From Mytilus edulis (taxonomy: Eukaryota): DNA of 64,000 bases. The notes under the pieces were generated by a model that did not search any database, had not been told where the DNA came from, and saw nothing but the letters and a program-made list of their open reading frames with translations. The translations under genes were made by a program, and so were the position numbers. Below, piece by piece: positions 1-64,000 of this stretch; position 1 is the first letter of the stretch, and each line of letters starts with the position of its first letter. The stretch is from NCBI RefSeq assembly GCF_963676685.1, contig NC_092347.1:12834001-12898000 (forward strand), read 5' to 3'.

Positions 1-1502
1 CATTCGCAATCATACATGCACCACATTTCCTATCTTTCTAAAGCATCACCAAATGGCCGTTGTTTATTCAACTGAACTTTTAGACATTAATACCATTAAA
101 CATTGAATTTTTCAACAAACGTCCAATATATCAGATAAAACAAGTCGCTAAGCATTTCATAAACACGACTTTTGCTTTGATCTGTATAACGATGCCATAA
201 ATTGTATATGACGACATCAAATATTTCACGATTTTGAAAATTTAGAGAAGTCGGATCTTCAACAATCATGATGTCCAGAGGGATAAAATATCATGGCGAC
301 AAATGTAAATATTAAATCTCCTTATATGTTTCTTATTAAGTTATTAAACAATTTAGCCAAAAATTTATTGTGTAACTGACTAGAGACGTTAAGTGCGTCT
401 ACGATTTTGGTGGGATTAATATTGCTCAAGTCTAATGTGACGAGTTTTGTCAAATATTTATCTTTATTTCTTTTTTTATAATTTTGAGTCTCTTGTATTA
501 GGCTAGTGATAAATCAAAGACAAGTAGGTTTTAAAAAACATACTGATTTTAGTAGTTGATTGTTAAGTGGTTGGTTAAAGTGGTTGATTTTTTTAATAGC
601 AAAAACTGTGAAAAACCAAAATATGTAAACTGTGGCAGTACAGACCACCAAAAACAAATTGTTCTATCCTGTTTATTTAGTGGTGAACATTTCGATTTAC
701 AATGTCATAAATACCTTCATATCTAAAAAAAAATGTCACACCATATTGTGACCTTTGACCTTGCATTTAATTTATAAAATCAATAATAAACCGTGTAATT
801 AAGTCTGACAGTACCTCTTTAATCTGGCATGAAATAGATTAGCTTTTATGAATAAATTAGGCTGTCATATTGGAAACTATTAATTCATCATCTATCTGTT
901 TGAAGGTATTATTATCAATATAAAAAGGAAGTTGTAAGACCAGCCGTTGTTGTTAGTGTGTTCTTATACGAGAACATTTTAGGTTCATATATAAAAGTAA
1001 CAATAGTATACCGGTGTTCAAAAGTCATAATTCAATTGAGAGAAAACAAATCCAGGTTACAAACTACATCCGTGGAAACACATAATGATTAACTATAAGA
1101 GGAAAACATAGGAACACTGAAGTGCAAAAAAAAAAAAAAAACGGAAAAAAACCACCGCCAAGTTCATAAAAACGAGCTATTTGACAACAACTTTAATATT
1201 CCTGACTTGGAATTAAAATGGTGGGTTGAACCTGGCTTAAAGACATAATAATGACATTTCCTGTTTTCTATTTTAATAGACATATTTGAGTTACTCTTAT
1301 TAACACCATTAATCTTAAAGGGATGAATTAATGAGTGATGTCTTATTGAAGAGAAGTAATGTTCAATCCACATTTTTTCACAAAACAAATTCAAGTTAAA
1401 ATATAAAACCTCTAAAAGATACAGAGTACTCAAACGTGGAATGTAGAAAGTATAAGTTTGACTCTAAAATCGAAGCAATAAAGCCATTAATAACAAACAA
1501 TT

Positions 1503-1615
1503 CAATAAACTCATCTTAGATACCAGGATTAAATTTTGTATTTAAGCCAGACGCGCGTTTAGTCTACAAGACTCATCAGTGACGCTCGAACTCAAAAAAG
1601 TTAAAAAGGCCAACA
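1503..1615 (-). mobile_element. Retrozyme-like repeat fragment with mutated hammerhead ribozyme
   Basis: Reverse complement reads gcgtca-CTGATGA-gtcttgtagac-TAAA-cgcgcg-TC-tggc; the GAAA box is mutated to TAAA. The downstream tail ttaatcctggtatc..atgagtttatt is shared with other copies. Confidence 0.8.
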
Positions 1616-1802
1616 CCTTTCATCTCAAGAAACTTAAATATCACTTGTTCAATGCATTCATGTTGATCTTCAAGGTCACAATCACTAAGTATCTCGAACA
1701 AAATAGAAAGTAAAGTCACAGACAAAGTTTCCGATCAACAATCACCGTAAAATGTATTAACTGTCGATCATACGTTATGGGTTCATAATAGATGTATTAT
1801 AG

Positions 1803-2132
1803 GTGATGATGGGGATGATGAATGGCTGCTTAACTTCCAGCGGCAAATTAATATGCATATTCAGGACGATATGAATATTAACCATACTTTGTACTAGACC
1901 AGATTTTTAACGTGCTAGTTCACTAGGTAACAGTCAGCAGGAAGACACATCCAACCCGTACACTTTATTGACTCCCAGATAACAAGTCTTTGCTTTTACT
2001 CTTTAATGCCGCGTGCTTGGTGATAAAGCAGCAAATACAAATCTAAAAGTCTTTGGTCTGCCCCTGCCGTGTGTCGAACTCACGACCTCCTGCACTCGAG
2101 GCGAACACGCTACCATGACACTACCGAGGCGG
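1803..2132 (-). mobile_element. tRNA-derived SINE (CORE-like)
   Basis: The minus strand starts ccgcctcggtagtgtcatggtagcgtg (A-box-like) then gagttcgacac (B-box-like), followed by a CORE-like block (aagcacgcggcattaaagagtaaaagcaaagac) and an (atc)n-type tail. Confidence 0.7.
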
Positions 2133-5100
2133 CTATGTATTACAGACGCAAATGTATTTAATTCTTTAATTTCCTTTATATTGCAATTTCAAGAAACATT
2201 TCATTTAAAGGTTTGTAAAGAAAATATATGTTGTAAAACATGGTATACTCTGTACACCTTCACGTTTCCGCCAACAATAGCAATTTGTAAGAAATTTAAT
2301 AATAAAGAGGAAGCAAAAACACTGTTTATCCTCACGATCACTCCTGTGACAAGATTAATAGATGATGATACGGTGATGGACAACCATCCAAATGTTAACT
2401 GAACCATTTCTATTAATCACGCCGATTGTTGTCAATAAACTATTAATAAGGTTGATGTGTAATTGTTCTCTCTCACTGTTATTGTCACATCAATGTTTCA
2501 TGTGCCGATTAACAAGGCGGAAGAGTATTTATCTTTATTTCCTGAGCAATGTCTGGTTAATATAAACTCTCCCAGAATTGGTTAATGAAATAGAAATGCC
2601 AAGATCACCTTACTAAAGACAAATCATGTTCATAAGTGTGGTCTCAAGAGAGAGTTTTCTGTTTTCGAAAGCATGGATTTGAACTTGATTTTTATTATTT
2701 AATTATATTTAAAAAAAAACATTATCGACCTATGCACTGAGAATAAAATCAAATTGACTTTTCCGTTCTGTTATATCATTTGTTTGAATTACACTGAATT
2801 CGATATAACTCTTGTTAGAGATATAATCATTAATCCTTATTTTTTGATAATCATGCACACGCTTCTCAAACAAGAAATAATTTACGTTTATACAAAAAAA
2901 ATGTTCAGAAAGAACGCGTGAACAAATAGTTTTGGGACGCATCGGGGTTTTTTAGTTAGGTAACTTTCACGAGAACCCGAAAGCAGAAAACTAAGAAACC
3001 ATCATTCAAGGCAATATCATAAAATTTTACTGGCTTGTAACTTTTTTTCTTTTTTGTTCTTTATTATCAAATTTGTTTCACACTATCGTCCGCTGCAACC
3101 TTCTAAACCATCTCTTATTTGGGGCAATGGTCAATCTGTACAAAACTTCGTTTGAATCATTTACTTTGCCAATAAGTTTGCTTTGAGTCCCACAATAGAT
3201 GATCCTGCTGAACCATCAATATCACCGCGATCGATACGTATCAATGTAGAAAAACTTGGTTTCAAAAAACAATTCTCAAAAATCATTAAAACATTCTGAA
3301 ACACTGTGTTAATTCAACTTGTTGAAAGTTACTATTATCTAAAAACCTTTAGGAATTTATGTAAATAATCCCGTATTCCATTTTCTAAACGATAAAGGAA
3401 AGTTTTAATAAAACAATACCAATGTAAATTTAGTCTTCAAGGTAAACTTATTAAAAATTCACCTGATAATGAGCACGAAAGCAGATTTGTTGTTTATAAT
3501 AGTTCACTTTTATATTGCAAATTAGCTTTTATTCTTTGGCATAATTATATACAACCCACAATCTTTTTATTAGGATGACACAATTTTAGGCTAAGTTTTT
3601 AAATCATTTTGCAGCAGTTCAACATAAAATCATTTTATTGGTATTTAGTATCATTTAAAGATTTTTCAGACATATGCTGCGCTTTCTTATTGAGATACTT
3701 TTGTCTATCAAGATTAAAACACTTGACTACTTTGCACCTGCCTATGTCCGTTTAGTTGTATAGACTACAGGTAGTATGTTAATTAATTACGGGAGAGTGT
3801 TGATAAAAATACATATTGTGCATTAGTTTTATTCCAGTTGTTGTTTATTCGAACATAAATAAAGCATATATAAAGAAGTCAACCGCTCTTTCCCCTCTCC
3901 GTTAAAGTTAAATACACTGGGGAAAAAAGAACTAAACAAGGGGGAAAAAACGGTTCAGGAGGAGCCGGTCGACACAAACCATGGCGTTGTCGGTTTGTTT
4001 TAGATTTGTGAGTTTGACTGTCCCTTTGGTATCTTTCGTCCCTCTTTTAGCAGACACAAAAAAACACTGGAGTCTTGCTAACAGTACTTAATCTGACGAT
4101 AAAGTAATCATTTCTTATTACACTCGGTTATCGGTTCTTACACTTGGGATTGGTTTCTTATAATAGCCGCCATAATATATTTGAGAAAACCGCGATCTAG
4201 CGAAATGTCCAAAGAAGGGTTTTGTACGTTGTACTTTTGTACAAATGGCGTGTTCATAAGGAGAGTGGTGGATATATTTTACCAATAAGTCCCTATATTT
4301 GGGATTTTTTTCTAGTTTACACATTTTTTATCAAGAACATTTCTATAGGATTAAATAATCTCAAATGGAAGAGTGATATTTAGATTACAAAAACCATAAC
4401 TGTTAACGGAGACAACCTAGCTATCAAAGAAAATAGCTCATACAATACTTTTCAATCATTCTTAAAATTCCAGAAATAGATAATAGCGAAATTAACAAGC
4501 TTTGATAGAATATTTGATGACTTTCTTTGAGGTTGTAGGACCACTTATCAACAGAACAGAAATATCTGTAAATTAACACTTAAAGAATGGAGAAATGAAA
4601 TGGAACTTGTGAGGTTTTGAGGAATTAAGATTGCCAAATGAATACATTTCTGTGAACCTTCTGAGGTGTTTTGTGACACAGCATAAAAATAAAGATTTGT
4701 CATATGAATAATTGTAACTGAGATTAGACGAGGATGAAAACAACTTTTATAATTACATGTATGTCAAGGTAGAGCATTAAAAAATAAGCAAAACCCATAA
4801 AGTTAAGTACGATATAAAAGATCCTAACTGAATAAAAATGTGAAACATTCCAAAAAAGATAACTAACGGTCTATCAATAATAATAAAATAAACAAAAACA
4901 AACACGGCTGAAAGCAACTAACGACAAACTGAATTACAGGCTCTTCACTTGGGTCATACAACAAAAGAATATTTCGATTTAAATATATGTTAAATGCTGT
5001 CATATTTCCCGATTTCGTTCTTTCAACGAAATATGTATTGTCTAATTTCGACACGGGTTATAGTAATAATGCAGTAGTTAATAGGCAAATACTGAATACA

Positions 5101-5619
5101 GTTGGTCTTAATGCTGTTGTGTTGTTTGGTTTAAAGCTCTTCACTGTTCATATATTTATTGACTTCTGAAGTCTAAAATTGCAATTTCGTTAGCTAATTT
5201 AGTTAAGGACGATGTTTATATTAGGAATAACTATATTATCATATTGATTGTGATGATATTCGATGAAGTTTCTAAGATCTTCTAAGAGAAAAACACTTCT
5301 TATATGAAATACAGAAAGTAATGTTTGCCCGAGAGGGATATATAACGGGTTAAATGTCAAGTTTTAATCAAGCTTAGCATTGTTTCAAACGTAGTATTCT
5401 ATCAGCGTTTATAAATAGGATTATTATGATAGTATATGTTTTCATGAATTCATGAAATATATGTCTCATTGGCACTCATACCACATCTTCTTATATCTAG
5501 ATATAAATTTATGTTGATAAGTGCATGATAACGTGGTCCATACGAGACCAGACATTTAACATCTCAAAAAAAAGTTAAAAAATTCCAACTATGTAAAGAT
5601 TTCTTTTCTGAATAAATGT

Positions 5620-5915
5620 TATAGTGCAACTGTTTGCACCTGTTCTAAGTCAGGACTCTGCTGATGTTCAGTAGTTGTCGTTTGTTGATTTTGTTTATAA
5701 CTGTTTCTCGTTTTGTTTATATACTGTAGATAAGACCGTTGTTTTTCCCGTTTGAATGCTTTTACACTAGTCATTTTCGGCCCCTTTATAGCTTGCTGTT
5801 CGATATAGGCCAAGGCTCCATGTTGAAGACCGTACGTTGACCTATAATGGTTTACTTTTATAAATATGGACTTGGAAGGAGAGCTGTCTCATTGGCACTC
5901 ATGCCACATCTTCTT
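5620..5915 (-). repeat. Abundant dispersed repeat family A (agatgtggYRtgagtgccaatgagacaac...)
   Basis: The same sequence recurs at ~8860-9530, ~31950, 44165-44535 (-), 48343-48620 (+) and 53452-53843 (+). Confidence 0.8.
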
Positions 5916-7734
5916 TTTCCTATATTCAGGTAAATCAACGTGTATAAATAAATCTGAATTATGTTCCGACCTCTTTATCATTGCTTTCAATAGTTTTGGT
6001 GTATCTTTTTTCATAATTTGATTTTGAAAACTAAAATATTGCAATTAACTGAAATTCTGTGGAAATGTCAATGTCCTATAATATACAAATTCATTCGTCT
6101 GGAATCTTCAGCGAACGTTTTAACACTACTGCAGACTGAGTGTTCAATACTTGATTTGTTGTTCTTTTTAATTCCACGCTAGGACATCATCGACATTGTA
6201 ATCAACAGAGGTCCCTGATATTGTCAGAATCAGTTTCACATCTATCTTATACTAATCAAATACATGATGTGTTTTCTTAAGTAACTCAAATTTGATTTGC
6301 AAATATTGACAGCGTTTTCATATACGAGGGGACACTGAGTGATTGTCGCAATTAGATATTCTGTAAATAATACTGTCTGAAAGCCTCATTCTTCCTTAAT
6401 GTTCTTAATACAGTGGAATTCAATGTTTGACGTTTTAATAGCAACGTTATTATGAAACTTGTACCATGTCGATAACAGCGATATTTTCTTTCTTTGAAAT
6501 GAAAAGTATTATTTTCAATACATGGCCTTAAAACTCGCATTTTGCATTGTATTTTAAGTATGGTGTGTTACTATGACTAAGTAATTTACTCCCATACAAT
6601 AACGAACCAATGCAAAATGTCTGCTTAACTGTTACAGTATCTATGATATGTTTACCGTACAGTTTGAATGGCAAATCTAACATGCATGTCCTGCTCAATA
6701 ATATGTTATAACCGGATAAGTATTTGAACATAGTATAACTATGATACTCAACTTGCTTACTGTCAAATTATAAACGATTATACCAAGAAATTATAAACGA
6801 TTATACCAAGAACATAGAAGAAAAAACACTCAAAATCAGTTGGCCACTTTCTGACCGATTCAGTTGACATATAAAAATGAGTAACAATAAATTATCCGTA
6901 TTTCAGCTAAACATTCGGAACAAATCTTAAAGTTATCGTAGGCATACTAAGGGTCATTTTGACGTTGAAATGTAATAAATAAATAGAGATTCAGCTGGTT
7001 TTCAAAGATGATAAACAGGTATGTGCAAAAGTTTAGACATACCGTCAGTTCAGATTTAACGATGATTCTGATATTTTGATATAAAACAAATGTTGGATTA
7101 CTATAAATCACGGACGCCTCAATGGTTATTTCCTTATACGAGACTTCTCACAACCTCTCACCTTAAACCTTATTCTATGGTTTTAAAGGCGAATGATACA
7201 TACAACTATTGATCATTAATTGTGTCCGTTGTTTGCAGCCTTGTAATTAGAACATGCTCAATTTTGCCACGTTTTTGCTCAGTATAATTTCTTATTCATT
7301 AATTCTGATCATCAGGTGTTTTATCTCGCTGAAGTATACCTAACATACTTTTCCCTTCTCGTATTCAAAATTAATCAAAACGCTTCGGTTCTTTCCAAAT
7401 CCATGCTAATAACTTTTTGCAGCCTTTGGTATATTCATGGAACGTATAAAACTAGTACTTTTGACTTCAATTGTTCTCTCTCACTGGGTCAATTACAGTG
7501 CTGATGACATGACCAATGAGTTTATACTATTCCTTTAAAATCCACAAATTGTGTAATTTTTGCATTTAATAGAATTCCAATGCCGTCAGGTAGATTTGAA
7601 ATGATTTTCAGTCTTCCTTGTTCGTCCTTTTGGTTTTAGAACACATTTTCAAGGCTTGTGTGTCTGCTTGGTTTTAAGAACACATTTCCTTGGCATGTAA
7701 AACCTTTTATCTCGAACTTTTGCGCTATTTTCAC

Positions 7735-8128
7735 ATTTCCTGATCGATGTATGAAAATATTTCTCCTCACTTGTGAAAAATCAGTTCTCGGCAAATGATT
7801 GGTCTAAATTTAATTATGACGTCAAATTTTCTTGGTTTCTTATTAAAATTTTCCTATTGCGACGTCATGAAAAAAAACAGCATATCTGATGACGTCACAT
7901 AAAAAGTACACAACTTTCTTCAAATCTTTCAGAAGGATCGATATAAATCATCCGAGAAACAAATTTCACCACAATTACTCGTGTGTTACGATATTTATGC
8001 GCTCTCAATAGTTAGATTTTATTTAATTTAAAAAGCTCGGCAAGCCTCGCGCTTTATATGTTCAAATGTAACTGTCTCAAGTGGAGAAATATCGTTTACA
8101 CAGTTGTTGCAGTTTATGGAATCTACAT
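7735..8128. mobile_element. Non-autonomous hairpin element (Crypton-associated type, degraded)
   Basis: Imperfect inverted arms around the central motif ctcggcaagcctcg (~8035-8049), matching the architecture at 11941-12093. Confidence 0.4.
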
Positions 8129-8570
8129 ATCTGGCTTCCTCTGGTTTATATGATATAACAATTAATGTATTTTAATTTTATCTCTCTATAATAATTTTTT
8201 CATCCGGATGACCTATAAATATTTTTTTTAAAACACAAATTAATAATATGAAATTTTTTTACCTGAAAATTATGTTTAAGCTTGCGGAAGAATATCTCTG
8301 ACTCAAGAACGTTTAGCGACACTCACGACAAGGACCGGTAACTCTGTTATTTTTTAATGAAGAGTATCCACCATGCACTTGCACTGCACTATAATTAGAA
8401 TAGTTGAATAGAATAATATACAAATGGATGAAAATTATATATACATGTAACTGTTATATTGATATAATATATAACAACAAACCACTGTATACTCTGGTAC
8501 TATAATATATTAGTATAATAGTTCCAGGTATACTGATTTTTATCACTACAATATAATAGTTATTACGTTG

Positions 8571-9980
8571 GGCCACACCAATTTAATTTCTTGTTCTACG
8601 GATTTTTGGACTCCAAAAATTGGGGCGAGCGAGCGATTTGAAAATTTTAATAAAAAAATAATTAATTTGCAAATTTTTGAGGCGAAGCTTGAAAAGGCGA
8701 GCGATTATAATTTTTGTTTGTAAACATAAAATAGTAGGTTTTGACAATATCATAAATATTGAAACTTGATTTATCACTTGTACTTTGACATTTCTTTAAT
8801 TTATGAAGTATTTTTTCCCTGTTCACCAAGAAATAATTGTATAATTAAATCTGGTCTATGTATGTGTGACTGGCAATGAGACAATTCTCCATCTAAGTCA
8901 TAATCAGGTTGGGAACAACCCCTTAATGTTATAAATATCCCTTTTATGAGGGGTCAATATAAGTTATGTATGTAATATATTTCTTTGTACAAAACACTTT
9001 TAAGTACAAAAGGGCTCATATTTTCCCAAAGAACTATATATCTATCGTGTATTAAATGGTGAAAACATGTCCAAGAATTTTGTAATATTAAAACATTTTA
9101 CTTTAACAGTTTAATATTATTCAAAATAAGTGGACCCTCTTTTAGAAAAGTTGTTTAAAATATGATGTACTCTTCTTGAGTAAAAAATTCCAAGTTTTCA
9201 AAGGTTTTGTATAGTAGCAATATACAAATCCTTGGTATTTCTACTTCCTTTTCTACAACAGTAAAATGACCCCTTGTCTGAGGGAGGGTTGTTCCAAACC
9301 TGATAATAACAAAAAAGGTCAAAGTACAGACTTTTACACAGGGCTTTGATCCAGACCAAACAGGGACCCCAAAATTATTAGTGTACACAATTCGAACAGG
9401 AAAACCAACTATCTAATTTATATATCCAAACGGGAAATAATATTCCAATGCCCCCCATCAACAAACGAGCACTGCTGAACAACAGGCCAATGAATCAATC
9501 AGGACAGGTGCATACACATGCAGCGGCTATGTATAGTTTTGTTTCGCCAGCATACAATATAATTGCAGTTGAAGGCAATCCTTCAGAAGTTCTTACAACG
9601 AACATGTTTTAATAGGGAATATAAGTAAAGGGAAAGAAACCAATGTGTTGTTCTGTACAGGTATTTCTGCTGTTATGTATTTATTTCGGAGCACACCCAC
9701 ATGGGATAAATTGCTTTCATGCTAAAACAAATATTCTCACAGATATTTACACAGTGTGATGGGGTGCTTATAGGTTTAAAATCGTTATATACAGGTTAGA
9801 CTGTGATTAAAAAAAAACAAATGTTGATATCTTTTTATAATATTTACAAAAAAACGGTGCGGGAAATAGACATGATTACATTTCCGGATGCGGGAATATA
9901 AAAAAAAATAAAAAAAAATCTGTTTTGAAAAAAATAGGTGCGTGCGGGTCCGTCGAACAAAGAATCAAATTGGTGTGGCC
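8571..9980. mobile_element. MITE with ~27-bp TIRs and 3-bp TSD (PIF/Harbinger-like)
   Basis: ggccacaccaatttaatttcttgttc at 8571 matches gaacaaagaatcaaattggtgtggcc ending at 9980; TTG flanks both sides. Confidence 0.75.
8905..9302. mobile_element. Nested MITE with 17-bp TIRs and 5-bp TSD
   Basis: caggttgggaacaaccc ... gggttgttccaaacctg, flanked by ATAAT at 8900-8904 and 9303-9307; it splits a family A repeat. Confidence 0.75.
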
Positions 9981-10972
9981 TTGTGGTTAAATTTCTTGTC
10001 ATTTATTCAATCATCCACGCACGAACTTGTCTCAGAAAAAAATAAATCTCTGTATATTAACCTCAGTTTCAGGTATAGAGATGTGATCTTTTTCTGTGAC
10101 TTGTGTTTTTGACCATCCACAAGAACTTGCGGTAATCCGATGTTCAGTACTTAAGTACTTTGATTAATAATGTATTCATTTGCCATAGAATTTCGATCAG
10201 ATGTTAAGTTATTAATTTTTATTAAACTAAGTATGCAGTGTAAATTTAATAATAATAAAAAAAAGACCGAACAAAACAATTATATAAAATAAAAACCACA
10301 TACAACCTACAACTATTTTTACTTCAGAAGAAAAATTGCAAATTTACTCGAAATGAATATTAAAAAATATAATTCTATACAGCATTTCCCGTATAATAAA
10401 CGATGTTTTCTAATAATTAACTTGTTGGATGGAAATACGCATTCAGACTGATTATTATTTGTCACAGTTCTGACACCATTACGGTTTTGAAGACATTTCT
10501 ATTACAAGGTAGACTGCAAATAATTTATACAGTCCATGTTTTTTAAAAATGAAACATACAAATTAAAACGATGGAAGCATTCCAATTCTTGAATTTTCTT
10601 AAGATGTTTACTTTCATTTTTATGAATTTTCCAAGCAGAATAAAGCAATATAAAATCTTTCTACTTCGTTTGATTGCTTTAAACGTCATTTCCTTTCGTG
10701 AAATTAATTATGCAAATTGGTTGTTTCATAAAGAGATAAAGAGAAAAATAGAAATTTTCTGTTCTTTGAATTCGATTAGATAGCAGTACACACTTTAATC
10801 TTGGGCCATCACTACGGCAACATTATGATTATAGATTATAAGATTTTATTGTAAAGCAACGCTCAGATACATATATGGTAAACATGATTTATAACACATT
10901 AAAAAAAATATATATAAAATAATTAAAAAAAAAAAAAAAAAAAAAAAAGAATAAGTCAAATTTATATACATA

Positions 10973-13900
10973 TCACAATAAGTTATTCAACTTTTTGATT
11001 AAAGATGCCACCTGTCTATATAAATTAACATTGCAGTAAGATAACATAACAGATAGCTTCTGCTTACTTGGATGCTTCGTATAATAACTAGGGATCTGTT
11101 GTTCTCTAAAAATAACCAGTTTAGGAGACTTGCATATAAAAAGATAGTGAAATTCGTCTCCTACACTTTCTTTACATATGTGACATGTTCGGTCCTCAGC
11201 CGGAATTTTGTGCCAACGCCCAGTTTCAATGGGAATTTTTATATTAGACGTTCTTAATTTTGTCATCCAGATTCTTGCATTTTCCGGTATTTTTATTAAA
11301 TAATTTTCAAAACCAAAACAGTTTTTATAACTAGAGTAAAATACACCTCGGGAAGATAATTGTACATCTTGATGCCTTTTTTGTATATATTGGTCTTGTA
11401 AAACCTGTTTTATCAGATGTTTGTAGTCAGCACTATCTTGACTGACAAACACATATCCTAGTCCTGTATCATTAAATATTGATCTGTAATGGCCCTGTTT
11501 TTCTGTAATGACCTTGTTTTTTTTATGTAATTGCCCTGTTTTTCTGTAATGGCCCTGTTTTTTCTGTAATGGCCCTGTTTTTCTGTAATGGCCCTGTATT
11601 AATGCCCAGTTTGTCTGTATTACGCCCTGTTTAGGTTTTTGATAAAGTTAATAAAACTAAGTTGTAAAGAGTATAATACCTTTTTGTATATTATTTAATT
11701 TAGTAACCAGCAACCAACTTTAAAGAACCATATAAAGGGATCACTGTTCATCCTGTTTTTAACACATATATCTCTTTCAACTTAATATCTTGGATATTTG
11801 GTATATTTAAAGCTTTATAATGGTGAAGTACAAATTATTTTGTTCAATCTAAACTGTCATTAAAATAGTAAGACAGTACATCAAGTTAGCAGCAACACAT
11901 ATACTTTTGTTCAGTTGGTTAATAAATGTATTAAGTAATAGGTGTTTTTATAATGGCCCTGTTATATGTCCTCGGTCAGTAATAATGGCCTCGGATGTCT
12001 GTTATAGCCCTCGGCGTTGCCTCGGGCAATTACAGACTTCCTCGACCATTATTACAGACCTTGGACATATAACAGGGCCATTATAAAAACACCCATTCAT
12101 TAATACCATAATATTTATTCTATAAAGTTCAGCCATTTGAATGATTGACCGCTATTTTGCATTAAACTTAATAATAATCTATACATAGGGAAAATATTCT
12201 GACTGTTGGTTGTTGAATTTAACACATGATTTAATATTGTTATACATATTAAAAATAACAGTAAATATTTTCCCTTTCATACCACTGTTCTGTAGTTTTT
12301 TCCACAGACCACTTCTCCATACAGTGTCGAAGGCCTTTCGAAAATCAACAAAATAGTTTTTTTTTCCAAAAGATTGATACAGTGATATTAAGGCATGAAA
12401 TACGAATAAATTATCGGTTGTAGAGTGACCTTTTCGAAATCCAGCTTGGTTGTATGAAATTACGGAAATTTCATTTGCAAAAAAGGTTAATCTAGAATTA
12501 ATTATTGATGTAAAGACTTTTTCTAAACAGCTTATAAATGCTATTGCTCGGAGAAGTTATCAGGATCCATGGTATCTCCTTTGTTTTTAAAAACTGGTCT
12601 TATTATACCAATAGTCCAGTGCTCTGGTATTATTTCGGTTTCTAAAACAATGTTAAATGTTTTACAGTAAATATGTACCAATGCTGGAGTTAAATGTTTT
12701 ATATACTCATTTAAAATATTATCTAATCCTGGTGATTTGTTATTCTTTAAATTTTTTATTGCATCAGTTATTTCAGCTTCCGTAATCTCATCGTTCAAAA
12801 TTGAATCATACAAAGCATCATCACAAATAGAGTTAAAATCAATATCAATAGCATCATCAGCTGCATCGGGTTCATATTGATTCAATTTTTTAAAATATTC
12901 GTAAAATGTGTCAATAGGAATCGGAGGGTTCTGTTTAGTTTGACCGGAATATTTTTTAAGAGTCATCCAAAAGGCTTGTGTGTCAGATTTTGAGTGGGAT
13001 CTTAGCTCAGCGGCACATTTTTCTTGATACTTACTAAAATTTCGATTTAGTGTTTTCTTATAATCTTTAGCAGAAGTGCTTAAAGGTTGTTTGAACTCAG
13101 CAGATTTTTTATGCTTATATGTATTTTTAACCCGATGAAATGCATTTCTTTTTTCTCTGCCCTCTTTATTAAACCAAGGTTTTGCATTTAATTTAGGTGA
13201 CCTTTTAGTCCTATTATTTTTTTATCACTAAAAACGTCAGTGGCGCTATTTACTAAGAATTTACAAAGGTTATCTATAAGACTATTTATCTGATCGACAT
13301 TAACCTGTGTGTTTTCATTCATTTTATTCAACATGATGTTAAGTTCATTCAATGAGTTATTGGGATCATCATTTATTTCTTGACTAAATTCATTTGCTTT
13401 ATCTGACCTCCAACGTACATGTTGGTCTACCTTTTGATTAAAAGTTAAGCTTTTCTGATGATTATCGTTATCTATTTTCATTGTAAAATGGACTCTATTA
13501 TGAACATCAGAAAACATTGGGTTAAAACCAACTATTTCAAAATCTGTAGTTATATTAAAACTATTAGGTGAAAGTAACAGATAGTCTACCATGCTAGCAT
13601 CTTTACATGTTGTATGGCCAATGCCATTGTCTGAAAAAAGACGACCATTTGCTATAAATAGGTTACATCTTTTACAAAAATCCAATAATTTTGTTCCATA
13701 TTTGTTTACACGACCTGTATCTTCATTAAATCTTTGTAAAATATTATTTTCTTTTAGTATAGAATAACTAGAAGTATTATCATTAATGACATCTTCTTCA
13801 ATTTGTAGTATTTCTTGTAAATTTAAATCATCATCAACATAATCCTTCAAAGAAGAAGTTCTAGCATTGAAATCCCCTACGATCACAATATTTTTGATAC

Positions 13901-14320
13901 CTTGAGAAAATATTAACAATTCTTCTTCAATTTCAATGAATGATTCATCAGATGAATATTTTGAGAACTCAGGTGGAACATAAGTACAACCAAATAGAGT
14001 ATGTTGATCAAGGGAGGATATTTGTTTTGAAATTCCAATCCATTGAACAAATTCAGAATCCGACTTTAAAAACCGTAAATATTGTTTGAGCTTTTGTTTT
14101 GAAAATAATAAGGATACCTCCTGATTTGTTTTTAAATTTCCTTCTGGTTTTTGCAAAGTAGTCATACTCTCTGGGTAATTCCAGGACATCAAGGTTGTCC
14201 AATTTAGTTTCTGAAAACACTAAGATATACTGTGTAATTAGATGGTGAAAATCAGGATTCAGTATTTTTGATTTTATACCACAAACATTAAGATGAGTTA
14301 TTTTAAGTTTATCAATTCGC
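10973..14320 (-). pseudogene. LINE ORF2 (APE-RT), frameshifted, internally deleted and interrupted
   Basis: HLNVCG/SETK, YVPP, GDFNAR, VDY and SDVH (APE); KSPGLD, IIRPVFKNKGD and VDFRKAFD (RT N-terminal part); IETGRW..RTCHIC..GDEFHYLFIC (C-terminus). The YADD region is missing and there is an insertion at 11486-12120. Confidence 0.85.
11486..12120. mobile_element. Hairpin element with ~18-bp minisatellite inserted in LINE ORF2
   Basis: Splits the ORF2 peptide KWLNFI/RSIFNDTG. Contains (ctgtaatggccctgtttt)n at 11484-11630 and a ~150-bp inverted repeat at 11941-12093 centred on ctcggcgttgcctcg. Confidence 0.75.
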
Positions 14321-14397
14321 TCAGTATTGTTATCTAAAGCGTTGCCAATGTCCTATCTTGATTTTTCGGCAGTATCCGGTTCAGTACGGGTTCTTTT

Positions 14398-15309
14398 TTA
14401 TCTTGGTGGTATGGATGGAGGGTTTGCTGCTTCTCTATGTTGTGGCGTACTAGGAGTTCGTTGATTAATAATAATTTCTCTGTCATTATTTGCTGGATTG
14501 ATATTGATGTTTTCGGGATTGTACAACTGACCTTTAATATATAGTTTGTCGCGAACAAGTCTCGCTTGTTTCCCTAAACTTTTTTCATTTTTCAAGATCG
14601 GGTACAGTTTGCGGCGCCTTATTTCTATCTCCGGAGGGAATTGATCGTTGATACCGAAGTTTGTATTTTTAAGCCGATATGCTTGTTTCAGAACATGTTC
14701 TAATTCCTTTCTATAAACGAATCTTGCCACAATTGGGCGTGCTCCATTTCTACCATATTTACCGAATCTGTGAACATTTCCTAATGTAACCATGTATTCG
14801 ATTCCTAATTGTCTATTAATGAAATTTTGTAACTTTGCCTCACAGTCCTCAGATGGATGATACGTTAGACCATTGAATACCAAATTGTTTTTCATGCTAC
14901 GGCATTTCAAGTCTAGAACGGTTTCCTGCAGTTCCTTGATGATTGATTTTTCCTGCATTGTGTTTTCCTCAATCTTTTCAATATCATTTCTATTTAAGTC
15001 ACATTTTTCCAGTGCTTTTTCAACAACTTGACCCATGCCTTCAAAGCTGTCTTCCATTTCTTTATTATGTTGCTGTAATTCGGCAATATTATGTTCTGCT
15101 TGATCCATACGTTGGACAACCGATGATAACTGTTGTTTAACATCTTCAATTTTTTCGACCTCTGTTTCAATTTTTGCTATCCTGTTGTTCATTGATAGCA
15201 AAGTATTTAAAATCTTATTCAGAACCTCCAAAAATGTTGGTTCTATGTTTGCTTCCAACGTATTTTTACTAGTATCTTCTAATAAGAGTTTTGTATCATT
15301 TGGATCCAT
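14398..15309 (-). CDS. LINE ORF1 protein (coiled coil plus RRM/L1-ORF1-like domain)
   Basis: Open ~303 codons: heptad-rich N-terminus, then RSMKNNLVFNGL, VHRFG, RPIVARF, INDQFPPEI and RLVRDKLYI, typical of non-LTR ORF1. Confidence 0.8.
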   Translation of the reverse strand: MDPNDTKLLLEDTSKNTLEANIEPTFLEVLNKILNTLLSMNNRIAKIETEVEKIEDVKQQLSSVVQRMDQAEHNIAELQQHNKEMEDSFEGMGQVVEKALEKCDLNRNDIEKIEENTMQEKSIIKELQETVLDLKCRSMKNNLVFNGLTYHPSEDCEAKLQNFINRQLGIEYMVTLGNVHRFGKYGRNGARPIVARFVYRKELEHVLKQAYRLKNTNFGINDQFPPEIEIRRRKLYPILKNEKSLGKQARLVRDKLYIKGQLYNPENININPANNDREIIINQRTPSTPQHREAANPPSIPPR

Positions 15310-18300
15310 TTTCAATCGTTTTGGTAACGTTGTTACGACGCCATCTTGTAGTTAGTGAAGAACAATATCCCAACAATACAGATTTCTAATAGTGACGTTA
15401 AAGTCTTGGTTACAAAATAAAAGTAACAAAGTTCCGTTTTTCGAAATCTCTCAAATTTGTATTTGAACGTATTTTTTTTTAGCAAAACCAATTTTGTAAC
15501 ATGCAGAATTACTTACTGCGAAGCTTTCAGACACATTTCAATTTCTAACTTGGGCAGTAATCACAGTTAAACGCATTTTCGCAAGAGCGAAAAAAACAGC
15601 AGCTATCCGTAGCAACATCCGGGAAACCTAATGGATATAAATAATTGAAATCAGAATCAGTATAAACTGCGTTTTGCGAGTGGAATCTGAGAGATTTGCA
15701 TCGCTCACAATATGTGTGCATCTTCCTACTTTGTTGTTCTGTTTGATGCACAAAAGTGTTCTTCTTATACTAATTCCCAGTAGATGCTAAATTTTCTCAT
15801 CTTCCTCCTCATCCGAATAAGAGTTGAAACCCCTTTTTTAATCTATGTACTGAACAATTTGATATTGGTTTTTCTAAGGTACAAGTACGAAAATGAAAGT
15901 TGTCTTTTGAACTACTCTCCCTATTTTAGGCAGGCTTCGATTCTGATTGTCCTGGTCCAGAATGTTCTTTTGCCCCTTAGATACTGGTGTAGATTAGTAT
16001 AAATGACCCTATTGGTAGACAATGTGATCTGGCAGTATCAGCAGGATTGACTACATCATTATTGCAAAGCTGTGATATCATATGCTCCTTAATGTCTACA
16101 ATAAGACACACATATAGATGCAAGTAAAATTTATGTAAGCTGATTAGATACTGATTTTAAATTTGCATGCATTTTTTTTGCATAACCACTTTTTGCATAT
16201 AAGTTGTGATTAATATGTGCATTCCTCAGTGGTTCCTTGAAATGCATTATACTTTCTTGATTAATATCTCCACCTAACGAGATCTGTTAAGCAATCAGGC
16301 TACTTCTGGCGTTTTACTCAACCTGCAATTTGCGAAGACTGCAATAGTATAAAACATCTTAAATCCGAACCTCATATTACCAATATAAATATTCCACAAA
16401 ATGTATGGGCGAAAGCAAACATGAGGCTCATCAATTCAAATCTGTATCATCATCCTATACTGCACCGCATCATTTTTGTAGCCTTAATATCCGTTTTTGA
16501 CATAGCAAATGATTCCATCATTGTCAAATATAACCTGCGTATGTAAAGGTGTCAAACCGCTAATTAGAAATCCCTTACTGTTCAACCACAATTTTCACAG
16601 CTTCATACATATTTTACCTTAAGTTTAACTTCATAGAAACCAGGTATATCTTGAATTGTACATGCGTAAGCTTTTTACATGCCAATGTTTCACCATGGTT
16701 TTAAAATCTTCCAAGAAAAAAACTGACATCTTAACTATCATTCTACGAGAAAACCAGTCAAATTGAAGGAATGCCAATTCATGGGGTATTTTAAAAAAAA
16801 GAGGTACTCCAAAAAACACCTGGTTTTCTAGGAATCTCTGATTAGTATACTATGAAGCGCATTAATCATGAATGTTTAATGCAAACTCATAGACAAGAAC
16901 CCTATTTTGTAGGGCTACTTTTACATACGTTAGAAATTGAAGGTAGTAAGTGGCGGTCTGACAGCTGTATAGCGTGGTAGTGACACAATAACAGCGGGGA
17001 AACAGTTCTTGCGGCTCAATTTGTGGCCTAAATGTCTCAACAAAAGTTTCATTCGGATATCCTGTCGATAACTGCGCTTATAGCGTACTTGCGATCATCA
17101 GGGTTGACCAGAGTCAATATTACTAGACATGACATTGTTATTTATTTTTTTATTTATATGGAAGACAACAAAATTACATCCATGGTCATATGTGATACGT
17201 ATATTGCATTGTGGTTGTTTTAGTAATGACAGCGTTTGTAAAACATTTGAAATGTAACCTTCTTAATATTTCTATTTCGCAGTTGAATCTGTCAAAATTA
17301 ATTATTTTTCTTATTTATGTTCTTCGATCAAAGCATTTCAATCTTTTCATTATTTCCTAAACATGAAAAAAAATATTTTCAATAGACAGACTTCGAAAAC
17401 AAAATTAATTTGATTTGTCTACTTTAAGCTTCTTCTGAGAAGGGATTTATCACAAATACAATAAAAAGCTGACAGAATTTACAGAATAAAACGGTGAACA
17501 CGTGTCAATCAATCAGTACATTTCGTAATTATGCAAGTGTAAATTCTTTTAGCTCGAAGTGATAAGAAATAGGTAGGCTTTCATATTTCCATAAATGATT
17601 AATTCAACATCAGACTCTAGAGTAAATTACAGATTGTCAGCAAATTCTTGTTTTTATTACCACCAGAGAGCTCTCTTCTGTTCTCATGCGTTCATTACTT
17701 CTTTTAATTCAAGGCTTTAGCTTATGACATCTGCTAAGACTTCACTTGATTAACGAATTGTGATTTTACGATTACGAGATATAATATCTCTTTTTCCGAC
17801 GTAGTCGGTATAGTTTCGGTTTGTGCCCTTTGAACTTAAGGACGCTTAACTATGGCAACATACTGCGCATGCTCGAAAATCCTTTAAGTGATTGGACAAA
17901 ATGCTGTCATGCTGAGTATTTGGTTGTGTTTTAAAAAACGTCTCGTTTATTATATCGTGATGGAAATCAAGTGAAAAACTATAAATATTTGAACTAGATC
18001 TTACAAAGATTTATATTTTTATTGAAATAATTGTTTCTCCAATAGCTCTTTGCATCCGTGACAGCTGTTTATTCGGGACAATTATATAATTTTTAATGTA
18101 AACTTTGTTGTACGAACGTACATGACTTTTAGAACGCGCCTACGCATGTGAGATTTCCGCGGTGTTTTGGTGAATGTAAACGGAAAGATACGAGGACCGA
18201 GAATACTGAACACGTTATTTAAATGGTATCTTTGTGCTTCTGAAGGTTATCGAAATGATAGTTTTAAACATATACTCAAATTTAAATACGTCGGATATCT

Positions 18301-20018
18301 TTTTTAAAGATAGTTCTTGTTTCCTTTAAAAATATGGTGATGATAATATACAATGGATTCAGCTATGCACCATATTTAAGGACCATAAATTGCTGTACAC
18401 TTGAAAAAACCACTAAAATTAACGAGTTGGCGTTATAATTTTAGTACCCTATTCTTCTATTCGTATACACACTTTGATAGTGAATTATTGAGGCACATAA
18501 AGGAGGTCAAGTAGTTTTTCTATTTACCCAAATGAAGACATGTTTCATCAAGAACATCTTTATGGCATCTTATTGAACTCTTTATGTTCTGTTGCTTTTT
18601 AAAATTCTGATTTCTTCAGAGTCAATATTAAATCTGACCCATGCAGGCTCTGATTGATGTTTGTCAAATTTGCATAATGTCTCTTTAAATCAATCTTAAT
18701 GGTCTCGCTGTAACGTGCTAATCCAGAATTATGGAGGTCACCGGTTTGATTCCTGTTCCTGTCAAAATTCTGTTTTCTTGTTTGTTTTTAGTTTGTGTGT
18801 TATAATTATATTGTGCTATATATCAATCTAATGAGTAAAGCCCTTTTAAACTGATTTGTGTAAATGGTTGTTACTTCTAATTGTGTCTGTTTGGCTGCAC
18901 ATATTACAATTTCAACTCGTATGCACTAAATTTATCTTCTATAGAGATTCTAAAACCTACAAGTAAAATACGTCAACATGCTGTAGGCGAAGTGTTTTTT
19001 GTTCTTACCTGGAAAGTATAGAACATTTACATAATATCAGTGCTATCTTTTATATCAGTTCGGTAGTGAAAGGATGAAGAATCATTGAATTCTGAAACTA
19101 GATCCGTGGAAAATAGAATCAGAAAATAGATGACGAACATAATCTGATTTTATAGTTTTGTTACGAGTACAATTAATTCCAGTTACAGATAATGCTAAAG
19201 TTACAACTCTACAGAATATTGATGTTGATTTAAAATGGACATTCAGGAAGAAATATGCTATTAGCTAGATATTTAATTTCCCCCGGCGTTTTTGATATAT
19301 CTGTGTATAAGGGTATTAAATACGTTTCAATTAAGTGAAGAGAAACTTCAAAGGGTTGAAGAGTGTGACAATACTGATAGTCTATTGTAAAAATACTTGA
19401 AGACAAAGCGTATAGACACCTGTCTTTTATATACTCAGAACGAACAAAACTATCAGTAAATGATACAGCCGACAAACCAAAAATTGATATAAATAAAACA
19501 CTTTCAGAACATGCTGCTGTAATTCTTAAACCCTTAAACACTTACAAATTGAATTCATGTCATTCGTTTCGTTCAGCTGCAGATTAGGCCCAAATCCCTA
19601 CTGAAAATTACGAAAGTGGTCCGCCACTGTGATTTTTTCTCTACTGTCTACATGTTTCGTAATCATTTACGTGAATAATGGTTCGATTTTTCTCTTTCTA
19701 TTCTTTACCTCTAGTTACATAAACTGCAATAGACAAATCACAGTACATTCATCTGATTCAGTACAATATGTTTTATCAGTAAAGAAAACACCACCTGAAA
19801 TGCCAATATGTTGTAATTAAAATAACATTAGTGATCTTTATTAGAATCACAAACACTTATATGCCAGGCTAAATAGTCGATGTTTCCCGTGTTCAATGTA
19901 TGTTAAGTGCAATTAACGTATGATGTTAATGTCGTTTAAGAAATACAATATCATTGTGCATGCGAGTTTGTCTCCAGATTAGGTTTTAATTACAGTTTTT
20001 TCCTTTTTTATTTTACAG

Positions 20019-20760
20019 ATATATCGCTATAGTTTTTCCACTGAAGGCACATATTTTGTGTACCAGACGCCATACAATGGTAACTATGGTGAGCGTTTGG
20101 TTTGTCGCGGTTGGCTTTGGAATACCAACCACCATCTTCGTGACTGTCGTCCCTGTAGGAATTAACGCGAGTCTATGCTTTTGTCGACTTGTATTTCCAG
20201 AAGCAGAACCAAACAAAGACATGTTCTTCACGTTTAAGTATATGGAATCTGTCATATTTTATTTCCTGCCATTACTGATTCAACTATTGTGTTACGTTAT
20301 AATTGGAAAACATTTGTTTCTAAGCGTAGAAGCCTTACAGTCAAATCTGACAAACAAGGGACATGCACGCGATGACAATGGTCGATTAAGAGAGGCAATT
20401 AAAACACGTCGAGGAGTTGTCAAAATGTTGATAGCAAGCGTTACAATCTATTTTTTAAGTTATTCGCCGCATCAAATTTTACTCATCTACGATACTGTTT
20501 CTGAAAGACCGTTTAGTGGTACATGGGTCTTTGTCGTATTTGTTACTATCCTTGCATACGTCAACTCTGCAGCAAACCCTGTTATATACTGCATATTTAG
20601 CCAAAACTTTCGGAAGAACTTTGCAACAATCATATTCTGTCGTTATTACAAGCATAATGGAAACAGTCATAATAATGTGGCTTCTCTTAATTCTGAGTAC
20701 ACTATTTTACTACAAAGGCGGTCGACACCAAGAGCACAGTATGGTGTGAATGCAGTTTAG
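20019..20760 (+). CDS. Class A (rhodopsin-like) GPCR, neuropeptide-receptor-like; terminal coding exon from the end of TM3 to the C-terminus
   Basis: A polypyrimidine tract and ttttacAG acceptor end at 20018. The exon reads (R)YIAIVFPLKA, the DRY motif split by a phase-2 intron. It has TM4 W, ECL2 Cys, TM5 FLP..Y, TM6 RRGVVKML..SYSP, TM7 NSAANPVIY and helix 8 FSQNFR, with no stops. Confidence 0.92.
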
Positions 20761-20983
20761 ACGAAAGGAACAATATTGTATCCTCTCTTACAAATCTGTA
20801 TCGTGTTCCTAAATATATATTTAAATATTGTTTACAAAACAAAATTATTGTCAGACATCAATTTTTTTTTTAAATGAAGTTACTATATATTTATTGTCTG
20901 TAAAACCACTAAGGATAATCACTTTAATTGTTACAGTTATACCATTTATGTCAAGTTGAAGGTTATATATATATATTTATTAA

Positions 20984-21522
20984 GGTAGTTCAGGGGTATA
21001 GAAAAACAAAATGACAGAATTTTCTTATACTTGCCAAAATGAGGATGTTACTATGCTTTTTTTTTAAAAAGTGATAAAATGTATGGGTCCCCACGCTATA
21101 AAACACATTGTTGAGCATAAAAAGAAATCTACGAGACAGAGTTTTGAAATAAAATCTGAGAAGATAGGTTAATAGTATATTTTAAGAAAATAAAAAGAAA
21201 AAAAAGGTGTCACCGAACTTGTTTTCTTGCTGGAATTAAAAAACGAAGATTTCCATTTATGTCCAGTATAAATTTTGTACTAAAAGAGTTATCTCCCCTT
21301 AAATGGCTTGATTGAGAAATTAATTCTAAAAGCACAAATATTTGGTATTTGTTGAAACATTTTCGATAATGCAATAAATAACTAAGTTTTCTTTATATAA
21401 ATAAACAGTGCAACCAATAAATTTGCAAATCTGTCTCCAAATTTGCAGATTTGGGCAAAGAACTAGACCGATTATTTTCTGTAATTGTACAATTCAAGAC
21501 GGCGGTATACCCCCTGGGTACC
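20984..21522. mobile_element. Kolobok-type MITE (TTAA TSD)
   Basis: TTAA-ggtagttcaggggtata ... tataccccctgggtacc-TTAA. Confidence 0.7.
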
Positions 21523-22199
21523 TTAATGGCCGACCGTGCAAGGGCTGTATAGCCAGTCAAGGTCGTTAAAAACTTCCATTTGTTGTGGGTACCTTAACCC
21601 ACCGTGCAAGGGCAGTATAGCCAGTCAAGGTCGTTGAAAACTTCTATGTGTTGGAGTACCTTTAATATGTATGTATAACCAAGTGGACGTACCTAGTATA
21701 TTTTTTTTGCGATTTTCTTTTTTGTTTTCACTTGGAATGGTTTACTCAAAATGGTTTAGATAACAAGCAGATTGATGCATGAATTTGAATGGCTAGTAAC
21801 AATGACATTAATTTTGGACCTACATTTGTTGATTTTATGGAATGTACAATATTTAACACAAGATAAAGGTGACATTAATATAGTTACTCTAGTGTTTGTT
21901 ACATTACACAAACAGAGTAACTTAAAACTTGTTCACACTCATCCCTATACCACAGCAAAGTGTTTACATTAATGTAAATGAGAGGCAAATAATACCAAAA
22001 AAATATTCAAACTCTTATCATTTTGAATTATGGAATATATATCGTCCTCATGCAAAGCTCTGATTCATTGTCAGTGTTCGGTTATACTGCAGTTGCTTTT
22101 TGTTTTGACCAGTTATTTCCACATTTTAGATTTTCAAATAATTCAAACATTATTGAAGAGACATTAATTCACATCTTGTGCATATAAATTGGTACGGTA

Positions 22200-22760
22200 A
22201 ATGTGTTAATATAAACTGACAACAATTTTACAAATACGAAAAAAGACGAACAACAGAATTCAAAACACACCAGCGACACTACAAACTGTTCAAAAGGAAC
22301 ACCATCGAAACAAAAGGGTGAAGAGAAGGAAATCCTGGTCCACACGTGACACTTGTCGTTCTGCTCACTGTGGTGAGTTTAAATCGGTAGGTCAAATTCG
22401 CGGAAAACAGGAAAGGATTTTGGTTATGACAGTTGGAACATATCTGAATCATCTGTGAAACAGATTTTATATAACGGTCAATCAAACCGCGATGGCAGCA
22501 GTAAAATTTTCGAAGGTATGATTTCATCTTCACCACTACAAATCAATGAATTCGTTGAAAGCGCAAACCTCGATCAAGGAAACCATTAATTTTCTATCAA
22601 ATGGGAGATAAATACTCCAAATTCCGGCCCTGCTGGAATGATGGAACTTAGAAATGAACTGCTGACAATTCGAAAGCTGAAATCGTCCCTTTTGTCGTAA
22701 AGATTTGTTCTCAACCGACTCTCATTCTCAACTTTTAAACGTAGATCAAGATATTAATCG
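22200..22760 (-). mobile_element. Penelope-like element 3' fragment
   Basis: Degenerate RT C-terminus LRKFYCCHRGLIDRY..SVSQM; related to 40440-40795, 41545-41985 and 56545-57353. Confidence 0.65.
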
Positions 22761-23179
22761 TAATGATGTAAAATGTTATTTTGAATAAAATACCTTACAT
22801 TTTGTTGATTCAATACTTTTGTGTTTTTGAATATGAACGTATAATTTAATTTAAGTACATCAGTTTTACTTAATCACCATGTACACATTTGTCATCGAAT
22901 TTCATGCACAAAAATGCAAAACAGGACAGACAATATGCAATGTTTATCTACAATTTCCAGTTTTGGCCTTAACATGGTCAGACCGTTTACGGCCTTTGAG
23001 TTTCAATACGTTAATTATCTCCCGCCTCTTTTTCACGATAACATAAGCATCCGCACTTGGTGGAATGTTCACTTTTGTACTATCAACAAGCTTTCTGAAA
23101 AAAAAGACAGAAGATATCAAAAGAAGAATCAAAAATCGGTCGAAGAGAGATCAATAAACATGAGTATAAAATACACTAT

Positions 23180-23527
23180 AAGTTATATGGTTCGCTACTG
23201 ACCCTGTACGGATCCATAGAGGGTTAGTAAAATCCATACGGAATGAGTCCGGAGGCCGAGTACCCTATGAATTTTATTCACCCTCTATGGATCCGTAGGG
23301 GGTCAGTAGTTAACCGTATAACGGATTTATCGGACGCTGGACTTTTTCTGCGGCGTTTTGTTGAAAATTAAACAATGAAACACAACAACATTAATAGATG
23401 ACGTCGCCATTGACGCGTCATGAACCCCATATGAAACTTACTAACCCCATACGGTCTCATAGGGGGTCACCACGTGTCGGCATTTAACCAATCACAACGT
23501 GATAATTCATCTGTGGTCCGATAATAA
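23180..23527. mobile_element. Non-autonomous hairpin element
   Basis: Long inverted repeat at 23182-23322 (gttatatggttcgctactgaccc...gggtcagtagttaaccgtataac); related copy in opposite orientation at 42075-42351. Confidence 0.7.
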
Positions 23528-23785
23528 TTAATAATTCAGGTCTGAACACCAGGACCCCAGCGAAAGTCGGGGATAATCACAGGTAATCAGATCCTGTGAC
23601 ACATGTGAAATATTGGTTTTGGCGTTGTACGTGTCCTCATACTACTTGTGATTTTAATCGCGGTATCTAATAATGTTTTACTATTATACTTTAATTCGTT
23701 GGCTTGTATCATTGGGCATTAGTTTGAAAGTGGTCTATACAAGACACATGATTTCTTCATCAACCGAAACGCATCACATTCAACA

Positions 23786-24005
23786 TAAACTCATCATAGA
23801 TACCTGGAATAAATTGTGTATTTACGCCAGACGCGCGTTTCGTCTACATAAGACGCTCGATTCCAAAAAAGTTAAAAAGGTAAAAAAAAATACGAAGCTG
23901 AAGAGCATTCAGGACCAAAATGCCTAAATGTTTTGCCAAATACAGCTAGAGTAATCTATTCCTTAAGTAGATTAGCTTTAGTATTTCAAATATTCAAAAG
24001 TTTGT
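23786..24005 (-). mobile_element. Retrozyme-like repeat fragment, hammerhead core deleted
   Basis: acgccagacgcgcgtttcgtctacataagac is present but the CTGATGA segment has been removed. Confidence 0.7.
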
Positions 24006-24009
24006 CATT

Positions 24010-24360
24010 ACATTTTCAAAGATTGCAAAGTTTAACTTCACTTTATCATATATTGATGTCATGTCTCTCAAACACATTTCAATCAGCAGTTGAATGTCAT
24101 ATACATCCCACTGAATTTGAAATAAAGCATATTACCGGAACGACACTTCTGCTGAATATAAGGATCTGTTTTCCTTATGTGTAGATTTCAGCTTTCCCTG
24201 ATGTGTCCAAATCCCATGTTTTAACAATAACATATCCTCTCACTAATTGCATTGCACTTAAGTACAACACGTTAATGAGGGTTGAACGACTGAATCAAGA
24301 CTAAGTATAAGCATTTTACGGTTGCCATCACAAATTGGTCGACCAATATCATATGTCTGT
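24010..24360 (+). pseudogene. Degraded Penelope-like RT fragment
   Basis: Decayed FNFT..YIDV, IHPTEFEIK and FYGCHHKLVDQY motifs. Confidence 0.55.
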
Positions 24361-25189
24361 GTTTAAATTAACAGTCAAGCTGTTTAATTTCATTTTCAAA
24401 GATTTTTTTTTAAATTCTAAAATGATTGTCTGAGTTGTACATTTACCGAATTTGTCATTTTTGTGACATTTTAATTGAGTTTGAATTGGTCTGGTAGGCA
24501 AAAATCTCGGTTTTTTTTTTAGAATATAGTATAGTTCATTCCTGTATACAATGTATATATATATATATATATATATATATGTTACAGTAAATGGGTGAAA
24601 TAAGGAATAACACGTTATTACTGAACAATTAAGTAAATATACTCGTATTTACTATTTTAGTAATTACATGTAGTTAGTGATTATTTCAGTAAACACAGGT
24701 AATCACGGCTGATCTTTTGTAATATTCAGAGCTATTAACTAAATTGGTATTTGTTGTTTCAAAATATTATATATATTCAAAGAAACCAAATAAGAAAGAA
24801 CAGAGAAAGAGATTGTAGGACTCACTTTAGGGTTAAGTAATCAAAGGCCCTTCAAAATTGCTTGTTTTTAATTTACAGTTTGTGTACTGAAACTGAAAAA
24901 TGGTTGTTTCATGATTATTAACATTCGTTGAAAACCGTTTAAAACATATAAGTTGATAAATCCTTGCAACGACAATGTACAATTCACAAATAATCTCAAC
25001 TAAACATGCAAAACTATTGTCACCAATGTAAAATATCTATAGAATGATTGCCGTTTTGAACAATGCAAGTTAAGACAATGTTTATAGAATAAATTTTACC
25101 TCAGTCAAACATACAAATTGCCACTAATAACATAGAACGGAAGCCTATTAACACAATGAATGCAAAATCTTCAAATTACGCTCAATGAT

Positions 25190-25392
25190 ACTAAGAATGT
25201 TCTTATCCCAGGCATAGATTACCTTAGCCATATTTAGTTCAACTTTTTGGATTTTGGGGTCCTCAATGCTCATCAACTTTGCACTTGTTCGGCTTTCTAA
25301 CTATTTTGATATGAGCGTCACTGATGAGTCTTATGTAAACGAAACGCGCGTCTTTCGTATTAAATTAAAAGCCTGGTACCTTTGATAACTAA
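25190..25392 (+). mobile_element. Retrozyme-like repeat fragment with hammerhead
   Basis: gcgtca-CTGATGA(25321-25327)-gtcttatgtaaac-GAAA-cgcgcg-TC-tttcgt; core intact, stems I and II mismatched. Confidence 0.8.
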
Positions 25393-25854
25393 ATATCCCT
25401 AACTGTATTTGAATCTTAGAAAGCCAATGAAGTCGTTTGTAACTTATCGTATAAATTGCGATGTAGACGCTATCCGATTTGACCGTGAGTATGTTACTGC
25501 TGAGAAATGAGATGTTAAATTTCCTGCTATACCCAGGAATTTTAAAACGGACAGTCCCTAAACAAATGACAAATTTAAATGCTCAAATATATCAAACGAA
25601 TGGATAACAACTGCCATTACCCTAACTTGGAAAGAACATTTGTTGATGTAGAAAATGGTGGATTGAACCTGGTTTTATAGCTAGATAAATCTTTCGTGTG
25701 ACAGTCGAAAAAAATCATATTATATTGCCAACGATGTCTGAACAAAACAAAAACACACAATAGGCAAAGATGTCAAAAATTTTGGTACAGCAGTTTACAT
25801 TGTGTTGTAATCATAATCACTATAAAAACAAACAAATATGTAAAAAAGAAACTG

Positions 25855-26785
25855 AAACAAGAGGCTGTCACAACGACAGCAAACCGGATTTATTTGTGTC
25901 CTGGCAATATCACAAGAACCATTACTGATGAATGGTGAAAGTGAAAATCGTCAATATCAAATTTGACCTCCATTTTGTCATCAGTATCAACATCTTAAAA
26001 TTTGAAAAGCTTAGATTGAATGGTTCATGAGTAAATGCAACAACATGAATGGAAACGCCATTTCACAATCTTTCAAGAACCATAACTCCTGAACAGTAAA
26101 AGTCAAAATCGTCATAATTGACCTTGACTTTTAATTTGCCATCAGTAACAACATATAAAAATTTCAAAAGCTTTGGTTCAATGGTTCTTGAGAAAATGCA
26201 CGGACACGACTGGAAACACCATTTTTCAATCTTTCAAGAACCATAATTCCTGAACGGTAAAAGTCAAAATCGTCATTATTGAACTTGACCTCCATTTTGT
26301 CATCAGTAACAACATATTAAAATTTGGGAAGCTTAGGTAGAACAGTTCATGCGTAAATGCACGGACACGACTGGAAACTCCATTTTTCAATCTTTCAAGA
26401 ACCATAACTCCTGAACAGTAAAAGTCAAAATTGCCATTATTGAATTTGACCTCCATTTTGTCATCAGTAACAACATATTAAAATTTGGGAAGCTTAGGTA
26501 GAACAGTTCATGCGTAAATGCATGGACACGACTGTAAACTCCATTTTTCAATCTTTCAAGAACCATAACTCCTGAACGGTAAAAGTCAAAATCGCCATTA
26601 TTGAACTTGACCTTCATTTAGTTGTCAGTAACAACATATTAAAATTTTAAAAGCTTTGGTTGAACGGTTCATGAGTTAATGCACGGACAACATTTGATTC
26701 CCGCCCGCCCGCCCGACCGACCGACCGCCCGCCGTACATCCCCAAATCAATAACCGACATTTTTGTCACAAAAATCCGGTTAAAA
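25855..26785 (-). mobile_element. Helentron-type non-autonomous element (HINE) with a 161-bp tandem array
   Basis: Subterminal inverted repeats aaccggattt/aaatccggtt, terminal stem-loop gctgtc-acaac-gacagc, (gccc/gacc)n microsatellite near 26700, and about 4.5 units of 161 bp. Confidence 0.8.
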
Positions 26786-27007
26786 AGCAAGGTTACAAAG
26801 AACACTAGCACAAGAAATAAAAAAAAATACCATAATACAATGACGGGATGTATAAGTACAGAACAACGTCATATGTTACAGAAACTGAAAAAGGCATATA
26901 GACAAAGCACAAAAGCGAAAATGTGAGACAAGAATATACCATTTTACAATAACACAATGACGGGATGCACAAGTACAAATCGAGGCACGTCACATGTAAA
27001 AAAACAG

Positions 27008-27930
27008 CATTAAGACAAAACACATTAGCAAAAATGTATTATATGATAATACACAAAAAAAAAAACATACCACAATGACGGGATGTGCAAGTACAGAGCC
27101 ACGTCAATTTGATAACACCAAAAATTTAAAACAGTAAAAGTAATATTCTCAAAGACAAATAATAGAATACTATAACACGTTATTCAGATGATAAACAACG
27201 CCAGCACACAGGATTTAGCTATACATCATGACAATCGTGTATTATTTGTGAAGTTGATATCGAATATCTACCAAAAAGGTCTTGCTATCTTTATATGAAC
27301 TTATTTAGAAAAAGTACGAGACGTTCTTTGACATACCCCAGGTTCATAAACTTTCTGTTCAATCACTGGTGGCGTTTTAAAAAGTCAAAGTAGCAGCTGC
27401 TAGGACTGAATACCGAATAAGTTGGGAAATATATATCCCATGTGCAGGTGAAGTTTGTAAAATGAAAACTATCCATCATTAAGACAAAACACATTAGCAA
27501 AAATGTATTATATGATAATACACAAAAAAAAAACATACCACAATGACGGGATGTGCAAGTACAGAGCCACGTCAATTTGATAACACCAAAAATATTTAAA
27601 ACAGTGAAAGTAATATTCGCAGAGAAAAAAAATAGAATACTATATATAACACGTTATTCAGATGATAAACAACGCCAGTACACAGGATTTAGCTATACAT
27701 CATGCCAATCGCGTATTATTTGTGAAGTTGATATCGAATATCTTGCTATCTTTATATGAACTTATTTAGAAAAAGTACGAAACATACCCCAGGTTCGTAT
27801 ACTTTCTTCTCAGACACTGGTGGCGTTTTATAAAGTCAAAGTAGCAGCTACAAGCTCCTGAATACCGAATAAGTTGGGAACTATATATCCCATGTGAAGG
27901 TGAAGTTTGTAAAATGAAAACTATCCATCA
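27008..27930. repeat. Local tandem duplication, ~469-bp period
   Basis: cattaagacaaaacacattagcaaaaatg occurs at 27008 and 27477; similarity extends to aaaatgaaaactatccatca in both copies. Confidence 0.85.
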
Positions 27931-28965
27931 ATGTTCAAATGAAGTGGATGTAAGCAATAATTTATTGTATGCAACCGTACGACCCCCAAATGACAGAAAT
28001 ATGACGTTTAATCGGATGCCTCCTCCCCCAAATAAAAATTTAAGCGATTGTTTTTTTTGTTTTTTTTTGGAAATAGCAAGTCATGTGTCACAACATTAAT
28101 CATTTAGGAGGGCAAAATGAAGGATCCTAGATAATTTTCTATCATTTTTAGTTTCTTTGTTTAAATAGCGGTTAACCATCTGCCAAAGAATCAGAGTTGT
28201 GAAAACATTGTTTTAGCTTTGCCACTTTTTCTCAATGTTATTGCGGCTATAGATGGATCCAGAGACTTTCGGAAGCGGAAGAGCCAAACATTGTTTGTGG
28301 AAACGGCAACTGTACAATTAATGATCAGACAGTTGTTCAGGTATTTTAATTGATTTTATATAGAATAAACTGTCAAATGTTGAGGTAAACTAAATAATTA
28401 TATATATATATATATAGATAATAATTCATATGTAGGGCACTGACTATTGAACACTTTTAAAAGCAGATTTAAGTTAAACCTGTGAACACCTTAGTCCTGA
28501 TTAACGACATATCACATATTTAATGGAAATAAAATTTAAAGCTCGTTAATTTAAACAGAATCCGACTTGGAATTATTAAATCAGTCAAATGAATTCGAAT
28601 ATATATGCAAGGTTCTGACTGACAACTTGACACCTTTTAACGCTGGTTTTTTTTTATAGATAAAACATGATCACATCCAATCACTTGAAGATATGGTTAA
28701 TTTTTTACAAAATCCCCTGAGACTTATCAATTACTTGAAGAAAAAAAGTAGCCGCACTGTACTGTGCCTTAGATATTCTGTAAAATGCTCACCAGACCCT
28801 GTATTCGAGTTTTATTATATTCCAAATCGGAATATGGACGTTGTGTCATTTGTGTCGATGTCTAATCCAAGCCAGGAATCTGTAGTTCTGTGGTTGTCAT
28901 TGTTATATTTTTAATTGTTACTGGTTTTACTTTCAGATGGAATCGCTGAGTATCGTATCGTTTCA

Positions 28966-29150
28966 CATAGATTACCTTAGCCGTATTTGGTACAACTTTT
29001 TGTAATTTTGGGTCCTCAATCTCGATGCTCTTCAACTTTGTACTTGTTTGACTTCATAACTATTTTGATATGAGCGTCACTGGTGAGTCTTATGTAGACG
29101 AAACGCGCGCCAGGTGTATTAAATTATAAACCTGGTACCTTCGATAACTA
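28966..29150 (+). mobile_element. Retrozyme-like repeat fragment, variant hammerhead
   Basis: gcgtca-CTGGTGA(29080-29086)-gtcttatgtagac-GAAA-cgcgcg-CC; A6 and U16.1 are altered. Confidence 0.8.
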
Positions 29151-29289
29151 TTGAACAGAAAGCGGAAGGTCATTTCAAATCTTCATTTTCTGCTGCTAAA
29201 ATAAAGCAGACCTGCGTCCCTATGTTAAACTGAAATATTGTAAATATTGTATAACGTCTATGTATATTCGTATTTAAGTACTTCTGCAA

Positions 29290-29745
29290 TTTGCTGTTGG
29301 AACTGGTGAAACATATCGTATGTCCGGGAGGAACACATTAGAAATGTAAAAATTAAAATCACAATTGAGAAGCTGAAATCATCTCTTTTGTCATAAAGTT
29401 TTGTTTTCAACCCTCATTGCCAGTTTCTAGATGTAAGTCAAGATACGAGGCAGACTTAAATAAACTCATCATAGATACCAGGATTAAATGTTGTATTCAC
29501 GCCAGACGCGCGTTTCGTCTACAAAAGACTCACCAGTGACGATCGAATCCAAAACAATTAAAAGGCCAAATATAGTACGAACTGTATCGGTAGTATCCTT
29601 TACCTCTAGTTCGATGGCATAGATTCGTTCAACATAGTCACCAAATTTTCCATTAATTAGTGAGAAAATATCGTCTATATACCGGAACGTAAAGTTAAAG
29701 GATATTGCTAACTTCTTATCTTTCTTCCTAAGAAGTTCAATTAGA
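29290..29745 (-). pseudogene. Penelope-like RT fragment interrupted by a retrozyme fragment (29460-29580)
   Basis: FNFTFRYIDD..IYAIELEVKDTTDTV / KSASYLDL, with a hammerhead-bearing piece between the two halves. Confidence 0.8.
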
Positions 29746-31454
29746 AAGTATTTCAAATTTTCAATTATTTAAAAGATTTGGCAAGTACATTACAGCACTT
29801 ACATGTTATAGGTGTATATATAAGACAAGAGTAGTACTTTCCTGTGAACATGAAAGAAGTTATGATATAGTTCAAGCAGGATAATTTGGCAGAGAAGAAA
29901 ATATGCCATTGCACAGCCTTTTCAAACCCGTGATACTAATTATATCAATCATCAACAAAACATTGCAGCATAGGCACTTAGAAATCAATTAATTCAGAAT
30001 TTGTAATCATTTGAAAACATCATAAATATCTTATATTTCTCCGAAGGCGCTTCTGTATTATTTGAGATTTAGTTCATTAACCGCTATTCCCTATTGATAA
30101 ATGTTCAGTTAATTGTATCTGTATAACGGGTATAGAAACCAGGGGTGTCCTGTGGCAATCCCTTGAGATAATGTTACAGTCTACTTCATATGATATGATC
30201 AATCGTTTAGTTATTGTTAATTATCCTGTTTTAATGATAAAAGTGGTTCGACTGGTTGATTTTATACTTCCTGAAAATGTACACAATCTTAAATGATTTA
30301 CGTATCACAAGCCCAGCAGTTTGCACTCTTGTGTTGACATAAATTTACTGGGTGAATTTACTACACAGATTTAGCAATCGCCAGCAATAGAATGCCTAAG
30401 CCGTACTAAACACAACATTCCGGCAGTTTGTTTCGAATCTTATGTTCTTCAACATCATATTGATTAGATTCCAGTGCCACTGTTGAATATTGCTTAGACA
30501 TTCTCATCTCGCGCAATAAATTATAAGGCTGGTATTTTGTAAGACCTCGGAAGGTACCAAGACCTTGTTGATAAATATTCCGTATCAACTTCACAAATGA
30601 TGCATGATGGTCTTAATGTATAGATTCTGCATACTGAAGTTGTTTATCATCTTAACAACGTGTTATATTGTTCTTTCATTTGTCTTTGTTCTATTATTAA
30701 TATTACTTTTACTGTTTGATTGTTTTATGTGATATCCATTTAACGTGGCTCGGTACTTAAACATCCCGTCAATGTGTTTGTATTATCTTTCATTTTTTGC
30801 TTGTGTCTTTTGTATATGCGACTTTTTGTGTTTCTTTGGTTCTTATCACTCTGTACTTTAAAAGATCCCGTCAGTATGATATTGTTCTAGTATATGTCAT
30901 TATGATATATTTCTATTATATTAGAAAATACGTTGAACCACAAACGTCAAAATTATTCAATCGATTTGTGGATTCTTATAAATTCTATATAACTTTTGGA
31001 ATATTTTAAATCTCGCTCTATTTCTGAAATTAATTCTTACATACTTTTGATTTTTTTTAACCCTGTCTGCTAACACTGCCCATCTGAAATTTTAAAATTG
31101 TTTGTATGAACATTGAACGACAAAAATATGTGACGTATATAATTTTCTGACGTCAGACACGCGAATGAATGAATGTGTTTGAAGATAGATGTTTTTGTAT
31201 TCTGTTAAATTGTTTCTTTTTCAAAATTATTGACTGATGTACCCATATTTTGACTACATTATTTATTATGTCTGTTTAGTTCACGCATCATCGTAAATAT
31301 AACAGCATTTAATGAGACTGTCAACAAAGTGATAAAACCAGGTTTAATCCACCATTTCTACATTTGAAAATGTCTGTACCAAGTCAGGAAAATGACAGTT
31401 CTTGTCCATTCGTTTTTGATGTGTTTTGTTATTTGATTTTGCCATGTGATTATG

Positions 31455-31745
31455 TAGTCAGCGCTTCTGTGTTGAGTTATCATTGATATGATCATAACTA
31501 TAAATTAACTGTTAACTAAACTTTGAATTTTTCAAAACCTGAGGCTTTTCTACCTCAGGAATATGTTACCTTAGCTGTTTTTGGCAAATTTTTCGGAACT
31601 TTTGGTGTTCAATGCTCTTCAACTTCGTACTTTATTTTGGCCTTTCAAACATTTGAGTGTCACTGATGAGTCTGTTGTAGACGAAACGCGCGTCAGGCGT
31701 AAATGTACAATTTTAATCCTGGCATCTATCTATGATGAGTTTATT
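31455..31745 (+). mobile_element. Retrozyme-like repeat (second subfamily) with hammerhead
   Basis: gtgtca-CTGATGA(31663-31669)-gtctgttgtagac-GAAA-cgcgcg-TC-aggcgt; core intact, first stem I pair mismatched. Confidence 0.8.
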
Positions 31746-32445
31746 TCCCCATTTCTCTACCTCTCGACAAAATGACAATGTCCCGAGTCGGGGCAGTCTG
31801 CACCTAAAATTAAAAGATAGAACTCCCAATGGAACTTCAAGTGACAAATACTGAAACTTTGTTTACAATTTTTGTTTAACGAATCATGTTATTGACATCA
31901 CTTTGCAACCATTCGTCAGTATTTTATTTTGGTAAATGGGTATAGGAAGGAAGATGTGGTATGAGTGCCAATGAGACAACTCTCCTTCCAAATAAAAATT
32001 TATAAAAGTAAACCTACTTGTTTTTTAATGATTACTGAAAAGTTTTCAAAATTACTGAACATTTGATAGATTGTTACTGATTGTGTCAAAAGGGGATTGG
32101 CATCTATGTGTTGTTAATAAAATGGAATTCGATGCAACTGTCATAGAAGTAAAAGATTTAGCTAGCTATCAAACTAGTTTTTTCAACATTTTCTACATTA
32201 GAAAATGGCTGTTCCAAGTCGGAAATATGACAGTAATTTGTATTTCTCATTCTTTTAATATGTTGTAGTTTTTGATTTTTCCATTTTTAATGAAGGACTT
32301 TCCATTTTGCATTTTCCTTTGGAGTTTTGGATTTCATTTCATTTTCCTCATTAATTTTTTTTTAATTAATATTTAATCGAAGGAAAAGGACACGTTTACA
32401 TTAACAAATTAAATTATCAATCAGCATCAAGGCTTCATTTTGGTA

Positions 32446-33385
32446 TAGTCCAGTCAATCTAAGATTTAATCTCAAACTAATTGCAACAGAAAATGTTTTA
32501 GTTCTAATCTATAGCATTATGCCCTTTATATACACAGAAAAAAGTCCCATAAAATGTAACTTGAGGAAAACTGAAAATCAACATTTTTAATTTCCTATGG
32601 AAATTAACATTGGACGGGGAGACAACTCTTGCAAAAATGAGTCTTTTTTGGTCAGTTTTTGATTGTTTTTCTTGAAATTTATGTAAAGTATGATACTTTA
32701 ATGGGGTTACAAGTTTGTATTTGACTAAATTATATAATCTTCTGCTCATGAAATGTACAAAACCGAAGTGTTATGGGTAGTTTTATTTTTTTTGTGCATT
32801 TTTCATTAAAGAAATTGCAAATTTGAAGCTTTGTGACCATTTAGAAAAAATAATGTCAAAATTTGGTATTGTTTATATCTGTATATTATATTTTTTCAGC
32901 AACTTACTTATCTAAAGAAACTTTAAACCACAAAAAGAAGAATACATGCTTAATTATTTTGATTAAATTTGAGATTCTTTACCTTGACATGTTGAAAAAT
33001 TCTATAAATGGTCAACTAATGAATTACGAAATCTAGATTATAGCTTGATAAAAGATATGAAAACATCTTCAGAGTTGTTTGTTATACTCTAAAGACCGCT
33101 AAAAAATCAAGAATGAATACATTCTGTTGAATAGAAGCCGTAAAGTAATAATTTTGTATCAATTTTATTGATATTTCTGCCTTTTTTGCAAGAGTTATCT
33201 CCCTTTTCAATGCAAATCTCCATAGGAATTTTAAATTGTGATTTTTTTAGTCTTCCTCAAGTTAGATTTTATGGGACTTTTTTCTGTGTATATTTGGGGT
33301 ATAATGCTAAAGATTAAAACTTAAAAATCTTCTGTTGCAATTACTTTCGGGTTAGGGTCAAATTTATGCTAGATTGACTGGACTA
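32446..33385. mobile_element. Academ-type MITE with long TIRs
   Basis: tagtccagtcaatcta ... tagattgactggacta, with imperfect inverted similarity for well over 100 bp, GTA duplicated on both flanks, and TAG termini. Confidence 0.75.
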
Positions 33386-34839
33386 GTAGGAAGTGAAACA
33401 TTGGTTCGTGTATTATTTTTTTTAAATCCCACGTCATTCTGTGGATCGTTTTCAAGAAAGTCATGAAAGATATAAAATCTGCTAAAAGTGTCGAAGTAGA
33501 ATAACTATACGTATTTGTTTTGAATTAGTCTTCAAGACATGCTGTAGATTATAATAATAGATTATAATTTCAATAATTTATTGTCTGTGCACGTTACAAT
33601 AATCTCAGACGTTTTTCTACAGACGATTTATCGTCAGATTATTTGGTGTAACAGTACTAAATACACATTCAGCTTGTATAAAATATGGACAAAATAACTC
33701 ATGGATTGGAAAGATTTCATATTAAGATCATTACTCAATATTAAAATAAAAAAGTAATATATATGTCGATATTGCTTTCGGAAGATAAATGCGTTGATCA
33801 TTACGTTATGTATATAAAGTACAATACGGTTATTTTAACACTTATTTCCACATGGATTTCTTATACTATACGAAAACGCTAAACGAAATACCTTAACTTT
33901 TTTTTAATTGTGTTGTTCATAAGTTTCTTGTGAGTGAAACCTGTAATTTAATTGTAACTAAAATTCTGACAATAATTCTTTGTATTTTAGATCAAATAAT
34001 CGAAACATATATTGAAATGTTATCCTTACTGATCATTTATAACAAATTCTTTCGTAATACTATTTACTGTTGTATGCAAAGTCTACGAACTATATCTGTT
34101 ATGGTTTATGGAAACTATGCCATCTCTGTCGATTCCGATTGGTCTTTAAAACCGGAAGTTCCCACGGCAATAATATAAAAGATGGCGCAAAAACCAATAG
34201 GAATGTACACCTGTCGAGGGAATAAGGAAGATATGGGCTTATCAAGAATAACCCGTAGTGGGAACGTACCCTGGTTACAATATAGACCCTTAATGTGATC
34301 GAATAAAACAGGTGTCTGAGCAAATAGGACAAGCGATATACAGGTCAAACTAAAGATGGTCTCGTGTCAAGGTACCCCCTAGTCAAACAATGAGAACGAA
34401 CCCTGTTCTTACTATATTTCCCATAAACAATAATATAATACATACAATACTATATTTCCCATAAACAATAATTTAATACATACAATATAATACGGACGCG
34501 ATACCTGAAATATAAAGTGTTTATCTCCATAGTCCTTCCGTTCATAATATATAAACAGTCCAGCTTAGAGTAGCGGAACACGAAAATAAGAAGAATGAAA
34601 GTAGAAATGAACTATCTGAGCAACACAAGAAAAGAATGAAACATGATACATATAAACCTATCATCTTTAACTCCTACCCTTAGGCATAACACTACTCCCC
34701 ATTCAGGGTTAAAAAGGGTTCGTTCTCGAAATAAAAATTAGAGACCTACTTGCTAAGCATTTACTTAAAAAATTAAATGCATCCTTAAAATAAACCCTTA
34801 TTCTTCTGTTGGTGATGGTGTTGGCTGGTCAGAGGTCCA

Positions 34840-35712
34840 TTTTTATACGCCCGTCAAAACTTTACACACTTCTTAGTTATATTAATCTTAATATCTGTAT
34901 ACTTTTTGGTGATGATTCAAAATTTCATTTTTGAGTTATTGAGTCTGTACTTTGACAAAAAGGGGGAGGGTTTTTTTACATGTCGCGCCGTATCTCAAAA
35001 ATAATTTATGATTATTGCTTGAAACTGTACACACTTCTTTGTTATATTAATCTAAAGATCTGTATGAAAATGAAAATTTATAAAAGCAATGTAATATCAG
35101 TGTTGCTATATGGGTCAGAATGTTGGAAGATAAGCAAGAGAGATGGAGATAGACTTAACACCTTCAACACCAGGAACTTGCGCAGAATCTTTAAGATATT
35201 TTGGCCAACTATGATATCCAACGCAGAACTGCTACAAAAAGCCAACATGTGCTGCATAACCAACACCATTAAGATCAGGGGATGGAGTTGGATATGATTG
35301 TAGAATCGCCTTGACATGGACACCACCAGTATAGAGAAATGAAGGAAGACCAAAAGAAACTTGGAGACGAATGGTAGATAAGGAAAGAACAGAATTTGGA
35401 TGGAGAACATGGGACAACAAGCAGCAACAGACAGACTCAGATGGAAGGCTTCCATTCGCGCCCTATGCGACACATGGCGCTAACGGGAGTTGTAAGTTAA
35501 GATCTGTATACTTTTTAGTTTGTTTCAAAATTTTATTTTAGTGATATTTGTAAAAAAATAAAAAACAGGGGGGGTTCACATGTCCCGCCGTGTCTCGAAA
35601 ACAATAAATGGTTATTGCTTAAAACTTTCTCAGAAACTATTTATGATTATTGCATAAAACTTCCACACAAGATGTCGTGCATATCATGCGCTCATGGCGC
35701 AGCCGTTTATTC
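34840..35712 (+). mobile_element. Helentron-type element remnant with tandem units, hosting an RTE insertion
   Basis: Starts ttttatacgcccgtc; repeated unit catgtc.cgcc..gtctc.aaaa..atttatgattattgc; terminal stem-loop tgcgc-tcatg-gcgca. Confidence 0.55.
35066..35498 (+). mobile_element. 5'-truncated RTE-clade LINE
   Basis: SVLLYGSECW, LRRIFKIFWP and GRPKETW motifs; 11-bp TSD aagatctgtat at 35055-35065 and 35499-35509. Confidence 0.85.
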
Positions 35713-36629
35713 TTTCATCTCTTAAATAGTTCCATCTGGTAGGTAGCAGCGTTCTTCCTTCCCTAACACCAATTAGAACTAGCTGTCTCTTGTATCTAAC
35801 TTTCTGTGATGACCTGTATATGTTTACTTTTTTCGTTCAAGGTATTAGCCAAAAGGTGTGTTTGATACTGTGATGGAGCTCCAGCAAAAAAATTATCGTG
35901 GGTACAGGCAAAAATGTTCGTGGTTGTCTGTTACTAGTGATATGGGTTGTACTTTCCATATGTTTGTAGGTACTGAGCAATCAATAACAGATGTCAATGA
36001 TTTGGTAGGAATCTCCATCGGTTTTCTATTCAAATTATTTGCAGTTTTCATAGAAAGATCTAAAAGTATTTATTGGTTGGTTGTAATTGGTTCTTCTGTG
36101 TAACTGTATTCTTGAGTATTTAATCAGGTAATTTCTAAGATAGTGTACATGCATATGGTGTTATGATGTTATGGTTTAGGAAATAGTTAAATCTAAAATT
36201 TGTTCTGTTGGTTCTTAATGATTAATACTAGTTGCATTGGAATCTGAAGGTGATGGTTGTTGATGATCATAATTGGTGGCTATGGAAACTAGAGGTGATA
36301 GTTAATGATTATATGAAATGATGGAAGGTTCCAAGTCAATGTCAATGGAGAAATTGTCTGGGGAATTAATTGGTGACAGGTCTTGTCACACTTAGAGAAG
36401 AGTTGGTCTGAAGGAATCATTCAGTAGTTATCTCAATGGTGATAGAGTGCGGGGTTCCACACCTAACAGGTCTGATAAATCCGGCATGCTGGCCTGCAGG
36501 AATTCTGTTAGCTGCCTGATTGTCTCTGATATGAAATCCTCCCTCTGAGTCTCACACACATAGTTGTTTCTGGTGTTATTAGGTTTGTATATTTCTCGTG
36601 GCATTTTTCGTGTTGTCTCTCTCTGTAAC

Positions 36630-38280
36630 CAACACACTTTGGTTGCAAATTAGGACACCAGCGACACTTGATTAATTTATTTAAAAATCACATTCTTTTC
36701 TGTAAGTCTATGAAAGGGTCGGTCTATTTTTGAAAAATCTTTAATGAATTTTCTATGTAAGAACAGGTTCCAAGAAAACTTCTTATATCCTCAACATTGG
36801 TTGACATAGGCCATTACTGTACAGCTTCTATTGTAATTTGATCTGGTGTAATACCATCTGCGTTCACAACATGTCTCAGAAATTAAACTTTCATTTCAAA
36901 AATAAAACACTTTTTAGAAGCAATTTTCAACCCACCCAACTAAATTCTATCAAAAACATCTTGGAGCCTGGTAATGTGCTCCTCAAATGATTAAGTTAAG
37001 AAGACACAAAGATGTCATCTAGGTAGACTACCCAGATGAAATATATTGCATAAGTCTGGAATAGGTGGTTCCAGCATTTCACAGACTAAAAGGCATACGA
37101 TTAAATTTAAAAAGGTATTTACTGGGGGAAAAAATGTTTTAGCCCGAACTTGAGGGTCCCTGCCCACTTGATAGTAACCACTAGCCAAATCGATAGCATT
37201 AAACCATTGATTTCCTTTTAACACATCAATACAGTCCTCTTTTCTAGGCAAAATATATTTATATTTAATAGACATATCGTTGACTAAGCGAACATTTATA
37301 CACAGGCGAAAAGACTTGTCTTTCTTGCGAACAACTACAATAAGGGAGCTCCATTGTGACTGGAAATGACGTATAATACTCCTATCAAGCATAAGTTGTA
37401 TTTCATCGTCAACTTCCTTTCTTTGAGCCAAAGGTTCACGCCGTGGGTTTTGTTTTATAGGATGAGCATCTCCTGTTATTATTTGATGTTGTATTATGTC
37501 CGGCCTACCCAGGTCATTTTTTCTGACATTGCAAAAAGCTCTAGAGTATTTAGTTAAAAGGTCAACTACAATTTTGCATTCATCGGCCTTGGGGTTACTT
37601 TTACACTTTTTCATCACAACTTGCAGGTAAAACTAAATCAGGTTCTGCATTTATGTTTCCCAAAATGTTTTCTGAACATACAGTTTCAGCTGTACCAGCA
37701 CAATTATTTTATATAAGGTCTGGGGCAAATCAGTCATATTCATGACACGTAAAGGTAAATTATCTCCCTTTAATGTGCAAATAGATTTTACAATAAGGAC
37801 TCCCTTATTCTTAAAAGACTGACTAGTATTGCTAAGAATCATGGTTGTACCAGTATAACAATCAATGTGTGATTGATGTACCAAATAAAATTCTTTTATT
37901 GAATAGTCAGACTGTGGACTGTTATTTAGAGAGTCAAATACCTAATTTGTTTAAAATATCAATTGACTATACCTCCCAATAGTGAAACCATTATTCATGC
38001 ACTACCAAATGAGAAACTACCTTATATGAACTCATATCCTAGAATAATAAGTTTTTCAATATCAGCAATCACAAAAATTTGGTATATGTACTGATCGTCT
38101 CTTAAAAATGGTAACTTAACGATGCCTAATGGTGCAACATAATGCTCATCTGCCATTTTCAAAATATTTTCACATGGTTGTAACTAGTTTTACAATGCTC
38201 AGGTAATTCGTCAAAAATTTTGGGGTTTAAAACACTCATAGATGCCCCAGTATCATGCCTAATAATGGCAGTTTTACATA
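36630..38280 (-). pseudogene. Ty3/Gypsy pol remnant (protease-RT)
   Basis: DTGASMSV protease motif near 38240; PIKQNPRR, SQWSSLIVVVRKKD..RLCI and IDLASGYYQV RT motifs; multiple frameshifts. Confidence 0.85.
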
Positions 38281-39949
38281 AACTTGATTGCATTGCTGTT
38301 TAAGTGCGGTTAGTGGACAATCAAATACATGCCAAAGTAGGAGACAATGTAGCAAAAGATCACAAGAAATATTACAGATATCAAATAAAAGAAAACTGTA
38401 AAATTAGGAATCTTAAATTGAGCGAGGTGAATTTCCCGTCTGATTTTTTAATGTAGTGAAACTTGTTTTTTTCTATCAGTGTTGGCTAAACGTCTTCGAA
38501 CCAATTCGAGTTATTGACTTGTTTTTGGTTGGTTATTTTTTTCCAATAAAATTTCGCCTATAAATTCTTCTCCTTTGCCAGACGATACTTCAAGGGGAGA
38601 CATCTAAAAACAAGTCTTATTAAGTAATGAATAAAAAAAAATGTATTTCAACATTGGAATTCTGTCGCTTTTGGATAAAGATTTTCCTGAACATTAATTT
38701 TTCATTAATTTTTCTTTGTTGAATAATTTCGACTTGGTGATGAAAGATAAAGGAATAAATTCTGATTAAGGAATGAGTTAACAAAACTTTTCTTTAATCC
38801 ATCTAGCGGACTGCTTTCTCTCTCTTATGAAGCAGATTCTCTAAAGCGTCCTTTGGTAATCAAATGCTAGACGTGTTTAATAATAAGTTTGTCAATAACA
38901 TTATTGACTTGACCTCATGATCAGGATATAATCCCGGGACCTGTATCAAGTATAAGTCACATTCTTTAAAACGAAACATTTAATAAATATATTTCTCGTC
39001 ATGAAACCTAAATAATCCGCCAATTTATTTTTTCGACATAACTTTTTGTCACTTTTACAGTTAACTAAGAAAATCCATGTAAACGAAATCAAAGTGATTG
39101 TTCAACTGAAATATCCAAGAGTTTATTTAACAGAACACGGATGTGTCATACTAACAAAAATCTAGTTGTATGGTGTTTTATTTGCAAGTAAAAAAAAAAA
39201 CGTTAAAAAAAACAGACATTATTTTTAAATAAAATAGTGTTTAATTCAACGTCATTGACGCTCAAAAATTACGATTTGTCCTTTAAATAAAAGTGTTCAT
39301 CAGAAGTATCAAGATCGAATAGAGTAAGAATTTCCTATTTGAATTTTACTTGTAGTTCGGTATTTTTATTATTTTCCCTTTTTTTAGGCAATATTTCAAA
39401 ATCATGTCATTCACTTCACAGAAAAAGCTATCAGTTTGCATAATCCAATATTGATTTACTTTTTGTTCGTTAATGTCATTACATTATGGGTCAGTCAGAG
39501 ATATTAAAATAAATATATCAATAAAAGTCGAACATTAACAAACTACGCCATGGCTAAAAAGAATTATACTAACACACAAACTATTAAAATGAGAATGGAA
39601 AAAGCGGAAATATGTCACAGAGAAAACCAATGGGTCTTCAGCACAGCGAGAAACTGTCGCATCCAGAAGCCCAAATGGCTTGTAAGAAGTTTTTGTAGTT
39701 GTGAAATTTTGACTACACTCAATTTGGCGATCTCCAATATTGAGGTAAAACATTCATTTGATAATAGCTGATGAATGACAAAATCATAAAAAATCGATAA
39801 TAACATCGAAATAATACATGAAGTTGATACTAGTTCAGTTGGAAAGTTTTGATTTGGGAATGGTAGAAAGTGTTAATAATGAGTGTGCTTTTGGAGCAGG
39901 TAACTGCAATTGAGCTGTAGTTGAAGTATGTATTAACTTTTGGATGGCT

Positions 39950-40430
39950 TCGCCCATTTCTTCGGTTTCTTAGTCAGACGCATGGTACACAGCTAAAGAG
40001 TTCACATATTTGAACCCCGTCACGGCCATGACTTGCAAATTTATTCTTGAATAAAGATGTTGTAGCAGTGGCCTTAAAAGAACTTATAAAGTTTTTGCCG
40101 AGTCCCCCTTTTGTTTACCACACACTGACATTGTCAAGAAAAAATATCTCTGTGGTGCTGCCAAAGACGATTATTTTCAGGGTGCAGTTTGAATAAAAGA
40201 TTGCATACGATTCCACAGGACACAGGGATGAGTCTATATTTCCAGTCACAAAACCACCAAAATTATCCTTTTCGTTGGATCTTTTATTTTCACCCCGGCT
40301 TCATTTTTGAATGGACGTTATTCCAGTATTTGGATTTACTTCAACAATAAAATGTGTCCTTTGTAATTTCTGGTATGTTTTCAAGCCCTCTTCGACAAAA
40401 ATACAGACGAATGCCTTGTTCGGCAATCAC
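39950..40430 (-). pseudogene. Degraded Crypton-type tyrosine recombinase remnant
   Basis: IRLYFCRRGLEN and QVMAVTG..NSLAVY match the copy at 58.9-59.75 kb. Confidence 0.6.
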
Positions 40431-40439
40431 ATGGTGTGT

Positions 40440-40795
40440 ACAAGAGGGACAGTCAAACTCATAAATCGACAATAAACTGATAACGCCATGGCTAAAAATT
40501 AAAAGGACAAACACACAATCAATAGTACACATAACACAACATAGAAAACTAAAGAATAAATAACACGAAACCCACCAAAACTAGGGGTGATCTCAGGTGC
40601 TCCGGAAGGATAAGCAGATCCTGCTCAATATGTGGCACCTGTCGTGTTGCTTATGAGATAATAAATACGGTAAATAGTCTAATTCGGTAGGTCACATTTA
40701 TGAAAGGTAAGGGGAATGTAGTTACGACGTAAAGAACATATCCGATATCATTTGTGAAACGGTTATTCCATAACGGTCAACCAACTCGTGATGTG
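40440..40795 (-). mobile_element. Penelope-like 3'-end repeat
   Basis: Reverse complement encodes HHELVDRYGI.VSQM followed by the shared 3' region; near-identical to 41545-41985. Confidence 0.65.
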
Positions 40796-40929
40796 CAAGT
40801 TAACATATGAATACTTAAATAACGTTTGTGAATGTCACACTTCTCAATTGCAGGGTATAGAGCTGTACATCTCCCTATCTTCATTTGACGATAAAAAATC
40901 GATGTCCTTCATAATATCAAATGTTTATA

Positions 40930-41317
40930 ATGTACTTAGGTGATCTGAGATAAAATTAAATAAATCAAGAATTAAAAATTGATACTTTAAGCTGGAAGAG
41001 TATTAGTTGAGGATCAAAATAAGCTAAAATATTGATAGGTCAAGGAGCTCCTTTTCGAGATATTTGATTTATAAAGTATGGCGGAAAAAAGCTGACTCGG
41101 CCTTTTACCTTATATTTGCATTGGTATTATTTGGATCTCAAATGAAAAGAAAGAAAATCAAGAATCTGCTCAAATTTTGTCAAATGATCTTTTATGGGCT
41201 ATTAAGTCTTATGTTAAAAGATAAATAGGTGTTATAGGGCAAAATATTTTACCTTGTATATTATGGAAAAACACCAAGGCTTTGAAACTTATTCATAAAC
41301 CTCACCCAAGTACATCC
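40930..41317. mobile_element. Kolobok-type MITE, left end eroded
   Basis: atgtacttaggtga ... tcacccaagtacatcc-TTAA. Confidence 0.55.
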
Positions 41318-41544
41318 TTAAGCGAGGCAAACCTACAGTGTATTTTTAAGCCAAATGCAAAGTTGTCAAGGGAAGAGCTTTTTTACATTTGTCCATCTGA
41401 CTTGCAACCCAATTCAGTATTTAGTTGACTCGGTAAATAGTTTTCGATGTTGGACTCTTACTATTTTCTGAAAAGTACTCTCTAATCATTTTTGCAATCT
41501 TATTATTTTCTTCCTTCATAACAAATAGTAGAAATTATCACGGT

Positions 41545-41985
41545 AAAAAGAGGGACGAAAGATCCTAAAGGGATAGTCAAACTCATCGATTGAAAATAAA
41601 CTGACAACGCCATGGCTAAAAATAAAAAGACAAACAATAGTACTGGAGACACAACATAGAAAACTAAGGACTAAGCAACACGAACCCCAACAAAAACTGG
41701 GAGTGATCTCAGGTGCTCCGGAAGGGTAAGCAGATCCTGCGCCACATGTGGCACCCGTCGTGTAGGGAACCTATCCGATATCATCTGTGAAACGGTTATT
41801 CCATAACGGTCAACCAATCGTGATGGCCTCCGTAAAATTTACGAAGGGATGATTTCAACTTCACCATTTGAAACTCTTGGTTTAATAGCTTTATTGTGAG
41901 TAGCAATCCTCTATCAAGGAAATCATGACATGAAATACGAGGACGGGAATATAGTATCAATTTGAAGATATGTACTCCGTATCCA
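41545..41985 (-). mobile_element. Penelope-like 3'-end repeat
   Basis: LRKFYGGH..LVDRYGI-type RT C-terminus plus the shared terminus aaaagagggacgaaagat on the + strand. Confidence 0.65.
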
Positions 41986-42074
41986 CTTTACAATTAATAC
42001 ATGATGGTCTTGAGTAAAGATACTGGGTACTGATGTTGTTTATCGCCTTAATAACGTGTTTTGTCACAACGCGG

Positions 42075-42351
42075 GTTTATTATCACGTTGTGATTGGTTG
42101 AACGCCGTCACGCGGTGACCCCCTTTGGATCAGGGGTTGATAAATTGCACAGGGGGCTCATGACGTCATGTCTACTGTTAATGGTAAATATTGATGTTCT
42201 TGTATTTCATTGTTTATTTTTCTACAAAACGCAGCATAAAAGTCCTGCGTACGATACGTTATACGGTTCACAACTGCCCCCACCCCCCCCCCCCCCTACA
42301 AATCCATAGGGGGTGAAGCCGTAGGGGGTCAGTAGCAAACCATATAACTTA
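42075..42351. mobile_element. Hairpin element related to 23180-23527 (inverted, internally deleted)
   Basis: ttatcacgttgtgattggtt and ggggtcagtagcaaaccatataactta are reverse-complement matches to the 23.2-23.5 kb element. Confidence 0.65.
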
Positions 42352-42612
42352 TATTATTCCTTTATCTGTTTTCATGAATATGACTTTTACTGTTTTGTCT
42401 GTTTTAGTGATATCAATTAGACGTGACTCCTTATATATTTATCCCTTTATGGCGTTCTTGTCGTATTCTTGTCTTTCATGTTTGCTAATGTTCTTTGTCT
42501 ATATCCTTTTGGTATTTCTGTGGTACAAATGACGTGGCTCTGTACTTATAAATCCCGTTATTATGCTATTGTTAAACATTTTTGTATTCTTTTTATTTTT
42601 GCTAATGTGCTT

Positions 42613-43810
42613 TAATTCAAAGCTTTATTTATAGTCTGCATGTTACATAACAAAATAAACATACATGTACGCTTCCTGAGCTTTTATAACCGACAAATAC
42701 ATTCGTTTACATAATAATTATACACATTTACGCTGAACTAATTTAAATACTATACATATGTACATGCATGAGCACTACGCTAAAAGCAACATAAAAATTA
42801 AAAGACAGCAATCACAAATTATATAAAGCTAAGCAAACAAACACTAAAAAGGCAGCACTACTATGTTTCGTAGCTGTAACATAAAACATAAAATAAATAC
42901 TTAGCACATGCATTGCAATTCCTTGATGTACCATCACATGAGTTGATTAGACTCTTGAATTAGGGAAAAGATTGTTCAGTTCTAAATTGGTTTGTCAACT
43001 CATTTCATAGTTTGACAGCAGAATATCTGAAAGATTTCAAGCCATACCTTGTAGTTCTTACAGCAGTAATTTGAGCTAAATTTTGGTATATGAAAGAATA
43101 ATTTGTTTCTTTAATATTTATAAGATCATAGAAGTATACTGGATTTTCATGATTGACTGTTCTAAAAACCTCTATTGCCATAGTTCCTAGGCGTCTTAAT
43201 TTAAGTGATGGCATTTTTCATTTTAAAAGTAAGTTTTCATATGTGCTCTTGTAACCCTGGTAAATGAAGCGGATCTGCTCTTTCTTGTACTTTTTCAATT
43301 TTGTAGTGTTTGCCTCGCTGCAAAAATGCCTGGGCAATGAGCAGAAATTAAAGTTTGACATAGTGAAGGACTGATATATTGTTAGTTTTCCAAGTGTGTC
43401 CAAGTATTTGTCAAGTCTTTTTAAGACATTGAGTTGTCTGGATGCTTTTTTGCAGATGTTTAATATATGTATGTTAAAATTTAGTTCAGTCAATGGTGAT
43501 GCCATATATTTTGACCTCTGTTTCACATTTTATTTTGTTACCTGCCAGATCAAATGTAATGTTTTGTACATTGTTTTTCTTTTTTTTGCCAATTGCCTAA
43601 GTTTGAATTTTTTCAGGGTTTGCCTTCATTTGATTGGAAGAAAACCAGTCTATCATAGCCGATTGGAAGAAAACCAGTCTATCATAGCCAAATTATCTTT
43701 TTCATGCGTGGAAATAATTGTTTATATCTCTTTTTGCATAAGATAGAATGTTGTCGTCAGCGTAATTGTAAAGTGAACTGTGTGCGTGTGATGAAGTGAA
43801 AGATATCATT
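42613..43810 (-). mobile_element. 5'-truncated CR1/L2-group LINE
   Basis: NYADDN near 43755, then ICKKASRQLNVLKRL, SNFNFC and PSLKLRR..TTRYGLKSFRY; 3' end aataaagctttgaatt. Confidence 0.85.
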
Positions 43811-44164
43811 CAAGAAGATGTATATATGCCTTTTCATGTTCCTTTGAGACATATATGACGTGACTCATTACATTTACATCCCATTTGTTTTTATAGTGAT
43901 TAAGATTATATTATAATGTTGACTGTTGTGTCCCTATTTTTGACATTTTTATACCTATTATGACTTTGATTTGTTCACACATCGTTGCCAATATTTGATG
44001 TAAGTGTCATTCAAAGTGAGAGGTTTAACTAGCTATAAAACCAGGTTTAATCCAACAATTTATACAAAAGAAAATGTCTGTACCAAGTCAAGAAGATGAC
44101 AGTTGTTATCCATTCGTTCGATTCAGAAGAAACACCGACATAGTTGATATTTTATCGAGTGGTT

Positions 44165-44535
44165 TTCTATATTGTGATGTTATGCTATTGTTTCAGAAAA
44201 AAGGGAGAAGGTTTGGTACCATTAAAACGTTTAATCCCGCTGCAAATGTTTGCAGCTGTCCCAAGTCAGGAATATGATGTACAGTAGTTGTCGTTTGTTT
44301 ATGTAATTTATACGTGTTTCTCGTTTCTCGTTTTTAATATAGATTAGACCGTTGGTTTTCCCGTTTGAATGGTTTTACACTAGTAATTTTGGTAACCTTA
44401 ATAGCTTTTTGTTCGGTGTGAGCCAAGGCTCCGTGTTGAAGGCCGTACATTGACCTATAATTGTTTACTTTTATAAATTGTTATTTGGATGGAGAGTTGT
44501 CTCATTGGCACTCCCACCACATCTTCCAATATCTA
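44165..44535 (-). repeat. Dispersed repeat family A
   Basis: Near reverse-complement identity with 53452-53815. Confidence 0.85.
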
Positions 44536-45635
44536 TAGCTAGATAGTACAATTAATTATCTAATTACTACCACAATTTGATATTAAAAAGGATTGTAATT
44601 TTTATTGTTATTAATACATTTTATATCAGTATTACAAATTTAATCTTGAATTCTATCCTTATTTTCTCTTATTTTTGGGAAATGTTTTTAGAAATTCAAA
44701 TTTGACGTCACTTTGAGCGTTGATGGCTATGGCTAACTCGGCCGTGAATTATTTATGTGCTGGTTTAGGTTGTTTTATGTAATGAATCCGTTTTTATTCT
44801 GTAGTTAGTCACCACTTCGGGTTATCGTGTATATCTAATATATAGTCATTTTATTCAAATTTACTGTTTGCAAAAGTATGAATTATTCTAAATAATATGG
44901 ATATTCTTAATATCACAGGCAGAAACCCTAACCGTATTAGGCACAACTTTTTGGAACTTTTTCTCAATGCTCTTCAACTTTGTACTTGTTTTGGCTTTCG
45001 AACTTTTTTCATCTGCGCGTCACTGGTATATCTTGTGCGTCTGGCGTAAAACATTTCAAACTTGGTACCTTTTGTTAGCTATTATTTATGTGTTTCTCTG
45101 TCCTATCATTTGTTTTCCCATTTATCATGTTTATTTGTATTGTAGTCCTGTCCTGTAATGTTGTCATTTTAATGTTTTTTTAACGTTGCCATAAAAGCAG
45201 GTTCAGCTCACCATTTTTTTCTTAAAATGTCCTGTACCAAGTCAGCAAACTGGTCATTGTTATATAATAGTTCGTTTCTGTGTGTTACATTTTAATGTTG
45301 TGTTTCTGTTGAGTCGTAGTTCTCCTCTTGTATTTGATGCGCTTCCCTCAAGTTTTAGTTTGTAACCCGGATTTGGTTTTTTTCAATCGATTTATAAATT
45401 TCGTACAGCGGTATACTACTGTTGCCTTTATTTGTGTTTTTGAGCTTTTTGCTTTAGCCATTTGTTTAGGGACTTTTCCGTTTTGAATTTTTCTCGGAGT
45501 AAAGTATTTTTGTGATTTTACTTTTTTTCCTTCATTTCAATTCAATGCAATTCAGATATTTTTTGTCATATAAGCTCTAAACTTCTATATGTTTGTAATC
45601 ATTTATATCTTCGGATTTCAAATGTTTGGCTTTGA

Positions 45636-45677
45636 GCGTTCCTGATGAAGGTAAATCCAGAAAAGCGCTTCGGACGC
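45636..45677 (+). ncRNA. Minimal type I hammerhead ribozyme, second family
   Basis: gcgttc-CTGATGA-aggtaaatcca-GAAA-agcgct-TC-ggacgc: 6-bp stem I, intact core and palindromic stem III aagcgctt; predicted cleavage after C45671. Confidence 0.75.
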
Positions 45678-47189
45678 AAAACATTATTAAAGGTGTAGTT
45701 TTCAATTTTTTATATGAATGCAAACATTCGATGAAGCAATGCGTTTCTCCAAATGATGCAAATCAATAAACCCATGAATTTGAAATAGTAACTGCAGTCT
45801 GATTAAATTTTAAAGACACAACAGAAATAAATACTGGGGATAATTATCGGTGCCCCTGACCATACTTCATTACGCCTATGACAAATTAACATTCGGTTAC
45901 AAATCGAATTCTTTCTTGTCAAAACCGAGGAAACGTGATCAGATTTGTGACCGGTACTTTACCCCTAAAGAATTATACAGGCGATTAAATAGCCAACAGA
46001 ACATCGTCATTGAAAAGATAACAAAAAGCCTGTATCAAGTCAGGAATATGACAGTCATCTTCCATTCGTAAGATGTGTTTGAGCTTTTGATTTTGCAATT
46101 TGAGTTTTCTTTTTGAATTTTCCCCTGAGGTCAGTATATTTGGGATTATACTTTATACCAAATAAAAAGAAAAGAAATGTCGTCCCGTTTGACATTTCTT
46201 TTGTAATATATTCGGATTACTTTTTATTGGTCTGTCAATGGTAAGTTCAGCACTAGCATACAGAATGCAAACGCAACACAACATGTCTGAACTAAGCAGC
46301 ATCTTGTCATAGACCGACATAAATACACATTATAATATCGCAAGATGTCTAATTCCATCATTTAGCGTGTCTATCAAGTTCATCCAATAGGACTAATGCT
46401 TAAACGTGAATTGAATGTTAAATTTCCTTCGGGACGCTTATACATCACCTTCTTAAAACTAAGTGTAATATAATATTGTATAAAAGTGCAAATTGAATTC
46501 TGTAGAATTAACGAACTTCGTTCTACTTCAGATGGAACCATATCTGATCGTCTCGTTTTGCTTCAACGTATCAAATTCCTATTAAAATTGATTGAACTGC
46601 ATATTGCTTAGTATCAGAATAAATAAAATTGTCTACTAAACCTAAATTGCACAATATCGTTCATATGGAACTTTAATGTTAAATATTGTAATCATATACG
46701 ACGTATATGAGGAGCCAACATTTGAATTGATCCAGTTTATTTTTGAACTAGTTTTCCCTCTAGCCCGGTATTCATTAGACTACAGCCTGGATTGCAATTC
46801 GAACACAGCGAGCAATAGCTAAACTTGTGAAGTTCTATTTAACACAGAATAACCTTTTGTACAGAAACGGGAGTTTTTATCGCGGCAGCAACCTCTATTG
46901 AATTTTCAAAACGAGGTTTAATTTTTAATATATCAGTAACATCCATTTTTACTGCCTGGATTTTGATATCAAAGTTCTTAACGTGGCTGGTACTCAGATT
47001 GAGTAAGTAAGATTTAACATCAATATCGTCTTGGTTATTCAGGTTTGATGGAACCTTCAGTTTTGCTATAGTTTTGGTTTTTTTTATTGACGAAATAATA
47101 CAATATATGATGTCTAATTCAGTTCGGTAACTTATCATATTGCTTTTTAATAGTTTTGTTGGCCTTCACAGTAACTAAAGTTTATAAGT

Positions 47190-47606
47190 TCGAGGTTTAC
47201 TAGGAAATATATAGATATGGGCACTACATGTCTTCTTCCGGCCGACAGTTAAACCCTTGCTCAAGTGGGTCGTCTGTTTGGCTGTGATGGGTGTACAAGT
47301 ACATAGCCTCGTCGGGTAAAAATAAGTAGGTTAAATCCGATGCCACTTGTATTGAGAGTGCTACGTTCTCTGTACGTTAAGAACCATTGCAACATTTGTT
47401 TTAATGGTCATGCTGAATGGCAAATTTCTCTCTTTCCAACTTGCTGTAATTTTCCAGTCGTAGTCTAAATTTTCCCCGACTTTCATCCTGTGTGGCCTCT
47501 ATTACAGGACCTACCTATAATATCATATTTATATTATTTATTCTGGTCTTGAACATGCATGAACTATTTGCCACTGAACGTTAATCTCAGAAAATAATCA
47601 ATCAAT
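47190..47606 (+). mobile_element. SINE-like element
   Basis: Relatively GC-rich body; the 3' region gcatgaactatttgccactgaacgttaa..aatcaatcaat resembles the tail of the SINE at 1803-2132. Confidence 0.45.
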
Positions 47607-48342
47607 ACAAAAGATTAAATTAATTAGTAGCAATAGTCCACAAGATTCAAAACTATGATGCAACTTTTTGTAGTCATATCTTTGTCTTTTTAAATGAGAA
47701 CTCCAATGTACTCGTCATTCAACACGTAAGCAGATAATTAAAACAACTTAAATGGATTACTAGTGATCCTTTTCACATTTACTGGTTTTAAATTTAAATT
47801 CTATTTAATAACTATCTATCTACTTGTGTTAGTGTCATATCATTTAGTTTGGTCTTTGGTGTCGAATAACTATTCAATTGCACTATTGCATGTTTACTCC
47901 AAAGATTTCCGATCTATTCTAACCATTCATGTTTACAGACTGTAAAAGTCTAAATCAGAAATAAAAATCCAAATTAATGTGATTATCTGATACTAACGTA
48001 ACTTTAATTTCATCGTTTCAACTTCATACACTGACAATTTGTTCCTCCTGCATGTTATTTTCTTTCAAAAAATTCTGCGGATGCTTGTATTCTGCTTGAA
48101 ATCCTCGAACTAGTATTAATTGATTTCCATTTAATTTAGTAAAAAACAGGGTGTAATGCATTTGCTATTGAAAGTGTTTCCTAATCGGTTAAACGGAAGT
48201 ATTTTAAGAAACACATTTAACGGGATTTTGAATATTATATTGTTTATGGAACTTTTAAAATCTGCCTTTTTTTCTTACTGTTTTCTCAATAACTGAAATT
48301 CTGCCTACAAATTTTAATTGTTAGTTAAAACTTATCATAGAA

Positions 48343-48620
48343 AAAAGAAGATGTGGTATGATTTCCAATGAGACAACTCTCCACAAGAGACCAAAATGAC
48401 ACAGAAATTAACAACTATAGGTCACTGTACGGCCTTCAACAATAAACGAAGCCCATACTGCATAGTCAGCTATAAAAGGCCCCGAAAGGACAATGTAAAA
48501 CAATTCAAACGAGAAAACTAACGGCCTTATTTATATAAAAAATGAACGAAAAACAAATATGTAACACATAAACAAACGACAACCACTGAATTACAGGCTC
48601 CTGACTTAGGACAGGCATAT
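48343..48620 (+). repeat. Dispersed repeat family A
   Basis: aagaagatgtggtatgatttccaatgagacaac...gacttaggacaggc. Confidence 0.8.
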
Positions 48621-48623
48621 AAA

Positions 48624-48980
48624 TATTTACACCACTGGGTCGATGCCACTGCTGGTGGACGTTTCGTCCCCGAGGGTATCACCAGCCCAGTAGTCAGCAC
48701 TTCGGTGTTGACATGAATATCAATTATATGGTATTTTTATAAATTTTCTGTTTACAAAACCTTGAATTTTTCGAAAAACTAAGGATTTTCTTACCCCAGG
48801 AGTAGATTACCTTAGCCGTATTTGGCACAACTTTTTGGAATTTTGGATCCTCAATGCTCTTCAACTTTGTATTGATTTGGCTTTTGAACTATTTTGATCT
48901 CAGCGTCACTGATGAGTCTTATGTAGACGAAACGCGCGTCTGGCGTATAAAATTATAATCCTGGTACTTTTGATAAATAT
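48624..48980 (+). mobile_element. Full monomer of the retrozyme-like repeat (~350 nt)
   Basis: Colinear with 59787-60146; contains an intact hammerhead and an antisense hammerhead-like motif. Confidence 0.88.
48903..48946 (+). ncRNA. Minimal type I hammerhead ribozyme, intact
   Basis: Stem I gcgtca/tggcgt, CTGATGA 48909-48915, stem II gtct-tatgt-agac, GAAA 48929-48932, palindromic stem III acgcgcgt, GUC cleavage triplet ending at 48940. Confidence 0.9.
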
Positions 48981-49702
48981 ATACATATTTTAATACAAGA
49001 TTATATCAATCGGATAATTGAAATAGTCTGATACCTAGATGGAATAATCCTACAGTTATACAAGTAGCAACAAGAAACTACATTGACAATGTCTCCCTGG
49101 TATCACTCCTTTGAATAACGTCAACATCATGTGTATTGTGTTATGTACAGCCCGGCAGTGAATGAGGTAAATAATTTCTGAAATACTGTTGTTTATGATT
49201 CCATTGAACATCTGTTTATGGCATACTCTCAAATATACCAAGGACAATTATTTATTTGATTTGGTTTATAATCCTCAGAATGTAAATTTTAACAACAATC
49301 AATTACTAACTAAAACATTAAAAGGAAAACAATCAAGATAGGAACTCATTCTTCGAATTCAATCAACTCTAAATAAGAAAAATGGAAGTGTTCAAAATAA
49401 ATGTGCAAAACTAGTTAAAAAAAAATTTCTTTTCTCCAAGGTAAACCATCACCAATCCAGTTTTCCTATTCAAAAGTAGTCTTTAATAATATGAAATGTG
49501 AATAAAATGCTAATAAGAGAAGTAAGAAATAAACAACTCAAATTATTGTCTAGATAACTACTCTGCTTTACATCATTTGCAGTAATAACCATTGCTATAC
49601 TTCTACAAGAAAACAGAAATGTGTCGGTAATGGTCTATAATTGTTCCGATGATGAACTTAATGAATAAAGATCGTATATATGTGAGCATGCTATATTATT
49701 AG

Positions 49703-49829
49703 TTACATGGTGTGTTGGTGACCTTACACGATATATATGGGGTCAGTAAATCTCATATTTCACTCGAATCCCCATATGGAATTTACTAACCCCATATATA
49801 TCGTATAAGGTCACTAGCACACCATGTAA
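49703..49829. repeat. ~55-bp-arm inverted repeat (hairpin element fragment)
   Basis: ttacatggtgtgttggtgaccttacacgatatatatgggg ... ccccatatatatcgtataaggtcactagcacaccatgtaa. Confidence 0.8.
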
Positions 49830-51357
49830 ATAAACTTGTCAAAGATACCAGGATTAAATTTGGTATTTACGCCAGACGCGAATTTATCATACCGAAGAGC
49901 TTAACATGTGGTATTTAAATTATCGGCCTATCAAAGTGATTAAGACTTCAATACTTAGTTTTAACATGTTAATTTAAGAACCTACTTCTATTTGTCTTTA
50001 CAAAAAAACCAATGCCAACAATAACAACGTTTTAGCTTTAAATTTTTTATGGATATATTTCCATCGTCCATTATCAGTTTCTTCCTCTGTTTAAACCTTT
50101 CAGATTTTATTTTTGTTCTGAAAGGGAAGTAACTCCTTACTAACCCCATATGGTTGCCAACCCTATATGGTAACTAACGATATATTTTTTAGGACACCCT
50201 ATATCATATATATATAGTCACTACGTGTAGTCCATTTAGCAATCATATTCCAATAAATCTATAGGAGGTAAGATAAATAAAATTACATAGTATGTTGGGT
50301 AAAAAGAATTACTTCTGTGGAGGCTTAGTAGGGGAACACTGGTACTTTTCATTTGTGTATTAGGGATTTAATTGCATTTTCCTGCCATTTGTGGGCTCAG
50401 GTGGTTGCAACTTTTTTTAGTAGTATTATACAATTGCATAACATAAAGAGTTCATAGCTAAGATCATGTAAACATTTGATGTAAAGCCAAATCTATGCAT
50501 CTTTAAAGTAGTGCAATTAATGCAAGCAAAATGTTTCTTGGTTCTAAGATACACTCTCAACTGTTTATATAACCAATGACAAATTTAAAGACTGAGTTAA
50601 GTGTTTTTCTTTATTAAAGATATTATGCTGTAGTCATGTATATTGTTTCTCGTAAAGCCCTCAATAATTCAACTTTCAACAAATACTTGTTCGATTATAT
50701 TAAGGGTTTCATTTATTTTCCTAATCTCAGCTGTACATTTATCATTATAAAAGTGTTATTGCTATTTTCTATGATGCATTTTGAACGTTTTAAATCACAG
50801 TGTCAGTTCTACCGGGAGAGAGAAATTTATATCCGTTGATCTCACTAAATTACTACAAGGGATAAAAACAATCTATAATTATCTGTAACACAGAAAGTCT
50901 TTCATTATTAAACCAGAGAAAATTTTGCAGTTACGTGATTAAAACCATAACTCCTGTATATTGTTTTAGAAGTGATAATTCTTGTGCTGCAAATAATTGC
51001 TTTGGATTATGGTTATAAGGTTTCATCATATTGATAGGTGAAATGAATATATTTTTAGTTGAAGGATTTCTCTGCTGCTTTTAGAAAAGAATCACAACAA
51101 TACCGATGTTAATTCGTCCAGTTATTGTAAATTCGGTGAATGAAAATGTATATTACCAGGGTAAACGCAGATTATGCAAAAGAACCAAAATACGAATTGT
51201 AATCGCTGTAATACCGGCGTTACACATCAGCGTATAGCTCCGACGTACGCCGGGTGTGTTAAAAAATCATGTGCGCTGCCAATACGCTAGTAGTTTTGGA
51301 TGCATTCAACCTGTCAATCATCTGTAAAGTGTGCACAAGCGTGTATTGGACGTATTC

Positions 51358-52540
51358 TGTGGAAAGACCTATTGTTTTTCTTCTGCTTATTTTTTTTTTT
51401 TTTTTTTTTCTTCCGCCTAATTTTGTTCATGCGATAAACATTTGTTTCGCAATATGTCGCTTTGATATTTGGTATATGATATCAAACAGTTTATGCGCTT
51501 TTGAAATTTACCCTGAGTAACCGAATACTTTTCTTTGTAGGAGTTATCTCCCCAAACACTGTTTTCCTTGTGCTCACAACTCCTTTGCAACCGTAAAAGA
51601 TAACGACAAATTTATTTTACAAAATTGCTCGTTATATCCTTTGCATGATTTGTCCTATTTTGACCGAAGCAATATGACCACTCCATATGAGAGTTATTTC
51701 CCCTTATGCATCTGATATAAGTGATATGCATTTCTATCTTATAAACCATAAGTGATAGAGACCTAGGATCTTTTGATTTGAGGTCCTTGGTCCAAAAAAA
51801 TGAAAATTAGGTCAAAGGTCAAGGTCATATTCTAATATTTGAATTTGGCTTATTTTCACTTATATCCAAAGACCGTATAAGATATCAACAAATTATTTTT
51901 ACTAAATTGTTAGTTGCGACATGTCGTAACACATAAATTTTTATTACAAGGGCACGTTGAAAGTAAAAGGGAGTTTTCTCCCCTCTTGTATTTAAAAATA
52001 CGCGTTTGGTGATATAAGTCATTAACCAAATGTAATTAAGACCTATGGTCTTTTGATTTGAGGTCCTTAGTTCATGACCTTGAAATTGATCTCAAGGTCA
52101 TAGCTTAATTTGACGTTCTAGATTTTGACCTTTGCTTTTATATTATATGTATACATGATAAAGCTATGAAACTTTTGGAAAAAGGTATCAAACCATTTAA
52201 CCTTGAAAGAAACAACCGGAAGTGACCTTTTGTAAACCGGAAGTAGCTATTTTTTGTACTTTATTAATATAAAAGTATATAGAACCAGATATTTTTGGAA
52301 TCAGTGTCAAGTAAATATTCAAATATAATCGTAAGTAACATTTTTCAAACCGGAAGTAACAAATTATCTCCCTTAATTAAAAAAAAAGTATGGAAACCAA
52401 ATATTTTTGGAATCAGCGTACTAGAAGCTATCATTTGACGATTGAAATGACATTTTAAACTTAGTTTCACAACTTTCATATCAAAATACATTGTTTTGAT
52501 GGAAAGACCTTCAATTGTTCTCTGAACAATTGGTTTTTAA
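51358..52540 (+). mobile_element. Helentron-type non-autonomous element, probable
   Basis: ggaaagacct near both ends, a T-rich simple tract, recurring gagttatctcccc units, and terminal stem-loop caattgttc-tct-gaacaattg before a T run. Confidence 0.55.
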
Positions 52541-53847
52541 TTGTATTATAGTTCGTTCTGTGCGTGTTACATTCTAATGTATTGTAATTCTCCTCTTATA
52601 TTTGATTTGTTTCCCTCAGTTTTAGTTTGTAACCCGGCTTTGTTTTTTTTTCTCAATCGATTTATGAATTTCGAACAGCGGCATACTACTGTTGCCTTTA
52701 TTAATGATATGAACTGAATAAATTAAAATAAACCCTGGAAATCAGAGGCTAGTATTTGAATTGATTTTGTAAATGATATATATAACAATGCTATCCGAGC
52801 GCAGCGAAATATACCAAAATGACCAGACTGTCTTCAAAAACCTTTTATGGACAGAATGGCCATCCGGAACAAGGTAGGGGAATGCTGCGCTTAACTTTGA
52901 CAATTACTGCAGTATTGATTAAAAAAATGTGTGACGACAATCTGATAACACAACTAATATAATTCTATAATATTCAAATAATATATAATATTGCTCAAGA
53001 AAAACAAAATTGCTGAGAAAACGTTTCCCCAGCATGTCCGCTTATCAAAAAGGTTCCAAGTGTACCCTTAATAATATTCAAGAACACATAATTGCCAAGT
53101 GATGCAAGGTGAACTCAATCTTCCACCAAAAATTACTTTGTTATTTTTTTTATGTCTGGATAATGAATACAACACCAACCATTTTTCAGGAAAAAAAGTA
53201 GCAATGGTGCTAATTAATCGGAGCCTAATCTAATTATTGCAAATAACCGAACCTTATCTTGCTTAAGAATGTCATTACCCAAATGTGAATGTGAACTATA
53301 ACATCTGGCTGTTCTTCATATCCAATCATCGTATTGATTTGACCCTTCATTTTACAACATAACAACCCGCTCCTTTCTAGCCACCACACCGTTGCTCCTA
53401 ATTGGATCAAACCGAAATTCACACCAGGTCTATTCCTTTTTGTGGAAAATAGATGTAGGAAGATGTGGTGTGAGTGCCAATGAGACAACCCTCCATCCAA
53501 ATAACAATTTTAAAAAAGTAAACCATTATAGGTCAATGTACGGCCTTCAATACGGAGCCTTGGCTCACTCCGAACAACAAGCTATAAAGGGCCCCAAAAT
53601 TACTAGTGTAAAACCATTCAAACGGGAAAACCAACGGTCTTATGTATATAAAAAACGAGAAACACGTATAAATTACATAAACAAACGACAACTACTGTAC
53701 ATCAGATTCCTGACTTAGGACAGGTGCAAACATTTGCAGCGGGATTAAACGTTTTAATGGTACCAAACCTTCTCCCTTTTTCTGAAACAATAGCATAACA
53801 TCACACCATAGAAAAACATACGATAAAATATCAATTGGCAGGCTTAA

Positions 53848-55107
53848 GGTGGTACCTAACACTACAGGGAGATAACTCTGTAAAGTCATCTAGACGTTTT
53901 AATTACGTTGTTTTAAAAATTGTAATATTATAGAAAACTTGCATATGCAATTTTGTAAAATAATTTTGAATGTTAAAAAAAGTACTGCTCATTGTATGAT
54001 TTATGGAGAATTGGGTAGAATACCATTACATATTCTTATTAAAGCTAGAATGGTTGGTTTCTGGCAACGTATCATGTGTGGTAAAAGAGAAAAAATTTCA
54101 TATACACTGTATTCTATATTGTATCAGCTTAGTAAAAGGGGTATCTACCACTCTAAATGGTTGTTAGAAATTAAAAATACTTTATATGAATGTGGATTTA
54201 ATTTGATGTGGGATAATCAAATAATTGCTAAACCTGATAATATTAGTAAGAATGTCAAGAAATAATAAATTTATGTTGAACTGGAGTAATAATGTTATGA
54301 ATTCTGCAAAATGTCTTAATTACAGAATATACAAGTCTGATTTTTGTTTTGAGAAATATTTAACTGTGTTACCATCTGATCTAAGAATGTATTTATGTAA
54401 ATTCCGTTGCCTTAGTAATAAATTGCCCATTGAAACGGGGAGATTTTTTAATATTGATAGATCTGAAAGACATTGTAATCTTTGTAATGCTAACGAACTT
54501 GGTGAAGAGTTCCATTACTTATTCAAATATACCTTTTTCAACAATGTTAGAGCTAAATTTTTACCTTTAGATATATGTAAAAACCCAAATGTTTTAAAAT
54601 TTAAAGAATTGATGAATACATCAGATTTATTCACACTTACTGGAATAGCAAAATTTTGTAAAAGTGTTATTAAAACTTTTTAATACATGTGCTTAATCAT
54701 GTTACTATATTTTGTACTTCCTGTCAAATATCTGTATTAATTATATATACTATTATTGCACTTTTGTTAACCATGTTCTAATGTAAATATGTAAATATGT
54801 TCATACTTTTATAGTTTGTTAAAAAATGTTGTACTAACATACCCCATGTGGGGGCTTTAGTGAAATAAAATGTCTTATGTCTTATGTCTTATGTTGTGTT
54901 GTAAAAGGAATATTAAGCTTCTCAATGATCAAAATTGGTGGTTGTCAAATTGATATATAACCAGTGTAATTTTTCTGACAAAACGGTTGGTTCAAAATGT
55001 ATAATTTTTTTTATATTTTTGTTAAAGTGTCCAAGTAAATACTTTGACAAAATTTTAGGAAAATTAAACCAGCCAAATTAATTTTAGTGAAAGTATTGGG
55101 TACCACC
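53848..55107. mobile_element. Kolobok-type MITE (TTAA TSD) carrying a LINE insertion
   Basis: TTAA(53844-53847)-ggtggtacctaacact ... agtattgggtaccacc-TTAA(55108-55111). Confidence 0.85.
53912..54893 (+). mobile_element. 5'-truncated CR1/L2-group LINE 3' end
   Basis: FCKIILNVKKST..YGELGRIPL and LPIETGR..RHCNLC..GEEFHYLF; AATAAA followed by a (tcttatg)n tail. Same protein type as 10973-11452. Confidence 0.88.
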
Positions 55108-55394
55108 TTAACTCAATCAAAAAACGTAAATTAATACACTATGAACGAATAAATTGGATCTGCGATATCTGAATGTAAATGCACAGTTATTAAAAAAAGC
55201 TAGTTTGATTTTGGAAGATTCCACGGTCCATATGCTGGTTTACCGACTTGAAATCTTAAACAGCAGTTAGTAATTGTTGTCATGTTTTCACAGATTAGCC
55301 TATACATAATAACATTTCAACAAGTATTATACCATTTACAGAAAAACAACATTGAGTGGAAATTCACGGCAAAGTATCCCCTTTTTTCAGCCTA

Positions 55395-55945
55395 CACTGG
55401 AACCCTTATATATTTTAAATAATCATCTTCATACCCTTCGATCGAAAGAGTAGTGGCCATACCTATTCTTAAGGAATGTGACTTGTTATTAGACCCTTTA
55501 TATCCTAAAACAGCCAGTGATTAAAGTACGGCAGAAAAACTGATATCTAGTCAAAAGTTTATCATCAGTGACAAAACAACAGTCCGCCAACGGACGGACT
55601 AACGATGAAATAAGAACTCATGATCAATGCTATCACTAAACAGATTTTAACATAGTATTGACTTGAAATGGTGAGCATTTCTCTGTTCCTAACTGGTCAT
55701 TTTTTGACGTTGCTAAAAAAATGTATCACACACCATATCAAAATTAAAAATAACCTGCATGAATACCTATACTGCCAATCGTTACCCCTCCTACCATGAA
55801 TAAACCATGAAATTCTAATGAAAATGCTGCAGTTACCAATTTTGTTTCAAACTGTGACGAGCACAAACTTGGTACACCTTCAACCTTTACAAAAAGTTCT
55901 CTATTAAGAGGGTATCTCGAGTCCAATTGAGATTTCGCGCGCCTA
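55395..55945 (-). pseudogene. DIRS/Ngaro-type tyrosine recombinase remnant
   Basis: DSRYPL..AAFSLEFHG, LTRYQF, SHSLRIGMAT and YLKYIR motifs across frames. Confidence 0.65.
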
Positions 55946-55974
55946 ACACAAGACGTACACATTGACATGGGGAA

Positions 55975-56345
55975 CATTAAATAAATGGAAGAACACAGTT
56001 TTCCACCACTTTACATTTTTTTTGTAGCACTTCGTAGTACTGACATATCTGATCATTCACGTCTTCACCACAAATGAACTTACAATTATCCACCACCAAG
56101 TTCGGCTGTAGCACAGGCTCATTGTTTTGTTTACTCTGTCTATGACAATACAATTTGCTTCATGTATTGTGGAAAGCATATGCATGTCGCGTTTGTAGTG
56201 GAATGACGGTCTGTATCGGCAAGATTGTTGTCATTTAAATGCAATTTGGCATGTATGTTCATGAATCTGTTTTTTGCCATTATTTTGCTAAAAAAAAAGG
56301 AGTGTTGATTACATCATCTGTGGACCAATAGGCATCTAGGTCACC
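55975..56345 (-). pseudogene. piggyBac-like transposase remnant
   Basis: YWSTD..IMAKNRFMNIHAKLHLND and KKNVKWWKTVFFH motifs; a possible terminus aaggg-TTAA lies at 57395-57403. Confidence 0.6.
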
Positions 56346-56544
56346 TTTGCGAGTTAATCCCATCAAAATGAGTAATTTATTTCTTTTTCAATTTCTCTGC
56401 TAAGTGCGATATTTTCCCAAGAAAGTCCCCCGTTGATTAGCGCAATCGCGACCTGTACATACTCCCTTTGACTCGAACTAAAGTGTAGAGGCCTTCCTGG
56501 TGATATAAACACGATACCAGCCGGCAATCCCGAACAACAATAAG

Positions 56545-57353
56545 ACAATAACAATCAAAACCAAGGAGTAAACAACGACTCACAACACCAAAGCACATTT
56601 ACATCAACAGTTATAAATAATAAATAAGAAACAACACGGACTCCACTAAAAACCGGGAGTGAAATCAGGTGCTCCGGACGGGTAAGCATTTCCTGTACCG
56701 TATACGGCACCCGTCGTGTTATTTCTTTGTTCAGTTCGGTAATGTTGGAAGGTTATTATGACTGAGGAAGAATATCAGTTATGATTTCTGACACACTTTT
56801 TGTCATAGTGGCCAATCAGCTAATGATGGCGATCGTAAAATTTCTTGAGTGATGACCTTAATTTGATTGATTCATAGCCCTGACTTAGCAACTTTTGAGA
56901 AAGCAGTATTCCTCGTTCAACAAAATCAACGTACTTTGAGATAGCTCTAGAGTAACGTCTCAATTAAGACACATATACTCCATATGCTGGTGCCGCTCGG
57001 ATGTTGCTACACAGAAATGAAAAGTTGACTATAGGAAAACTAATATCACCGCGTTTGTCATAAATTTTAGTATTCAACCTACCATCAGTAGTCATTTCGA
57101 GAAAAAGGTCTAAATATGAAGCAGATATATCTGTGTCGGAAGTATCTTTAATTTCAAGTTCACTTGGATATATTAAATGTAAGTGATCACTGAACCTATT
57201 ATTATTAAGAGACAGTACATCATCAATATACCGAAAGGTGAAATTAAAAGACTGGGTTACATATTTCTCCTTTTTGTACAAGACCTTGGAATACTTCTGC
57301 TTCATAGGAGTACAAAAACAATTCTGCAAGTAGAGGAGCGCAATTAGTACCAA
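56545..57353 (-). pseudogene. Penelope-like element RT C-terminal half and 3' region
   Basis: FNFTFRYIDDVLSLNN..IYPSELEIKDT..ASYLDL..TKIYDKR..PAYGVYVS, then frameshifts. Confidence 0.85.
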
Positions 57354-58639
57354 TTGGGATTCAAATAGTCTGTTTATGCAGCGAAAAACGTTGAAAGGGT
57401 TAACAAATTATCATGTGGATGGGATAGCCCTAGCACAGAAAGCCATTAAACCAATAGACGACTCTAAACCATTTACCAGAACCTTTTTCATAGTCAGCAA
57501 GTTAAGTCAGGTTATTTTAATTATGCTGTCAAAAATCCTGACCAACATCTGATCAGTATCTATTTCTAATACCCACCTACCCACCACCAACAAAAAAATA
57601 GTTAAGTAGTTGGTCCGACTGTTTTATTTTGGAATTTAGACATTTAAACCTGACAGTCATTTGTTAGAGCACCTCCAGCTGAAATGAAACCTTCCAGGTA
57701 ATGATCAAGCGTGTCTAAATTGTCAATTGCATCTCTGAGGAGGAGTAGCTCTCTTTCTAGTAGTATCAAAAATATAAAACCATATACTTGATGTTGGTGT
57801 GTGCAAAGTTTAAACAAAAATATTGTAATATACAAATAAGTGTACGTAAAGGTTGGTAATCGTGCAAAAACAATAAGTTATATTCAACTTCGTATGAAGT
57901 ACAATTTATGACCCAGGCAAATGATTCCATTATAAATCAAGTAATCACTTCTAAACTACGTAATCAATTATGAATCAAATAATCACTTATGATTCATGTT
58001 ATCAAAATTCGACAACAGTAATTAGACGATTACCACATTCATAAACAAACGTGTAATCACATGAATCAGACTTGCATACAAACAGGCAAGTATCCAAAAT
58101 TTAACGTTTCAACAATGCACACAAGCTAAAAATATTGACGGAATGTTCTATGGAACTGTGACCGTTGTGCGAAATTATAATTTCGCACATCTCATGGCCA
58201 GGATATATTTCTAAATATGCGCTTCAATTGTATAAATAACGATGCAATAATGTTGATTCTACGAAATTAAAGCCAATTTATTTTGTGCCGTTATGCAGTT
58301 GTAGACTTGAATTCTACTGGCTGCCTTGCCATCTGCTAAATAACCATGTTCGCCGTACACAACCCAATCAAATTGTCCCAATAGAAGAAACCTTCTTACA
58401 AAACATGTGCCTGTAGCTAATCAGAAATCGCGTTATAATATGTTGACCTTTAACCAATGTGCTAAAACTATTGACCTGAAATCATGTGTGCTATAAAAAG
58501 AACAAAGTAAGGTGTGGAAATTTCCACTGGTTGACATCTATACATGCATGACGCAATCAATGGCTTTATCAATTTAGAGAAATTCACCAAAAATATATTT
58601 ATTATACATCTCTGTATTATATTATACAAACTTAACAGT

Positions 58640-59750
58640 AATAACAGATTTGCTGTTTCCTTGTTGGGTTGTACTGTTTTGCATGGCAAAGGTCCACTAA
58701 ATGGCAACGGAGTCTTTTGTCCAACGTTATAAGTAACGGAACTCCGTTCTGTGCTCATAAGTGTGGTGCTGGCTGTTGTAAAATTCGGTAGAGGAAGAAA
58801 TGTAGAAGGACCAATTGCTAAAGTTTTAGGAGGCACTGTACAACTTGAGCTTGGTAAAGAACGAATATTTGATGATGTTTCGCCAGCAGTTAAGCCTAAT
58901 GCTTTAGAAGGTTCAGTGATGCTTTCTGTTAACGTCTGTCCATACGTATCTTATCATTATTATGAACCCGCTGATACAAAAAAAAAGGGATGCTACTGAC
59001 TTATGTCCAGTTACGGCCATGATCTGTGCATTGCAATATGAGTTTTTAGCTAGAACAGTAGCCCCGGTAGCACGGATTGATTGGTTAGAGTAAATTTCAG
59101 ACAAGTTGCACTTCTTGCTCAGGTATGACATGAAATTGCCAAGCGTTTTTTCGCCCACAGGAATGTTATAATACCATGAAGGGTCCTCTTCCCAAAACTG
59201 ATCTTTTGGTCTCTGCCATAATTGTCACACTCTGGATTTAATTTATTTACATACTTTTCAAAGGAGGACACGGGGCAATATTCAGAACCGGAATTTTCTG
59301 GCATTATCCCTGAAGTTTTTTCTTTGTCACTGCTGCGATGGTTTTTTGGCAACTCATCTAAAGTTTTAACAACATATTTTAGCCCCGTCTTCGGATCTTT
59401 TTTTTTACAGAAAACGTGGATTTTGTCATTTGTGGCATATTTTCCATTCCCCGTCGACAAAAATACAGGCGAATATCAAACTGAACTTTATTTTGAGCCT
59501 AAAAGGAGTATTTGGTGATAAATATATTGAGGTATACATTTTTCTTCTGTCCGCTCCGTCAATAGACGGATAATGCTCGACGTCTCCTAATCCCATGCAT
59601 TTAAGTTCTGCCATTGCCGCTTTAAAATTTTCTCTGGAAGCGCTAAAACTTTCATCATTCACAATGTCAATGTTTTTATTGTACGGTGGAGTCTTTAAAT
59701 ATCTATTCAATGAGTATCTCAAGCACTGCAGTTGGGTCAAAGCATGATAA
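58640..59750 (-). pseudogene. Crypton-type (DUF3504-like) tyrosine recombinase, frameshifted
   Basis: Stitched frames give LRYSLNRYL, IRLYFCRRGMEN, CPVSSFEKY, WYYNIPVG, YSNQSIRATGAT and IMAVTGHKS; the upstream end is cut by a retrozyme insertion. Confidence 0.85.
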
Positions 59751-59772
59751 CTTATAATGTATTTCACTATGT

Positions 59773-60146
59773 TATAATCCTGGTACCTTTGATAACTATT
59801 TACACCACTGGCTCGATGTCACTGCTGGTGGACGTTTTGTCCCCGAGGGTATCACCAGCCCAGTAGTCAACACTTCGGAATTGACATGAATACAATAATG
59901 TTGTCATTTTTATAAATTTCCTGTTTACAAAACTTTTTTCCAAAAACTAAGATTTTCTTATCCTAGGCATAGACTACCTTAGCCGTATTTGGCACATTTT
60001 TTGGAATTTTGGATCCTCAATGCTCTTTAACTTTGTACTTGTTTGGCTTTATAAATATATTTGATATGCGCGTCACTGCTGAGTCTTATGTAGACGAAAC
60101 GCACGTCTGCCGTACTAAATTATAATCCTGGTACCTTTGATAACTA
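59773..60146 (+). mobile_element. Retrozyme-like monomer with terminal redundancy (348-nt period)
   Basis: tataatcctggtacctttgataacta occurs at 59773 and 60121; the hammerhead at ~60070-60113 has CTGCTGA (A6 mutated). Confidence 0.88.
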
Positions 60147-60469
60147 ATTAAGTTATTTCTATAACAAATTAAACATCGATGAACGCAGATTAAATGAAAT
60201 CATTCTTAGCCTATCAACCACGTATTTTCTCTTCCAATGTTTTTGAAAATAGGAAGTACGTCACTATGAGTCTGGCGTACTAAATTATAATCCTGGTACC
60301 TTTGATAACTATTTGATGACGTATTTTGTAGCTAAATACCGCAACTATTTTAAATTAACGCAAACACAACTATAAATATAGGCAACCATAGTATACCGCT
60401 TTTCGTCATTCATAAATCGATTGGGAAAAAACAAATCTGGGTTACAGACTAAAACTGAGGGAAACACAA

Positions 60470-61008
60470 TCCCCCGCTGGCGGCCATCTTGGAAAATGGA
60501 TTGACTACAAAGAAACAACATTTGGTCAGCCCCTCAAAAGGAACATTCATGCTATGTTTGGTTTCATTCCATTCAATAGTTCTCTAAAAGAAGACATTTG
60601 TATCTATTTCCCATATGGTCCTATGTTAAACTAAGTCCCCCACTGGCGGCCATCTTAAATGATGGATCGTTTACAAAGTAACAACACTTGGTCAGCACCT
60701 CATAAGGAACATTCATGCAATGTTTGGTGTCATTCCATTCAATGGTTCTTTAAAAGAGGTCGTTTGTATGCATTTCCCAAAGGGTCCCATGTTAAACTAA
60801 GTCCCCGCTGGCGTCCATCTTTGATAATGGATCGGCTACAAAGTAACAATACTTGGTCAGCACCTCATTAAAAACATTCATGACATGTTCGGTGCCATTC
60901 CGTTCAGTGGTTCCTAGAAGAAGTTCAAAATTCAAATAGTTAACGACGACGACGGACGCAAAGTGATGAGAATAGCTCACTTGGCCCTTGGGGCCAGGTG
61001 AGCTAAAC
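60470..61008 (-). mobile_element. Helentron-type element end with ~165-bp tandem units
   Basis: ccc.ctggcg.ccatctt recurs at ~60471, ~60637 and ~60802; (gac)n microsatellite and terminal palindrome agctcacttggccc-tt-gggccaggtgagct. Confidence 0.75.
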
Positions 61009-62237
61009 CCAATTGATGCTGTCGAAGCTTATAATACAACTAGAACACACCTGCGAAATAGCGGGTATTTAGGGCTTGGTTGAAAGTATGTAAACTGTTT
61101 GAATTTCAGCAAAGGTATAAATAGTCATAGGCACTTACAATTATTTTAAGGCCCGTTATATTTTTGCTTTTTGTTAAATTCCATGATTTTCGCGTTTCTG
61201 TTTACCATGAACATTCATACAATATATATAAAGTGTATTTGCTATTAACTATCAATTCAAAGTTCCTTCTTCACGACAATCACTGCTATATTATATAGAG
61301 TCTGTATATATTATAGGATTATAATCATAGTATACATGCAGAATAACGCGATAATAATTGTCCTGTCTCCGAGTAATTATGAAAATAATGTTTAAAGAGA
61401 GGAGTAAAGGGGTCGATATCTGCACGGAAGAACTCGAAATAAAATTGCCATTTCATGATGAACGAAAAATTTCTTGCACGTTGATCTTTTTATCGATTTC
61501 CTGAAACACTATGAATAACGAACCTTTTTCACGGCTACACGCGTACGTGAAATAAAAAGTGGCAAAATGTGTTGCGCGAAAATAACCCTTTACTCCCTCT
61601 TTTAAGGTTTAAAATCGAAAGTCTTGGGTATGACCTCAAAATCGGTCTGATGACGGAAACAATATCCGGACGCTTTTTCTTCGTTTTTCTCATAAAAAAA
61701 CAAAACTAATTAATCATAAGAATGGATAAAAATGCGACTATACATGGTACCTTTAGGACACAGAGGCATGATGATTAATTTATTGTGGAAGGAAGAGAAG
61801 CGACAGACAAAATGAGGTCTTCTCGTTTTAGAGTATAGATATATATTGTTTTCTCTATTGTAATGAAACTGGTAGTAACCAACATCAAATCATACATTAA
61901 AAATCTGTAAAACATCGTCTGCGCATACCCGTTAGTTAACATAGAATCAATATCAATTTTGTGTTGATGCCATGAAAAGTGGCGACGTTATCAATTAAAT
62001 TAAATGTTACAAATAATATCCCATCAGAATTATTATTAATTACAAGGAAGTCTCCAAAATTGTAATATTACCCATCATTTTATTAGTAGTCTTTTAAGTA
62101 GATGTGATTGATTTAAACAACGGTACATAAGTGGTTCCTCGAATTTAATAAACCGTCGGTTGGTGACAACGCTAGTTAGACAAACATTCATTTAAAATGG
62201 ACTTATACAATAAGAAACGAACAAAAGATATTTGATA

Positions 62238-63542
62238 TTATTACATTGGTTGCAATGAATTACATTGATTTCCCAGTCAAATAAAAACCGATTATATCAC
62301 ATGTGAAATAAGCGTGGTTATTTCACTCTCTGACGTCATACAACAATAGTTGTTATCAAGACGTCGATAACGTCGGATCAAAACATGCGTAGGAAAAGCA
62401 TATAGTTCCTTACATTTTCTACATTAATTTCATAAAAAAAGAGCCATTTGCCAATGTAATAAAAAGAATAACTAATCAAAGAATTCAAATAGAGAAAAAT
62501 ATTCAACGAGTGACCGAACAACACATTAATTCACAAATGCGCGTAGCGCATGAGTTAATTATCAGTGTTGTTCGGTCACAAGTTGTCTTATTTTTGATAT
62601 TCAAATACGGCGATTCGTTATACTTTTTATTACATTGGCTAATGGCTTTTTTTTATGAAATTAATGTAGAAAATGTAAGGAAATATATGTTTTTCCTACG
62701 CATTCACAATTTGTTTTGATCCGACGTTATCACCGTCTTGACAACGCCTATTGTTGTATGACGTCAGAGAGTGAAATAACCACGTTTATTTCACATGTTA
62801 AATTATCGGTTTTTATCTAACTCGGAAATCAATGTAATTTATTGCAACCAATGTAATAATTAATTATCACATTAATTATCAGTGTTGTTCGGCCACGAGT
62901 TGAGAACATTTTTCGATATTTGAATTCTTTGATAAGTTATTTTTTTCATTACATTGGCAAAGGGCTTTTTTAAGTAAATTAAAGAAAAAATGTAAGGAAC
63001 TATATCTTTTTCTACGCGTTTTATTTTGTTTTGGTCCGACGTTATCGATAACGTCTTGACAACGCCTATTGTTGTATGACGTCAGAGAGTGAAATAACCT
63101 TGTTTATTTCACATGTGAAATTATCGGTTTTTATTTCACTGGGAAATCAATGTATTTCATTAGTTGAATATTTGTGGATATTTGAATTCTTTAATTAGTT
63201 ATTCTTTTTATTACATTGGCAAAAGGCTTTTTTAAAGAAATTAATATAAAACATGTAAGGAACTATATCTTTTTTCTACGCATTCACAATTTGTTTTGAT
63301 CCGCCGTTATCGACGTCTTGACAACGCCTATTGTTGTATGACGTCAGAGAGTGAAATAACCACGTTTATTTCACATGTGAAATTATCGGTTTTTATTTAA
63401 TTGGGAAATCAATGTAATTCATTGCAACCAATGTAATAATTATGGAATAACTAATGGAAGAATTCAAATAGAGAAAAATATTCAACGAGTGACCGAACAA
63501 CACATTAATTCACGAATGCGCGTAGCCCATAAGTTAATTATC
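62238..63542. repeat. Foldback element with an internally amplified arm
   Basis: One inverted ~290-bp arm, centre gcgcgtagcgc, then three direct copies of the complementary arm. Confidence 0.85.
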
Positions 63543-64000
63543 TAACGCTAAACATTCATTTAAAATGGACTTATACAATAAGAAACGAACAAAAGATATT
63601 TGATATAATTAACACATAATAGTCTAACAGGCTGTTAAAGAACAGCAATTTATTCCTCAGGAATATTCACTTCAAATCATTAAGCTCTAATAAAAAAAAA
63701 AATGTTTTCTGACCTAAAACCTAAATGCTATTATAAATGAATCATTCATCGACATTAAGGGGACGACCATTTGATATTCTGGGGGGGGGGGGGGGGGGGT
63801 AAATTACCCGACTTGCAATGTATTGGAAATGAATAAATCAGCAGGTCTAATCGAAATGTATGAGATGGCACCAGATTCTTCATAAATTCATCTTTTTTCC
63901 AAAAAAAAAATCGGGAAACACTTCCCATTTTTTTTTAATATTAAAAGTATAAATATTATTTAAATATACTTGAAATGTCTGAAAATTGGTTCCATTTAAC

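Follow-up and report, generated by a model that had tools for sequence, protein, structure and literature searches.

The window analysed here is a stretch of 64,000 nucleotides of Mytilus edulis (contig NC_092347.1, positions 12,834,001 to 12,898,000), and it raises the question of what the hammerhead-bearing repeats scattered across it are and which enzyme writes them into the genome. Penelope-like elements have been proposed as the helpers that return animal retrozymes to the genome, with neither the clade nor the signal named for molluscs.

Copies of the family in the window

An earlier note, made from the sequence alone, had described 11 copies or fragments in two subfamilies. Using BLAST with real array units, we recovered all of them at the same places and on the same strands (6 A-type, 5 B-type). 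The division into A and B holds, but the family comprises at least four lineages (A, B, C, D), and a lineage C copy with its own hammerhead had been missed. The copies are as follows:

1504..1615 (-): lineage B, 5'-truncated, damaged core
23785..24005 (-): lineage B, 5'-truncated, first half of the core deleted
25188..25391 (+): lineage A, truncated at the 5' end, with damage in stems I and II
28966..29152 (+): lineage A, 5'-truncated, damaged core
29457..29581 (-): lineage B, inserted within Naiad N3 sequence (fragment 29359-29738), target overlap about 2 nt
31454..31746 (+): lineage B with an intact core and mismatches in stem I, directly adjoining a Naiad N1 3' fragment (30547-31454) on its 5' side
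44806..45083 (+): old, decayed A-type piece without the hairpin, within a Naiad N2 3' UTR fragment (44561-45429); the window matches N2 across the piece
45604..45710 (+): lineage C, 5'-truncated; hammerhead at 45636-45677 with an atypical stem II
48619..48985 (+): young solo unit of lineage A, about 1.0 unit, from the hairpin leader to the fixed 3' end; 97.8% identity to a young array unit
49825..49880 (-): lineage B, tail fragment
59772..60150 (+): about 1.07 units of lineage A with a damaged hammerhead core; the hairpin is at 59795-59880
60270..60314 (+): lineage A, fragment consisting of the tail alone

The unit at 48619-48985 differs at 6-7 positions from units of four young arrays and shares 96-99% identity with dozens of array units, and no reading frame of at least 100 aa crosses it. 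The copy at 45.0 kb is a passenger in a Naiad 3' UTR and does not represent an independent insertion, since Naiad N2 elements spread a decayed, hairpin-less retrozyme piece in their 3' UTR (7/7 fetched elements, L226-L232), which is partly duplicated in one subfamily.

We observe 13 retrozyme matches in the window, one of them doubtful (22017-22069), compared with 28 matches in 400 kb, or 4.5 per 64 kb, when 40 evenly spaced 10-kb stretches are sampled, an excess of about threefold (bootstrap P ~0.005, uncorrected for the window having been picked for its copies). If perfect cores alone are counted, the window does not stand out (2, with 0.72 expected; P 0.16). Weak matches to the unit without a hammerhead, at 22017-22069 and 30302-30465 (two scraps near 30.3 kb), are possibly old remnants or chance.

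The hammerhead ribozyme

48903..48946 (+): type I hammerhead, core and stems intact, predicted cleavage after 48940; Rfam RF00163

The copy at 48.9 kb had been credited with every core nucleotide and stem, and the Rfam check agrees, with RF00163 matching at 33.0 bits (gathering score 34; E 2.4e-4). The motif has a 6-bp stem I, a 4-bp stem II and a 2-bp stem III within an 8-nt palindrome, and the cut position proposed earlier, 48940, coincides with the site predicted from the sequence, given the GUC triplet at 48938-48940. Weaker RF00163 matches occur at 31657, 25315 and 1544. The core and all stems are intact only at 48.9 kb; the 31.66-kb copy has an intact core with mismatches in stem I, and the rest are tail fragments or have damaged cores or stems. 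Across lineages A/B, C and D the hammerhead is kept with compensatory stems. As a side observation, stem II of the lineage C hammerhead is 2 bp long and starts from an A-A pair at the base, an arrangement that hardly varies in the copies seen.

The motif had also been placed among minimal type I hammerheads with a palindromic stem III. The palindromic octamer is present, but the authors of PMC7229834, in its main text, class the mussel motif as a retrozyme hammerhead and not as the minimal Penelope type. A tendency to cleave as dimers is not what the literature describes for mussels: in the main text of PMC7229834 a mussel clone of monomer length cut itself at about 0.1 per min, and it was axolotl motifs that needed dimers, while a passage in a review (PMC7761336) describes cleavage as monomers for most invertebrate motifs. 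Stem III nevertheless keeps a palindromic octamer in A/B, C, D and E, with computed energies of -10 to -13 kcal/mol for the duplex and +2 to +5 kcal/mol for the hairpin, and because this feature recurs across four differing lineages some dimer pairing is plausible. Dimer help for cleavage is plausible and dimer dependence is unsupported.

The isolated hammerhead is not the lowest-energy fold, and whole-circle folds are unremarkable (z -0.6 to -2.0). Within the inner hairpin of lineage A, positions 48660-48668 hold a 9-nt complement to the hammerhead core that could block the core in a circle; this complement is not conserved in lineages B, C and D.

Lineages and tandem arrays across the genome

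Genome-wide (1.37 Gb), exact A/B cores number 15,388, with none for a reversed-pattern control, and exact cores of lineages C and D number 1,190 and 4,617. Tandem arrays have periods of 355-356 nt (A), about 365 nt (B), 350 nt (C) and 349 nt (D) and reach 13 or more units, and the window's own copies are solo. Units of A, B and C have a GC content of 36-39%; A and B share 81-84% identity and C shares 66-68% with either. With regard to LTRs, the units have unique flanks and random 5' ends. The earlier assignment to non-LTR retrozymes of the kind reported in mussels, with a unit of about 350 nt, thus stands, as we find a unit of about 355 nt, a type I hammerhead and tandem repeats; the family is a non-coding, non-LTR retrozyme that matches the published mussel family in size and features, compared by description. 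Three further loci (L076:258-625, L109, L189) hold lineage D, with its 349-nt period, and an E-type hammerhead, with a swapped stem II and a different palindromic stem III.

Four young arrays show 0-4 nt differences between units of the same array and 4-9 nt between arrays, as expected if each array had been copied from one molecule, and two older arrays vary more internally. Being solo with one ribozyme, the 48.9-kb copy could not cut out a full monomer alone, and the tandem arrays elsewhere are the likely RNA sources.

Insertions share a fixed 3' end

48941..48985 (+): tail of about 40 nt from the cut site to the fixed 3' end, delimited by the distribution of 3' ends

We took loci in order along one contig (C1). 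Tail-anchored loci of lineage A numbered 65, of which 3 were dropped as edge or duplicate cases; the dropped rows are L073 and L160 (duplicated loci) and alignments reaching the locus edge, and L084 was removed from the B count. When anchored on the hammerhead, 36/40 lineage A copies end at +36..48 past the cut and 14/18 lineage B copies at +46..52. In the tail-anchored A set, 59/62 end at +36..48, an anchor that itself forces ends beyond about +39. Retrozyme insertions therefore stop about 40 nt beyond the cut, immediately ahead of a 58-nt hairpin, and in lineage C 19/19 loci among those listed also end before it. The earlier note had neither the fixed end nor the hairpin, which are the informative features of the family.

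The 5' ends, in comparison, are scattered, with 5/62 near the cut site against about 3.7 expected. Stopping of the reverse transcriptase (RT) at the cut site was considered and rejected, as 5' ends are unenriched there; an apparent cluster of starts at query positions 306-308 proved to be an artefact of the search. The cut site is crossed by 56/59 copies, and a linear monomer consequently cannot be the template.

Target-site duplications of at least 8 nt directly at the junctions were found in 0/62 inserts. By eye, two loci (L045, L100) have longer duplicated flank pieces. Within Naiad sequence, inserts come with deletions of 3-7 nt or an overlap of about 2 nt, the AT content at the 3' junction shows no preference (0.69 against 0.68 in distant flank), and no poly(A) was found at insert ends. 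Inverted retrozyme pairs, head-to-head or tail-to-tail and some with 40-50-nt spacers, were seen at L049, L076, L082, L087 and L134, which is a Penelope-like signature.

These patterns bear on whether the family might be a satellite-like repeat that recombination and unequal crossover have spread at the DNA level, its hammerhead being a fossil. Tandem arrays of homogeneous units are what such a process would give, and local amplification has been proposed in a recent preprint (bioRxiv 10.64898/2026.07.22.740005). However, the copies have a single fixed 3' end and random 5' truncation, are dispersed on all large contigs, and sit in known Naiad sequence as clean inserts with 3-7-nt deletions, and the family's RNA is sense-biased. 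We consider this explanation largely refuted and very improbable.

A hairpin shared with Naiad elements

48634..48691 (+): 58-nt hairpin common to the 5' start of Naiad N1, N2 and N3; predicted, likely RT binding and initiation signal; fold z -2.8, covariation

BLAST of the units against 30 GIY-YIG loci gave one match, at unit position +60..104, and the matching locus is a Naiad (N-terminal endonuclease, CxC, GxKF, DKA). A Naiad protein search, in which 150 of 3,841 candidates were scored, revealed three families (N1, N2, N3) with many intact frames of 1000-1053 aa, and N3 copies that are 96-99.9% alike. All three have an N-terminal GIY-YIG domain with an upstream CxxC finger, the CxC motif and the DKA motif; the GxKF form was seen in N1 alone. 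Hammerhead core patterns were found in none of 4 full-length Naiad sequences.

Naiad N3 and the lineage A unit share 86% identity over 71 nt (E 5e-17). When the hairpins of lineages A to D and Naiad families N1 to N3 are aligned, 97.8% of cells are paired, compared with 32-51% in slid controls, and 8/17 pairs show double changes, with 0/500 shuffles as high, a shuffle test that relatedness can inflate and that uses a structure folded from the same sequences. In each of N1, N2 and N3 the hairpin follows immediately on the 3' end of a preceding partial copy and comes shortly before the ATG. The terminal ends of Naiads extend 0-4 nt into the leader of the hairpin in 9/9 N3 and 5/5 N1 cases (N2 termini lie outside the fetched stretches), so that Naiad ends (14/14) and retrozyme ends stop at the same point. 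As the hairpin and the end point are common to both, Naiad RT is the likely helper.

The hairpin model found none in the 29 other GIY-YIG loci, within 1.5 kb on each side of the endonuclease, a span outside which most 5' ends of the C-terminal-endonuclease elements lie. Among 80 motif-selected metagenome loci, one had a strong hairpin match and the other 79 were chance matches. The strong match is itself retrozyme-like, with a unit of about 330 nt that has the hairpin and ends at the same point; it makes up 1.4 units on a contig with animal DNA (L305:785-1200), close to an exon that we take to be glutamate-receptor-like. A second ribozyme in the hairpin was sought and rejected, with no Rfam match at E up to 1. 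The unit also holds what we presume to be look-alikes of tRNA-like polymerase III boxes A and B; a polymerase III promoter was set aside because lineage C is without a box A match and the unit contains several T runs.

The hairpin could alternatively be an ancestral relic of a Naiad junction, with another retroelement, such as a hammerhead-bearing Poseidon or Neptune or a LINE, now mobilising the retrozyme. Type I hammerheads are common to retrozymes and canonical Penelope-like elements, and in Xenopus the retrozymes match Penelope-like pLTRs (bioRxiv 10.64898/2026.07.22.740005). In addition, young elements with a C-terminal endonuclease are present here, one with its own hammerhead, and an excess of head-to-head Naiad-retrozyme hybrids, which had been predicted, was not seen among 92 inserts (7 opposite against 5 same for 5' ends, 5 against 5 for 3' ends). 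Against it, the hairpin is conserved with covariation across lineages that are only 66-68% alike, retrozymes end at the same hairpin offset as Naiads, and the insertions have neither the poly(A) nor the regular target duplications that LINE partners give. Hammerhead-bearing C-terminal-endonuclease elements were rejected as a source, as they have only separate inserted copies and short weak matches in common with the retrozyme. The 48.9-kb type of hammerhead sits outside the pLTR of any coding element, with flanks that are unique or other repeats, and the sampled coding elements have different hammerheads or none. We regard the relic explanation as improbable. Separately, C-terminal-endonuclease Penelope-like loci adjoin unrelated hammerhead-like motifs (L187:2418; L185:98, 540), including a pair spaced by 441 bp.

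Family RNA and the nature of the template

RNA records of the family number 6,172 of 8.7 million and 10,434 of 7.3 million and are sense-biased, with a sense excess of about 4-fold (X21) and up to 9-fold (X23) in stranded runs, a strand call that assumes the first mate usually reads the opposite strand. Raw reads are deep over the unit and none fall on adjoining unique DNA. Reads at least 99% alike to the 48.6-kb locus make up 251/16,426 (X21), and the RNA signal is thus family-level. Head-to-tail joint reads number 471 and 1,108, and those of lineage C 7 and 11. With the cut placed in the middle of an array unit, sense depth stays almost level and shows no dip at the site. Antisense depth rises about threefold at the hammerhead and tail, which is what read-through from truncated genomic copies would produce. 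No RNA ends at the cut site were listed, and ends do not pile up anywhere along the unit. The head-to-tail joints and the cut-crossing reads fit circles and uncleaved tandem multimers equally.

A further explanation keeps the Naiad helper and the hairpin and takes an uncleaved linear multimer or read-through transcript as the template, with circles a by-product and the ribozyme a passenger. Apart from the reads, which fit either form, Naiads without hammerheads show the same ends, and it is supported by Poseidon PAc, in which ribozyme mutants inserted normally, cleavage is dispensable and unprocessed RNA is the main template, as described in the text of PMC11167929. Conversely, the compensatory conservation of the hammerhead in A/B, C and D, the distinct sequence of each young array and the 5' ends without a pile-up at the cut site tell against it, as does the predominance of circles among the RNAs of the published mussel family (PMC7229834, main text). 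We consider a linear template unlikely, if less so than the relic explanation.

Other features of the window

48337..48615 (-): a different abundant repeat whose T-rich 3' end is fixed, in a 5'-truncated copy that faces the 48.6-kb unit head-to-head

This copy meets the 48.6-kb unit through a short microhomology, and the same T-rich-ended repeat occurs at 5639-5923, 44256-44526 and 53459-53724. A prediction that the hairpin would follow it failed, as the single match after the repeat was a retrozyme, and the repeat was not tied to any coding element. A rhodopsin-family GPCR exon lies at 19990-20760 (+) (PF00001, E 1e-25). Decayed transposon frames at 10973-15351 (-), 37015-37632 (-), 53903-54683 (+), 56621-57407 (-) and 58913-59818 (-) include a LINE-like element with RT, an LTR-type RT piece and a Naiad RT fragment; one piece, with no Pfam match, resembles what we take to be a tyrosine-recombinase-associated domain. 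Tandem arrays at 25913-26689, 60470-60923, 27008-27930 and 62555-63423 have periods of 161, 166, 474 and 262/318 bp, and the 474-bp pair is duplicated Naiad N1 sequence.

Proposed route into the genome

We propose, with a probability of roughly 70%, that this retrozyme, present as arrays and as 5'-truncated solo copies ending before a hairpin shared with Naiads, is copied from predicted RNA circles by Naiad RT. The tandem arrays would first be transcribed, family RNA being present. Hammerheads would then cut out monomers and a host ligase would close the circles, as shown for the published mussel family and as we infer here. Subsequently, Naiad protein would bind the hairpin and nick genomic DNA, and RT would start some 5-7 nt ahead of the hairpin, at a point about 40 nt beyond the ligated junction, a step suggested by the shared ends and by a Poseidon element tested in vitro. 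RT would finally run back through the junction and round the circle, yielding copies that range from 0.1 to more than 13 units in length and have random 5' ends; this pattern is observed and the rolling copying is presumed. The 48.6-kb copy would be one young, single-round insertion.

Somewhat less firmly, we suggest that animal retrozyme circles are probably parasites of the hammerhead-less Naiads, in which a captured 58-nt start hairpin directs a telomerase-related RT to a fixed site, after which copying rolls on. A covarying hairpin shared with intact young Naiads at the same end offset points to a specific enzyme, RNA signal and start site. If this is true, the hairpin would be the cis-signal for initiation by Naiads, which dominate bivalve genomes, and it would offer a portable tag for writing circular RNA into a genome; hammerhead sharing would then not be what pairs a retrozyme with its helper.

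Comparison with known systems

The retrozymes of M. galloprovincialis (Cervera and de la Pena 2020, PMC7229834), as described in the main text, are alike in their type I hammerhead, low-GC tandem repeats of 350-390 bp, thousands of copies, two similar ribozyme families and abundant RNA, in having no LTR, PBS or PPT, and in the Penelope-like helper proposed for them. That study counted about 5,000 motifs in two families, compared with the 15,388 A/B, 1,190 C and 4,617 D exact cores here; the 390-bp unit of its range is not seen here, and its main text names no helper clade, fixed 3' end or hairpin signal.

Naiad elements (Craig et al. 2021, PMC8557442) resemble the retrozyme in the 5' hairpin and end position, 5' truncation, partial tandems and rare target duplications. 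They encode an endonuclease and RT and are without hammerheads, whereas the retrozyme encodes nothing and has only about 60-70 nt in common with them; the terms "hairpin" and "stem-loop" have 0 occurrences in that main text.

In Poseidon PAc of Anolis (Frangieh et al. 2024, PMC11167929), RT similarly starts inside the RNA, downstream of the hammerhead, and the starts match genomic ends; according to the text, the RNA needed for activity or protein binding extends 3' of the RT start. Vertebrate retrozymes (Li, Clavereau, Pollet 2026, bioRxiv 10.64898/2026.07.22.740005) have likewise been proposed to hijack Penelope-like machinery. The evidence in the preprint's accessible sections is pLTR homology in Xenopus and co-occurrence across species, with no mollusc sampled, Naiad found only in coral and no cis-signal named there. 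Our literature search, which covered main texts outside most subscription journals, found no paper naming Naiad or the 58-nt hairpin as a link between a retrozyme and its helper.

Overall, the element is known and a Penelope-like helper has already been proposed (PMC7229834; PMC8557442; bioRxiv 10.64898/2026.07.22.740005), and the link to a Naiad helper is new and testable, an assay format for such a test already existing for another Penelope-like element.
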